Source: an uncultured Bacilli bacterium (lineage in GTDB: Bacteria; Bacillota_I; Bacilli_A; RF39; UBA660). Taken from it: 58,095 nt of DNA. The position numbers and the translations under genes were made by a program. Shown here piece after piece: positions 1 through 58,095 of this stretch. Each line of letters begins with the position of its first letter. Within the stretch, counting starts at the first letter, position 1. Where the stretch lies: assembly GCA_947623825.1 (NCBI GenBank), contig CANQHQ010000004.1, forward strand, positions 1-58,095, in the 5' to 3' direction. Under the pieces are notes generated by a model, which saw nothing but the letters and a program-made list of their open reading frames with translations, had not been told where the DNA came from and made no database searches.

Positions 1-36
1 ATTATCAAACTTCAATTTTTTAAAATTGCATAAGAA

Positions 37-100
37 AACCTCTAGAAAAAATCTAGGGGTTTGTCTACACTCTGAGGAGAAAAAATTTCTCCTTCCATTT
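37..100. terminator. Two adjacent hairpins with flanking A/T runs, possibly a bidirectional terminator downstream of the methyltransferase gene
   Basis: CCTCTAGA-N5-TCTAGGGG (39-59) and GGAGAA-N5-TTCTCC (76-92). A T-run follows one hairpin on each strand. Confidence 0.35.
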
Positions 101-154
101 TTTCCATTCTTTTACTGAGGTTCATCCATCCTATTTTTTCCAAAAAAAAAGCAA

Positions 155-748
155 TCACTTTTTGGTAGCGACTGCAATTCCATCTCCGATAGACAAAAAG
201 TCTACCGTAAAATCAGTTCGATTTTTCAAATAAGTTTGATACTCTTCAATCTTACGAATCAATCCTCGAAGATTTCTACTCATCGTTTCATTTTCATTTC
301 CCACTAATCCATGAAAATTCATGTTATCAGTGATAATGGTTCCACCTTCTACTAGATTTTTTTCGAATTTTTCAAAGAAATGAATATTTTGTCCTTTGGC
401 TGCATCTAAAAAGATTACATCAAATTTTCCGTCGATGGATGTTTCTAAGGCATCTTTAAAAATTAAAGTAATTCGGTTTTCTAAAGAAAATTTCTTTACG
501 TTTTTTACTGCTTCTAAATAGCGGTCTTTGTCTCTTTCTATCGTTGTAATTTTGACATTCGGATTCGATAGTGCCATCATGATAGCTGAATAGCCGATTG
601 CTGTCCCTACCTCTAACACATTTTCTACTTTATTGGTGGCGATAAAATTTGTCAGAAAGTCAATTCCGTCGTCTACCATAATTGGCACTTTATTATCTAA
701 TGCATATTTTTTTATTTCTTTAATTTGGTTATAAATATTATCGTTCAT
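155..748 (-). CDS. Class I SAM-dependent O-methyltransferase (YrrM-like)
   Basis: VLEVGTAIGYS SAM-binding loop and DVIFLDAAK motif. Start moved to the ATG at 748 (MNDNIY...), which has an AGGAGGGA SD upstream and removes the overlap with mltG. Confidence 0.85.
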   Translation of the reverse strand: MNDNIYNQIKEIKKYALDNKVPIMVDDGIDFLTNFIATNKVENVLEVGTAIGYSAIMMALSNPNVKITTIERDKDRYLEAVKNVKKFSLENRITLIFKDALETSIDGKFDVIFLDAAKGQNIHFFEKFEKNLVEGGTIITDNMNFHGLVGNENETMSRNLRGLIRKIEEYQTYLKNRTDFTVDFLSIGDGIAVATKK

Positions 749-758
749 GGATTCCCTC

Positions 759-1838
759 CTAGAGTCCCCCATTGACAGATGCCAATTCGTTTTTCTTATT
801 TTGAAAGTCATTATAGTTGGAATAAAAGAATGTTTCGAGTGTTTGAATATTGGCAATAAAATAAAGGTCTTCTGATTCCATCGGATAGATGGCTGCCTGA
901 ATACTTGATAATCCTACTGTTGAAATCGGTCCAACCGGTAACTTGCCATTCATACTTCCATCGGTTAATCTCGTGTTGTAGGGGCTTTTTGTTTCAAATT
1001 GAGCACTAGAAAGTGGTTGTTTGTTGTCATCTATTTTTAGAGCGTATCTTGTTGTGACATCACTTCCTAATGACATTCCCTTTTTAAGACGATTATAAAA
1101 AACAGAGGCTACATGATCCCTTTGGTTTTGTCCAGCGCTTTCCTTTTCTACCATCGATGCCATCGTTAGTATTTGATGAACGGAATAACCACTTTTTTCA
1201 ATATCTTCTCTATATGGACTTAACATCTCATCCATGCGATTCAACATCTTATCAAAAATGTATTCGATGCTGACAGAAGAATTGGTCAAATTATAAGTAT
1301 CTGGGAAAAGGTACCCTTCTAAACCATAATAGAGTTCTTCTTGTAAAATATCCTCACTAAGGAACCAATATCTTTCTATTAGACTTTGAAGATAGTCCGT
1401 ATCTTTGGTTTTTGCAAGGACCGCTTCCTCCTCATTTTCCGTATTTTCACTGATAATTCTCGCTACCTCACGCATCGTAATTCCTTCTTTAAATGTGACT
1501 TGTATCTCGTTTGGATTTAAAGTTGTTCCTTTCTGTAAAGCTCGAATAATTTCTTCTGTACTAAGATTTTTTGACAAATTATAATATCCTGCTTTCATAT
1601 TGGAAATTTTGTATAATTGAATGTAAAAAACAAAGAATCTGTCATCTCGGATGAGACCCTTTTCCTCTAATATTTTAGCAATGGTCGTTCTTGATGAATT
1701 TGCTGGAATTTCAAATGAGACGATTTCTTCTTGGTTACTGATTGGACTAATCATATACTTATAGTAAGTACATAATCCAACAATTGTGATCGTAGCAATG
1801 ATTAAAATTATTAGAGCTATATTACGAAATGTTTTCAT
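759..1838 (-). CDS. mltG: Endolytic murein transglycosylase MltG (YceG-like)
   Basis: N-terminal TM helix. GLEGYLFPDTY, ASMVEKE and SVFYNRL motifs are typical of the YceG/MltG family. Confidence 0.9.
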   Translation of the reverse strand: MKTFRNIALIILIIATITIVGLCTYYKYMISPISNQEEIVSFEIPANSSRTTIAKILEEKGLIRDDRFFVFYIQLYKISNMKAGYYNLSKNLSTEEIIRALQKGTTLNPNEIQVTFKEGITMREVARIISENTENEEEAVLAKTKDTDYLQSLIERYWFLSEDILQEELYYGLEGYLFPDTYNLTNSSVSIEYIFDKMLNRMDEMLSPYREDIEKSGYSVHQILTMASMVEKESAGQNQRDHVASVFYNRLKKGMSLGSDVTTRYALKIDDNKQPLSSAQFETKSPYNTRLTDGSMNGKLPVGPISTVGLSSIQAAIYPMESEDLYFIANIQTLETFFYSNYNDFQNKKNELASVNGGL

Positions 1839-1870
1839 ACTGCCGATACCTCTTTAAAAAAGGAGCAATT

Positions 1871-2194
1871 TTATTGCTCACTTTCTCCACTTTCTTCTTT
1901 GTTTGCATCGGCGCTATCTTCTTGAAGTTTATTTCGAACTTCTTCTTGAATGGCTTCTAATATCGTTTCTACGACTTTCCATTCTTTTTCTGTTTCAATT
2001 GGCTCAAACCCCGCATTTAAATTGTCAGGATGGTAAACAGCGGCGTAAGCTTTAATACTTCCATCTTCTTCATACGTATTATCCGTATACGCGATATAAC
2101 TTTTTCCGGTTTCTTCGCTGTCGAACGTAAATAAAACATTACATACAACTTCTTTTCCATCCTCCGTTACCATTTTAAATGTATTCTCTTTCAT
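1871..2194 (-). CDS. DUF1292 family protein (YrzB-like)
   Basis: Short acidic protein with the VCNVLFTFDSEETGKSYIAYTD core. ATGA overlap with the ruvX stop, the usual position after ruvX. Confidence 0.8.
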   Translation of the reverse strand: MKENTFKMVTEDGKEVVCNVLFTFDSEETGKSYIAYTDNTYEEDGSIKAYAAVYHPDNLNAGFEPIETEKEWKVVETILEAIQEEVRNKLQEDSADANKEESGESEQ

Positions 2195-2613
2195 TCTTCT
2201 TTTTCCCTTCTATCCAAATAGCTTTGCAATATGATTGTCGCTGCTAAGCTATCGATTACCTTTTTTCTTTTTTTGCGACTTGTATCGTTGGAAATCAACA
2301 CGCTTTCTGCTTGTCTTGTCGTTAGTCGTTCATCTTGCATATACACAGGTAATCCCGTTTCCTGTTCCAACCGCTTTTGAAAAGATAAACTTACTTCTCC
2401 TCTTTCTCCAACTGTATTATTCATATTTTTGGGTAATCCTAAGACTAATGCTTGAATCTTTTTTTCTTTGATGATGTCGATCACCTGTGGTATTAAACTT
2501 TCATAGTTTTCATCATGTCTTAAGATTTTGTAACTCGTTGCGATGATTCCCAGTTCATCGGATATAGCAAGTCCTAACGTCTTTGTACCTAAATCTAATC
2601 CTAAGTATCTCAC
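2191..2613 (-). CDS. ruvX: Holliday junction resolvase-like RuvX (YqgF)
   Basis: RYLGLDLGTKTLGLAISD N-terminal motif. Start set to the GTG at 2613 (GAGGAAAGG SD 9 nt upstream; GTGA overlap with the ireB stop) rather than the TTG at 2640. Confidence 0.88.
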   Translation of the reverse strand: MRYLGLDLGTKTLGLAISDELGIIATSYKILRHDENYESLIPQVIDIIKEKKIQALVLGLPKNMNNTVGERGEVSLSFQKRLEQETGLPVYMQDERLTTRQAESVLISNDTSRKKRKKVIDSLAATIILQSYLDRREKEE

Positions 2614-2858
2614 TTTTGTAAACCTTTCCTCAAAAGACAATCAATGACTTTACTCCGATCGATGCTAGATATCTTTTTTCTTGCATCTTTATAAGAAGAG
2701 ATGTACCCAGGATCCCCGCTCATCAAGTACCCTGTAATCTGGTTGATGGGATTATATCCTCGTTCTTTCAAAGCGTCGTATACTTCATTTAGTATTTGCT
2801 CCGTCAATGCAAGGTCAAATTCTTCCAGTTCATACAGAGGGGCTGTCTTTGAATCCAT
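2610..2858 (-). CDS. ireB: IreB family regulatory phosphoprotein (UPF0297/DUF965)
   Basis: 82 aa with ILNEVYDALKERGYNPINQITGYLMSGDPGYISS, the family signature. Conserved position upstream of ruvX. Confidence 0.85.
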   Translation of the reverse strand: MDSKTAPLYELEEFDLALTEQILNEVYDALKERGYNPINQITGYLMSGDPGYISSYKDARKKISSIDRSKVIDCLLRKGLQK

Positions 2859-2993
2859 GTCATCACCTCAATCTTAATGTCATTTTATCATCTTTTTTGC
2901 TTTCTTTCAACCAATCATGGTCATTTTTCTTAAATTTCTTTTTAGAATTTTATTTTGTTTAAAAACTTTCTTTCTAGTTCCTTTTTCTCTTTC

Positions 2994-3032
2994 ATTGCTA
3001 AAAAAATATTCTTACCTAGGCAAGAATATTCC
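2994..3032 (-). terminator. Intrinsic terminator overlapping the rhomboid stop codon
   Basis: Minus strand GGAATATTCTTGCCTAGGTAAGAATATTTTTTT: an 11-bp stem with one mismatch, followed by T7. Confidence 0.5.
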
Positions 3033-4148
3033 CATATAAATCATAAATCCAGTCAGAATTACTGTAACAATCCAACCATTGATTTTTTCAAAGGTAGTAC
3101 TTTTATATTTTACCCCTAAAGCAACTGTCATTAAAGCACCACCAATTAGTCCTCCGATATGCGCTAAATTGTCGACTCCTGTATTCAAAAATCCCCAAAG
3201 TAAGTTGATGATAATGAGTGGGATAATTTGACTTTTTAAGACATTTCCTAGATAGACACGATAGTGATATCCAAAATAAAGCATACTACCTAAAAGACCG
3301 AAAATAGCTCCACTCGCTCCGATACTGGCATATTGATTAAACGTAATGGAGAACAAACTACCAAGAAGAGCAGAAAAGAAATAAATGATTGTAAATTTGG
3401 TTTTTCCTAAGAAACTCTCCATTTGACTACCAACAATGTAGAGAGAATAACAGTTAAAAGCAAGGTGGAAAATATCCCCGTGAAGAAACGTTCCCGTCAA
3501 AAGACGATAGTATTCTCCTACGCGAATTAGTGGCCCATAGACACAGAACCAATCCAAACTATCCTCATATACATTCATTAGATTTGTTCCGAAAAAGATA
3601 AGTGCATATAGAATAATTAAAGTCCACGTAACGATTGGTTTTTTCTTCCGAAATACTTCTTCTGCTTTTTCGGCTTCCGATTTATTCTTTGAGTTAATAT
3701 CGTTTGTAATTTTTATGAACAATTGTAATCCGTTCTCTGTAAATTTTAGTTTATTCTTAATATCCGGAAATACTTTTTCAATAAAACTATAATTTTTTAA
3801 GTCTTGTTCATCATTTAGATAAATACAATCCATAGTCCGTACGTGATCTAAATGGGCATTGTCTCCTAAATCGGTATAAATCGTAAGTACATTCATATGA
3901 AGAGAAAATGTCTTCTTTTTGATTTTTTTGACAATTCGTCCTGTTTTAAAAGAATCGAAATTTAACTGTTCATCGTTATGAATATGTCCAGAGACGATTC
4001 GAATAATTTTATACTCATCATCCATATTCTCTAACCAAATTTCATTTTCAATTCCTTGTAAGAGAATCGGATTGTAATTTCTTTCTGTTATAAAATAATG
4101 AAGAAGTTTCATTATAATTAAGTCTTTGCTATTTAAAGATTCTTCCAC
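3012..4148 (-). CDS. Rhomboid family intramembrane serine protease with an N-terminal cytoplasmic domain (GluP-like architecture)
   Basis: GASGAIFGLLG catalytic Ser motif and HIGGLIGG catalytic His in a multi-TM C-terminal half. GTG start with a GAGGAGG SD 7 nt upstream. Confidence 0.88.
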   Translation of the reverse strand: MEESLNSKDLIIMKLLHYFITERNYNPILLQGIENEIWLENMDDEYKIIRIVSGHIHNDEQLNFDSFKTGRIVKKIKKKTFSLHMNVLTIYTDLGDNAHLDHVRTMDCIYLNDEQDLKNYSFIEKVFPDIKNKLKFTENGLQLFIKITNDINSKNKSEAEKAEEVFRKKKPIVTWTLIILYALIFFGTNLMNVYEDSLDWFCVYGPLIRVGEYYRLLTGTFLHGDIFHLAFNCYSLYIVGSQMESFLGKTKFTIIYFFSALLGSLFSITFNQYASIGASGAIFGLLGSMLYFGYHYRVYLGNVLKSQIIPLIIINLLWGFLNTGVDNLAHIGGLIGGALMTVALGVKYKSTTFEKINGWIVTVILTGFMIYMGIFLPR

Positions 4149-4168
4149 TATATAACCTCCTCTTGTTA

Positions 4169-5080
4169 TTATATCTTATTTTCTTCCTCAAGTCTATCGA
4201 ATTCCTCTAAAGTCTTTTGAAACTCCTTCGGCAAATCTGCTTCTACTAAGATATGTTTTTTCGTTCTAGGATGATCGAACTCTATTCTTTTCGCGTGGAG
4301 ATATTGCCCGAAGTCAGTTGTCTTTTTTCTTCGTCCATACACTGGATCATTATAGATAGGATAACCAATATAATTCATGTGGACGCGAATTTGATGGGTT
4401 CTTCCTGTATCTAGATAACATTCTATCAAAGTCATATTTGATTTTTTATATCTTTTTAAGACACGAAAGTGCGTGATGGCATTTTTACTATTTTGATCTG
4501 TTACTTTCATTCTTTGACGATGATCCGGATCTCTTCCAATTGGGGCATCGATGGTTCCGGTCTCATGAGGAATGATTCCTTCCACTAAGGCTTCATACAC
4601 TCTTTTTACTTTTTTTTCTTTGATAGCCTCACTCAATTGTTCATGCATCTCATCATTTTTGGCAACCACCAAAAGACCACTAGTGTCTTTATCAATACGA
4701 TGAACGATACCAGGACGAAATTTTTCTTTTTGACTGAGTTTTTTTCTTCCTATCAAGGCATTCACCAATGTACTAGAATAATTTCCTGGTGCGGGATGCA
4801 CAACCATGCCACTTGCTTTATTCACGACTAGTAAATCTTCATCTTCATAAACGATATCCAAAGGAATCTCTTCTCCCTCGATATGAATTTCGGGATTTCG
4901 ATTGTCAGAGACTGTAATTACGTCTCCTTCTTTGACGCGGTAACTAGGATTTACCTCTTTTTCATTGACTAAGATTTTCTTCTCTTTCATCCACTGTTGT
5001 ACTTTGTTGCGACTTGCTTCGATTTTTTCGCTTAGATATTGATCGATTCGTCCTTTGGCTTCTTCTACTATTATTTCCAT
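4169..5080 (-). CDS. rluD: 23S rRNA pseudouridine synthase, RluA family (RluD-like)
   Basis: N-terminal S4 domain and HRIDKDTSGLLVVAK catalytic Asp motif. Start set to the ATG at 5080 (MEIIVEE...), downstream of a GGGGTGA SD. Confidence 0.9.
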   Translation of the reverse strand: MEIIVEEAKGRIDQYLSEKIEASRNKVQQWMKEKKILVNEKEVNPSYRVKEGDVITVSDNRNPEIHIEGEEIPLDIVYEDEDLLVVNKASGMVVHPAPGNYSSTLVNALIGRKKLSQKEKFRPGIVHRIDKDTSGLLVVAKNDEMHEQLSEAIKEKKVKRVYEALVEGIIPHETGTIDAPIGRDPDHRQRMKVTDQNSKNAITHFRVLKRYKKSNMTLIECYLDTGRTHQIRVHMNYIGYPIYNDPVYGRRKKTTDFGQYLHAKRIEFDHPRTKKHILVEADLPKEFQKTLEEFDRLEEENKI

Positions 5081-5531
5081 TTTTTTCACCCCTTATCATA
5101 TCAAGAAAGAAAACTCCTACTCCCAGTACAATCGCAATATCAGCAATGTTAAATACTGGATAGGAATAACTTCCTAATTGAAAACTTAAATAATCGATGA
5201 CTCCATCTCGTAGAATCCGATCAAGAAAATTTCCAAATACTCCACCCATTACTAATCCATATGCGATGGCTTCTAGTTTTGATAAGTTCTTTACTTTGAT
5301 GAGATATTGATTTAATCCAATCAGGAAGAACGCACTAATGATTACGAGTAAGTATGGTTCATTTTGAAAGATACTCCAGGCTCCTCCTGTATTTTTCACA
5401 TTGGTTAATGAAAAAAAATGAGGAATGATTTCTATTGTTTGTTGAAAATCAATATTTTTTAAAACATGAAACTTTACAGATTGATCGAGAACAAGGATTC
5501 CAAAGGTAATCCAATAGAGCACTTTCTTCAT
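4962..5531 (-). CDS. lspA: Lipoprotein signal peptidase II
   Basis: Four TM segments, the NTGGAWS box and the FNIADIAIVLGVG Asp box. The 3' end runs 119 nt into rluD in another frame. Confidence 0.85.
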   Translation of the reverse strand: MKKVLYWITFGILVLDQSVKFHVLKNIDFQQTIEIIPHFFSLTNVKNTGGAWSIFQNEPYLLVIISAFFLIGLNQYLIKVKNLSKLEAIAYGLVMGGVFGNFLDRILRDGVIDYLSFQLGSYSYPVFNIADIAIVLGVGVFFLDMIRGEKNGNNSRRSQRTNRSISKRKNRSKSQQSTTVDEREENLSQ

Positions 5532-5749
5532 CTCATTTCACCGACTATATTATACCACATTCTTAGCTAAGAAAAAAGAAGATTTCTCTTTCTTACACTT
5601 TCTTCTCTTTCTTTCTTCTTTAGATAGTTTTTCTTTCTTACTCTTTCTTAGATTGTTTCTTTTTCATCATACTCTTTCTCTTAGAAAAAGAAAGAAGTGT
5701 AGAACACGACAAAACAAAAACGTCAAAATAAAAACGAAAAGAACAAGAT

Positions 5750-5790
5750 GAGGAAAAGAAAAGGATAAGAATTTCTCCCTATCCTAAATC
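5750..5790 (-). terminator. Intrinsic terminator after valS
   Basis: Minus strand AGGATA-GGGAGAAATTCT-TATCCT followed by TTTCTTTTCC. Confidence 0.55.
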
Positions 5791-5795
5791 ATTTT

Positions 5796-8330
5796 TTATT
5801 TCTTCAATAATTCTAATTTTTCTTTTTCTTCCATTAATTTTTTACGATCCATTTCAACGATACTGGCAGGGGCCTTCGTTACGTAATTATCATTTGCGAG
5901 AAGGGCTTCTCTTCGAGCGATAGATGCTTCTAATTTTTCGATTTCTTTTTCTCTAATGGAATCATCTTCTTTTGCCCCTTCAAAGTAGTAAGTAATTTCA
6001 ATATTTGGGGATTGGTATTCTACTTTTTCTAAGTCTTTTCTCTCTTCTTCTATCATTTGTTCTTGATGGATTTTTAGTTGCGATTGAACGATAGGCGATA
6101 ATCCTTCCCTTTTGGTCCGTAACCTTACGAGAGCATCTTTGGTAATATTGTGACTCGCTTTTTTATTTCGAATTTCAATGATGTTTTCTATTGTTTGATC
6201 GAGTAATTTTCTCTCTTCTTCATAGAGAATTTTTGTCTTCTTTGGATACGTACTGATTACAATTGATTCACTATCTTTGACAGGTAACATTTGATAAATT
6301 TCTTCTGTTACATATGGCATGAATGGATGAAGCATCTTCAAGATATTCGTAAGAACTTCTAAAAGAACGGTTTTGGTTGTATTATTCATTTGAATTTTGG
6401 CAAGTTCAATATACCAATCACAATAGTCGTTCCATACAAAATCATATAACTCGTTTCCCACATTATGGAATTCATATTTTTCCATGTTCGTGCGAACATT
6501 TTCGATTAAATGTGCCTGTTTATTTAAAATCCACCGATCTGCGAGAGTGAGATTTCTTTTGGTTTGATTTTTTTCTGTAAAATCCTCTAGATTCATAAGA
6601 ACGAATCGAGAGGCATTCCATAGTTTATTGATAAAGTTCCATGTCGATTTCACTTTTTCTTCATCATAACGTAAATCCATCCCTGGTGCGGAATTCGTCG
6701 TTAAGAAGAAACGAAGAGAATCCGCTCCATACGTATCAATGACATCCATCGGATCGATTCCATTTCCTAGGGATTTTGACATCTTTCTTCCTAATTTATC
6801 ACGAATGAGTCCATGAATCAAACAGTCTTTAAATGGTCGTTTACCAGTAAAATGAAGTCCTTGGAAAGTCATACGATTTACCCAGAATGGAATAATATCA
6901 TATCCTGTCACTAGGCAACTATTACTGTAGTAGCGGTGAAAATCCTCGGTTTCTTCTGGCCAACCAAGAGTCGAAAAAGGCCAAAGAGCGGAACTGAACC
7001 ACGTATCGAGAACATCTTCGTCTTGGACCCATCCTTCTTCTTTAGGCGCTTCCATTCCGACATAGACTTCTCCGTCTTTGTACCAAGCAGGAATTCTGTG
7101 TCCCCACCATAATTGCCTTGAAATACACCAGTCATAAGTGATTTCCATCCAGTGATTCATTACTTTTTCAAAACGTTCTGGGACAAAATTGACCTTTGTT
7201 TTCGAATTCTTTTGATTTTTCAATACTCGATCCGCAAGCGGTCTCATTTTGACAAACCATTGTTTAGAAAGGTATGGTTCAATCATACAATCCGTTCTTT
7301 CAGAATGTCCTACACTGTGAACCATCGGTTCGATTTTTATTAGTAAGTCTTGTTCTTTTAAATCTTTCACTAAAGCTTCTCTACACTCTTCTCTCGTCAT
7401 TCCTTGATAAATTCCCGCATTTTCATTCATGGTGGCATCAGGGTTCATGACAACGACTCTTTCCAAATTGTGACGATTTCCTACTTCGAAGTCGTTTGGA
7501 TCGTGAGCAGGGGTAATTTTAACGACACCAGTTCCGAATTCTGGGTCGGCATGTTCGTCTCCGACGATAGGAATTTTCTTTCCTACAATCGGAAGAATGA
7601 CATTTTTACCAATGAGATGATTGTATCTTTCATCTTTTGGATTGACTGCTACTGCGGTATCTCCAAAGAGAGTTTCTGGTCGAGTGGTGGCTACTTCTAA
7701 ATATTCGTCACTATCTTCTATATAATATTTCAAATGATAGAAGGCTCCTTCGACATCTTTGTAGATTACTTCTTCATTCGACAAAGCCGTCATTGCTTCA
7801 GGGTCCCAGTTAATGATTCTCTCTCCTCGATAAATCAATCCTTCATGATAAAGGTCAACAAAAACCTTTCTTACGGACCGACTCAATCCATCATCGAGGG
7901 TAAAACGTTCCTTGGAATAATCCAAAGATAATCCTAGTTTCGCCCATTGACTACGAATATTTTCTGCATATTCTCTTTTCCAGTCCCATGCTACTTCTAA
8001 CCAATCTTCACGCTTCATTTCTCGTGGATTGATTCCCTGTTCTTTTAACTTTTTGTCTATTCTTGCCTGTGTAGCGATCCCCGCATGGTCCATTCCTGGA
8101 AGCCACAAGGCATCGTATCCATCCATTCTTTTATAACGAATAATGATATCCTGTAAAGTAGTATCCCAAGCATGCCCTAAGTGAAGTTTTCCTGTAACAT
8201 TAGGAGGAGGAATTACAATACAGTACGGCTTTTTACTCTGATCTTTTCCTGACCGAAAATAGTCATGGTCTAACCAAAATTGATATTTATTTTCTTCTAC
8301 TTTTTTATGATCATATTTCTTTTCTAACAT
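5796..8330 (-). CDS. valS: Valine--tRNA ligase
   Basis: [14 protein letters not shown] (HIGH) and KMSKSLGN (KMSKS) class I motifs, plus a C-terminal coiled coil. Confidence 0.97.
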
Positions 8331-8348
8331 ATTTTTTCCTTCTTTCTT

Positions 8349-9092
8349 TTATTTTTCGACTCCGCGATTGATTTTATCAAAACAAATTTCTTTTATTTTT
8401 TTCCATAGCTTTTCACTATTTTCTTTCACATCAATCGTACTTAAATATAAATCGAAATTATCTGTTTCTACTAAGATATCAAAACTTTCATCAAAATTTA
8501 TATCAAAAAGAAAGGCTAATTGAACTAAAATTTTATCACTTTCATACTTTTGATCTCTTATTTTTTTTAATGGTTTTTCTTTTTTGAATTCTTCTAAGGC
8601 TTCTTTGCTTATTTTGTCACAATCAAAGGTCTGTTCTTTATGAATGGCTGTCTGTTTATAAATATCGACTTTATCCATATCACGAATCATTTTGCTAAAA
8701 AGACTTTCTTTTGCATTCATTTTGGGACAGGATAATTTATTGTGGTAACGAATGGCTTTTTCTATGATTGAATCATATTGATTGGATTCTACAAAATCAC
8801 GAATGTGTCCTTCCTCAAAAAGATAAATACAGCTTGCGTCGGCATGATCGACATTACTATCGCGGAAAGAATGATATTTTTTCCATTGTTCAAATCGTCC
8901 AATATCGTGAAGTAAACCAATGATTTGGGCGACCACTCGTTCCTCTTTTGATAACTGTAAACGGAAAGCAAGTTCTGCCATTAATTCACTAACCGCATAA
9001 CTATGATGATATTTCAAGGCAATATTTTCTTCTTTCTGATCATAGTCTTTTACGTACTCTTCGAATGCTTTTTTACACATTTCAAAATCCAT
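8349..9092 (-). CDS. HD domain-containing phosphohydrolase, first gene of the T-box-controlled operon
   Basis: LLHDIGRFEQ HD motif with upstream His. 18-nt gap to valS. Confidence 0.8.
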   Translation of the reverse strand: MDFEMCKKAFEEYVKDYDQKEENIALKYHHSYAVSELMAELAFRLQLSKEERVVAQIIGLLHDIGRFEQWKKYHSFRDSNVDHADASCIYLFEEGHIRDFVESNQYDSIIEKAIRYHNKLSCPKMNAKESLFSKMIRDMDKVDIYKQTAIHKEQTFDCDKISKEALEEFKKEKPLKKIRDQKYESDKILVQLAFLFDINFDESFDILVETDNFDLYLSTIDVKENSEKLWKKIKEICFDKINRGVEK

Positions 9093-9322
9093 AAAAAAAC
9101 TCCTCCTTACTGATTATAAGGACGAGTTTACCCGCGGTACCACCTTAGTTCATTCTAAAGAATGCGCTTCATTTTGGTATAACGAAACCATCATCGAAAA
9201 TTCTTACTCTTCTTTCAGAATTTCAGCTCCATCGCTACCCATAAAAAGGTTTTTATCTATTTTCACCAACCATAGACTCTCTTCCAAAAACTTCTTTTTA
9301 TTCCTCGACTTCCTCGCTTTTC
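9093..9322 (-). promoter_or_regulatory. T-box leader (tRNA-sensing riboswitch) with terminator/antiterminator
   Basis: Minus strand has AACTAAGGTGGTACCGCGGG (T-box core at 9133-9144). Stem I has AGAGAG (9277-9282) and a GGTGAAAA distal loop (9260-9267). An F-box-like CGTTA is present. The terminator is ACTCGTCCTTA-N7-TAAGGAGGAGT followed by T7 and then ATG. Confidence 0.82.
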
Positions 9323-9328
9323 AGTATG

Positions 9329-9357
9329 ATTATATACCAAAAAGAAAGGGAATGCAA
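9329..9357 (-). promoter_or_regulatory. Sigma-A-type promoter for the T-box leader
   Basis: Minus strand TTGCAT-N17-TATAAT. Confidence 0.55.
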
Positions 9358-9461
9358 ACGTTTTTTCTGTTCTTTTCTATTCTCTTTTTTAGAATCATGC
9401 CTATCTTTCGGCGAAACACCTATTTTTTTCTTTCGCATAGATTATATTAGGTGAGTTACGT

Positions 9462-9686
9462 ATGTTTCAGAAAAAAGGAAGAGGTCATGGATTTTTTTGT
9501 CGGTGTGAAGGATGCAAATTCCGTCGAAAGACGAGTGTCTTTTACATGGGATTATTGATGGCGTTTTTGATTATTTTGATTTACCAAACTCTCTTTACTA
9601 TTTTTGTTGTTTCCCGTTTTAATGCCTTTCTCTGCTTCCTCTTCTTAATGATTGTTTTAATCGGATTTTTTCGTATTTTATTCTAA
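9462..9686 (+). CDS. Hypothetical small two-TM protein with an N-terminal CxC..C cluster
   Basis: ORF only, with a weak AGGTGAG SD. One of very few plus-strand ORFs and has no recognisable family. Confidence 0.3.
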   Translation: MFQKKGRGHGFFCRCEGCKFRRKTSVFYMGLLMAFLIILIYQTLFTIFVVSRFNAFLCFLFLMIVLIGFFRILF

Positions 9687-9690
9687 AATA

Positions 9691-10578
9691 TTACTCTTCT
9701 TTTTGAGAACGTCTTGTTTTCTTCTTCCATTCTTCTAATTGTTCGTGATACTGATACCATTCGTAAATCCGTCGGGTATTTTTTATCTCACTATCTTCAA
9801 AAACGATTTTTTGCGGGAGTAACACCAAGGATAAAAAAAGGTGAAATTCCTCTTTGGTAAGTGGATACTTCGATTCATAAATTTCTAACAAATCTCCCAT
9901 CGTTATGTCTTTCCAATTATTACGATAAAAATTTTCTAAATCATAAACTGGGGAATGAATACGGGCTTGATTCCAACTGATAAAATAGAGTTCTTGATTT
10001 TCGATAAAATGTTCTTTTTTTAGATTTCCATGGGTCATGACATAACGCATTTTCTTTTTTTCTATCATTCCTTTGTACCAAATTTCAATTTCGTTTTTAC
10101 TTTCAGTTAAATGATAGTAAATGAGAGAAAGGCCCCGAATCAATTGATAATGACTCGGTGCCATATATTTTTCTACTTCAATTCTATCTTGAAGATTATA
10201 ATAATATTCCATCAATCTATCTTGTCTTTCACGAATCGATTCAAATATTTCTTTGATTTTATCTACTTCTAAGGTCTTATAAAAGGTCGTTTTCGTATGA
10301 AGAATACTCAATAGATAAAGGAAATCGGATACTCGCTGTTCTTGCGGAAGGGGATCATCCTTGATATATCGATAAATGGTATATTCTTCTTCTCTATCGT
10401 TTAACGGTTCAGGAAGATGATGAAAGTTTCTAGTTTGTAAATACTCGTAGATATTATAATAATTTCCTTTTTTTAGTACGTAACAATCGTTCTTTGTCGT
10501 AATAATATCGATGGTGCGATATTTCTGATACCGAGTTGGAAAAATATGATATTTTTCTAAAATTTCTTGTTTATTCAT
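9691..10578 (-). CDS. CotS/YsxE-like spore coat protein (kinase-like fold)
   Basis: THGNLKKEHF resembles the HGD..N catalytic loop of CotS/choline-kinase-like proteins. It lies directly downstream of the spoVID-like gene, as in B. subtilis spoVID-ysxE. The start is uncertain (ATG at 10578 chosen, no clear SD). Confidence 0.55.
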   Translation of the reverse strand: MNKQEILEKYHIFPTRYQKYRTIDIITTKNDCYVLKKGNYYNIYEYLQTRNFHHLPEPLNDREEEYTIYRYIKDDPLPQEQRVSDFLYLLSILHTKTTFYKTLEVDKIKEIFESIRERQDRLMEYYYNLQDRIEVEKYMAPSHYQLIRGLSLIYYHLTESKNEIEIWYKGMIEKKKMRYVMTHGNLKKEHFIENQELYFISWNQARIHSPVYDLENFYRNNWKDITMGDLLEIYESKYPLTKEEFHLFLSLVLLPQKIVFEDSEIKNTRRIYEWYQYHEQLEEWKKKTRRSQKEE

Positions 10579-11434
10579 GTTGACAAGGAATGATGAGTTT
10601 GGTACCAATTCCAACTTGATTTAAATCGTTATATAAAGATAGTTCTTCTCTTGTTGTTTTGTACTTTTCTATAATCGAATCTACCGTATCTTGTTCTCTC
10701 ACGATATAGACATAATACGTGACAAAGGTCTCTTCTTGATTGATAGAAGAGAAGATAGAACTTACTTGATTTTCTTCTTTCTTTGTTTCTACTTGGGAAG
10801 TGGAATTCTCAAGAATTTCTTCTTGGGAAGGTTCCCTTTTTTCTACTACTTGTTTCTTTTCTATCTCTTGGGAAATTACTGGCTCTTTCTTTGGTAAAAG
10901 CGGACTCGTCGGTTCCACGGTCACTTCGAACTCTTCTTGTGATTCGACTGTGTTGTCTTGTCTTTCTTCTTTGGTTTCTACTACCGTTTCTTCCTTTTCT
11001 TCTTTCGGTTCCTCTTGGTCTTCTTGTGTTTTTTCTTTTTCTTCCTCAATATCTTCGATTTCTTCTATCTTCTCTTCTTCGGAACGTACTGGTTCTAGGA
11101 CTTCTTCTTTTTCTGTTACATTGTTGATTTCTAATTCGACATTCATTTTCAAATCTTCTTCATTGATGATTTCAAAATAAAAATCTCGAATTGTGATTGT
11201 TGCGTCCTGAATCTCATACTTGTCATCTACTTCGATGGTGAATGGTAGCGTGTAATGAAATTTTTCTTCTAACTGACTCGCTTCCGTCATTTTGTAGCTT
11301 CCGTCAATTAGAATATCTCCTTCAAACGATGCATTGTCAGTGGCTTCGAGTGTATGGGTTACTTCAATATCTGTCACTTCCGCAATCATCGTTTTAAAAT
11401 GAATGGTCTTACTAAACGGTATGACTTTTTTCAT
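10571..11434 (-). CDS. SpoVID-like spore morphogenetic protein (N-domain, acidic linker, C-terminal LysM)
   Basis: C-terminal LysM (YYVYIVREQDTVDSIIEKYKTTREELSLYNDLNQVGIGTKLIIP), a long E/K-rich linker, and an N-terminal ~100 aa patterned like the SpoVID N-domain. Confidence 0.6.
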   Translation of the reverse strand: MKKVIPFSKTIHFKTMIAEVTDIEVTHTLEATDNASFEGDILIDGSYKMTEASQLEEKFHYTLPFTIEVDDKYEIQDATITIRDFYFEIINEEDLKMNVELEINNVTEKEEVLEPVRSEEEKIEEIEDIEEEKEKTQEDQEEPKEEKEETVVETKEERQDNTVESQEEFEVTVEPTSPLLPKKEPVISQEIEKKQVVEKREPSQEEILENSTSQVETKKEENQVSSIFSSINQEETFVTYYVYIVREQDTVDSIIEKYKTTREELSLYNDLNQVGIGTKLIIPCQHE

Positions 11435-11491
11435 TTTTATCCCTCTTTTCTACTCTACTCTATGCATAAAAAAAGAGAAAAAGACTTTTTT

Positions 11492-12199
11492 TTACTCTTT
11501 CTCTTTCTTAGTATCTTTTCTTTTTGTATATTGTAGTTCATAGGCGACTTCATTTTCGGTCATCGACTCTAGTTCTTCCAACAAGACTTTGGCTGTTTTT
11601 CGCGTTTTTCTTCTCGCTCCAGACTCTTTTTCTTGACAGAAAGTAGTAAAGGCGATGGCTTTGTCTATGGCTTCCGGATTCTCTTCAAAAAACTCAGGGA
11701 ATAAACGAAGAGTCCAATAGACAGTCGCAAGAAATCGAGAAGCACGAAGTTCTATATTTCCCACGTCACTAATCAACATGGCCATGTAGTAATAATCATA
11801 TTTTACATATTGAAGAAGATCATTCACTGTATAACCGATTGAAATCCTTGGTAGATTTCGGGCCAACACCTCTTCTTCCAACCAGTTTCCTTGTAGTTCT
11901 CGAATGGTTTCTTCTGATTGACAAGAAGCATAGTTATAGAATTCTACAAATTTATTGAAATATGCCGTTAAAGAAGAATTTTTAGGATAGACAAATCTCT
12001 TTTCACGAACGATGCCTCTTACTTTATTCAGTAAACTTTCCTCAGCCAGCAAGAAATCATCACTATCTATGACATTCGCCAAAGAATGACAAAAACATTC
12101 TAAATCTTCTTCGGTTTGAAGGGTTTCTAGGATTTCTTCGGTAGAAAATTCTATCAATCTCGCTTTAGTCAAGCAGTAATCTAATATTTCGGGGGTCAT
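11492..12199 (-). CDS. Hypothetical protein (235 aa, no recognised family)
   Basis: Long ORF with an AAGGAAGGA SD. Its start overlaps the lon 3' end by 35 nt. Confidence 0.6.
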   Translation of the reverse strand: MTPEILDYCLTKARLIEFSTEEILETLQTEEDLECFCHSLANVIDSDDFLLAEESLLNKVRGIVREKRFVYPKNSSLTAYFNKFVEFYNYASCQSEETIRELQGNWLEEEVLARNLPRISIGYTVNDLLQYVKYDYYYMAMLISDVGNIELRASRFLATVYWTLRLFPEFFEENPEAIDKAIAFTTFCQEKESGARRKTRKTAKVLLEELESMTENEVAYELQYTKRKDTKKEKE

Positions 12200-14519
12200 T
12201 TTTTTTCCTTCCTTTCGTGCGGAATAACACCTGATGAATATCTAAGTATCGGTCTACTAAGATAAAATGAATGTCATTTTTTATTTCATCAGGAATTTCT
12301 TCCAAATCTTTTTCGTTTGCCCTAGGAATAAAAATGGTTTTTACAAGATTTCGATGTGCGCCAATTACTTTTTCTTTTAAACCTCCAATAGGAAGAATTT
12401 TTCCCCGAAGTGTCATTTCTCCGGTCATCGCTACATTGGTCGCAATCGCTTTATCTGTTAAAAGAGACAATAACGTCGTCGTTAAGGCAACACCGGCCGA
12501 TGGTCCATCTTTCGGAATTGCTCCTTCTGGGACATGAATATGAATGTCCCATTTTTCAAACTTACTATAGTCGATGTTGTATTTATCAAAATTCGATTTT
12601 AGGTAGTCAAAAGACAACTGAGCGGATTCTTTCATGACATCTCCTAATTGTCCTGTCAAGATGATATTTCCTTTTCCCGGGAAAGAGACTGCTTCAATCG
12701 GAAGGATATCCCCTCCAAACGGCGTATAAGCCAGTCCATTGACTACACCAATTCGTTCAATGATGTCGTTTCCATTCAAAAGATACTTTTTCTTTCCTAA
12801 ATAGCGCTCGATGTTGTAATCTGTAATATCGTACTCTTCTTGTTTTCCTTCAATCAATTTTTCTTTTACAATTTTTCGTAGGATACTTGCCAAATTTCGT
12901 TCTAGGTCACGCACTCCGGCTTCTTTTGTATAACTGCGAATAATTGTCAAAATGACTTCATCACTAAATTTTACCTCTTGGATTTTTAGTCCATGTTGAC
13001 GGATTTCTTTCGGAAGTAAATAGTTTTTGGCAATGTCTAACTTTTCATATTCTGTATAGGAAGATAGCTCGATAATTTCTAAACGATCTCTTAGTTCTGG
13101 TGGAATTTGATCGTAGTAATTGGCGGTCGTAATAAACATCACTTTACTTAGATCTACTTCTTCTTCGATATAGTGATCGGCGAAAGTTTTATTTTGTTCA
13201 GGATCCAAAATTTCCAACAAGGCACTGGCGGGATCTCCTTTGATATCTTTCGTCATTTTATCAATTTCATCGATGATAAATACAGGATTCGAACTTCCTG
13301 CTTTTTTCATTCCTTGAATGATGAGACCTGGCGCTGCCCCTACATAGGTTCTTCGGTGACCAACAATCTCTGCTTCATCGTTGATACCTCCTACCGATAT
13401 CTTGGTACATTTTCGGTTCAAACTTTCCGCAATACTCTTGGCTAAAGAAGTCTTTCCTACTCCTGGAGGTCCTACTAAACAGATGATAGGACTCGTAGAA
13501 TCTTTTGTATTTTGTTTGACAGCTAGATATTCGATGATTCGTTCTTTGACCACGTCTAATCCGTAGTGAGAATCATCCAACACATCTTTTACTTTTCGTA
13601 AATCCTTATTATCTTGGGTATACACTTTCCATGGATAATCGAGAAGCCAATCGATATAGTTACGGATGACTCCTACTTCGGGAGAATTGGGATTACTTGT
13701 TTCATAGCGATTGATTTCTAATTGCAAACGATTGCGAATTTTTTCTGGACACTTTAAATTTCTTGCCTTTTCTCTTAAAATTTCTACATCGCTATCTTTA
13801 TCGTTGATATCCCCTAGTTCTTCCTTGATTACTCGAATTTTTTCTCGTAAAACGTATTCTTTCTGGGCTTCGTCAATATCATGAGAGAGTTTTTTATCGA
13901 TTTTCTTTTCAATTTCTAAAATATCAATATCATTATGGATATCTTCCATAATCATTTGACTTCTCTCTAAGGCATCAGTCTCAGAAATATATGCCAATTT
14001 TCTTTCATAGGTAGTCGGTAACGCTGGGGCAATTAAATCGGTCATCGAAGATAAATCATTTACACCAACCAAACGATTCAAAATATTGTTGGAATACTCA
14101 TTATCATCGACATACATCTCTAATAAATTCATCATTTTTCGAGAGTAGGCAGTTTCGGCTTTAGGACTGGGAACAATGTAATCCACTTCTTCTAAGGTAG
14201 CATATAAAATGTGGTCTTGTTCATCGTAATCCGTAATTCTAGTTCTCTCTAAGCCATAGACAGATAACCTCGTTCTTCCATTAGGCATATCGATTCTCAT
14301 TCGGATTTGACCGATGACACCGATTCTAGGAAGTGTAGAAGTTGTTATTTTTTCTAACGGAAGGGGTGGATTGACAATTAAAATTTCACTATTAAAATAT
14401 CCTTCTGCAATTGATATTAATTGTTTGTCTTCTAAACTATTAAACTCTAAACGAATTTCATTAGACGGAAAGAGAACCATGTTGTGGAGCAATAATACGG
14501 GTAGTTTCTTTAAATCCAT
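12165..14519 (-). CDS. lon: ATP-dependent Lon protease (LonA type)
   Basis: Lon N-domain, Walker A GPPGVGKTS, and proteolytic PKDGPSAG serine. Start set to the ATG at 14519 (MDLKKLPVLLL). Confidence 0.95.
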   Translation of the reverse strand: MDLKKLPVLLLHNMVLFPSNEIRLEFNSLEDKQLISIAEGYFNSEILIVNPPLPLEKITTSTLPRIGVIGQIRMRIDMPNGRTRLSVYGLERTRITDYDEQDHILYATLEEVDYIVPSPKAETAYSRKMMNLLEMYVDDNEYSNNILNRLVGVNDLSSMTDLIAPALPTTYERKLAYISETDALERSQMIMEDIHNDIDILEIEKKIDKKLSHDIDEAQKEYVLREKIRVIKEELGDINDKDSDVEILREKARNLKCPEKIRNRLQLEINRYETSNPNSPEVGVIRNYIDWLLDYPWKVYTQDNKDLRKVKDVLDDSHYGLDVVKERIIEYLAVKQNTKDSTSPIICLVGPPGVGKTSLAKSIAESLNRKCTKISVGGINDEAEIVGHRRTYVGAAPGLIIQGMKKAGSSNPVFIIDEIDKMTKDIKGDPASALLEILDPEQNKTFADHYIEEEVDLSKVMFITTANYYDQIPPELRDRLEIIELSSYTEYEKLDIAKNYLLPKEIRQHGLKIQEVKFSDEVILTIIRSYTKEAGVRDLERNLASILRKIVKEKLIEGKQEEYDITDYNIERYLGKKKYLLNGNDIIERIGVVNGLAYTPFGGDILPIEAVSFPGKGNIILTGQLGDVMKESAQLSFDYLKSNFDKYNIDYSKFEKWDIHIHVPEGAIPKDGPSAGVALTTTLLSLLTDKAIATNVAMTGEMTLRGKILPIGGLKEKVIGAHRNLVKTIFIPRANEKDLEEIPDEIKNDIHFILVDRYLDIHQVLFRTKGRKKNDPRNIRLLLD

Positions 14520-14552
14520 GGTTCTCACGTCCTCTCAAAAACTTTGCCTCTT

Positions 14553-14580
14553 ATTATAACATTTCATCTTAAAAATGCAA
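14553..14580 (-). promoter_or_regulatory. Promoter upstream of lon
   Basis: Minus strand TTGCAT-N16-TATAAT, with TGT directly before the -10 (extended -10). Confidence 0.5.
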
Positions 14581-14621
14581 CAAGATTGGACATTTTTTTA
14601 CAAATATCTTTTTGGCAATTT

Positions 14622-14660
14622 TTGGCAAAAAAAGAAGCCTATTTTTTGTTGGCTTCTTTT
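14622..14660 (-). terminator. Intrinsic terminator at the tig stop codon
   Basis: Minus strand AGAAGCC-AACAAAAAATA-GGCTTCT followed by T8. Confidence 0.6.
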
Positions 14661-15961
14661 AATAATTCGATTACTTTTCGCATTTCCAAATCGTACTTTA
14701 TCATGTCTCTTCCACCAAATTCTTTGATGAAATCTTCTTCGCTCATATTGTACTTTTCAGAAACGGTTTTAATTTCTTTATCGACTTCTTCTTCCGTTAC
14801 TTCTACTTTTTCAAGTTTCACGATTTCTTCTAACATCAAACGATATAATACGTGTTGATAAGCATCTTTTTCCATTTGATTGCGTAGCGCTTGGCGATCA
14901 CTATTCGTATATTTTAGGTAAACGTCTAAATTTAATCCTTGCATTTGTAATTGATGCTCGAAACGATGAATCATATTATCGATTTGTTCTTCTACCATTT
15001 CTTCTGGAATATCTACATCAACTTGTTTTCCTACTTCTTCTAGAATTTTATCAATATGGGCATTTTCTGCTTCCATTTCTTTGTTGGCTTTGATGGAAGA
15101 TTCGATTTCTTTTTCTAGTTTTTCTTTGGTATCGACTCCTTCCATTCCCAAGTCTTCAAAAAATTCTTTATCTAATTCTCTTGCTTGTTTCTCTTTGATT
15201 TCATTGACTTTTACTTTGAAAATTACATCTTTTCCTTTTAGATCTTCGGCCATGTAATCTTCTGGGAAGGTTACGTGAATCTCTTTTTCTTCTCCTTGTT
15301 TCATGCCAATGATTTGGTCTTCAAATCCTGGGATAAAGGTATTACTTCCAATCTCGAGAGAATAGTTTTCTCCTTTTCCTCCTTCGAAAGCAACTCCATC
15401 CTTGAATCCTTCAAAATCAATAATCGCAACGTTTCCCTTTTCTACTTTTCCTTTTTCTTTGGTTACCAATTCGGTATACTTTTCAAGAAGATGTCCCATT
15501 TCGTGTTCAATTTCTTCTTTGGTCACTTCTACTTTTTGTTTCTCGACACTTAATCCCTTGTATTTTTTAATTTTTACTTCAGGGGCTGTGATGATTGTAA
15601 AGAGAAATTCGACCTTTTCATCATCGATGGAATGAATATCTACTTTTGGTTGTACGACTGGAACAATCTCTTTATGCTCGTCGATGAGTTTTTGGTAAGC
15701 TTTCTGAACAGATGCTTCAGCGGCATCTAAATATAAACTTTCTTTTCCATATTTCTTTTCATAGATGTTTCGTGGACATTTTCCTTTTCGAAAACCATCT
15801 ACGGTTACATTTTTTACTTTCATTTGAAAAGCTTTGTCTAAGGCTTTCTCCCATTCTTGTCCATCTATCGTGATTGTAATTTCTTTTCTATTTTCACTTT
15901 TCTTTTCTTTCTTTTCTTTTTCTATTTCTTTTGTTTTTCCCTTGGCTGTTTCTTTTGCCAT
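14639..15961 (-). CDS. tig: Trigger factor
   Basis: Ribosome-binding GFRKGK motif and a central FKBP-type PPIase segment (FIPGFEDQIIGMKQGEE). Start set to the ATG at 15961 (GGAGGAG SD 7 nt upstream). The N-terminus carries a K/E-rich extension. Confidence 0.93.
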   Translation of the reverse strand: MAKETAKGKTKEIEKEKKEKKSENRKEITITIDGQEWEKALDKAFQMKVKNVTVDGFRKGKCPRNIYEKKYGKESLYLDAAEASVQKAYQKLIDEHKEIVPVVQPKVDIHSIDDEKVEFLFTIITAPEVKIKKYKGLSVEKQKVEVTKEEIEHEMGHLLEKYTELVTKEKGKVEKGNVAIIDFEGFKDGVAFEGGKGENYSLEIGSNTFIPGFEDQIIGMKQGEEKEIHVTFPEDYMAEDLKGKDVIFKVKVNEIKEKQARELDKEFFEDLGMEGVDTKEKLEKEIESSIKANKEMEAENAHIDKILEEVGKQVDVDIPEEMVEEQIDNMIHRFEHQLQMQGLNLDVYLKYTNSDRQALRNQMEKDAYQHVLYRLMLEEIVKLEKVEVTEEEVDKEIKTVSEKYNMSEEDFIKEFGGRDMIKYDLEMRKVIELLKEANKK

Positions 15962-16147
15962 AGTTCTCTCCTCCAATTCGTATTTATTATATCGAAAAAC
16001 TGTTTTTGACGCAAGGATTTCGATGATTTTGTTTGCTTTTCTTTTTTCGTATCCAATGGTTCCGAATGAGAAGCATAAGAAAAACCTCCTTTCTATTTTA
16101 AGAAACGAGGTTTGATTCTATCTTATTCTTTGTTTTCAGGAAACGAT

Positions 16148-18430
16148 CTATACGTTTTCTTTTCTTTTTAAAGTAACGATTCCAACGAAAGTAGCAAAGA
16201 AACTAACCAAAGCAAGTACGAAGTAATTCATTACTCCATCATACGTACTCGGTACTTCTATTGTACTAGATTCAAATACGGCTTGAATCGATGTATTTTT
16301 CATTAACTCTTCGTCTTCCGAAATTGCTTCTTTCGTATCTGCATTGATAAATCCTTTCCATGTCTTTCCTTCTACCTTCTTCAATTGTTCGGCACTCGCT
16401 AATTCTTTTAACGAGGTTCCTTCTAGAACGGTTTCCGTCCAAGTGTTGCCTTTTTCATCGATAAAGGTAAGAGTAATTTCATAGATTGCCTTTAATTTTG
16501 TTGTAGTGGTAATGACTGTATCCAAGTCTACGGTATTTCCGTCTTCATCTACAAATCTAGCAAAATTTTCTGCGTCCATGAATTTTTTCAATTCTGAACC
16601 ATTCTCACCATCCAAAATGGCTTGTAATGTTATACCTTCAGAAGTCTCATCATAATTCACTTCTACTAGATTCTTCCTATCATTTCCTTCAACAGAAATA
16701 ACAATCTTATAGACTGGTTTTAAATTTATTTCTTGAGTAACGGCACTCTCTAAATCAAAAACTTCTTCACCAACTTTAAAATACTTAAAGTTTTCATCTT
16801 GCATAATTGAATCCAAAATACTAATGTTTTTTAGTATGGTTCCATCCTCTACGGTTCCGATGAAACTACCATTGACAGAGATTTTAACTAATACCTTTTT
16901 CGTTAATATGGTGTTTTCGTCGATTCGCTCCGCTGAAGAAGTAGCTTTTCCATCGATGTAATACGTAACGGCATATTTTCCTACAGGAACTGTTTTCATC
17001 ACAGTATCTAGGATTGTTCCATCTGCGGAAACAGCATTTCCAAGACGTGTCTTTTCGGCATTTTTACCTAAATCTAGAGTATATACTACATCGTCTAATG
17101 TTACAGTTACGGTATAGAATGTTTCCAAATCTATATTTTGCGTAATTGGATCTGTATCTTTTACTTCTTCTTTCCCAGAAACCGTTCTAAAATGAAGTGT
17201 TTTTCCTTCTTTATTAAAATCTCCGAATGTTGGAATATCTTGTAACGTTTCATTTTCATCCAAATCGTAAGGTTGTCCATTGATTGTCACCTTGACACCC
17301 CACTCGATAGAAATGGTTCCATTTTCATTCCATGGAGTTTGATCTGTTACTTCTTCTCCACTCTCTTTTACAAACTTTTGAAAGGTCTTATTTTTTTGTC
17401 CTTCTGTTTTAGCCTTTTCTAGCGCATTTTTTAATTCTTCCTTGGTGCTTTGACCCCATGTATCTCCTTTGTTTAGTTCGTAATTGACACCGTCGAAGTT
17501 TACATAAACGACTTCTGTTCCCTCTTTTGTAATGTATTTTACTCCCGCTTTATTGGGAATCTCTTTGTTATAACCTTCCGGTATAATGATGGATGCACCG
17601 TCTTTGGCATAGGTAATTGCCTTTTCGGTCATGGTTTCATCCCCTTCGATGACAGAATCGTTATTGGCAAAAAAAGTTACATTTCCAGTTACCCCTTCAA
17701 TGTGTAATTTTGCCTTCCCTGTCGTGTCATCGAGTGATTCTAATCCCCTGATTCCATCTCCTGCATACATCAATCCACGATTCGTCGTTTTCACATTTTT
17801 TACTGTTACTTCAGTGTCATTCTGTCCACCCGGAACAGCAATCAATATGGAACCTTTGCTTAAAGAGAATTTCACATCTTCTATGGTTACCTTTCCTGCT
17901 GCTTGGATTCCAGGAACAAAATTTCCAGAAATTTCCGTATTTTTCACTTCTAGGGTTCTAACTACTCCATCGTCATTTGAATTCTTTACTGCTGCATAAG
18001 TTGATCCAGCCCAAATCGTGATATTTTCTATTTTTAATGTATTACCACTATTGATGACACCAGAACCTGTAGCAGTATTTAGGGTGAGTTTTCCTCCTTC
18101 ATTGGTACTAGTAATCGTTAAATCCCCTAAATTCTGAATTCCGTACCCATTTCCATGTTGTGCCTTTAATTCTTGCCCATTTAGATCAATGGTGACATTC
18201 TTTCCTGCGGGAATCACAAAAGTATGTTCTAACGATATTGTACTAAGCAATTGAATTGTGATAGGACTTTCTGCCGCCTCGATTTGCTGCTCTACTTGAT
18301 CCCAAGAAGAACAGTCTTGTCCATTTACTTTTGCGATAGAAGCTTCTTCTGCCTGTACTTCTAGGAATCCAAAACACATAACGACCGCCAAAGCAATGAG
18401 TCCAACAAGTTTTGAGATTTTTTTCGTCAT
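16148..18430 (-). CDS. Cell-surface protein: signal peptide, parallel beta-helix-like domain, several Listeria/Bacteroides-type repeats, C-terminal TM anchor
   Basis: Signal peptide ending LEVQA|EE. An NxGxL-rich repetitive N-terminal third. Repeats of the form Y.V.V....Y.L. Tail is VPSTYDG + hydrophobic helix + KRKENV, with no LPXTG. Confidence 0.8.
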   Translation of the reverse strand: MTKKISKLVGLIALAVVMCFGFLEVQAEEASIAKVNGQDCSSWDQVEQQIEAAESPITIQLLSTISLEHTFVIPAGKNVTIDLNGQELKAQHGNGYGIQNLGDLTITSTNEGGKLTLNTATGSGVINSGNTLKIENITIWAGSTYAAVKNSNDDGVVRTLEVKNTEISGNFVPGIQAAGKVTIEDVKFSLSKGSILIAVPGGQNDTEVTVKNVKTTNRGLMYAGDGIRGLESLDDTTGKAKLHIEGVTGNVTFFANNDSVIEGDETMTEKAITYAKDGASIIIPEGYNKEIPNKAGVKYITKEGTEVVYVNFDGVNYELNKGDTWGQSTKEELKNALEKAKTEGQKNKTFQKFVKESGEEVTDQTPWNENGTISIEWGVKVTINGQPYDLDENETLQDIPTFGDFNKEGKTLHFRTVSGKEEVKDTDPITQNIDLETFYTVTVTLDDVVYTLDLGKNAEKTRLGNAVSADGTILDTVMKTVPVGKYAVTYYIDGKATSSAERIDENTILTKKVLVKISVNGSFIGTVEDGTILKNISILDSIMQDENFKYFKVGEEVFDLESAVTQEINLKPVYKIVISVEGNDRKNLVEVNYDETSEGITLQAILDGENGSELKKFMDAENFARFVDEDGNTVDLDTVITTTTKLKAIYEITLTFIDEKGNTWTETVLEGTSLKELASAEQLKKVEGKTWKGFINADTKEAISEDEELMKNTSIQAVFESSTIEVPSTYDGVMNYFVLALVSFFATFVGIVTLKRKENV

Positions 18431-18577
18431 TCAACCTTCCTCCTTTTAAATTCCGATAAGCTCCCTACTTATCAGAGAGTTATCCTAACCTAAATATCGA
18501 CAAAAGTCAACATTTTCTGTTCGTTTTATTTCTTCAATTTAATTTTTTGTATTTTTATTTTCTCTTTCTTTTTTTGG

Positions 18578-18606
18578 ACACAAAAAAAGTACCAAGGTAC
18601 TTTTTA
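18578..18606 (-). terminator. Intrinsic terminator at the greA stop
   Basis: Minus strand AAAAGTACC-TT-GGTACTTTT followed by TTTGTG; the stem includes the TAA stop. Confidence 0.6.
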
Positions 18607-19086
18607 CTTAATCTCTGTAATTTCAATTTGATAAGATCCATTTGGACTTTCGACTGTAATGACATCTCCGACCTTATGATTCATAATTGCTCTTGCAATA
18701 GGAGATTCATTTGAAATCTTTCCTGAGAATGGATCAGCTTCCTGACTTCCGACAATCTTATATTCATCTTCCTCGTCGTCATCATCTTCGTCATCGACGT
18801 ATTTAATCGAAACGGTGCTTCCGATTCCTACTTTTCCATTCGATACTTCTTCTATAATCTCGTAATTTTCAAGCATAGCTTCGATCTTTTTAATTCTACC
18901 TTCTAACACGGCTTGCTCGTTTCTAGCGGCATCGTAATCTGCATTTTCACTTAAGTCTCCTAACGCACGTGCTTCCTTGATTGCTTGAATATTCGCTGGT
19001 CTTTTCACATTAATTAATTCATCTAACTCTTTCTGTAGGTCTTCTAGTCCTTCTTTTGTTAGATAGATTGGCTTTTTTCCGCTCAT
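18604..19086 (-). CDS. greA: Transcription elongation factor GreA
   Basis: N-terminal coiled coil with DLSENADYDAA, and a C-terminal ISNESPIARAIMNHKVGD signature. Confidence 0.95.
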   Translation of the reverse strand: MSGKKPIYLTKEGLEDLQKELDELINVKRPANIQAIKEARALGDLSENADYDAARNEQAVLEGRIKKIEAMLENYEIIEEVSNGKVGIGSTVSIKYVDDEDDDDEEDEYKIVGSQEADPFSGKISNESPIARAIMNHKVGDVITVESPNGSYQIEITEIK

Positions 19087-19114
19087 ATTATCACCTCATT
19101 CAAAATCTTTCTAC

Positions 19115-19143
19115 ATATTATCATATTTTTGGAGAGTTGTCAA
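19115..19143 (-). promoter_or_regulatory. Promoter upstream of greA
   Basis: Minus strand TTGACA-N17-TAATAT. Confidence 0.5.
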
Positions 19144-19229
19144 CTATTTTTGGTTAACACGTTCTCTTTTCTTGCATTCTTTTTTCCATGATATTTATAT
19201 TATTTCTTTTTTGAATGGAGAAGTGCTTT

Positions 19230-20381
19230 TTAAACCATCTCTTTTTCGTGTTGAAACTCTAAAATCGATTGTAAGAAAAACTCATCTGTCATTCCAGAAA
19301 TATAATCTAAAACGATTCGCTTGGGATTGGTTTTTTTCAAGTAGGTTGGATCTGCTTTTTTGAGATAAATTTGATAAATAGCACTGTCTTCTCTTTCTTC
19401 TTCTAAATCCTTTAAACACTTTTCATATAAGGCATTCATGGATTTTTTATAAAAAGCAATTTGTTCTTTCGAATTCGCTTTATGATAAATGTTTTGATAA
19501 TTGAATTTTTTTAAATCGACAAGTGCTCGATACACTTCTTGACTCATTTCAATATATGGTTTTCCTAAACTATTCTCAATTATGTCGACAATGATAGTAT
19601 TTACAATTTCCCGGTTGGTTGTACCTAAAACTTTTTGAATATTTTGGGGAATATCTTTTCTTTGAATCACCCCTACTTCGATGGCATCTTCGATATCTCT
19701 TCCAATATAACCGATAACGTCACTGATTCTTACTACGCATCCTTCTAAAGTCATAGGTCTTACACTGCGCAATACTTCTTCCTTTTGATAACAATTTTGA
19801 TATTCCTCTAGGAAAGATTCTTTCGTCTTGGGCATTGGTTCATATCGATTGGATAACATTTCTCCATTATGACAGAGAATTCCATCCAAAACCTGCATCG
19901 TTAGGTTTAATCCTTTTTGATTTTTTTCTAAATCCATGTAGACACGAACTCCTTGGACATTATGAGCGAAGATTTCCCCCAATTCTCGTTTAGAAATTTC
20001 ATTTAAAATTGCCTCTCCAGTATGACCAATCGGTGTATGTCCGATATCGTGCCCAAGTGCCATCGCCTCAATCAAATCTTCATTTAAATTCAAGGCTCTT
20101 CCAATCGTTCTAGCAATTTTGCTCACCAGTTGGACGTGAACAATTCGTTTACTTAAATGATCGTTTTTAGAAAAAGAGAATACTTGCGTTTTATTGAGAT
20201 ATCTCGTATAAGAATGCGCGTGAATAATCCGATCGATGTCTCGGTAAAAAGGAGGGCGGAAATCTTCATCCTCCTCTTCTTGAAATCGGATTGCCTCTTT
20301 CGATAGACAGGCATATTCTCCTAACGTTGTTTCTTTTTTCAAAAAATTTTCCATGACTTGTTCTCTTATTTTTTTATCCAT
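19230..20381 (-). CDS. dGTPase-like HD-domain deoxynucleoside triphosphate triphosphohydrolase
   Basis: LGHDIGHTPIGH HD motif, and length and layout typical of the dGTPase type 2/3 family. Confidence 0.85.
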   Translation of the reverse strand: MDKKIREQVMENFLKKETTLGEYACLSKEAIRFQEEEDEDFRPPFYRDIDRIIHAHSYTRYLNKTQVFSFSKNDHLSKRIVHVQLVSKIARTIGRALNLNEDLIEAMALGHDIGHTPIGHTGEAILNEISKRELGEIFAHNVQGVRVYMDLEKNQKGLNLTMQVLDGILCHNGEMLSNRYEPMPKTKESFLEEYQNCYQKEEVLRSVRPMTLEGCVVRISDVIGYIGRDIEDAIEVGVIQRKDIPQNIQKVLGTTNREIVNTIIVDIIENSLGKPYIEMSQEVYRALVDLKKFNYQNIYHKANSKEQIAFYKKSMNALYEKCLKDLEEEREDSAIYQIYLKKADPTYLKKTNPKRIVLDYISGMTDEFFLQSILEFQHEKEMV

Positions 20382-20456
20382 TCTTTCCCACCTACTTTAA
20401 CCAATATAATACCAAAGAAAAAGAGAAAAGAAACTCTTTTTTTGAATTTTTTCCCT

Positions 20457-22073
20457 TTATTCAGAATTTTTCCTACGAATTTCTTTTACTTCTTCATTTT
20501 CTAAATATTCATCGTAAGGAAGACGACGGTCGATAATCCCATTTTTCGGAAGAATTTCGATGATACGATTCGCAATGGTTTCAATTAACTGATGGTCATG
20601 AGAAGCCAAAAGAAGTTCTGAATTATATTTCATTAATCCGTTATTGAGGGAAGTAATACTCTCTAAATCCAAGTGATTGGTTGGTTCATCGAGAATTAAA
20701 AAATTAGCGGCTTCCAACATACATTTTGATAACATACAGCGAGCCTTTTCTCCTCCCGATAAAACAGGTACTTTTTTGAAAACATCCTCCCCCGAAAACA
20801 ACATTCTTCCTAAAAATCCTCGAAGAATGGTTTCATCATCTACGGAATAATACTCTCCTATCCATTCCATAATGGTCTCTTCTTTTTTAAAATAATCGCT
20901 ATTGTCCTGAGGAAAATAACTTTTCGTAATGGTCTTTCCCCAAGTCACTTCTCCACTATCTGGTTCGATTTCTCCCATTAAGATACGGAACAGTGTGGTT
21001 TTCGCAATATCATCCGGTCCCACAAAAGCAATTTTATCTCCCTTTAAAACCGTAAAAGAGACTTGGTCCAACACCTTTCTTCCATCGATGGTTTTAGAAA
21101 GATTGGTTACTGTCAAAATTTCTTTTCCACTTGGTCTTTCTGGCGTAAAATCAATATACGGATACTTTCTAGAAGAAGGGACAATCTCTTCTAGTTCAAT
21201 TTTTTCTAACATTTTTTTCCGACTCGTAGCTTGACGACTCTTGGAAGCATTTGCTGAAAATCTCGCAATGAAATCTTGCAATTCTTTGATTTTTTCTTCT
21301 TTCTTTTTATTGGATTCTTTCATTTGTTTCAAAGCCAATTGACTCGATTCATACCAAAAATCATAATTTCCTATGTAAAGTTTCATTTTTCCATAATCGA
21401 TATCGACGATATGAGTACAAACCTTATTTAAAAAATGACGGTCGTGACTCACGACGATGACTGTATTTTGATAGTTTATTAGAAATTCTTCTAACCATCG
21501 AATGGCTTCGATATCTAAGTTATTGGTTGGTTCATCTAAAAGAAGAATGTCTGGATTTCCAAACAAAGCCTGAGCCAATAAAACTTTTACTTTCATCTTG
21601 GCAGGAATTTCTTTCATGACGGCATCATGATATTCGACAGGAATCCCTAGATTGGCTAATAACTCTCCTGCTTCACTCTCCGCTTCCCAACCATTGAGTT
21701 CCATGAACTCTGCTTCTAATTCCGCAAGACGCATCCCATCTGCATCCGTAAATTCTGTATGAGAATAAAGTTCTTCTTTTTCTTTACTAATCTTATATAA
21801 CTTTTCATTTCCCATGATGACTGTTTCCATCACAGTATGATCATCATAAGCATAATGATTCTGTTTCAAAACGGAAAGCCGTGCTCCTTTGGCTAAGATA
21901 ATTTCTCCACTACTTGTTTCTATTTCTCCACTTAAAAGTTTTAAAAACGTACTTTTCCCAGCTCCATTGGCACCAATCAAACCATAACAATTTCCATTAG
22001 TAAATTTTAGATTTACGTCTTCAAATAATGTTCTTTTCCCAAAACGTAATGTCACATCTCTTGCTTCTATCAT
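20457..22073 (-). CDS. ABC-F family ATPase (YkpA/YbiT-like, no membrane domain)
   Basis: Two ABC cassettes (GANGAGKST, and LSGGEKARC with LILDEPTNHLD) joined by a charged linker. Start set to the ATG at 22073 (GGAGG SD 5 nt upstream). Confidence 0.92.
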   Translation of the reverse strand: MIEARDVTLRFGKRTLFEDVNLKFTNGNCYGLIGANGAGKSTFLKLLSGEIETSSGEIILAKGARLSVLKQNHYAYDDHTVMETVIMGNEKLYKISKEKEELYSHTEFTDADGMRLAELEAEFMELNGWEAESEAGELLANLGIPVEYHDAVMKEIPAKMKVKVLLAQALFGNPDILLLDEPTNNLDIEAIRWLEEFLINYQNTVIVVSHDRHFLNKVCTHIVDIDYGKMKLYIGNYDFWYESSQLALKQMKESNKKKEEKIKELQDFIARFSANASKSRQATSRKKMLEKIELEEIVPSSRKYPYIDFTPERPSGKEILTVTNLSKTIDGRKVLDQVSFTVLKGDKIAFVGPDDIAKTTLFRILMGEIEPDSGEVTWGKTITKSYFPQDNSDYFKKEETIMEWIGEYYSVDDETILRGFLGRMLFSGEDVFKKVPVLSGGEKARCMLSKCMLEAANFLILDEPTNHLDLESITSLNNGLMKYNSELLLASHDHQLIETIANRIIEILPKNGIIDRRLPYDEYLENEEVKEIRRKNSE

Positions 22074-22312
22074 AGGTACCTCCAAAACTATTCATAATTT
22101 TACTATACTTTTTTTCTCATGGCAAGATGAAAGAAGCGATTTCTTCCTTTATCATGCAGTATTCCGTTGAAAGGAAACCATAATAAAATATGTCCACCTT
22201 TTCATTTTCATTCAAATCATAGACAAAAGAGAGAATCATTTACTATATTTTTGGTTCTCCTTCAACTTCGATTATTCTTTATCAATTCTATTACTTTTTT
22301 TCCATATGCCGA

Positions 22313-22344
22313 CAAAAAAGGTGTAGTTTCCACTACGCCTTTTA
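22313..22344 (-). terminator. Probable terminator after the 1934-aa gene (hairpin usable on both strands)
   Basis: Plus strand AAAAAAGGTGTAG-TTTCC-CTACGCCTTTT. The minus-strand version has one C.A mismatch followed by T6. Confidence 0.4.
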
Positions 22345-22398
22345 TTGTTCATCATAAGCATGTTTGTGAATGTTTTTTCTCACCATCTTGGAAATATT

Positions 22399-25300
22399 TT
22401 ATTCCATTACTACTTCTGATGGAAACTTTGGTCCTTGCACTTCTGATGGTACTTTATCAGCTTCCGTTCCCTCAGGTGTTTTAACATATTTAACAGTAAC
22501 GTCACTTAGATTAGTATGTAAATTAATACCACTAAAGTCCGTGTGTGAATCATCCCACTCTATCGTAATGTTACCACGACCAAACTTAATATCTGCCTTA
22601 TCACCAGAAGCTTCTTTTTCAATTTTCATAGCGCATGAAGTTTTTACGGTGTTTCCAAGGAATCTTATATCTGGTTCACCATCTTCACCATCTTGTATTA
22701 CAGCATCCTCAGCAAAACCATTAATGATAATTACGCATTTAGGGTCATCACCATCTGCTTTAGGGAAGTTATTCAAGTAAAGATCAGATCCTTCACCTAA
22801 CTTTCCAGTTACATAGACATAAGATTTTGTGATATTTTTAGCATCAAATCCCTTTGAACCACCCGTACCCATATAGCGAATATCTACTACAGAGTGATTA
22901 TTTGTATATTTGATAGCATAGTCAACAGCATTCTCGCCTGTGTTTGATAAGGCACCTTGCCATAAAGCAAATTTTTTACCTTTCACTTCGATTAACGAAT
23001 CTTGACCTTTCTCAGCTGCAATCTCTAAATTAACACGATTAATGAAGACACTTTCAGCTGAATCCGCAACAACAATCTTTTTAGCCTTTATTATCGTATT
23101 ACTATTTGGTTGGCCAATAATAGAAACACCATTTGTAATCTTAAGTTCTTCTTCACCATAATCGATAACGGCATTTCCATCGGTAATATAAATAGCTTTG
23201 ACACTAGGGTCATTTATTGCTCCTTTAAATCCTTCTGTATCTGAAACTTTCTTAACGCCATCAGCAAGTGTTACCTTGAATACTGCCCAATAGTGAGCAT
23301 CTTCCGTAACTTTCAATGCATCTTTATTTACTGCTCCAGCAGGAAGATTATCTCCCGTTAATACTTGGCTAGAATCTTTCGTAAATCCAATTAAAGTATA
23401 AGTTTCACCATAATGTTCAAAAGTACCAAATACTGGACTTGTCGGAACCTTTAGATTTTCACCGTAATAATTATATTTCGTATCAGCTTTTCTATATGGA
23501 CCTTGGTAGTTATAGATTACTGTCGTATAAATCTTTGCGTTTTTAGAATCGTTATAATAGTTGAAGTAAGTATAATCTGAATCTGTTTCTTTGGTATCAC
23601 TATCCGCTGCATTAAAGTTTATTTTTTCCTTCACGACTTGAGAAGCTTTTCCATTTCCACTATCAGTTAAATTAACAGTAGCTCCTGTCTTAGCCGTTCT
23701 TACGATAGGATGTTCATATGTTTCTTTTTCATATGTTAAGTTACTAGCCGTAAGTTTTCCGCCTTCTTTGACATCGATAGCAACGTCTAATTTGTTGTCA
23801 GGATCAGTTGCTACAAATTTTAATTTGGTTGCCGTTAGTTCACCATTACTCTCAACATCAATCAATGTTTTGGTGTTTTCTCCTGCTTTTAGAGAAAGAT
23901 TTTCAATTTTTACACCAGTAGAACTTACTTTAAAGATAGCGTTACCTGTTTTAGAAGTTAACATCGTTCCGTCAGAACTATTGATATCTACGGCTCTATT
24001 GATATCTATTGTTTCTTCAACTTCGAATGATTTTTCAATATAAATCGTTTTATAGTCTTTCGTTAAGGCTTGTTTCAAAGTTTCTTCATCTACTACACTT
24101 ACAATATCAGAATCAAAGTTAAATTCATAAACTGTTTTATCTGCATTAGCCAATTGAACAGAATTATCTAAATCTCCAATGGTTATACTAAAGTTTTTAT
24201 CATTTAAAACCATGTTGTTTAAAGTGTATTCTGCTTCTCCACCTTCGTCTTTTAAGACTTCAGCAAATAAGGCTTTCGCACCAGCTTGAATTTTTCCTTT
24301 TAGAGCAGTTCCTGTTTCATCTAAACTAATAGGTTGAACCTCATTATTTGCACCATCTTTAGTAAATACTACTTGTTTACCGTCAGATGAAAGAGTAATC
24401 TCTTTTACTTCACCTCTTTGAAGAATGTAAGCGATGGCTCCAGGGATGCTAGTATCATTTAAGATACTTAACTTCGATTTAGGATTTTTTACATCAAATG
24501 TAATGGTAGTGTCTGTTTTAGAAATAGCAAAATGAGAAGAGAAATCACTCGAGTAATCTGTTTCAGCACTTCCTAAATCCGAAATAACATCTGTAAGGAA
24601 TTTATCTACATCAAGCGTATAATGTGCTTGTAATGTAATATCTTCATTTTCTCCTGTTTTTGAATCTTCTTGGCCTAATACAAACGGTGTCTCTGCACTT
24701 CCAGTTGTCTTATACCAATAATCAAAATCATGATAAGCATAATTTTTTCCTTCAAATGTTGGTGCTAATGTTTCTGGAATTACTTCATCCTCATAAACCT
24801 TAGCTTCTTTTGTCTCAATCTTACCTGTTGTTTCATCAAAATATTGGAAAGTGATTTTATTTTCAGTTTGATAGTCTAAGTTTTCATAAGATATCGTGTA
24901 TTCCAATGGTAAAAATGCATCTTCTTCACCATCAAAGTCTATCTCATATTTAAGTTTAGAAGTCTCACTATCTTTATTAAGTTTAAATAGAACTAATACC
25001 CATCCTTGACTATATTCCTCATCTTTAGGTTTGTACGCAGACATCTTTTTTCCAGACTCATTATATAGAGTTATAGTCCACTTATTCTTATAAGCTGTTA
25101 GATTACTATCTGTTGGGAAAGATATTTTCATTGGAACAAAGTATCCAGTAGGATTAGAAAATCCTGTTGTACCATTCAATGTTTGTTCCTTTATTTTTCC
25201 TTCAATACCATCTTTATAATGATTATCTGGTTGATCAGTGTTTGTGTGAATGTTTACATTTTCAACTGTCTCTACATTAAATCCATATCCCGTTAATTCT

Positions 25301-28203
25301 GTTTTTGCGGAAGATTCCTCTGTTAAATCTGCTTTTTTAAGAACATCATAGTCAACAGATCCACGAGAATAATCTTGGAATTTTAAATCACTATAGTCTA
25401 TTGTTACAGTATATGGAGCGTACTCTTCCTTGTCTTCTCCATCTAAGTCAACTGTGATTGTAAACCATTTGTCAGTATCGGCAAGTGCAGAACCATCTTC
25501 GTTCGTAGTTTTTAATGCTTTTAAGATATAAAGAAGATGTGAACTATTAAAATCATCACCAAATACCTTTAAATATGAAGTGCTTTCTGTATCATGTACG
25601 AACTTGATATTAATTTTCTGATTTCCATCATTATTATAATCTTGTGGAGCATTTATTAATTTTAGACCTAATCCTAAATAATAAAGTCGATTAGGAGAAT
25701 CAAATGGCTCCTCATCTTTCCAATCTCCCTCTTCGAGAATTGGTAAAACTCCACTTACCTTATATTTATGTGAATCCGTTTCATCGGCAGTTACACTTAC
25801 AGAATATCCATCTTCGGTATTATACCAACCAGTATTTGGAAATTGTGATTCTACTTCTTTGTCAATAGATTCAACTGTAAATATTGATGATTTTTCAAAG
25901 GTTACTTTACTATAATCGATTGTATAAAGTGCTGGTAAATAGTTATTACCATCCCCATCGTAATCGACACTATAATATACTTTACATGTGTCTCCATTAT
26001 CTTTACAGTTTGGATCACTTTCAATTTGGAATAAAACAGTTAAACTACCGTCGTCATTATATTCACTTGACTGAAATTCTTTCTTCTTACTACCCGTTAA
26101 GTTAGCGCTTGCTAGACGGGCTATTTTAACTTTGTCTTTGCTAACTCCTGTTGGAAGTGTAAAGGTAAAGTCAAAGTAATATCCCGTTTTCTTGTCATCT
26201 CCAAAAGCCTCACCATTTAACAATACTTGTTCAACAAGCGTTCCAGTTAATTCTCCATTCGTAAGAGATAATTCTTTATTTACCTCGCTCTTGTAACCCC
26301 ATTTTGTAAATGTCTCTTTGTCTTTTGCACTAGCTTTATTTAGGGAAACTTGAGGAATCGTTTTTTCTTGAAGTGTTAATTCACTCCAATCAAATGTAAG
26401 GGTATATGGAGTATATTCTTCTCCCTCTCCATCCATATCGACGATAATCGTAAATGTCTTATCTTCTGCATCTTTATGTAGATGTCTTAAAATATATAAT
26501 ACATCATTACCATCGAAATTATCAGCTGTTAGAGTTTTGGATTCTTCTCCTTCATGAATAAATTGAACTGTTGTTTTGTTATCAGTATCCTTTTTAGCTG
26601 TTTCTGTCTTGATTACAAATGGCAAATAGTAACCAGTTTTATCTTCTCCTTCAAATGGATCTTTACTTTCAGTAAATGTTTCTAGAATTGGAAGTAACCC
26701 TTTTACTTTTACCTTTGTTCCTTCCGTTTTAAATTGAACATCGAAATGATCAGGTTGTTTCCATCCATAAGTTTCCTCTAATGGATTTTTTGCTAAACCA
26801 CCATCAGCAACATCTAAAACACTAAATTTTGAACTTTTAACAAAAGTTAAATCTTTGTAATTAATTGTGATTGTTTGAGATTCTAAGTATTCCTTTCCTT
26901 CTCCATCCCAATCGACAGTAATTTCAATTTTGCAATCCGTATCTCCCTCGCATTTATCTTTTAACTTGAATATTTCAGTAAATACGCCTTGTTCGTTAAA
27001 ATATTCCTTACCATACGTTAATTCTTTTTCACCTTTCACAGTTACTTTAACACCTTCTGGTACAGTAACTAAATCATCTGGCTTCTTAAGATTGAACACA
27101 AAGAAGTAACCATCTTGAGCCTCAGTACTAAATCCACCTGCTCTCATGCTTTGTAATTCTACTTTTCCAGTTAATTTATATGTACCATCTTCTTGTGAAA
27201 CTAATTGATAATGCTTATTATCTCCAAATGAGGTGTAACCCCAATCTTGTAAAGTAGCTTTATCTTCAGTTGAAATATCATCTTCCTTGTCAGTCAAAGA
27301 TACCTTTGAGTCTTCTTGGAAAGTTAAACCACTTAAATCTAATGTATAGTCTGTTGCTCCATATTCTGTACCATCACCATCGAGATCGACACTAACTTCA
27401 AAAATCTTATCATCACTCGTAGGACTTACAGAACATAATACAAGTAATCCAGATTTACCTTCTACATTCTGTACATCGAAACTATCATACCCTATTGTTT
27501 TAGTTCTATTATTACCTTTTAAGATCACTTTCGTAGCATCTGTAGCATTAGGTATTTCGACAACAAAACCAAAATAGTATCCTGTAGCATCATCACCATT
27601 AAATACAGATGGATCGATGTTATCATATTTTAATAATAATCCAGTTAATTTACCAGTTGCAGGATCATAACTAAGTTCTTCACTTAGAGTGTTATTACCA
27701 CCTGTAATTTTTAAAGTTCCTTCAAAAGCATTTTTATAAGTAGTTTCAGTTGTCTTTGTTAAATCAACTGTCGCTTTTGATTTTTCAGCATAATACTTAT
27801 AATCAATGTAGCGAATATTGACTGTTTTACCACTACTCAAATCTAATTTTGTTTCACCTAAAACGGTAGTCGGTTCTTTCCATCCTGTATATTGAAAGTT
27901 TTCAGACTTTCTCTCTATCTTCTGAACCGCCATTTTGCCATAGATTGAAGTAGCATTTGTATAGCCATCGGCATCAGTAATTCCGGTAATACTTCTTGCT
28001 GCCAACATAAGATCTTGGGCAGTCAAAGTATGTTTGGAAGTAAAAGCATACTCACCAATGACATATACATACTCTGCATCTGGTTCTTTTTGTGCCACTT
28101 CTTTTCCGAGTTCTTCTAATGTCATTTCTCTTGCGGACACAGAAGTCATTGTCAAAAAGAGTGTCATAAAAGTAAAGAGTAGATATTTGATTTCTCTTTT
28201 CAT
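22399..28203 (-). CDS. Giant secreted repeat protein (1934 aa), paralogue of the 1180-aa protein
   Basis: Signal peptide ...MTSVSA|RE. In aa 25-152, 91 of 128 residues are identical to the 1180-aa protein by hand count. Six tandem 157-173-aa modules end near aa 295, 454, 611, 769, 942 and 1111, each with TGYYF and VDxDG[DE]GxEY..YT[IL]D[YLW]S.LTF. Flg_new-like repeats follow, and the C-terminal third looks like a beta-helix. No LPXTG and no TM anchor. Confidence 0.9.
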   Translation of the reverse strand: MKREIKYLLFTFMTLFLTMTSVSAREMTLEELGKEVAQKEPDAEYVYVIGEYAFTSKHTLTAQDLMLAARSITGITDADGYTNATSIYGKMAVQKIERKSENFQYTGWKEPTTVLGETKLDLSSGKTVNIRYIDYKYYAEKSKATVDLTKTTETTYKNAFEGTLKITGGNNTLSEELSYDPATGKLTGLLLKYDNIDPSVFNGDDATGYYFGFVVEIPNATDATKVILKGNNRTKTIGYDSFDVQNVEGKSGLLVLCSVSPTSDDKIFEVSVDLDGDGTEYGATDYTLDLSGLTFQEDSKVSLTDKEDDISTEDKATLQDWGYTSFGDNKHYQLVSQEDGTYKLTGKVELQSMRAGGFSTEAQDGYFFVFNLKKPDDLVTVPEGVKVTVKGEKELTYGKEYFNEQGVFTEIFKLKDKCEGDTDCKIEITVDWDGEGKEYLESQTITINYKDLTFVKSSKFSVLDVADGGLAKNPLEETYGWKQPDHFDVQFKTEGTKVKVKGLLPILETFTESKDPFEGEDKTGYYLPFVIKTETAKKDTDNKTTVQFIHEGEESKTLTADNFDGNDVLYILRHLHKDAEDKTFTIIVDMDGEGEEYTPYTLTFDWSELTLQEKTIPQVSLNKASAKDKETFTKWGYKSEVNKELSLTNGELTGTLVEQVLLNGEAFGDDKKTGYYFDFTFTLPTGVSKDKVKIARLASANLTGSKKKEFQSSEYNDDGSLTVLFQIESDPNCKDNGDTCKVYYSVDYDGDGNNYLPALYTIDYSKVTFEKSSIFTVESIDKEVESQFPNTGWYNTEDGYSVSVTADETDSHKYKVSGVLPILEEGDWKDEEPFDSPNRLYYLGLGLKLINAPQDYNNDGNQKINIKFVHDTESTSYLKVFGDDFNSSHLLYILKALKTTNEDGSALADTDKWFTITVDLDGEDKEEYAPYTVTIDYSDLKFQDYSRGSVDYDVLKKADLTEESSAKTELTGYGFNVETVENVNIHTNTDQPDNHYKDGIEGKIKEQTLNGTTGFSNPTGYFVPMKISFPTDSNLTAYKNKWTITLYNESGKKMSAYKPKDEEYSQGWVLVLFKLNKDSETSKLKYEIDFDGEEDAFLPLEYTISYENLDYQTENKITFQYFDETTGKIETKEAKVYEDEVIPETLAPTFEGKNYAYHDFDYWYKTTGSAETPFVLGQEDSKTGENEDITLQAHYTLDVDKFLTDVISDLGSAETDYSSDFSSHFAISKTDTTITFDVKNPKSKLSILNDTSIPGAIAYILQRGEVKEITLSSDGKQVVFTKDGANNEVQPISLDETGTALKGKIQAGAKALFAEVLKDEGGEAEYTLNNMVLNDKNFSITIGDLDNSVQLANADKTVYEFNFDSDIVSVVDEETLKQALTKDYKTIYIEKSFEVEETIDINRAVDINSSDGTMLTSKTGNAIFKVSSTGVKIENLSLKAGENTKTLIDVESNGELTATKLKFVATDPDNKLDVAIDVKEGGKLTASNLTYEKETYEHPIVRTAKTGATVNLTDSGNGKASQVVKEKINFNAADSDTKETDSDYTYFNYYNDSKNAKIYTTVIYNYQGPYRKADTKYNYYGENLKVPTSPVFGTFEHYGETYTLIGFTKDSSQVLTGDNLPAGAVNKDALKVTEDAHYWAVFKVTLADGVKKVSDTEGFKGAINDPSVKAIYITDGNAVIDYGEEELKITNGVSIIGQPNSNTIIKAKKIVVADSAESVFINRVNLEIAAEKGQDSLIEVKGKKFALWQGALSNTGENAVDYAIKYTNNHSVVDIRYMGTGGSKGFDAKNITKSYVYVTGKLGEGSDLYLNNFPKADGDDPKCVIIINGFAEDAVIQDGEDGEPDIRFLGNTVKTSCAMKIEKEASGDKADIKFGRGNITIEWDDSHTDFSGINLHTNLSDVTVKYVKTPEGTEADKVPSEVQGPKFPSEVVME

Positions 28204-28233
28204 TTTCTTTTCTCCTTTCTTCTGTATTTTGTC

Positions 28234-28836
28234 TTATTGTTTATTATTATTCTTTATTATTTTAGAATTCTTGTTTTCTTTTTTCTTTTTGATCATTACA
28301 ACCGCACTAACGATTAATCCGATTACAACAATTGTTAGGATTAAGACGATTCCCACGGTTGTCCAAAGAGGTAAACTTTCGTCAGAGTGATATATTTCTT
28401 TATTTGTTTCTAAGCACTCTTCCATATCCCCATTATTTCTTGCTCTAGCAACAATGTCACAGTAACTATCGGCTTCATTATATGCTGTAGCAGCTTCTTT
28501 AATTTTGTCTTTTACTTGGTCATTGAAACCAACAAAGTAGTTCGATCCAATAATTGTTATAGGTAAATCATCTTCTTTAGAAAACAATTTATCTTTTATA
28601 GTTTTAAATAGTTCTTCCTTATCTGTTTTATCGAAATATTCAAAGCTCACTGTGTTTTCCTTATTTGAATACTCTTGTAACCACTCTTTTTCCTCAGCAC
28701 ATAATTCGCAATTCTCTTCTCCAAATAAGTACACTTTTAAATCTGCATATTGGGAAGAATTCGTAACTACTGCATTTACTTCCAACGAGGGTAATAGAAG
28801 AACACAAGCAAGAATTACAAATAAACTTTTTTTCAT
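28234..28836 (-). CDS. Exported, C-terminally membrane-anchored thioredoxin/glutaredoxin-fold CxxC protein
   Basis: Signal peptide ...LEVNA|VV. VYLFGEENCELCAEEKEWL CxxC at the start of a helix, with LPITIIGSNYFVGF (cis-Pro region). C-terminal TM helix plus a K-rich tail. Confidence 0.7.
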   Translation of the reverse strand: MKKSLFVILACVLLLPSLEVNAVVTNSSQYADLKVYLFGEENCELCAEEKEWLQEYSNKENTVSFEYFDKTDKEELFKTIKDKLFSKEDDLPITIIGSNYFVGFNDQVKDKIKEAATAYNEADSYCDIVARARNNGDMEECLETNKEIYHSDESLPLWTTVGIVLILTIVVIGLIVSAVVMIKKKKENKNSKIIKNNNKQ

Positions 28837-28860
28837 GTTACCTCCTAGTTAGTTAAAATT

Positions 28861-31800
28861 TTATTCTGATTTGTGACTCCCTGTATGTCTTGACCACCAA
28901 GCATCATAGGTAGTTTTAAATTCTTGTAATTGTTTTAAGCCTGTAGTTTCATCTACACTCTCACCTAAAATTACTTTTACAGGATCCTCTACTTTGGTAG
29001 TTTCAAAATCTTGGAAAGCTAAATCAATCTTACGATTTTGTTTACTATTAATAGTAATATCCGTTACCATGCTAGTAACATAATTATCTTTGTTAACTTT
29101 TACGGTAAGTTCAAGATCACTATCTACTGTATAGGCTATTTTTTCATCACTATCAGGATCAAACATAGGATCATATCTATTATTTAGCCATCTCGTTAAG
29201 TATTCTTTTGAAATAATTACTTTATAGCAAGCTTCATCACCTGAAGATTCAGGTAATTTAGTAACTTCTTTTATACTATCGATATCAACTAAGATTTTAA
29301 GTTCTCCTACGCCAATACCAGAGTAACCTCCAAAGCTATATCTCCAACCATTTAGATATACGCCTGTATCATCTACAGTAATACCATCTTTTCCTTTATC
29401 TTTATTAATTGTATAGAACTCAAAGGTATCACTATGAGCAATTGAATGATCAGTTAACTTATCGTATTCATCCACTGGATAATATTTATTTCCTTTTAGA
29501 CTAAACGTATAAGCTTTAGTTCCTGGAATATCACTATCTGACCATACAGTATATTTGCGATTTAAATCTTTATCGTATTTTTCAACGTAGAAATCATTTT
29601 TCGATGGTAAAACATTTTTTGATGTTATAGTTAAACTTCTTACGTCGTAAGTACGATTCGCTGCTAATTGAACTTGGTCTTTTTCATTTAAAGCTAAATT
29701 ATTGTAATCCACGGAATAAGTAGATGGTGTATAATCGTCGCTTTCTGGACCATCCTTATCGATAACGATTGTATATACACGATTATCTACTGAAGTTGCT
29801 GTTAATTCAAGTTCGACTGTTTCATCGTTTCCTATCTGATTAATAGCTGAAATACTTGCTACCATAGGATTTTCCGTGAAGGTACTACCATTATATAAAT
29901 ACGTTTGTGTAGTTTCACCTAATGTAGTTGTAATCGTTGTTTCATTAGGAATAAGGTCTTTTGTCTGGACAGCAATTTTGAACTTATCATTTAAAGTTTC
30001 TTGATTATCGTTAAGAAGTCCTGCAACGTGAATTGTATAGCCATCTTGGTTTGTACGTACACCAGCATTTTCGGTAGTTTGAACACTCATCTTCGTAGCT
30101 TCTTTAAGTTCTAATCCACCGATATTCAAATAATAAGTTTCACTATCGTATTCTATACCCTCACCATCGATATCTACAGTAATAGGAATAAAGCATTCTT
30201 TACTTTGACTATCTTCTTTACATTTAGCAACGTTATCTTTGTTCAAAGAATATAAAACAGTTAAACTATCTCCTTCATTAGCAAGCGTAATTGTTTTTTG
30301 TTTATGATCTAAGAATGCTGGATCCGTTGTCACTTTACAATTTTCTCCAGTCTTGCATGAAATTGAAATCGTTGTTTTACCTGGCATTACTAAACTAGGC
30401 TTCACGTTATAGACAAAGTAATAACCTGTCTTTTCTTCACCTTCAAAAACTTTTACTTTATCTTCCATTAACCTATTAATAGTTCCTCTTAAAGTGTAAC
30501 CATTATATTTAGAATCGGTAGATTTTTCTAACGTAACATCGTAGTTAGCTGGAAATGTATAACCATAATCACCTGTAATAGTAGCTAAGTCTTCTTGTGG
30601 TAAAAGTTCTTTATTTACAACTGATATTTCTTCAGATACTTTTTGGAACGTAATTTCTGTTAAATCCATACGAATAGTATAAGGTTTATAATCCTCATTA
30701 TTTGGTTCCATATCTACAACGATATCAAATGAATTATCGTCTTTATTAGGATCTAACCATTTTAAAAGATCTATTTCATCTACACCTACGTAACCATCAC
30801 CTTTTAATTCACTACCTGCAACTGTTACAACAGAATTTTCCGTCATTGCTTTTGGTAATTTAATAGCATAACCCATGTAATATCCAGTCGTTTGTGTAGG
30901 TTCAAAAATATTATCTTTCGTTAAATTAATTTTTGCAACTTGACCAGTTACTTTAACCGTATTATCTGTTTGACTAAATTTAAGGGTATGAGCTGCATTT
31001 GCAGTCCAACCATAAGTACTTGTTAAAGAAGTTTGACCTGCTGAATCAAGTTCAGCAACATTTGATTTTGATTCTTTAATAAGTTTTAATTCCGTATAAT
31101 CAAATGTATATTCTACTGGACCATACTCTCTTTTTGCAGCACCATCACTATCGACTGTTATTTTAAATTGTTTGCTTTCTGTATCTGTTAATTGAAGAAT
31201 GATAGTGAACTTATCTTCGACTAAGCTATTGTAACCTACCGTTTTAGTTCCACCAGCACATCCAAGACAAGGAATTGTAATTTCTATATCTTCTGTAATT
31301 TTTTCTGGACTAAGTGTAAATACAACGAATTTTCCAGTTGTTGCATCTCCATTAAATCCTTTCAACGTTTTTTCAACGACTGAGCCATTGAATTTCAAAA
31401 CGCCGTTTTCTTCATCTAAGGTATACGTATCATTCTGAGATCTAACATAATCAAAACTATTTTTTAATGAGTTGACTTCATCTTGTGGAATATTTTCATG
31501 TGAGAAAGTTGCAACTGTATCTTTTTCAACTGTAAGTCCCGATACATCGATCGTATAAACTGTTGGTTCATATTCTGTGCCGTTGCCATCGATATCCACA
31601 GTTAGTTTTAATTCCTTCGTTTTTCCTGGATTATAAGATACTAAAATTGCAATCGTCGAACTACCGTTGCTATTCTGGATATCCCATGCATCCCATGAAA
31701 CTGACTTTTCCCCTATTTTTAAAGTCGTATTCTCATTTGCTCCCTCAACTGTTAAGGCATAAGCAAAATAGTAACCTGTAACCTCATCATCTGGGAAAAT

Positions 31801-32403
31801 AGTATTATCAATCGTTGTATTTTTTAATAAGTGACCAGTTATTTTACCACTAAATTTTCCAGTACTCTCGTATTTTAAATTTTGAGTTGATTGGCCATTA
31901 CCATCATATTTTACACTTGTTAAATAGTTTTTTAAGACTTCTTCCGTAGTTGTTTTTTCTAGATCCACTGTCATCTTAGCTTGTTCAGCAATAAATTGAT
32001 AATCGATATAGCGAATATCTACGCTTTTGCTATCGCTTAAATCTAATTTTTCTTTTCCTAATGCTGTAGTTGGAGTTTCCCATCCAGTGTAGGTAAAGTT
32101 TTCTGATTTTCTAGCGATTTTATAAACAGCCATTTTACCATAAACTGGTTTGTCGTTTGTTTTTCCATCCTCTGGCGTAATTCCTTGAATACTTTTCGCT
32201 GCAACCATCAAATCTTGGGCAGTTAATTTGTGCTTCGAGGTAAACGCATACTGTCCTACAACATATACATATTCTGCTGTCGATTCCTTTGCTTCTACTT
32301 CTTTTCCTAATTCCTCCAATGTCATTTGCCTTGCATAGGCTGGAGTAATAGACAAAAAGAAAGCAACCAAAGCAAAAAATGTAAGTTTGATTCCTTTCCT
32401 CAT
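28861..32403 (-). CDS. Giant secreted repeat protein (1180 aa), paralogue of the 1934-aa protein
   Basis: Signal peptide ...TPAYA|RQ and the same conserved N-terminal domain. Five modules end near aa 292, 441, 587, 766 and 905 (VDIDGNGTEY, VDSDGAAKREY, VDMEPNNEDY, VDIDGEGIEY, IDKDGPESDDY). The 18 nt spanning SD and start codon (CATTTTCTTTTCTCCTTT on plus) are identical to those at 28201-28218. Confidence 0.9.
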   Translation of the reverse strand: MRKGIKLTFFALVAFFLSITPAYARQMTLEELGKEVEAKESTAEYVYVVGQYAFTSKHKLTAQDLMVAAKSIQGITPEDGKTNDKPVYGKMAVYKIARKSENFTYTGWETPTTALGKEKLDLSDSKSVDIRYIDYQFIAEQAKMTVDLEKTTTEEVLKNYLTSVKYDGNGQSTQNLKYESTGKFSGKITGHLLKNTTIDNTIFPDDEVTGYYFAYALTVEGANENTTLKIGEKSVSWDAWDIQNSNGSSTIAILVSYNPGKTKELKLTVDIDGNGTEYEPTVYTIDVSGLTVEKDTVATFSHENIPQDEVNSLKNSFDYVRSQNDTYTLDEENGVLKFNGSVVEKTLKGFNGDATTGKFVVFTLSPEKITEDIEITIPCLGCAGGTKTVGYNSLVEDKFTIILQLTDTESKQFKITVDSDGAAKREYGPVEYTFDYTELKLIKESKSNVAELDSAGQTSLTSTYGWTANAAHTLKFSQTDNTVKVTGQVAKINLTKDNIFEPTQTTGYYMGYAIKLPKAMTENSVVTVAGSELKGDGYVGVDEIDLLKWLDPNKDDNSFDIVVDMEPNNEDYKPYTIRMDLTEITFQKVSEEISVVNKELLPQEDLATITGDYGYTFPANYDVTLEKSTDSKYNGYTLRGTINRLMEDKVKVFEGEEKTGYYFVYNVKPSLVMPGKTTISISCKTGENCKVTTDPAFLDHKQKTITLANEGDSLTVLYSLNKDNVAKCKEDSQSKECFIPITVDIDGEGIEYDSETYYLNIGGLELKEATKMSVQTTENAGVRTNQDGYTIHVAGLLNDNQETLNDKFKIAVQTKDLIPNETTITTTLGETTQTYLYNGSTFTENPMVASISAINQIGNDETVELELTATSVDNRVYTIVIDKDGPESDDYTPSTYSVDYNNLALNEKDQVQLAANRTYDVRSLTITSKNVLPSKNDFYVEKYDKDLNRKYTVWSDSDIPGTKAYTFSLKGNKYYPVDEYDKLTDHSIAHSDTFEFYTINKDKGKDGITVDDTGVYLNGWRYSFGGYSGIGVGELKILVDIDSIKEVTKLPESSGDEACYKVIISKEYLTRWLNNRYDPMFDPDSDEKIAYTVDSDLELTVKVNKDNYVTSMVTDITINSKQNRKIDLAFQDFETTKVEDPVKVILGESVDETTGLKQLQEFKTTYDAWWSRHTGSHKSE

Positions 32404-32427
32404 TTTCTTTTCTCCTTTATCTTCATT

Positions 32428-33351
32428 TTAGCGATACTCTACTGTTGCATTTACGCAATTACCTGCTGTAAAACATACTTGTGCATTTCCTACGCCTGTA
32501 TTTACTGAGTCGGCTGCAACCGTTCCAGCATTTTTATGTACTTCTTTTCCATTGTAGATAAATCCAACGTAATCACTGAATGTAGTTCCATCTTTTTGTA
32601 CTTCAAAAGTATACTGCATCACTCCACCTGTTAGTTCTTGATGAATTGCCGTTAATATTACCTTATACACTGGGTCAGGTATTGGCGTCGGTGTTGGTGG
32701 AACTGGGGTTGGAGTTGGCGTTGGATTGGATGGACGACTACTTGGTTTTTTTGTCGGTGCCGGAGTTTCTGTTGGTGTAGGCGTTGGTTTTGGTTCCTCT
32801 GTCACGGTTACCGTACATGAAGCCTGATACTTTCCATCTTTGCTTCTAACAGTTATCGTCACTACTCCACTTTTTAGTCCTATGATATTTCCATCTTTAT
32901 CTACGGTTGCAATACTTTCATCACTTGAAACGTATTCCAAATCATCCTCTGATAACCCTTCTGGTAAGGACAAAATATCTAACTTTGCTGTCTCATCCAC
33001 TTTTAGATTCATTTTTGACAAATCTAGTTCTATCTCATCTAAACTCCAATGTGCTTTCAAAGTTATATCTTTCGTAATCTTCGTATCGAAATCAAATAAT
33101 TTATCTTCATAGTACCAACCTGCAAATTGATATCCTTCTTTCGTCGGATTGACTGGCTTATCGATGCGATCATTCTCTTTCACTGTAACACTCTCAATCG
33201 CACTCCCTCCGTCGACATCAAACGTTACTAAATATTCCGGTGTTTTTGTACACCCTTTCATCAATAAAAAGATAACAATTCCAATGATTAGAACGATGAT
33301 AGCAATAGTGAAAATCATTTTAGTATTATGGTTTTCATTTGGTTTACTCAC
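32428..33351 (-). CDS. N-terminally anchored surface protein: Flg_new (Listeria/Bacteroides) repeat, Big_2 Ig-like domain, Pro/Thr linker, unknown C-terminal domain
   Basis: TM helix at aa 12-32. YLVTFDVDGG...GYQFAGWYYEDKLFDF (Flg_new). LKVDETAKL...VSSDESIATVDKDGNIIGLKSGVVTITV (Big_2). PTPTPT linker. GTG start with an AGGAGG SD. Confidence 0.85.
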   Translation of the reverse strand: MSKPNENHNTKMIFTIAIIVLIIGIVIFLLMKGCTKTPEYLVTFDVDGGSAIESVTVKENDRIDKPVNPTKEGYQFAGWYYEDKLFDFDTKITKDITLKAHWSLDEIELDLSKMNLKVDETAKLDILSLPEGLSEDDLEYVSSDESIATVDKDGNIIGLKSGVVTITVRSKDGKYQASCTVTVTEEPKPTPTPTETPAPTKKPSSRPSNPTPTPTPVPPTPTPIPDPVYKVILTAIHQELTGGVMQYTFEVQKDGTTFSDYVGFIYNGKEVHKNAGTVAADSVNTGVGNAQVCFTAGNCVNATVEYR

Positions 33352-33418
33352 ACTTCTTACCTCCTTTTCTTATTTTATTGATTGAAACAAGAATATAGAC
33401 CCTTTCCAATCTACTTAC

Positions 33419-33448
33419 ATTTTAATATGTACCCCCCCCCCATGTCAA
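33419..33448 (-). promoter_or_regulatory. Putative promoter of the surface-protein operon, with a homopolymeric spacer
   Basis: Minus strand TTGACA (33448-33443), 18-nt spacer T-G10-TACATAT, then TAAAAT (33424-33419). It lies about 60 nt upstream of the SD and GTG at 33351. Confidence 0.55.
33432..33441. repeat. C10/G10 homopolymeric tract
   Basis: Read directly as ACCCCCCCCCCATG on the plus strand. I did not notice any other G/C run of 8 or more in the window. Confidence 0.95.
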
Positions 33449-33493
33449 TACCAATGTTTGGTAAAAGGACTTGCAGTCTATGCAAATTCCTTC

Positions 33494-33940
33494 TTATTTT
33501 TTCTTTATAAATTCATAGTATCGGTAATCTCTTCTTGGCTGCAATTCGAAACCAGCGTTCAGTGCTACACAAATACTTTTTAAATTGCTCGGTTCTATTT
33601 TTAAGGAAACCGTTTCACACTCTCGTTCTAAAAGAAAATCGGATACCTCTTCTACTAATCTAGAAGCATATCCTCTATGTTGATGTCTTGGGTGAAGGGC
33701 ATAAGTCAGTTCTCTTTCTTGAAACTGAGATGTTTCAATTTGAAGAAAACCGATTTTGGTTGTCCCTATTTTAAATATGTAACTCGGTGGGGCATCTTTT
33801 TCAAAAACACGAAAAAGATTTCCAAGATATTTTTGACATTCTTCCTCTTGATTCAAAGTTGTGATCCATTGAATATGACCATTCCCTTCTAGATGAATTC
33901 TCTCGAGACGAAAGGACGGTAATATGATTTCTCTTTCCAT
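33494..33940 (-). CDS. GNAT family N-acetyltransferase
   Basis: HQHRGYASRLVEEV acetyl-CoA-binding motif A pattern, ~150 aa. Start set to the second ATG (SD spacing 7). Confidence 0.85.
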   Translation of the reverse strand: MEREIILPSFRLERIHLEGNGHIQWITTLNQEEECQKYLGNLFRVFEKDAPPSYIFKIGTTKIGFLQIETSQFQERELTYALHPRHQHRGYASRLVEEVSDFLLERECETVSLKIEPSNLKSICVALNAGFELQPRRDYRYYEFIKKK

Positions 33941-34015
33941 CCCCATTCCTCCTTTTTGAATGCCTGTATTATATCATATTTTTCTATAGACTCCAAGAGA
34001 TTTTCTTCTTCCAAT

Positions 34016-34300
34016 TTATTCCTGTTCTTGCTTTTGCATTTCTTCTTTTAATCTCTTTTTTCTTTCTGATTCCTTTAATGTATTTCTACTCAATAGAAGA
34101 ATCACAATTGCTGATATCGTTGGAATCAGTAAAAACATGGTAATTGGAAACCATTGATTCATTCCCGCATAGATGAAACAAGGAATCATACAAATTTCTA
34201 ATCCTACTAAGATAAATAAAAAGATAAGGATTTTTTTGCTTTTCGGTTTCTTTTCTTTACGTTCTTTTTTAATTTTTTCTTCTTTTTCATTCTTTTTCAT
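34016..34300 (-). CDS. Hypothetical Lys-rich two-TM protein
   Basis: K/E-rich termini flank two hydrophobic helices. The ATG at 34300 forms an ATGA overlap with the upstream stop; the longer ORF start at 34366 is also possible. Confidence 0.45.
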   Translation of the reverse strand: MKKNEKEEKIKKERKEKKPKSKKILIFLFILVGLEICMIPCFIYAGMNQWFPITMFLLIPTISAIVILLLSRNTLKESERKKRLKEEMQKQEQE

Positions 34301-34947
34301 TCTGCTTCCCCTTTTACTACTTTTTCTATTTTTTGAATGGTTTGATGTTTTCTCTTCATTTGACAAAATGTGACAGAGGCGACAAAGAAACTTCCTAACG
34401 TTCCCATTCCTAGATCTTCCATCGTATCGTTCACTCCTGTTTCTATCACATACTGTGTATCTCCACCAAAGATTTTATCTGAGAAAAATTCGAAGAATTC
34501 CCAGCCGCAGGCAATCGATACCGCAAAAAGAATGGAGAATAGAAAGATAAATTCTTTTCTTTCTTGTTTCAATAGATGAAATCGTTCTAAAAGAATCCAA
34601 GAAATGAGGACACTCATTTCTCCTGAAATCCAATGCATCAGTAAATCAAACCAAGCGATTCTTTGATAGAATCCTAAAACACTTCCTATACTGAGAGTCA
34701 ATAAAACAAAAAGATAATAACAATTTAGTAATGTTGGACTCGGATGATAGGAAAATATTTTATCTATTAGATATGGTATCATAATTATCGGTAGAATGCT
34801 AGTGGTTGTGAGGATTTTTGCAAGGGACATTGTCGAAAAATGAAAAATCAATTGATAGAACATAATGCATAAAGAAGCAAAAATTAGAATGACATTTAAA
34901 ACGGTTTGTTTTTTATTCAATTTCTTTCTCCCCCATCTCCGCGACAT
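34297..34947 (-). CDS. Multi-pass membrane protein (family not assigned)
   Basis: About 6 hydrophobic segments, with a GWEFFEFFSDKIFGGD motif. Overlaps the rmuC end by 35 nt. Confidence 0.6.
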   Translation of the reverse strand: MSRRWGRKKLNKKQTVLNVILIFASLCIMFYQLIFHFSTMSLAKILTTTSILPIIMIPYLIDKIFSYHPSPTLLNCYYLFVLLTLSIGSVLGFYQRIAWFDLLMHWISGEMSVLISWILLERFHLLKQERKEFIFLFSILFAVSIACGWEFFEFFSDKIFGGDTQYVIETGVNDTMEDLGMGTLGSFFVASVTFCQMKRKHQTIQKIEKVVKGEAE

Positions 34948-35974
34948 CTACTTGATTAATTCTTTCAAATTTCTTTTGAATTTTTTCGGTTGTGATATAA
35001 ACATTTTCTACATCTTTGTTGACGGCTTGAATACTTCTTGCGAGTTTATCCCAACGTTCCTTATAACGAGAGAATTCCGCTCCTAATTTATTTAATTCTT
35101 CATGAATGATACTTGTATACTTATCTTTTTCGATATTTTTAATAATCATTTGAATCACACTGAGTGTGGAAATTAAGGTCGTAGGAGAAACAATCCATAC
35201 TTTCTTTTTATACGAATAATCTATTAAATCTTGATGATAGGCATTGATTTCGGCAAAAATGGCTTCGGCTGGTAAAAATAGAATCGCTTGATCTGCTGTC
35301 ACTCCTTCGATAATGTACTTATTGTGAATAGCATCGATGTGTTTTTTGACATCGTTTTTGAATTGTTTTTCATACATGACTCGTTCTGCTTGAGAAAGTT
35401 TCTTATCTACCATCATTTGATAATTTTCTAAAGGAAATTTCGAGTCAATGGCAATCGTTCCTAACGGTTCTGGGGCGTACAAAATACAGTCTGCAATGGT
35501 GTGATTCGGTAACGGACATTGAAGTTGATAGATGGTATCATTTTTCTCACCAAAGACATTCTCTAAAATATGTTTTAGATTGACTTCTCCAAAAATACCT
35601 CGACTCTTTTTATCGGTTAAAATACTTTCTAGAGAAAGAATATCTCCTGATAAGCTTTCAATTTTCTTTTGGGCTTCGTCAATTTTACTTAATCGTTCCA
35701 ACACGTTCGAAAAGGTTTTATTTGTCTTTTCTAAGTTTTCATCTAGACGAAGATTCACTCTTTCTTGTATCTTGTCTAGACGTTCTTCCATCTTTTCTTT
35801 TAACCCATCAAATTCTTGGTTCATACTTTTCGTGATATTTAATTCAAAACGACCCAATCGTTCGATGACATCTTCTTTTTCTTGGCGATTTCTACTTTCT
35901 TTCCACAATAGAAATAAAAGAATCCCACTGTTAAAAAGAATTCCTACTAAGAGAATGACTTCCATACTACTCAC
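34913..35974 (-). CDS. rmuC: DNA recombination protein RmuC
   Basis: N-terminal TM helix, long coiled coil, and a C-terminal RmuC domain (IADCILYAPEPLGTIAIDSKFPLENY, FLPAEAIF). Confidence 0.85.
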   Translation of the reverse strand: MSSMEVILLVGILFNSGILLFLLWKESRNRQEKEDVIERLGRFELNITKSMNQEFDGLKEKMEERLDKIQERVNLRLDENLEKTNKTFSNVLERLSKIDEAQKKIESLSGDILSLESILTDKKSRGIFGEVNLKHILENVFGEKNDTIYQLQCPLPNHTIADCILYAPEPLGTIAIDSKFPLENYQMMVDKKLSQAERVMYEKQFKNDVKKHIDAIHNKYIIEGVTADQAILFLPAEAIFAEINAYHQDLIDYSYKKKVWIVSPTTLISTLSVIQMIIKNIEKDKYTSIIHEELNKLGAEFSRYKERWDKLARSIQAVNKDVENVYITTEKIQKKFERINQVDVAEMGEKEIE

Positions 35975-36549
35975 CTTACCTTTAATTTTTTTTCTACCAT
36001 GCGAGAAAGAACAAACGATAATAATAACAAAACACTAATGCGAAGAAGAACGGTAATATCCGTTAAACTCTCTAATAAACTTTTTCCAATGTATCCCCAA
36101 AAATAAACCATGACACTCTTTCCGATGAGTAACGCAAAGAAAAACTTTTGAAAAGAATTCTTTGATAATCCGACGGCAATATTAATGAAAAAAGCAGGAG
36201 AAAAAGGAATCGCAATTAAAAGAACGAGGTTCGAAAAAGAAATATTCGAAATCGCTTTCATCATTTTTTCTAATCGCACAGATTGTTTTTTTTCTATGTA
36301 GTGATACCATCGTTTCTGAAACACATTGCGAAAAAGAGAAAAAGAAAGAAGACAACCGAGAATCGTGGAAAGAAGAGACAATACGTATCCAAAAATAGAC
36401 CCAAACGCCATAATATTTAAAGCGATGAATACCGAAAGTGGTAATACAGGGATCACTGACTCTAAAAGAATTAAAATTACGCCTGAAATTGGTCCGAAAG
36501 CAAACATTGTTGTAGTAATTCCCGTTATAAATTCTTCGATTATTTCCAT
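35971..36549 (-). CDS. TVP38/TMEM64 (DedA-superfamily) membrane protein
   Basis: Multi-TM protein with the VLPLSVF...G pattern of SNARE-associated/TVP38 proteins. Start set to the ATG at 36549 (AGGTGA SD 8 nt upstream). Confidence 0.75.
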   Translation of the reverse strand: MEIIEEFITGITTTMFAFGPISGVILILLESVIPVLPLSVFIALNIMAFGSIFGYVLSLLSTILGCLLSFSLFRNVFQKRWYHYIEKKQSVRLEKMMKAISNISFSNLVLLIAIPFSPAFFINIAVGLSKNSFQKFFFALLIGKSVMVYFWGYIGKSLLESLTDITVLLRISVLLLLSFVLSRMVEKKLKVR

Positions 36550-36623
36550 TCTTTTTTTCACCTAGTATTAGTATAATATAGTTTTTTCGTTTTTCGAGAA
36601 AAAGTTCTTTCTTCGACAAAAAT

Positions 36624-37235
36624 TTACTCTTTCGTTGTCACTTTTTTTCGCTTTTTATATATCCATCGAATCAAGAAGAAAAGAAAAAGAAGAAGGATGG
36701 GTCCTTTCATTTTAGAAGTATACTGTTGTAATACAACCCAATGATTTCCTAAATGGTATCCGACGTAGACAAAGGCATAGGTCCATGGAATACTACCGAG
36801 AGTCGTATAAAAGACAAAGGGTAAAAAAGGAAGTCTCGTGAGACCAACGGGAATGGAGATGAGAGTTCGGACAATGGGAAAATTTCTTCCTATCAAAGCC
36901 GCAAACATCCCATATCGTTTAAACCAAGTATCGGCTTTCTCTATGTCTTCTTGTTTCATAAAAAAATATTTCCCGTATTTTTCAATAAAAGGTCTTCCTC
37001 CATAATATCCCATCAAGTAAAGGACAATGGCACAAAAAACACTTCCTAAGAGGCCCGTCAAAAAAGCACCTTCGAATGTAAAAATTCCTTGAGAAGCTAA
37101 AATCCCACCCGTCGCTAAAATAAATTCACTGGGAATGATAATGATTACTGCTTCTAGGACCATCCCTAAAAACATTCCTAGATAACCGTAACTACTAATT
37201 AAAGTAATTAAAAAAGAAGTCATAAGTCTCACCAT
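36624..37235 (-). CDS. DedA family membrane protein
   Basis: GYLGMFLGMVLEAVIIIIPSEFILATGG and RNFPIVRTLISIPVG are typical DedA motifs. The start may be the internal ATG at 37223. Confidence 0.85.
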   Translation of the reverse strand: MVRLMTSFLITLISSYGYLGMFLGMVLEAVIIIIPSEFILATGGILASQGIFTFEGAFLTGLLGSVFCAIVLYLMGYYGGRPFIEKYGKYFFMKQEDIEKADTWFKRYGMFAALIGRNFPIVRTLISIPVGLTRLPFLPFVFYTTLGSIPWTYAFVYVGYHLGNHWVVLQQYTSKMKGPILLLFLFFLIRWIYKKRKKVTTKE

Positions 37236-37261
37236 TATAACTTATGACTTGTCTTCCCTTT

Positions 37262-38038
37262 TTAGAAATTTTCTCCATTTTTTAAGCCGCAATTACTACA
37301 GAAATTTCCTTCGAGTCGATTCCCACATCGCGGACAAAATTTTCTTTCTCGAAAAGCGCGTTCTTTCTTTGAAAAAGTGATTACTTTTCGAATCGAGACA
37401 ATATATAATCCTATCACAAATCCAAGAAAGATTCCGAGTAGCACAATGTGATTTGCGAGTAGTAAAAAATCGAACATGGCATGGAGAAAGGCTGGGATTA
37501 AAAAACTTAGAATGGTGTACTGGATATATTTTCTTTGGTTGCCTTGTATTTTTGCATCCTTCGCTAACGAAAAATAGTATCCCATAAAAATTCCAAAGAA
37601 AGCATGGGCGGGAACGGTTAAAATACTACGGATGATGATAGCCCAGAACCCTGTCGTATAGATATAAATAATATTTTCAATGGTCGCAAATCCTAACGAT
37701 ACAAATGTTGCATAGACGATACCATCAAATAAATAATCATAATTTTTATTTTTATGAAGAAGGAGTTTCGCAAAAAGCCATTTGCTTCCCTCTTCGACAC
37801 AAGCGACTCCAATAAACGTGTAAAGAAAGACACCCCAAAGATTTCCTAAGGAAAAGATGGACCATTTGTCAATACGAGTAAGATAACTCACGAAGATGGT
37901 GAAAGCGGCCGCCATCACTCCTCCAATAAGAGCCTTCACTAACTCTTTTGGTGGTTCTTTTTCTTTTCGATCTGCCCGATAAATGAGATATCCAATAATC
38001 AAACTTGGTAAAGAGGCAAAATAGATGATTGCTCTCAT
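37262..38038 (-). CDS. PrsW family intramembrane metalloprotease with a C-terminal zinc ribbon
   Basis: EEGSKW and HAMFDF motifs in a multi-TM core, with a CPRCGN..CSNCG tail. Start set to the ATG at 38038 (GGTGA SD). Confidence 0.8.
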   Translation of the reverse strand: MRAIIYFASLPSLIIGYLIYRADRKEKEPPKELVKALIGGVMAAAFTIFVSYLTRIDKWSIFSLGNLWGVFLYTFIGVACVEEGSKWLFAKLLLHKNKNYDYLFDGIVYATFVSLGFATIENIIYIYTTGFWAIIIRSILTVPAHAFFGIFMGYYFSLAKDAKIQGNQRKYIQYTILSFLIPAFLHAMFDFLLLANHIVLLGIFLGFVIGLYIVSIRKVITFSKKERAFRERKFCPRCGNRLEGNFCSNCGLKNGENF

Positions 38039-38136
38039 AGTATCACCTATTTTTATCATACTACAAATCTTATTTTCTTAGATAGAATTCCTTGGGAAGT
38101 TGACAAATTTGTACGAAGAAAGTCCTTCTTTTTATA

Positions 38137-38187
38137 AAGAAAAAGAGTATCTACTAGGAACCTAAAATTCCTGTATTCTACTCTTTT
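38137..38187 (-). terminator. Intrinsic terminator after the GLUG gene
   Basis: Minus strand AAGAGTA...AGGAA-N7-TTCCT...TACTCTT compound hairpin followed by TTTCTTTAT. Confidence 0.55.
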
Positions 38188-38210
38188 CCTTTTCTTTTAA
38201 ATTTTTTCTA

Positions 38211-47254: not shown

Positions 47255-48184
47255 ATGTTAGTAGAAGTATTGACAAATATTATCATTACGGCTTTTCTTG
47301 TCATCGTCCCTGCTTGGTATGCATCGAAAAGAGAAATTCCCATGAAAAAAGTTTTTCTTATTCTTTGGGGGATTTGTGCAACCATATTGAGTGGAATCGA
47401 TTTATGGCTTCTTCACGAGTTAGAATGGATTTCTCTTATTCTTTCAGGAATTCTTTCTACTGTTTTCAATTTTGCTTGTTTTCAACATCCAGAACGACAA
47501 AAAATTTATTTTCGTAGTATCTTTGTTTTATTTTTCTTCTTTTTTGCTAGTCTTTTTCAATTGATTCCCGTTTTTTTATTTTCTATTGATTTAAATCATA
47601 TGAGTCTACGGATGGACAGTTATCTAAGTTTATTTTCCAATACTTGTTTGGCGATTTGTCTTCTTTTTTTGTATCGCCATGATTTGAAAGAAGAGTTTCT
47701 TGTTTTTAAAAAGAATTTTATGAAAAATATGGATATCGGTTTCCGGTATTGGTTTCTAGGACTTGTCATCATGGTTTCTAGTAACCTTCTAATTCAATTC
47801 TTTGTTCCAAGTGCCAATGCGGGGAATGAACAAGCCGTACAATCTCTCATTCAAGCGGCACCATGGATGTCTTTTCTTAGTACTGGTCTTTTGGCTCCAG
47901 TCGTCGAAGAAATTACGTTTCGTAAAACTTTTCGTGATTTATTTCATAATGACACCTTGTTTATTTGGGTATCTGGTCTCGTCTTTGGTGGACTTCACGT
48001 CGTCCTTTCCCTTACCTCTTTCAGTGATTTCGCTTATCTCATTCCTTACTGTTCTTTAGGAATTAGTTTTGGTTATATTTATGCGAAGACGAAGTCAGTA
48101 TATACATCTATGTCGATGCACCTATTCCATAATGTGGTTCTTTCCTTATTATCGATTGTAGCGAGTATGGTGATTGTTTTATGA
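47255..48184 (+). CDS. CPBP family intramembrane glutamic endopeptidase (CAAX protease/Abi family)
   Basis: EEITFRKTF, FGGLH and HLFHN motifs in a multi-TM protein. AGGAGG SD. Confidence 0.85.
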   Translation: MLVEVLTNIIITAFLVIVPAWYASKREIPMKKVFLILWGICATILSGIDLWLLHELEWISLILSGILSTVFNFACFQHPERQKIYFRSIFVLFFFFFASLFQLIPVFLFSIDLNHMSLRMDSYLSLFSNTCLAICLLFLYRHDLKEEFLVFKKNFMKNMDIGFRYWFLGLVIMVSSNLLIQFFVPSANAGNEQAVQSLIQAAPWMSFLSTGLLAPVVEEITFRKTFRDLFHNDTLFIWVSGLVFGGLHVVLSLTSFSDFAYLIPYCSLGISFGYIYAKTKSVYTSMSMHLFHNVVLSLLSIVASMVIVL

Positions 48185-49095
48185 CGACGAGAGAAGAAAG
48201 AAGTAATCAAATTACGAAAGAATGGGAAGAACAAGAAGAAAGAGAAAAAAAGAGAAAAAGACGATGGTTTTGGGCAAAAATTTTATTTCTGTTTACGTGT
48301 CTCATTCTAGGCGGATATTCCTACATGCGTTGGATAGGAACTTCTGGTATTGTGGTTCATGAGTACCGAGTTGTGGATGAAAACTTACCTTCTTCTTTTC
48401 ATGGAACGAAGATTGTTCATTTTTCGGATTTGCATTATCAATCTACTTTTGGCGAAAAAGATTTAACCAATTTGGTTGACAAAATCCAAGATTTGGAACC
48501 AGATATTCTTATTTTTACAGGAGATTTAACCGATGCCAAAACAAAAATCACACAGGAAGATTTACAACAGTTAATTCATGCTTTTCAAAAACTTTCTGCT
48601 CCTCTAGGTATGTATGCCGTTCGAGGAAATGAAGATTATCATAATAGTAATTTTGATGTTGTTTTTACGAATACCAATTTTAAGATTTTAGATAATAATT
48701 ACGAACTCATTTATTCTAAATCATTGACCCCTATCCTCTTGGTGGGACTTGGCAGTCAACTTCAAAATGATTTTCATCTAGAATCTGCTTTTCAGTTATT
48801 GGAAACGAATGATTATTACACGATTAGCCTTTTTCATGAGCCCGATTCTATTTCATCGATTTTATCTAAGTATCCAACTTCTTTAGCTTTTAGTGGTCAT
48901 TCGCATTATGGTCAGATTCGTTTCCCAGAGATGGGTACTTTGTTTCCGAAAGATGGTGCTCGAGAATATTCTGAACCTTATTACTCAATTGGTTCGACGG
49001 AACTCTATATTTCTGGTGGTTTAGGAACGAGTCATTTTCCTTTACGACTCTGGAATCATCCAAGTATCAATCTTTACCGTTTGGTCAATCATTAA
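48181..49095 (+). CDS. Membrane-anchored metallophosphoesterase (YkuE-like)
   Basis: VHFSDLH, GDLTD, GNEDY and GHSHYG calcineurin-like motifs after an N-terminal TM helix. ATGA overlap with the upstream gene. Confidence 0.88.
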   Translation: MTTREERSNQITKEWEEQEEREKKRKRRWFWAKILFLFTCLILGGYSYMRWIGTSGIVVHEYRVVDENLPSSFHGTKIVHFSDLHYQSTFGEKDLTNLVDKIQDLEPDILIFTGDLTDAKTKITQEDLQQLIHAFQKLSAPLGMYAVRGNEDYHNSNFDVVFTNTNFKILDNNYELIYSKSLTPILLVGLGSQLQNDFHLESAFQLLETNDYYTISLFHEPDSISSILSKYPTSLAFSGHSHYGQIRFPEMGTLFPKDGAREYSEPYYSIGSTELYISGGLGTSHFPLRLWNHPSINLYRLVNH

Positions 49096-49715
49096 TCATT
49101 TCTTTGTGGCAGTAGAGATTTTCTCTCCTGTCTTTTTCTTTGCCTCTTTCTTTTGAAAAAAGAAACAACTTGACGATAAACAATACGAGGAGGTGCGAGA
49201 AAGAATCCACTATATAAATCACGAATCACTTCTCCTTTGGAAGAAAAATAATCCGATTTTAAAATAAATCTTTGACAAGGACTTAGACATCGTAATACGG
49301 GAATTTCATCCATCGTCAGTGTCTTATTCTTTTCCCTTACTGTGGCACAATAAAACAATTTACAAGCGAGATTAGCTGTCGGACATTTCCCTCCAGTACG
49401 ATAAAAACAACCACGACAACAACCATCGATTTTATTTGTATGATGAACTCTTTGAGATAGACATTGCCCATTTTGAAAGTCACAGAGATTTTTATCTTTG
49501 TAGTAGGAATCCACAAAGTGACATGCTTCTTCATAAACTTTTTGAATTCTTTTCTTTCGACCCTTTACATTTAGACAATCGACGATGGGCTGATACTCCT
49601 TTTTTCCATCTAATTGGAAAGGAATCCATCGAAAAAGTACGGAACGATAAAGAAAAAGACGATGAGCAAATTGTCTTTCTTCTTTTGGATTTCGAATTTT
49701 AAGAACATACTTCAT
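49092..49715 (-). CDS. Hypothetical Cys-rich protein (207 aa)
   Basis: Twelve Cys, including CDFQNGQC, CCRGC, GGKCP and CKLFYC, with a basic C-terminal tail. No family recognised. Confidence 0.6.
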   Translation of the reverse strand: MKYVLKIRNPKEERQFAHRLFLYRSVLFRWIPFQLDGKKEYQPIVDCLNVKGRKKRIQKVYEEACHFVDSYYKDKNLCDFQNGQCLSQRVHHTNKIDGCCRGCFYRTGGKCPTANLACKLFYCATVREKNKTLTMDEIPVLRCLSPCQRFILKSDYFSSKGEVIRDLYSGFFLAPPRIVYRQVVSFFKRKRQRKRQERKSLLPQRND

Positions 49716-49764
49716 AAAAAGACTTCCTTCTTTTATTTTCTTAGAAAGGAAAAAGGCACAAATT

Positions 49765-50697
49765 TTAGGATTGTACCTTTGATTTCACAGATTGAATGGC
49801 TTTCACTACTGGCATCGCTTTTCCTGTTAAATCTTCCATATCTAATTCTATTTCTTCTACAGAAAGGGTTGGAGAAGACAAGATGGATAAAATTAACTGA
49901 TGGAAGGCTTCTTCCTCGAAATGGGTAATTTCACGAAACTTTTGAATAGAAGTTCCTAGTTCGATTATCGCCTCTTTTTGCGTATCAGGAAGGGATGTCT
50001 CCACTTCGATTTCTCCCAACGGAGCCAAGTTACGAAATTGTTTTTCTAGAAGAGAATTCGTTGGAATTTCCCTTTCGGTAGAAGTGGATAAAGGAATTGG
50101 TTCCTCCATCAATCCACAAAAAGTAAGTAACGCAATCATCTCATTCATTTGATTACGACTTTCTTCTTGACTAAAGTCGGGATTTTCTCCATAAAAAGCC
50201 CGATACATGGCACAGTAATTTTTTTCTTTTTCAGTAGGAACAATCTGGGTAATCGATGGAATTTTCTCTACCAATCGATAGGCTTCATCCATGAGAAATT
50301 TCGCAAACGAAAGTTCTTCTTTAGGAAACGTTTTTTCGGAACTGTCTACTTTCATAGACATTCCATTCTCTCGATGAAAGTCGATGGTGATACTTCTTCC
50401 CTCTCGTCTTTGTGCTTGATCTCGGTATTCTTCTAAATTCCAATCTTTTAAAATTAGTAAAGTTCGAAACATTCCATTTCTTTGATCAATTTGTAATGTC
50501 GTTTTTTCCATGGAAGAAAAGATGGTTTTGAGCATTCTAATTAAATCAGAAGGATTCCAAATTCGATCAGAAAGAAGACGATCTAATAATTCGATTTCTT
50601 TATCCAAATTCTTGTTTTTACTATTTCCCTTAAAATCGATTCTTGTCCAATCATGCACCGACGTAGAATACTCTTTTTCTATTGATATCCATTCCAT
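49765..50697 (-). CDS. Hypothetical protein (310 aa)
   Basis: Long ORF with a GAGGGAA SD. No recognisable motif. Confidence 0.6.
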   Translation of the reverse strand: MEWISIEKEYSTSVHDWTRIDFKGNSKNKNLDKEIELLDRLLSDRIWNPSDLIRMLKTIFSSMEKTTLQIDQRNGMFRTLLILKDWNLEEYRDQAQRREGRSITIDFHRENGMSMKVDSSEKTFPKEELSFAKFLMDEAYRLVEKIPSITQIVPTEKEKNYCAMYRAFYGENPDFSQEESRNQMNEMIALLTFCGLMEEPIPLSTSTEREIPTNSLLEKQFRNLAPLGEIEVETSLPDTQKEAIIELGTSIQKFREITHFEEEAFHQLILSILSSPTLSVEEIELDMEDLTGKAMPVVKAIQSVKSKVQS

Positions 50698-50789
50698 ATT
50701 TTTCCCTCTTTCTAGTTAAATTTTTTTCCTATTCGATTTCGAAACATTCTTTACTTCTTTTTTCGACAAAGAAAGTTCTACCTTTTTTC

Positions 50790-50818
50790 AATATAAACGA
50801 ACTTTTCCAAAAATGCAA
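50790..50818 (-). promoter_or_regulatory. Internal promoter ahead of the 310-aa gene
   Basis: Minus strand TTGCAT-N17-TATATT in the 149-nt gap. Confidence 0.4.
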
Positions 50819-50846
50819 TGATTTCTTCCGAGAAAAAAAGAAAAGA

Positions 50847-51695
50847 TTAGTTCTTTTCTTTCTCTTGCTTTTCGAATTCTTTTAACATTGATAGAATTTT
50901 CGGTTTTTTTGCGAATAGATTTCTGTTTTCTTCTAAGATAGGAGGTACATATAGGATGGAAAGAAATCCACTGGTATCTAGAATAGGTAATTCTATATGA
51001 TATGTTTTTATAAATTGAATTACCTTTTCTAACAGTTCTTGTGCTACCTCGGTTCCTTTGTGTGTACGTAGATAATAAAAAGGAATTCCAATCGCGATGA
51101 CCCAATCTTCTATAGAAAGAGAATCTTTTACTTGATACGCATGTTCTAAATAACTGTATTGATTTTTCATAGGAATTTGACTGTCTCTGATTTCTAGCCA
51201 AGTATCATAGGAAACAGGAATGACTTTTTCTGGGTTATAAAAAGGAGATATGACCAAAGAAAGATAAGGACGGATGAAAGTATCATACTCTTTTTCATAG
51301 GAAGTCTTGGTCTTTTCGAAAAGAAAGTTGGTTTCATATTTTCTATTTTGATTCGTGTTTTTCTTTTCAGAAAGGATGACTTTTTTTTGAATGATTTCTT
51401 CTAATGGCTTTAAATCTGTTTGAGAGGAAAGTCCATAATAAAGAAAGTCGGTCGCATCCATAAAATTGATATCAAAAGGTGCTTTAGGATGTAATTCTAA
51501 AAAGGTTGGCATTTTTTGTTCTTCGAAGGAAGAAAGTTTGGTATCGATGGATTTTGGTTCCTTCTCATTATCTAGGATTTCTATTTCTACTTTTGTAGGT
51601 TTTTCCTGTACCAAATCAATTTTTGAAATTTCTATTCCCAATTTTTTTAATATTTCCATTCGAAGTTGTAATCTTGATTTGGATGGTTGATTCAT
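50847..51695 (-). CDS. Hypothetical protein (282 aa)
   Basis: Long ORF 13 nt downstream of the MazG-like gene. No recognisable motif. Confidence 0.6.
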   Translation of the reverse strand: MNQPSKSRLQLRMEILKKLGIEISKIDLVQEKPTKVEIEILDNEKEPKSIDTKLSSFEEQKMPTFLELHPKAPFDINFMDATDFLYYGLSSQTDLKPLEEIIQKKVILSEKKNTNQNRKYETNFLFEKTKTSYEKEYDTFIRPYLSLVISPFYNPEKVIPVSYDTWLEIRDSQIPMKNQYSYLEHAYQVKDSLSIEDWVIAIGIPFYYLRTHKGTEVAQELLEKVIQFIKTYHIELPILDTSGFLSILYVPPILEENRNLFAKKPKILSMLKEFEKQEKEKN

Positions 51696-51708
51696 GATTT
51701 TTTCTCCT

Positions 51709-52035
51709 TTACTTTGTGAGAACCTTTTCTAGAAAGATTCTTTTTTCAAACGTTCCCCTTTTTTCCCCTTTTTCTTCTGCGATAGCCATCACTTCTTCTA
51801 GTGTTGCATTTTCTAATTTCGCCAAATATCGAATGATTTCTAGCATATCTGCCAATTCCTCTATTCTATCCTTTCCGGTCGCATTCAAAACTTCTTGATA
51901 TTCTTCATTTAACTTTCTTTCTAGTTCCACTTTATATTCTTCATCCGTTAAAATTCTAGTGATGGGTTTCTCATTCTTCGATTGAATGATTTCAGGTATT
52001 TTATCTCTTACCAATTTGTTATATATTTGTTCCAT
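51709..52035 (-). CDS. MazG-like nucleoside triphosphate pyrophosphohydrolase (small all-alpha house-cleaning type)
   Basis: N-terminal YNKLVRDKIPEII and EE..E....ELADMLEI acidic helices typical of MazG-superfamily enzymes. GAGGAGA SD. Confidence 0.7.
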   Translation of the reverse strand: MEQIYNKLVRDKIPEIIQSKNEKPITRILTDEEYKVELERKLNEEYQEVLNATGKDRIEELADMLEIIRYLAKLENATLEEVMAIAEEKGEKRGTFEKRIFLEKVLTK

Positions 52036-52179
52036 ATTTTTCTCCTCTTTCTATTGTCGTGATTCAATGTATGTGTTTTTACATCTCTATATGATTGGAT
52101 TGTTTCAGGAATACTAATTCGGTTCGATCCAATTCTCTCTTGTTTTAGACAAGTTTTCTTACCGAATCCACGATAACAT

Positions 52180-52247
52180 AAAAACGCACTTTTATCAAGT
52201 ACGTTTCTATTTTACTCGAAGTCTGAGTCTTATCCATCTAATGCCAT
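52180..52247 (-). repeat. Copy A of a ~70-nt structured intergenic repeat
   Basis: Aligns with 57858-57929 at roughly 85% identity. The minus strand has an ACTC/GAGT small hairpin, then AAACGTAC-N9-GTGCGTTT followed by TTTAT. Confidence 0.8.
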
Positions 52248-52322
52248 AAAAATCGAATACTCATTCTTCAAAATATATCAATACCTAAGAAAGAATCTTT
52301 CCTTTTTTTAGAACATTATTTT

Positions 52323-53114
52323 TTAATTTTTACCATATTTCAACGAATCAATCATCTCTTTTCGTTTTGGACTTTGTTTTTGACTTTCTTCTACTAATTC
52401 TTGCCTACAATACATTGGATAATCATCTATATCCTGATCACCATAATTTAAGTATTGTATTTTTCTTTCTGAAAACACTTTGGAAATGATATGCCCATTT
52501 TGATCAATTTGAAAATATAAATTATCCGTAAGGTATAAGTCTTCGCTCGTAGATTCTTCTGTTAAGGATGTAATCCTTTTTTTAACAAAAAAACGATTTG
52601 GATCACCATCAATTACAGAAATTTCATCATAACCTTCACATATCTGTTTTCCTTTCGTTATATCATACAGTCCTTTATTATGCCAATTCCTATTTCCACC
52701 AATGATCAAGATATTTTCAAGATTTGTTTTGAAATATTCCCCAATATCTTTATTTATACACATTGCTTTCCTATCTACAATTCGAATATGCATATTTGTA
52801 TAATAAAAATGATAATCATCCCCTCGTCGTGTGCAAACAATAAAATCGTTTTCTCCACAGCGAAAAATATTGGTATTATAACGTAAAAACATTAAATTTC
52901 TACATGCTTTCCCATATTGATATTCATCATCATCAAATACCTCTTGATATTCCTCATTGATAATTCCAGAACACATTTTTCCCTTACTATCCGTAATATT
53001 AACGGCCGCTATACCATTTATAAAATGTACTTGTTCTTCGTCCACAGATATTACTGAATCATTGCTCCTTAAATAACTTAAATAACGTCTATTATGATAT
53101 GTTATTTCTCTCAT
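52323..53114 (-). CDS. Hypothetical protein (263 aa), possibly with degenerate WG-like repeats
   Basis: FINGIAAVNITDSKGKMCSGIINEEYQEV weakly resembles WG/KWG repeats. The gene is very AT-rich. Confidence 0.55.
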   Translation of the reverse strand: MREITYHNRRYLSYLRSNDSVISVDEEQVHFINGIAAVNITDSKGKMCSGIINEEYQEVFDDDEYQYGKACRNLMFLRYNTNIFRCGENDFIVCTRRGDDYHFYYTNMHIRIVDRKAMCINKDIGEYFKTNLENILIIGGNRNWHNKGLYDITKGKQICEGYDEISVIDGDPNRFFVKKRITSLTEESTSEDLYLTDNLYFQIDQNGHIISKVFSERKIQYLNYGDQDIDDYPMYCRQELVEESQKQSPKRKEMIDSLKYGKN

Positions 53115-53203
53115 TTACCATTTCTCCTTTTGTAAGTACTATTTTACACTGTTTTTTACAATAAAAACTTCTATATGTTCACTCATTTTAGAAATTTTTT
53201 ATT

Positions 53204-53878
53204 CTATTTTTTTCGTATTAATGATTTATTTTTTATCATTAAAAAATCAAATGTATTTGTATACATATTCGATATAAGTGTTTCATAAGAAAATGTCATA
53301 TCAATTTGCTTATCGCCTGTCTTGTTAGGATTGGCTACGTAAAATTCATTATTCAGGCTATTAACACTAGTCACTGCTATATAATGTCCATAATTGGAAA
53401 AGGTTCTTGGGTGTTCTATTTTACCTTTTGGACCAACCAATATTAAAGCCATATAATCATATTTAATCATTTCTATGATTTGTTCTTTTTTTAATTCAGG
53501 ATGTTCATAACTATATTTCACTAATTGATATTCGAGATTCAATCCTTTCGTATTATTTAGTTCTTGAAGCAAATATAAAAAACCTAGTGTAGATATTCCT
53601 AATCTTTCATTTTCTTTATTTGTATAAAAATCAATGGGATTTTCATATTCATCTAATAACATTAATTTGGCTACATCTACTGGATTGAAATCATAACCTA
53701 TACTAGATAATATCGTTGCCATGGATGAAGGACCACAGCCAAAATTTTGCAATTCCCAATTCGGAATTCCGTCTTGTCCTTCCACATCACTATACATATA
53801 TTGTTTATATCTTTTTGTATACTTTCTACCCATCCCATTAGGTAAAATAATATCATATTTTTCATTTATTGTATTCAT
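53204..53878 (-). CDS. Peptidase C39-like (papain-fold) cysteine peptidase domain protein
   Basis: NFGCGPSSMATILS (Cys) and YGHYIAVTS (His) at C39_2-like spacing. No signal peptide. Confidence 0.65.
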   Translation of the reverse strand: MNTINEKYDIILPNGMGRKYTKRYKQYMYSDVEGQDGIPNWELQNFGCGPSSMATILSSIGYDFNPVDVAKLMLLDEYENPIDFYTNKENERLGISTLGFLYLLQELNNTKGLNLEYQLVKYSYEHPELKKEQIIEMIKYDYMALILVGPKGKIEHPRTFSNYGHYIAVTSVNSLNNEFYVANPNKTGDKQIDMTFSYETLISNMYTNTFDFLMIKNKSLIRKK

Positions 53879-54582
53879 CGTTTTTCTCTCCTTACTTTTT
53901 CTAATTTCATAGAGTAATCGTAAGTTTCATAAATAGATTTTTCCATTGAATCAATAAATGATTTTAATAAATCATAATTCTCTAATTTTAATGACCTTAT
54001 TTTCTTTCTTATTTCAATTTGAAATGCATTTGTAAGTAAAGAGCACTGTCTAGTTACTTGTCCTCCTAGATATTCACTTCCATTATCAACGGATAAATTC
54101 AAGCTATTAAAATTATTTTTAAATATTTCCATAATCTCTCGATCACAAGCATTATCATGGTTAGACCATACACTACAATCGTATTGTTTTACATTCCTGC
54201 ATCCGTGAAAATCTATTACTAAAAATGGATTATATAGGTGAATCAAATGTTTTAATTCTCTTAAATAATCATTTTGTAAATTTAATATTGTAATTCCTAG
54301 AGGAAAATTCGGATCATCATTGTCATTATAAACTCTAACAAAGTAAGAGCAATTGCATTTTTGTGCCAAATAAATGGCAAGAGGTCCTGTTAAATAATCA
54401 CTTGATTTCACTTGCGATTCTCTACATTGTTTTACTGCATGTGGTGCAGATAATATAATTGGTATTTTCCCTGTTTTATATATATAACTTTTTCCATCTA
54501 CTTTTAAACCATTTTTATCATTCTTTAAAAATGGTTTGTTTAAATTTCGCAATTCATCGATAACTGTATTTGCGTTCATCAC
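53875..54582 (-). CDS. Putative N-formylglutamate amidohydrolase-like zinc hydrolase
   Basis: ILSAPHAVKQ and LVIDFHGC resemble the FGase-family metal-ligand segments. The assignment is tentative. Confidence 0.4.
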   Translation of the reverse strand: MMNANTVIDELRNLNKPFLKNDKNGLKVDGKSYIYKTGKIPIILSAPHAVKQCRESQVKSSDYLTGPLAIYLAQKCNCSYFVRVYNDNDDPNFPLGITILNLQNDYLRELKHLIHLYNPFLVIDFHGCRNVKQYDCSVWSNHDNACDREIMEIFKNNFNSLNLSVDNGSEYLGGQVTRQCSLLTNAFQIEIRKKIRSLKLENYDLLKSFIDSMEKSIYETYDYSMKLEKVRREKR

Positions 54583-54692
54583 TCCTTCTTTTTTTATTTA
54601 GAAATTAACGCATTCATACAACCAAATTTTAAATTATGATAAAGTAAAACGATACACTTTCTCATAAGAATCACCTCGATTACTATTCGTAT

Positions 54693-54720
54693 ATTATACA
54701 ATTATTTATATAAAAGTCAA
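54693..54720 (-). promoter_or_regulatory. Strong promoter for the amidohydrolase-like/C39-like genes
   Basis: Minus strand TTGACT-N16-TATAAT, with TG directly before the -10. Confidence 0.55.
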
Positions 54721-54780
54721 ATTGAACATTCCTGTTCACACGCATACTGACTTGTTTATATGCAAGTGTGTTACTTGTCT

Positions 54781-54840
54781 AAAATAATTAAAATCGTCGA
54801 AATTCGTTAGCTACAAAGTTTCTTTTGAATTTCGGCGATT
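54781..54840 (-). terminator. Intrinsic terminator after the ABC transporter gene
   Basis: Minus strand ATCGCCGAAATTC-N21-GAATTTCGACGAT (one mismatch) followed by TTTAATTATTTT. Confidence 0.55.
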
Positions 54841-54859
54841 TTTATTTATATAAATTAAA

Positions 54860-57448
54860 TTATTTATTTAGAATTGCATCAATTGGTTTCATTTTCGAAA
54901 TTTTAATAATTGGTAATACGCTGGATATCATTGTAACTATAAATACTACTAAATAAATTATCACAAATTGCCTAATTCCTAAAATGAAAGGTGTTAAAAT
55001 CATATTCGTTCCTGCCATTATCACATTATTTAATAAACTTGTTACTATGATTAATAATATTGCTGAAATAGTAGCGGAAATCAATGACATTACCAGACCT
55101 TCCCACACAAATATTTTTATAATATCTATACTTCGTGATCCAAGAGCTCTCAAAACTCCAATTTCTTTTTTTCGATAATGAATACTTGTCATTATAAAGT
55201 TTCCAATTAAGAATGCTGTAAATAGAAATAAAACCAAACTTACCCAACCTGCTATATCTTTTATTATTTCGATTGTTCTTACTAATGAAGTTACCTCATC
55301 ACTATAAGCAGTGACTGTTTGTATTTGTTTATCATATGGAAATGTTTTTAACATATATTCAAAATCTTCATATTCTGTTATTGGCACAAGATACCCTGTT
55401 TTTTGTAGAACATCAATTTTATACTTACCCACCAAATCATAAGATAGATAATAATTTTTACTATTATCATCTTTACTAAAACCAGTAAGTCCAACAATTT
55501 TTAGGTCTTTATACTCATCAATCACTTCATCTTTTCTATTTTTAACAGTAAAATTTACTTTTTTCCCTATTACATCATAATCTTGAATATAATTAACAAA
55601 ATATTTTTTCTCTAAAGTATCTCTATCTTCGTTCGGATGATTCGAAATATATTTTTCTAATCCTTTTTCATAATTTTCTTCCGATCCAGAAATCAATTGG
55701 TATATATTTATCACTACCTCATTTTCTTTTAATGATTGCGTCTTTACCCACTCTGTTCCATCATAATATTCTATTTCTTTTTGTGGAACAGCAGGAGCGA
55801 TATAATATCCGTTACTCTGAAATGAAATATCATTACTAGATAAATTATAATATTGCGTATTTTCATCCAATTCTTCGACATTTATAACATCTAATTTTTT
55901 TATAAAATCTTCATTAACGTATATATTTCCATATAGATTGTTTGCTTTTACTATTAACTCATTACTTAATTTCCACTCTTCATCCGTTGTTGTTTTAGAA
56001 TCGTATTTTTTATCTTTTAAAGAACTATATTTAGATAAGTCATAATCGATAATACCAACTATTTTTACTTTTCCTTTATCACCAAAATAGAAAGTTTTAT
56101 TACTATTTATTATATCTTCGTAACTTTTTGGTTTAAAAGTGTAATCATCACTAAACTCATCGGTATCATTTTTTTCATAAGTGGTAATTCCACCCTTTAT
56201 CATTAAGTCTGCAACATAATTTGAGATTAAGATTTCATTATAATTAGTTGGATATCTACCAATTATTTTTTCCTTAATTAAATTTTTCAAGTCATTTGAA
56301 ACAACAATATCGGTATCATAATTTTCTCCAAGACTAGTATATAAAATATCACCATCGATTTGACCGATTTTTAATAAATCACCACTTTTCATGTAATAAT
56401 ATGACTCTTGTAGTTTGTATAAAGGATAATATTTGTTTTTAAATTTCGATTCTATATATCTTTCGTCTTTTGAATCTAATTTTACTTGATCTTTATTATA
56501 GAAATCATACTGATCATATTCCATAAATTGATATTTGCCTACTTTTACAAAAGATTCTTTTTTATCTACTAATAATTTGGCATGTGCTTTTTCTACATCA
56601 TAACTTGATAAAGTATCTATAACACTTAAAAATAATAAAGTACATATTGTAAGTAAGATTGTAAATACTAGTTTCATCTTTTTATGTCTTAAACTACCGA
56701 TACCAAGTTTAAAGCTATCCCTTAAAGGCAATTTTGATTTTATAATTTGGTAATTATCACTATGATTCATAGTTACATTTTCCTTTGTATCTCTTGTGAT
56801 AGTTCCATCACTAATTTCTATTATTCTATCACCATAAATATTAGCAGATTCGTTATCATGAGAAACAATAATTACCAGTTTTTCTTTGCTTATTTCTTTT
56901 AGTAAATCCATCACTTGTTTTCCTGTCTTACTGTCAAGGTTACCGGTTGGCTCATCGGCAAGGATAATCTTTGGATTTTTGATTAAAGCACGTGCAATCG
57001 CAACTCTTTGTTTTTGTCCACCGGAAAGTTCATTCACTTTTCTCGTTTTTAGATTTTTTAATTCTAATTTTTCAAGTAATTCATTTATTTTATTTTCATC
57101 GATATTCTTTTTCTGCAATTGTAGTGCCAAAACTATATTTTCATATACATTGTAATCCTCCAAGATATTAAATTCTTGAAACACAAATCCCACATAAGTA
57201 TTTCGATAGGAATCAAAATCTGCTTTTTTGAAATTTTTAGTGCTTTTACCGAGAATTAAAATATCTCCAGAATCATACTTATCAAGTCCACCAATTACAT
57301 TCAACAGTGTTGATTTCCCGCTACCACTTTTTCCAAGAATAAAAGTCATACCTTTCTTATCAAACTTTATTGAAATATTGTTTAAAGCTGTTGTAGTATG
57401 TCCTTTTTTGGACTTGTATTTTTTCACCACATTTTTAAGTTCTATCAT
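54860..57448 (-). CDS. Fused ABC transporter: MacB/LolD-type ATPase plus FtsX-type permease with a large extracytoplasmic domain
   Basis: [24 protein letters not shown] and [11 protein letters not shown] motifs. TM1 near aa 257-280, a ~440-aa external domain, then three C-terminal TM helices. Confidence 0.9.
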
Positions 57449-57857
57449 ACTTTCACATCCTTTAGTCGCATTATACTATAAAAAATGAACAAGAATATAT
57501 GGCTTTTGGGTTGCTTTATGTATAAATTTAGTTGCAATTTGTACTACATGATTCATCCTCTTGGTTTCCTTCTAAATATTGCATCATTTCAATTCATGTA
57601 TCGTTTTTCCTTGCTTTCTACCATGCAATAAAAAAGATATGTCGTTCAACATACCTTTGAAAAAAGTCTCAATGCCAAATTTGTTTTACTTATTTTAAAA
57701 TTTATTTAACATAAAGTTCGGAATTCTAAATTAAAAGTGCACCTGACTCTAACAGTTTGAATTAGGTGCTATACAAATGATTCAATCACACTCAACATGC
57801 AATATTGGATACTCTTTTTACTTGATGCAATTTTCTTTGACGAGGGAAAAATAAGAG

Positions 57858-57929
57858 AAAAACGTACCTTTATCAAGTACGTTTCTATTTTTACTCGAAA
57901 GTCCGAGTTCTCTATCCATCTGGTGCCAA
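57858..57929 (-). repeat. Copy B of the ~70-nt structured intergenic repeat
   Basis: Minus strand has an ACTCG/CGAGT hairpin, then AAACGTAC-N9-GTACGTTT followed by TTCTCTTATTTTT. Confidence 0.8.
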
Positions 57930-57994
57930 TGGAAAAGTTATCTACAACTTTTTATATTCACCACAAGAATCAATCAACATTTTTATTATGACAT

Positions 57995-58032
57995 AAATTC
58001 AAAAGAAAAGTAACCCTCTCGAGTTACTTTTC
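57995..58032 (-). terminator. Intrinsic terminator of a gene that starts beyond the right edge
   Basis: Minus strand GAAAAGTAAC-N8-GTTACTTTTC followed by TTTTGAATTT. Confidence 0.6.
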
Positions 58033-58095
58033 TTGCCCGAGGGATCCCGTACTTAACATACGATTAGAACATTCGCATATAAAATGCTTGGTTCG
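58024..58095 (-). CDS. Possible 3' end of a truncated CDS (...RTKHFICECSNRMLSTGSLGQEK*)
   Basis: An open frame from the window edge to the TAA at 58024-58026, which lies inside the terminator stem. Too short to identify. Confidence 0.3.
   Translation of the reverse strand, partial: RTKHFICECSNRMLSTGSLGQEK

Follow-up and report, generated by a model that had tools for sequence, protein, structure and literature searches.

A probable phase-variable surface-display cassette built from undescribed domain families in uncultured Bacillota of the rabbit gut

Phase-variable surface coats are central to the evasion of immune systems and phages and to host colonisation, and they have been documented mostly in Proteobacteria, Bacteroides and mycoplasmas. 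Promoters of this kind typically serve antigens or adhesins at the cell surface and not the core enzymes of digestion. In Mycoplasma hyorhinis, which belongs to a low-GC, Bacilli-related lineage, the phase-variable vlp genes have a poly-A tract in the promoter spacer and encode the Vlp surface proteins, which are small lipoproteins with short repeats. The locus described here resembles vlp in that a homopolymer in the promoter spacer would control genes for surface proteins, but the tract is poly-G, the main products are secreted proteins of 1200-2300 aa, and the anchor is a separate protein. A poly-G (or C) tract likewise lies in the -35/-10 spacer of the porA and opc promoters of Neisseria meningitidis, where a one-nucleotide change in tract length shifts the spacing and alters transcription of the surface protein, as described for porA (PMC3899988). 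Here the host is a low-GC Bacillota gut commensal and the promoter precedes a four-gene operon for unrelated proteins; the likeness to porA and opc is one of promoter geometry.

The operon encodes an anchored protein (C) with a distal C-terminal domain (Cct), two giant secreted proteins (A and B) that begin with a common domain (N-domain) followed by tandem repeat modules, and a smaller thioredoxin-like protein (D). A small domain that stays constant while the secreted passengers behind it vary, with the membrane- or wall-anchored partner encoded next to it, recalls cohesin-dockerin systems, which fasten cellulosomal subunits to a scaffoldin on the cell and in which dockerin has two Ca-binding F-hand repeats and cohesin is a 9-stranded jelly roll; in contrast to these, there is no sequence match to dockerin or cohesin, the N-domain is modelled as an alpha/beta fold without a relative in the PDB, and the pairing is read from the genes. 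Long beta-sandwich arrays with conserved acidic DxDxDG-type loops (for the loop, PMC7785521) are found in giant adhesins with tandem Ig-like repeats, namely Bap, SiiE and the RTX adhesins such as LapA, whereas the present module belongs to no named Big, cadherin or FN3 family, and A and B have a plain Sec signal peptide and no LPXTG motif. With the Listeria internalins, C shares a single Flg_new domain ('B-repeat') and weak NCBIfam matches over that region, but it has no LRR and no LPXTG or GW anchor and falls far below all curated internalin cutoffs. The same module family occurs in distant relatives that are SLH-anchored, among them P0103, P0129 and P0141 (E 1e-15 to 1e-33), which are predicted to reach the surface via SLH and differ from A and B in this anchoring, in having no N-domain and in the absence of C and D as partners.

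The window, that is, the whole 58,095-nt stretch analysed, contains the operon on the minus strand at 22399-33351 (Table 1). The first-pass annotation had described a single operon of three genes; the operon stands, with A, B and C at the positions and lengths then given, but it comprises four genes, D having been overlooked. The gene order is C-B-D-A over ~11 kb with intergenic gaps of 24, 24 and 30 nt. These short gaps, together with one strong promoter and one terminator, argue for a single operon, and the one promoter would transcribe all four genes as an ~11-kb unit. The scan called the terminator hairpin on the plus strand; read on the minus strand, a T-run (TTTTTTGT) comes after the stem. 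Once D is added to the gene list, C-giant-D appears as the unit, with gene A appended; A itself is not preceded by a separate C-like gene. An origin from a phage or mobile element was rejected because of the housekeeping flanks (GreA, trigger factor, Lon, IF-2, ABC-F, RmuC), and the even GC content over the whole window also disfavours it. In the source databases A, B, C and D are unnamed, as are their homologues, and no description of the cassette was found in literature searches.

Table 1. Features of the operon and their positions in the window
Feature	Position	Strand	Description
Operon promoter	33419..33448	-	-35 TTGACA at 33448-33443, 18-nt spacer, -10 TAAAAT at 33424-33419
G10 tract in spacer	33432..33441	-	C10 on plus strand; candidate slipped-strand switch
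Gene C	32428..33351	-	307 aa; N-terminal membrane anchor, Flg_new (aa 40-101), Big_2 (aa 107-181), Pro/Thr-rich linker (~aa 184-232), Cct (aa 233-307)
Cct	32428..32655	-	distal C-terminal domain of C; candidate docking site for N-domain
Gene B	28861..32403	-	1180 aa; signal peptide, N-domain 31948-32331, 5 modules 29689-31947, C-terminal region 28861-29688
Gene D	28234..28836	-	200 aa; signal peptide, thioredoxin/glutaredoxin-like core, C-terminal TM anchor
Gene A	22399..28203	-	1934 aa; signal peptide, N-domain 27748-28131, 6 modules 24871-27747, 823-aa C-terminal region 22399-24870
Intrinsic-terminator-like hairpin	22316..22343	-	3' of gene A; operon end; 12-bp stem

The modules are ~150 aa each and stand in tandem, six in A and five in B, each with a VDxDG loop. 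A hidden Markov model (HMM) built from the 11 aligned modules reproduced the counts and boundaries first assigned by hand, with module ends at aa 295/454/611/769/942/1111 in A and 292/441/586/766/905 in B; the third end in B had been placed at 587. In six independent homologues the same model found 3-7 modules apiece (E 1e-13 to 1e-31), which argues against a chance pattern, and when 1.84 billion representative proteins were searched with a profile of 32 modules, only 285 matched at E<=1e-3. The end motif reported at the first pass was recovered across 545 modules as V-D(94%)-x-D(96%)-G(94%)-[DEN]-G(50%)-x-E-Y(75%)...T-Y-T-I-D-Y-S-x-L, the position after DxDG being D, E or N in 66% of them. 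In the structural model, a confident beta-sandwich (pLDDT 86), VDxDG occupies the hairpin that joins the last two strands. The motif matches the DxDxDG calcium-loop pattern, which calls for acidic or amide residues at positions 1, 3 and 5 and glycine at position 6 (PMC7785521), and the D-x-D-G-[DEN]-G loop may bind Ca2+; its resemblance to dockerin and thrombospondin loops is an analogy only.

The first reading had been unable to place the module in a named family, and the searches bear this out. Pfam returned no recurrent match in 32 modules even at E<=1, NCBIfam gave no match, and a sequence-profile search of the PDB gave nothing at E<=10. Foldseek comparison of the module model with the PDB gave weak, generic Ig/FN3-like sandwich similarity (best E 0.01; TM normalised to query <=0.36). 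Judged by its sequence, the module is a domain family so far without description and without a Pfam entry.

The N-domain, the second family without a Pfam entry to curate, was first noted as a segment in which A and B agree at 91 of 128 residues (aa 25-152), and this count was reproduced. The two proteins are 71% identical over the N-domain and 33% over the module region. Also as first noted, the nucleotides spanning the Shine-Dalgarno sequence and start codon of A and B are identical, but over 19 nt, not 18 (AAAGGAGAAAAGAAAATGA). Recent gene conversion was considered as the source of the likeness and rejected: only 53% of the third codon positions of the N-domain agree, and synonymous differences affect 40 codons, which indicates purifying selection. 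Pfam found no match in 61 N-domain members, and NCBIfam and PDB sequence searches were likewise empty; the confident alpha/beta model had no structural relative in Foldseek searches of the PDB and BFVD. Some proteins without modules begin with the N-domain as well, so that it appears to be the constant handle. Beyond their Sec-type signal peptides, A and B were first described as having no known anchor, and this agrees with the results: neither contains an LPXTG-like motif, a Pfam anchor domain or another hydrophobic segment (maximum Kyte-Doolittle value outside the signal peptide 0.94 in A and 0.87 in B). Pfam and NCBIfam gave no match in either protein, and the Pfam SLH domain (PF00395) is present in none of A, B, C and D.

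The survey of phylogenetic distribution proposed at the first pass, for which related loci were gathered with the N-domain alignment, recovered the arrangement of C-like gene, N-domain giant and then often D-like gene in 76 loci, almost all from rabbit-gut metagenome-assembled genomes (MAGs). This unnamed three-component cassette of membrane stalk, N-domain giant and putative thioredoxin-like helper occurs in dozens of uncultured rabbit-gut species. At these loci 74 of 79 evaluable N-domain genes are directly preceded by a C-like gene, the gap being 17 nt in the median; this adjacency spans ~65 species-level genomes and persists when the passenger behind the constant N-domain changes completely. 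So nearly invariant an adjacency, despite the change of passenger, is hard to explain without functional coupling.

Protein C itself has clear Pfam matches to Flg_new (E 5e-17, 62.2 bits, cutoff 27) and Big_2 (E 3e-12, 46.8 bits, cutoff 22.8), domains that are annotated in surface proteins such as internalins. Its architecture is repeated in homologues (472 relatives of C were found, none named), and Cct is conserved in most C-like proteins. The N-terminal membrane anchor is often followed by KGC. Similarity matrices of N-domain and Cct co-vary (Spearman 0.49, partial 0.47, permutation p<=0.002), while the N-domain does not co-vary with the Flg_new domain of C. Since the segments coding for N-domain and Cct are ~100 nt apart, this covariation could reflect physical linkage. 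Together, the upstream position of the C-like gene and the covariation strengthen the idea, raised at the first pass, that C is the tether of the giants, and gene context strongly supports C in this putative role.

We hypothesize that the locus is a phase-variable surface-display cassette made of undescribed domain families in an uncultured low-GC Bacillota lineage of the rabbit gut, and we regard this as its probable nature. A surface role is favoured by the SLH domains on distant module proteins, by Flg_new and Big_2 on C and by the Sec signal peptides. The N-terminus of C would sit in the membrane, with Flg_new, Big_2 and the Pro/Thr-rich linker pointing outward and Cct presented at the tip. 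A and B would be exported by way of their signal peptides, and their N-domain would dock onto C, most likely onto Cct, and so keep both giants at the cell surface. The tandem beta-sandwich modules could then form an extended stalk, each module probably stiffened by Ca2+ at its loop, which would display the variable C-terminal regions as a coat or adhesin. A narrower version, which we put forward only tentatively, is that N-domain and Cct form a new lineage-specific display pair on a new fold, in which a wall-spanning membrane stalk non-covalently captures interchangeable giants under poly-G phase variation. If this candidate surface-anchoring pair is real, it would add a Gram-positive-type anchoring mechanism to LPXTG, SLH, CWB2, LysM, GW and WxL.

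The C-terminal regions of the giants bear on a different interpretation. That of A is colinear with residues 1101-1934 of its relative P0008 and with similar proteins at 35-42% identity, and it is kept and colinear in 79 of 154 related proteins compared; that of B resembles the extreme C-terminus of longer relatives. The variable C-terminal regions of the giants could be undescribed polysaccharide-degrading or polysaccharide-binding units of a cellulosome-like enzyme display for plant-fibre digestion in the rabbit caecum, with the N-domain in the place of dockerin, Cct in that of cohesin on a single-site anchoring scaffold, and the modules as spacers or carbohydrate-binding modules (CBMs). The adjacency of C-like and N-domain genes and the covariation of N-domain with Cct fit this equally well, the passengers behind the constant N-domain vary, and the habitat is a fibre-fermenting gut. 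We nevertheless consider it unlikely, because no glycoside hydrolase, lyase, CBM, dockerin or cohesin was found in A or B (Pfam, NCBIfam and PDB sequence searches) or in four long relatives (Pfam), and because phase-variable promoters are not typical of core digestive enzymes.

The giants might also be released, as proteins of a secreted matrix or biofilm, or bind the wall directly through the N-domain, with C and D as co-expressed surface proteins that have no physical link to the giants. The missing anchor of A and B agrees with release, as does the N-domain, which for want of a structural relative indicates no ligand, and genetic linkage can account for the covariation with Cct. What makes this reading improbable is the close succession of C-like and N-domain genes in so many species-level genomes, even where the passenger is a different one. 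Display by way of C is thus the reading we prefer, and under it A and B would be located at the surface.

Control of the display cassette would be exerted at the operon promoter, which reads TTGACA-T-G10-TACATAT-TAAAAT and, with 11 of 12 matches, scores highest among the sigma-70-like sites of the region. A homopolymer of at least 7 nt thus lies between the -35 and -10 hexamers, and it is the sole G/C run of >=7 nt in the 58-kb window. The spacer of 18 nt compares with an optimum of 17 nt. A further 10 cassettes have comparable sense-strand G tracts of 7-14 nt in front of them, most of these tracts flanked by recognisable -35 and -10 elements. In total, a G run of >=7 nt precedes ~15% of the cassettes (11 of 72 upstream regions), so that only a subset of loci in the family would be phase-variable. 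Across 1.21 Mb of non-redundant related loci, 10 of the 14 G/C runs of >=8 nt are sense-strand G and lie <=200 nt upstream of C-like genes, in windows that together cover 1.5% of these loci (binomial p = 6e-16). In a script-based examination of 15 tracts, 11 were flanked by hexamers matching TTGACA/TATAAT at 10-12 of 12 positions, nine of these with a spacer of 17-19 nt.

At the window's own locus the tract length does not vary, being G10 in 3/3 available assemblies; L006 and L007 show G10, and a third contig stops before the tract. Differences between assemblies are visible at two orthologous loci, each with identical C-like protein and flanks: G9 in three and G10 in three at the first, and G10 in one and G9 in two at the second. 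The assemblies concerned are Illumina-based and of low coverage (~5-6x where stated), so that homopolymers may have been miscalled. The remark at the first pass that the system was 'possibly phase-variable' is now well founded, given the G10 in the spacer, the recurrent tracts at orthologous promoters and the apparent G9/G10 polymorphism at two orthologous loci. The tract probably switches expression of the surface coat up and down: slipped-strand mispairing at G10 would alter the spacer length and thereby turn the whole cassette up or down, a change that would be inherited and could be reversed, and by analogy with porA, changes in tract length may act on transcription.

That the tract arose through an error of sequencing or assembly, or is a fixed part of the promoter without a switching role, is very improbable. 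Illumina two-colour chemistry does yield spurious poly-G, homopolymer lengths are error-prone at low coverage, and the window locus is uniformly G10. Spurious poly-G, however, falls at read or contig ends and not at a conserved functional position, whereas these tracts lie inside contigs, on the sense strand and mostly between recognisable -35 and -10 hexamers. They precede members of one gene family in more than 10 MAGs that are independent of each other and stem from different samples, and their lengths differ between orthologues and between samples. Tract length in reads could thus serve as a marker of population heterogeneity in an uncultured gut lineage, obtained straight from metagenomes.

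The remaining component, gene D, shows a weak similarity to a Glrx-like family in Pfam (E 0.0046, 17.7 bits, under the cutoff of 26). It has a CxxC motif at aa 43-46 and a second conserved cysteine pair, C126/C141. As an extracytoplasmic, membrane-anchored protein of putative thioredoxin fold, D would probably aid folding of the module proteins, for example via the paired cysteines of the latter. A tie of D to cysteine-rich giants was rejected, the cysteine density of giants showing no difference with or without D (p = 0.37); a disulfide role is therefore without specific support, and D is linked to module-bearing giants and not to cysteine content. A D-like gene lies directly downstream of 38 of 68 evaluable N-domain genes, and 36 of those 38 giants contain modules. 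Among 43 D homologues CxxC is conserved in 77% and missing from 23%, P92 is conserved in 95%, and C126/C141 in 98%.

Four genes separated by gaps of 24, 24 and 30 nt make up the operon: C encodes an anchored Flg_new/Big_2 protein, B and A two giant secreted paralogues, and D a thioredoxin-like protein. Judged from sequence, the locus is an undescribed, lineage-restricted putative surface cassette, probably phase-variable in part, with two uncurated domain families. The first-pass annotation had described a three-gene operon; its three ORFs were recovered on the minus strand with identical coordinates, but D had been overlooked. The shared N-terminus of A and B was reproduced (91 of 128 residues identical over aa 25-152), an HMM placed the ends of their 11 alignable modules where that annotation had drawn them, and both proteins lack a known anchor, with LPXTG absent and the signal peptide as sole hydrophobic segment. 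The identity of the two genes around SD and ATG also stood, but extends over 19 nt, not 18. Searches of Pfam and NCBIfam gave zero matches for A and B and a glutaredoxin-like match below threshold for D; tests for named protein families succeeded clearly for Flg_new and Big_2 in C alone, and neither the four proteins nor their relatives carry a name in the source databases.

Features of the operon and of the surrounding window
Feature	Coordinates	Strand	Description
C	32428-33351	minus	307 aa, first gene; Flg_new + Big_2 (Pfam/NCBIfam)
B	28861-32403	minus	1180 aa, second gene
D	28234-28836	minus	200 aa, third gene, between the giants
A	22399-28203	minus	1934 aa, last gene
Promoter	33448-33419	minus	TTGACA-18 nt-TAAAAT; best sigma-70-like site of the region, 11/12 matches
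Small-protein cluster	38211-42360	minus	168-, 191-, 216- and 545-aa proteins beside signal peptidase
Signal peptidase I	39790-40326		SipW/archaeal-type; TIGR02228, E 5e-31
T-box leader	9115-9323	minus	RF00230, 131.6 bits; upstream of 247-aa ORF
247-aa ORF	8349-9092		
760-aa ORF	16148-18430	minus	between GreA and trigger factor

The N-domain, the 128-aa domain common to A and B, was modelled from 61 sequences as a confident alpha/beta fold (pLDDT 89.9); it has no relative in the PDB (best E 0.23, TM ≤0.23) and nothing matching in BFVD or Pfam. It is 71% identical between A and B, compared with 33% for the modules, while only 53% of its third codon positions are identical, which points to purifying selection on a common function. 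Since it also starts proteins without any modules, the N-domain is the constant part, behind which the passenger varies.

The tandem ~150-aa module matches no named family; the first-pass annotation had likewise left it unassigned. Pfam detected no recurring family on 32 modules, even at E ≤1, and the 32-module profile gave zero matches among PDB sequences at E ≤10. The AlphaFold2 model from this alignment (pLDDT 86.4, pTM 0.83) predicts two short helices followed by a beta-sandwich, with the VDxDG motif in the hairpin joining the last two strands; the Foldseek matches in the PDB were all weak and of a generic Ig/FN3 type (best E 0.01, query-normalised TM ≤0.36). Derived from 155 proteins with 545 modules, the signature V-D(94%)-x-D(96%)-G(94%)-[DEN]-G(50%)-x-E-Y agrees with the calcium-loop pattern DxDxDG that is cited for Bap (PMC7785521), making calcium binding a putative property. 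In design, the proteins resemble both giant Ig-repeat adhesins and cohesin-dockerin display. A cellulosome-like display of enzymes is possible, though unlikely: zero catalytic or CBM families were detected by Pfam in A, B and four long relatives, or by NCBIfam in A and B.

A word-indexed search with B retrieved just 7 proteins; the module profile, run exhaustively as an HMM against 1.84 billion representatives, retrieved 285 at E ≤1e-3, and 100 of them reached E ≤1e-30. Most measure 1200-2400 aa and have 2-8 modules. The N-domain directly follows the signal peptide in ~100 of the best 150. Distant module proteins lack it, and some carry SLH domains instead (P0103, P0129, P0141), tying the module to proteins of the cell surface. 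In long relatives, for instance P0008, a C-terminal region of A type is joined to an extreme C-terminus of B type, so between them A and B supply the parts of a longer architecture. In two module-bearing proteins, P0061 and P0088, the N-domain is replaced by ~230 aa of about five tandem ~35-aa repeats (YFDVKYYLNNY.DLKKAF..NY..AY.HF..FGIKEGR; no Pfam match), possibly repeats that serve as another kind of anchor.

A survey for the N-domain motif, limited to a single genome of each species, showed the phylogenetic spread: 76 loci, ~72 of them in 'Lapin-' MAGs of the rabbit gut, whose label is uncultured Bacilli or Clostridia. Neighbouring genes were called with purpose-built HMMs on six-frame ORFs. 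Of the 79 evaluable N-domain genes, 74 are directly preceded by a C-like gene, which encodes a membrane anchor, Flg_new and Big_2 (median gap 17 nt), and secretion of the giants untethered is hard to reconcile with this near-invariant adjacency. A of the window is among the five exceptions; the window thus holds a canonical C-B-D cassette with an appended second giant. A D-like gene directly follows 38 of 68 evaluable N-domain genes. Modules occur in 36/38 giants with a D-like gene versus 13/30 without, and D-like genes showed no association with the cysteine density of the giants. The D family ends in a TM segment; its CxxC is conserved at 77%, P92, which is cis-Pro-like, at 95% and a further pair of Cys at 98%.

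Five contigs (L019, L021, L026, L027, L078) carry two cassettes, tandem or inverted; in L021, two identical 305-aa C-like genes each have their own poly-G promoter (G10, G9). These arrangements suggest cassette duplication and, from the promoter sequences, independent switching. In L001 the S10 ribosomal operon directly follows the cassette, a site differing from that in the window; the interval between the cassette and spo0A (5677-6686) holds three small ORFs of 92, 117 and 122 aa, each with a hydrophobic segment at the N-terminus and one with a prepilin-like G/WGLKE motif. In L006 (3949-6924, 2.4x coverage), B is split into 763- and 409-aa ORFs by a frameshift or an assembly error.

The promoter spacer holds a G10 tract, the sole G/C run of ≥7 nt in the 58-kb window. 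Non-redundant related loci totalling 1.21 Mb contain 14 G/C runs of ≥8 nt; 10 are sense-strand G tracts ≤200 nt upstream of C-like genes, a zone that covers 1.5% of these loci (binomial p = 6e-16). Two of the remaining four are at the end of a contig, one of them within a homologue of a cassette promoter; the last two are found in front of signal-peptide proteins that are paralogues. Of 15 tracts inspected, most have good hexamers at -35 and -10 on either side, separated by spacers mainly of 17-19 nt. As the position of the poly-G tract is conserved, internal and strand-specific across many independent assemblies, an artefactual origin is excluded.

Phase variation, previously raised as a possibility, is probable from orthologous loci. 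At the P0273 locus, six independent low-coverage assemblies with an identical C-like protein and flanks have G9 (three) or G10 (three), and at a second orthologous locus one has G10 and two G9 (low coverage); the window's own tract, however, is G10 in 3/3 available assemblies. One MAG has two paralogous promoters, G9 (17 nt) and G10 (18 nt). In control logic the promoter corresponds to contingency promoters of the porA/opc and vlp type. For porA of Neisseria meningitidis, a 1-nt change in a poly-G tract at the same position alters transcription (PMC3899988). L007 (~1620-1650), from the same strain and locus, has GTGACA as -35 instead of TTGACA (window 33443-33448) with G10 unchanged; this may be a true promoter-down variant or an error due to low coverage. 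In L072, near-identical G8 promoter-like regions (14426-14433, 17117-17124) precede 485- and 592-aa signal-peptide proteins outside the cassette family, so that putative poly-G control in the lineage reaches other secreted proteins.

C-like proteins follow a common plan: the anchor is followed by Flg_new, between one and three Big_2 domains, a linker rich in Pro and Thr and, last, a small C-terminal domain (Cct). In 60 cognate pairs, the similarity of the N-domains tracks that of Cct (Spearman 0.49; partial 0.47, permutation p ≤0.002) far more closely than that of Flg_new in the same protein (0.14; partial -0.02); this covariation is consistent with docking, confounded by the adjacency of both coding segments. 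We propose that slippage in the G tract would tune or switch transcription of the whole operon. C would form a membrane-anchored, wall-spanning stalk, and A and B, exported via Sec, would be captured by their N-domain, probably on Cct. Calcium-stabilised modules would then project variable distal regions as a surface-exposed coat or adhesin, with D probably helping folding outside the cell.

Elsewhere in the window, the T-box leader was the sole Rfam match, with no tRNA genes found, and the 760-aa ORF has no Pfam/NCBIfam match. The neighbours of the signal peptidase likewise match no Pfam/NCBIfam family, and this group may be a TasA/camelysin-like secreted-fibre cluster.

Follow-up and report, generated by a model that had tools for sequence, protein, structure and literature searches.

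A poly-G tract in a promoter spacer as a candidate phase switch of a giant surface-protein operon in uncultured gut Bacilli

Most known contingency loci driven by repeats belong to pathogens such as Neisseria, Campylobacter, Helicobacter, Treponema, and the mycoplasmas, and what is known of phase variation in gut commensals comes chiefly from invertible promoters of Bacteroidales and Clostridia. G runs of 9–10 are intrinsically slippage-prone, and it is established promoter knowledge that 17-, 18-, and 19-nt spacers should differ in promoter strength. In Mycoplasma hyorhinis, a poly-A homopolymer located in the -35/-10 spacer controls the variable surface proteins encoded by the vlp genes. In Neisseria meningitidis, the porA promoter carries a poly-G of ∼9–11 G between -35 and -10, and slippage around the 17-nt optimum gives rise to high, intermediate, or no expression (summarised in PMC7864442). 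The tp0126 promoter of Treponema pallidum also carries a poly-G between -35 and -10, and its transcription was best at 17-nt spacing; in this organism tracts of 7–11 G coexist within isolates and the targets are surface proteins (PMC7864442). Among Gram-positive bacteria, a C-tract in the promoter spacer of Cutibacterium (Propionibacterium) acnes HPT_37 changes transcript levels and is polymorphic in natural populations (PMC4746626). An intergenic poly-T upstream of a surface-protein gene of Streptococcus pyogenes (Spy1336/R28-Spy1337) changes transcript levels as well and is naturally polymorphic (PMC7098570). Our literature searches on phase variation in the gut microbiome led mostly to invertons and epigenetic switching (PMC10028968, PMC10939037, PMC11741434), and the one repeat-driven case that they gave for a gut commensal is the poly-G slippage switch of the Bifidobacterium breve pilus clusters (PMC9187656).

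The DNA examined here (the window, a contiguous stretch of 58,095 nt with 33.7% G+C) is ordinary chromosome of an uncultured gut Bacilli lineage, with valS, lon, tig, infB, and nusA among its genes. The closest relatives of its NusA (85–92% identical) are labelled at most 'Firmicutes bacterium' or 'bacterium'; the informative label is 'uncultured Bacilli bacterium', which is attached to the MAG of a related locus (L003). The neighboring genes include those for GreA, an HD-domain protein, an ABC-F protein, a GNAT acetyltransferase, a DUF2238 protein, RmuC, VTT-domain proteins, and PrsW. Direct reading of the minus strand from 33448 to 33419 gave TTGACA-T-GGGGGGGGGG-TACATAT-TAAAAT, in which GGGGGGGGGG stands for G10. 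The -35 hexamer TTGACA (33443..33448, minus strand) matches the consensus at 6/6 positions and the -10 hexamer TAAAAT (33419..33424, minus strand) at 5/6. The spacer between them has a total length of 18 nt and consists of a T at 33442, the G10 homopolymer at 33441..33432 (C10 on the plus strand), and TACATAT at 33431..33425. The G10 tract, which is the proposed slippage site, fills 10 of the 18 spacer positions.

The vlp genes of M. hyorhinis have in common with this locus the spacer homopolymer, the surface proteins, and a host with a small, low-GC genome that belongs to the same class in the broad sense. They differ in that the homopolymer is poly-A, that several single-gene lipoprotein loci each have their own tract, and that size variation by intragenic repeats is added to the switching. 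The porA promoter resembles the locus in having a G homopolymer in the spacer of a sigma-70-type promoter and a surface protein as the target. However, porA itself is a single porin gene of a Gram-negative pathogen and its switch was proven experimentally, whereas here an 11-kb, four-gene operon of an uncultured low-GC gut Bacilli lineage is known from sequence. The poly-G promoters of T. pallidum tp0126 and of tprL and tprE,G,J have surface-protein targets, like the one proposed here (PMC7864442). Their host, a spirochaete, has a high-GC genome in which dozens of poly-G tracts occur, whereas the present tract is the only G/C run of at least 6 in the sequence examined. The tracts of the Gram-positive species C. 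acnes and S. pyogenes are intergenic homopolymers, as is this one, but the former is shorter (5–7 C), the latter is made of T, the differences were described between strains, and the products are unrelated to those of the operon reported here.

Invertons of gut Bacteroidales and Clostridia lead to the same outcome, i.e., heritable and reversible heterogeneity of surface structures, but they work by site-specific recombination between inverted repeats, and neither such repeats nor a recombinase is present at the window locus. An inverting promoter that switches expression, with the G tract being incidental, would agree with the dominance of invertible promoters in the known phase variation of gut commensals (PMC10028968, PMC10939037). 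The best inverted-repeat pair near the locus, however, is 24 nt long and 75% complementary and encloses the GNAT gene, not the promoter; no recombinase was found among the neighboring genes in the window; and the orientation is the same in all assemblies. We rejected promoter inversion as barely credible, since no credible inverted repeats bracket the promoter and no recombinase is nearby. The slipped-strand mechanism proposed instead is well supported and textbook, of the porA/tp0126/vlp kind; the locus differs from those systems in its host and in its giant-protein cargo.

We examined how far the promoter and the tract stand out from the surrounding DNA. The hexamer pair (11/12) is the top promoter-like match within 22000-34500 (12.5 kb). 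In the whole window, however, matches of at least 11/12 numbered three vs. 6.2 in shuffled sequences, and in such AT-rich DNA the hexamer match was set aside as stand-alone evidence. As an 11/12 match is not rare by chance, the weight rests on its co-occurrence with the tract, on the position of the locus, and on the comparative data. The placement of the tract between -35 and -10 is consensus-level in the same sense (11/12 hexamers, not rare by chance alone), and this arrangement recurs in three other lineages. The two hexamers are putatively the active promoter.

In a scan for homopolymer runs, the C10 on the plus strand (33432-33441) was the sole G/C run of at least 6 in all 58,095 nt. From base composition, 2.9 runs of at least 6 and 0.0036 runs of at least 10 are expected in the window; first-order Markov simulations of the window gave 3.7 runs of at least 6 and 0.01 runs of at least 9. 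The single run of at least 6 observed vs. 2.9–3.7 expected points to a general avoidance of G/C runs in the window. Contingency loci are marked by a hypermutable mononucleotide tract of ∼8 or more G/C, and the G10 is a tract of this size. No other candidate contingency repeats were found in the window, which otherwise contains only A/T runs of up to 9 and low-scoring tandem repeats.

The flanks of the promoter are compact. Upstream lies the GNAT acetyltransferase gene (33494..33946, minus strand), which is closed by a terminator-like hairpin (33464..33493, minus strand) that follows the stop codon directly and ends in UUUU. Folding of 33500..33445 gave a minimum free energy of -15.7 kcal/mol (z = -4.1), and 0/200 shuffled sequences were as stable; a simple terminator scan missed this hairpin because its U-tail is short. 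The distance from the hairpin to the -35 hexamer is 15 nt, too little to fit a second promoter ahead of the tract. Downstream, the -10 hexamer is 67 nt from the GTG start codon at 33351, and a strong ribosome-binding site, AAAGGAGGT (33359..33367, minus strand), is located 7 nt before this start. The initial annotation had described the G10 between TTGACA and TAAAAT on the minus strand with an 18-nt spacer, the ribosome-binding site and GTG start a short way 3' of it, and the lack of a second G/C run of at least 8 in the window. Our reading of the sequence agreed with all of these points, and the last one holds even at a threshold of 6.

The operon controlled by this putative promoter spans 33351..22399 on the minus strand (10,953 nt). 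Its four genes were found to be packed as had been stated before, i.e., with intergenic gaps of 24, 24, and 30 nt over ∼11 kb. A scan of the four-gene operon detected no minus-strand terminator-like site inside it. A terminator-like palindrome followed by T6 (22316..22343, minus strand) is located 55 nt after the g4 stop codon and marks the end of the transcription unit. Beyond it, the next gene, encoding an ABC-F ATPase (start at 22085, minus strand), has its own promoter-like site at 22125..22097.

The first gene, g1 (32428..33351, minus strand; 307 aa), encodes a protein with an N-terminal membrane helix, a conserved [LF]L[KR]GC motif, a Flg_new domain (the Listeria-Bacteroides repeat domain), and a Big_2 (Ig-like) domain. 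The products of g2 (28861..32403, minus strand; 1180 aa) and g4 (22399..28203, minus strand; 1934 aa) have classical signal peptides and are paralogues, with 32% identity over 985 residues and an N-terminal domain and repeated modules in common. Neither g2 nor g4 gave a match in Pfam or PDB sequence searches. When the first 436 residues of mature g2 were modelled with AlphaFold (pLDDT 75.7), the chain formed a string of beta-sandwich modules, and the best PDB structure matches of this model are tandem Ig-like arrays (titin, sidekick, KIR, ICAM, and protocadherin); g2 is thus modelled as a row of tandem beta-sandwich (Ig-like) modules. The model of the C-terminal 635 residues of g4 (pLDDT 72.3) gave weak matches only (best E 1.7e-3), each of them to a right-handed beta-helix protein, with the Lactobacillus reuteri SRRP adhesin at the top, followed by tailspike depolymerases, PL6 lyases, and pneumococcal PfbA, which weakly suggests beta-helix-like folds in this region. 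The g2/g4 family is small, comprising 194 representative clusters among 1.84 billion, and nearly all members are long and contain the common N-terminal domain.

The third gene, g3 (28234..28836, minus strand; 200 aa), encodes a protein with a signal peptide, a C-terminal membrane helix, and a basic tail, and is a conserved accessory gene of these operons. It showed a glutaredoxin-like match (PF05768, E 0.0046) under the cut-off and 31% identity to a 178-aa gene of a related locus (L012), in which the CxxC motif is not conserved. A role of g3 as a dedicated thiol-disulfide oxidoreductase was dropped, as the PF05768 match is sub-threshold and CxxC is absent from the L012 homologue.

Each of the four operon products carries either a signal peptide or a membrane anchor, and the LPXTG motif is absent from all of them (g1–g4). 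This is in line with the earlier statement that all four genes encode exported or surface proteins, the surface location itself being what we infer from these features. Their assignment as exported, adhesin-like surface proteins is well founded. Contingency loci typically carry cargo that interacts at the surface with the host or with phage, and the signal peptides and anchors, the Flg_new and Big_2 domains, the modelled Ig-like modules, and the weak beta-helix models indicate cargo of that type. By analogy, it is the kind that such switches usually control.

We next compared the locus with related operons. In all, 106 homologues of g1 were found, all of them metagenome- or MAG-derived, and they head similar operons composed of g1 plus giant genes. 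The upstream DNA of nine g1 homologues was retrieved and every locus was scanned for G/C runs. When genome and metagenome contig collections were scanned with g1, a single useful distant locus (L003) was obtained, besides an irrelevant one (L004). In the lineage of the window (the window, L001, and L002), the promoter is TTGACA-T-G10-TACATAT-TAAAAT with a spacer of 18 nt; L002, from another sample, has GTGACA as its -35 hexamer. Another species (L005) has TTGACT-G10-TAGATATGA-TAAAAT with a spacer of 19 nt and an extended -10 TG. The contigs L028/L029/L030 have TTGAC-G9/G10/G9-TAAATATGA-TAAAAT with spacers of 17/18/17 nt; here the first G completes the -35 hexamer and an extended -10 TG is present again. 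In the six contigs L006–L011, the arrangement is TTGACA-CAATTGTT-G9 or G10-T-TATAAT with a spacer of 18/19 nt and hexamers that match at 12/12 positions. The distant locus L003 has TCAACC-T-G9-TACTATA-GAAAAT, with a 17-nt spacer and a poor -35 hexamer.

Altogether, 117 kb of non-redundant related sequence contained five G/C runs of at least 9 vs. 0.024 expected, and zero G/C runs of 6–8 vs. ∼4 expected. All five long runs are located upstream of g1 homologues, and for each organism the tract is the only G/C run of at least 6 in the sequence examined. Besides the window, the tract lies between near-consensus hexamers in three lineages (L005, L028–30, and L006–11). The promoters of the window, L005, and L028–30 are recognisably homologous (TATTGAC..Gn..TA.ATAT..TAAAAT) and keep the same -10 hexamer, TAAAAT, while their g1 proteins are only 47–50% identical; across all species with the tract in the spacer, g1 identity is only 41–50%. 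In L006–11 the tract abuts the -10 hexamer, and in the window, L005, and L028–30 it adjoins the -35 hexamer. Because the position within the spacer differs, the conserved feature is the presence of a long G run there and not a sequence motif.

These comparisons bear on the possibility that the G run is a fixed structural or regulatory element, such as a rigid G·C block or a regulator site, and that its length differences are neutral drift or noise. Conservation of the tract across species is what would be expected from an ordinary cis-element, and G10 is invariant in the three window-lineage assemblies. A binding site, however, would keep its position and its flanks, but the tract adjoins -35 in three lineages and -10 in another. 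The lack of G/C runs of 6–8 elsewhere is what is seen when a genome tolerates such runs only where their mutability is put to use. The tract is furthermore one of two variable columns in 6.4 kb of the clonal set L006–11 (see below), and a G9–10 run is intrinsically slippage-prone, with 7–11 G seen within T. pallidum isolates (PMC7864442). We consider a fixed element unlikely.

A second possibility is that the tract acts otherwise than by -35/-10 spacing, either by setting the distance or phase of an activator or repressor site, a mechanism that was proposed for opc or Bordetella fim, or by lying in the 5' leader. The L003 tract, which is not in a good promoter, and the L005 promoter, in which the inferred spacer is already 19 nt at G10 and long for an active promoter, both speak for such an action. 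In four lineages, however, the tract is placed between good hexamers with a total spacing of 17–19 nt. The window offers just 15 nt between the upstream hairpin and -35, and no regulator gene is adjacent to the operon in the window. An action other than by spacing appears quite unlikely to us, and the spacer-length reading is followed below.

To estimate the natural variation in tract length, the assembled orthologous loci were compared. The six contigs L006–L011 come from a MAG, from an ENA assembly, and from the Logan assemblies of four separate runs (ERR10663778-81). In up to 6.4 kb of sequence, only two columns vary among them: the tract (three contigs with G9 and three with G10) and one SNP. 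No variation was seen in the T8 and A8 runs of the same contigs. L029 and L030, which come from different samples, showed 9 differences in 4.4 kb, one of which is G10 vs. G9. With these natural alleles the spacer is 17 or 18 nt long in one lineage and 18 or 19 nt long in the other; lengths of 17, 18, and 19 nt are thus all observed, around the 17-nt optimum. The 9/10 differences are taken from assembly consensus sequences at 5–6x coverage and not from read counts, so some contribution of homopolymer sequencing error to them is possible; nor do they prove switching within a clone.

For the window itself, the main weak point is that no length variation was seen in its own lineage, where G10 was found in 3/3 assemblies (the window, L001, and L002), a sample of three in which L001 and L002 have a coverage of ∼2.4x. 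Exact-protein look-ups with g1, with the 150-aa and 148-aa forms of the GNAT protein, and with g3 returned L001 and L002 only as tract-bearing contigs; the window-lineage contigs L020, L032, and L033 do not include the tract, since they stop short of it or begin beyond it. Contig ends close to the tract (15 nt ahead of it for the start of L011 and ∼30 nt ahead of it for the end of L020) were not taken as de Bruijn-graph branch points that would point to mixed populations, because their offsets disagree with the k-mer geometry to be expected and the coverage is low. A tract that is polymorphic in length within stable flanks, as is characteristic of contingency loci, was found at orthologous loci (L006–11 and L029/L030) and not in the window lineage. 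The initial annotation had suggested tabulating tract length in independent metagenomes as a check. This gave 9 vs. 10 G in two orthologous lineages, and the window lineage remained at G10 in all three assemblies.

Since homopolymers are the most indel-prone context on any platform and the compared contigs have a low coverage (2.4–6x), the tract or its length differences could be thought to be a sequencing or assembly artefact, e.g., two-colour Illumina poly-G or homopolymer miscalls. Dark-cycle poly-G, however, arises at read ends and is not reproducibly assembled between promoter hexamers. The tract is internal to the contigs, recurs at an identical location in ENA, Logan, and NCBI assemblies that were made independently from several samples, and occurs in five species-level lineages with different flanks. 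For these reasons an artefact was rejected as far as the existence of the tract is concerned. As to its length, the T8 and A8 runs of the L006–11 contigs do not vary, and the alternative lengths in 3/6 and 1/3 contigs are far above consensus error rates. Taken as a whole, the artefact explanation is very improbable.

We concluded that a slipped-strand spacer switch of a sigma-A-type promoter probably tunes the four-gene surface-protein operon. This reading, already put forward from the window itself, gains support from the promoter-like setting, the conserved tract, and the 9/10 polymorphism in orthologues; the effect on expression is what we infer from them. In the proposed mechanism, slipped-strand mispairing during replication would add or remove one G in the tract, and the number of G would set the spacer length, with 17 nt at G9, 18 nt at G10, and 19 nt at G11. 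The spacer length would in turn alter the contact of RNA polymerase with both hexamers. By analogy with the described promoters, tract length would be expected to change the transcription of the operon, and switching within a clone would be frequent and reversible. The predicted outcome is that the cells of a population would differ, heritably and reversibly, in whether they transcribe the entire 11-kb unit at a high, a reduced, or a very low level. In the window, G9 would be the optimum and G10 the reduced state. As promoters with an 18-nt spacer usually retain activity, the G10 allele may stand for reduced expression and not for OFF. With alleles of 17, 18, and 19 nt observed, a graded (rheostat-like) output and a strict ON/OFF switch are equally possible.

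We lean slightly towards the broader view that the poly-G spacer switch has been conserved throughout a lineage of uncultured gut Bacilli, probably with small genomes, in which it would govern an undescribed family of operons composed of g1, giant-protein, and accessory genes. In this way an uncultured gut lineage appears to control ∼3,600 residues of surface protein per operon, the g2/g4 family being undescribed. The mechanism would not surprise a specialist; it is the cross-species conservation, the natural polymorphism, and the unknown giant cargo that make the case a good one, and an easily testable one. If true, it would add a repeat-driven contingency locus from gut metagenomes in a commensal Firmicutes-type lineage, where DNA inversion dominates the known phase variation. 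If confirmed, the G count in reads would serve as a simple marker for the ON/OFF states of a major surface structure in vivo, and tract length in metagenomic reads could report on the selection that acts on these surface proteins within the host. The giant proteins would then probably be under strong fluctuating selection from host immunity, phage, or adhesion trade-offs, and contingency loci of this sort could be found and tested from metagenomes alone.

Loci of the g1 family without a tract were also found. There are four of them, of which three (L021–24, L025–27, and L031) have ordinary AT-rich promoters; in the fourth (L012–17), g1 is internal to a longer operon, the start of which lay outside the tract scan. 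By g1 similarity, the tract-bearing loci fall into three groups, each with a tract-less relative, which indicates that gain, loss, or displacement of the tract took place repeatedly. In L003, the G9 is located 739 nt upstream of the g1 homologue, with an oppositely oriented HTH_3 gene in between. It lies in the 3' region of the HTH_3 gene, beside the terminator of that gene, and a separate promoter-like site is found nearer to g1. We tentatively read the L003 tract as a displaced relic or as a different use of the same element. Speculatively, the G9 element, which faces the HTH regulator gene, could act as a variable antisense promoter.

The G tract is directly followed by T in every case: in the window (position 33431) and in the related loci with G9 or G10 (L003, L005, L006-11, and L028-30), giving a GnT motif. 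It has been reported that the T to G mutation rate is raised up to 1000-fold when a T follows a G run (PMC12344412). At the GnT motif, a T to G change would add to the tract length without altering the length of the spacer.

L003 is a distant relative in which an HTH_3 (XRE-like) gene runs in the opposite orientation, and the G9 element lies in the 3' region of that gene (L003 3145-3190 and 3302-3601). It adjoins the terminator hairpin of this gene, and the g1 homologue is found 739 nt further on. The L003 element may be a displaced promoter relic, or it may face the regulator gene as an antisense promoter of variable strength or length.

We also observed sequence changes in three contigs of the window's own strain from other samples. 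The -35 element of L002 reads GTGACA vs. TTGACA (L002 position 1631, equivalent to 33448 of the window). Codon 764 of the giant gene g2 is changed from TTA to the nonsense codon TAA in L001 (about 6238-6240), and its giant paralogue g4 is broken into 1766 and 175 aa in L032. These three changes possibly represent knock-down or knock-out of the g1-g4 surface-protein operon. In L001, rmuC is split by an 8-nt deletion (equivalent window position about 35,4xx). All of these changes may be errors since coverage is just ∼2.4-2.9x. If they are real, they suggest selection against expression of the operon via routes other than the tract.

A two-contig comparison of the tract-bearing loci L028 and L030 gave 87 differences, all within locus positions 389-1572. 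They affect only the g1 homologue, in its body, and ∼120 nt at the start of the giant gene. The two contigs are identical across the promoter/tract region and across 2.8 kb after the variable stretch. Such a mosaic points to recombination, or to diversifying selection on the part of g1 that is exposed. In all g1 homologues the N-terminal membrane helix is closed by the motif [LF]L[KR]GC (or RSC), found at 33250-33262 of the window (g1 residues 29-34). The invariant Cys is positioned like the lipobox cysteine of a lipoprotein (the residue at -2 is basic, which is atypical), and it is possibly a candidate for lipid modification.

A 9-nt indel (GGTAATTTTTGGAATTGTTTTTTTAATT in L025 and L026 vs. 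GGTAATTTTTTTTTTAATT in L027) is present ∼120 nt before the g1 homologue of a family member without the tract, in the leader or a small-ORF region. An operon of the same kind is thus preceded here by a length polymorphism of another, T-rich type.

The small membrane-anchored accessory protein g3 (28234-28836) is kept in these operons, sharing 31% identity with its homologue in the related operon L012 (L012 4320-4856). It gave a weak glutaredoxin-like match; a thioredoxin-type redox role is doubtful because the L012 homologue has STEY in place of its CxxC motif (CELC).

Elsewhere on the minus strand of the window, a cluster spans 38211-41427. It consists of a gene for a 545-aa protein, whose LapA/GLUG-like matches are only faint, a gene of the S24/S26 signal-peptidase-like type (39790-40326), and genes for two small proteins that matched no family. 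In arrangement, it resembles SipW-type clusters of a dedicated signal peptidase and fibre proteins. The 760-aa ORF in the tig-greA interval (16148-18430, minus strand) had zero matches in NCBIfam or Pfam. A T-box leader (9115-9323, minus strand; 131.6 bits vs. a gathering score of 93) is located upstream of a 247-aa ORF (8349-9092), which is followed by valS (5796-8330).
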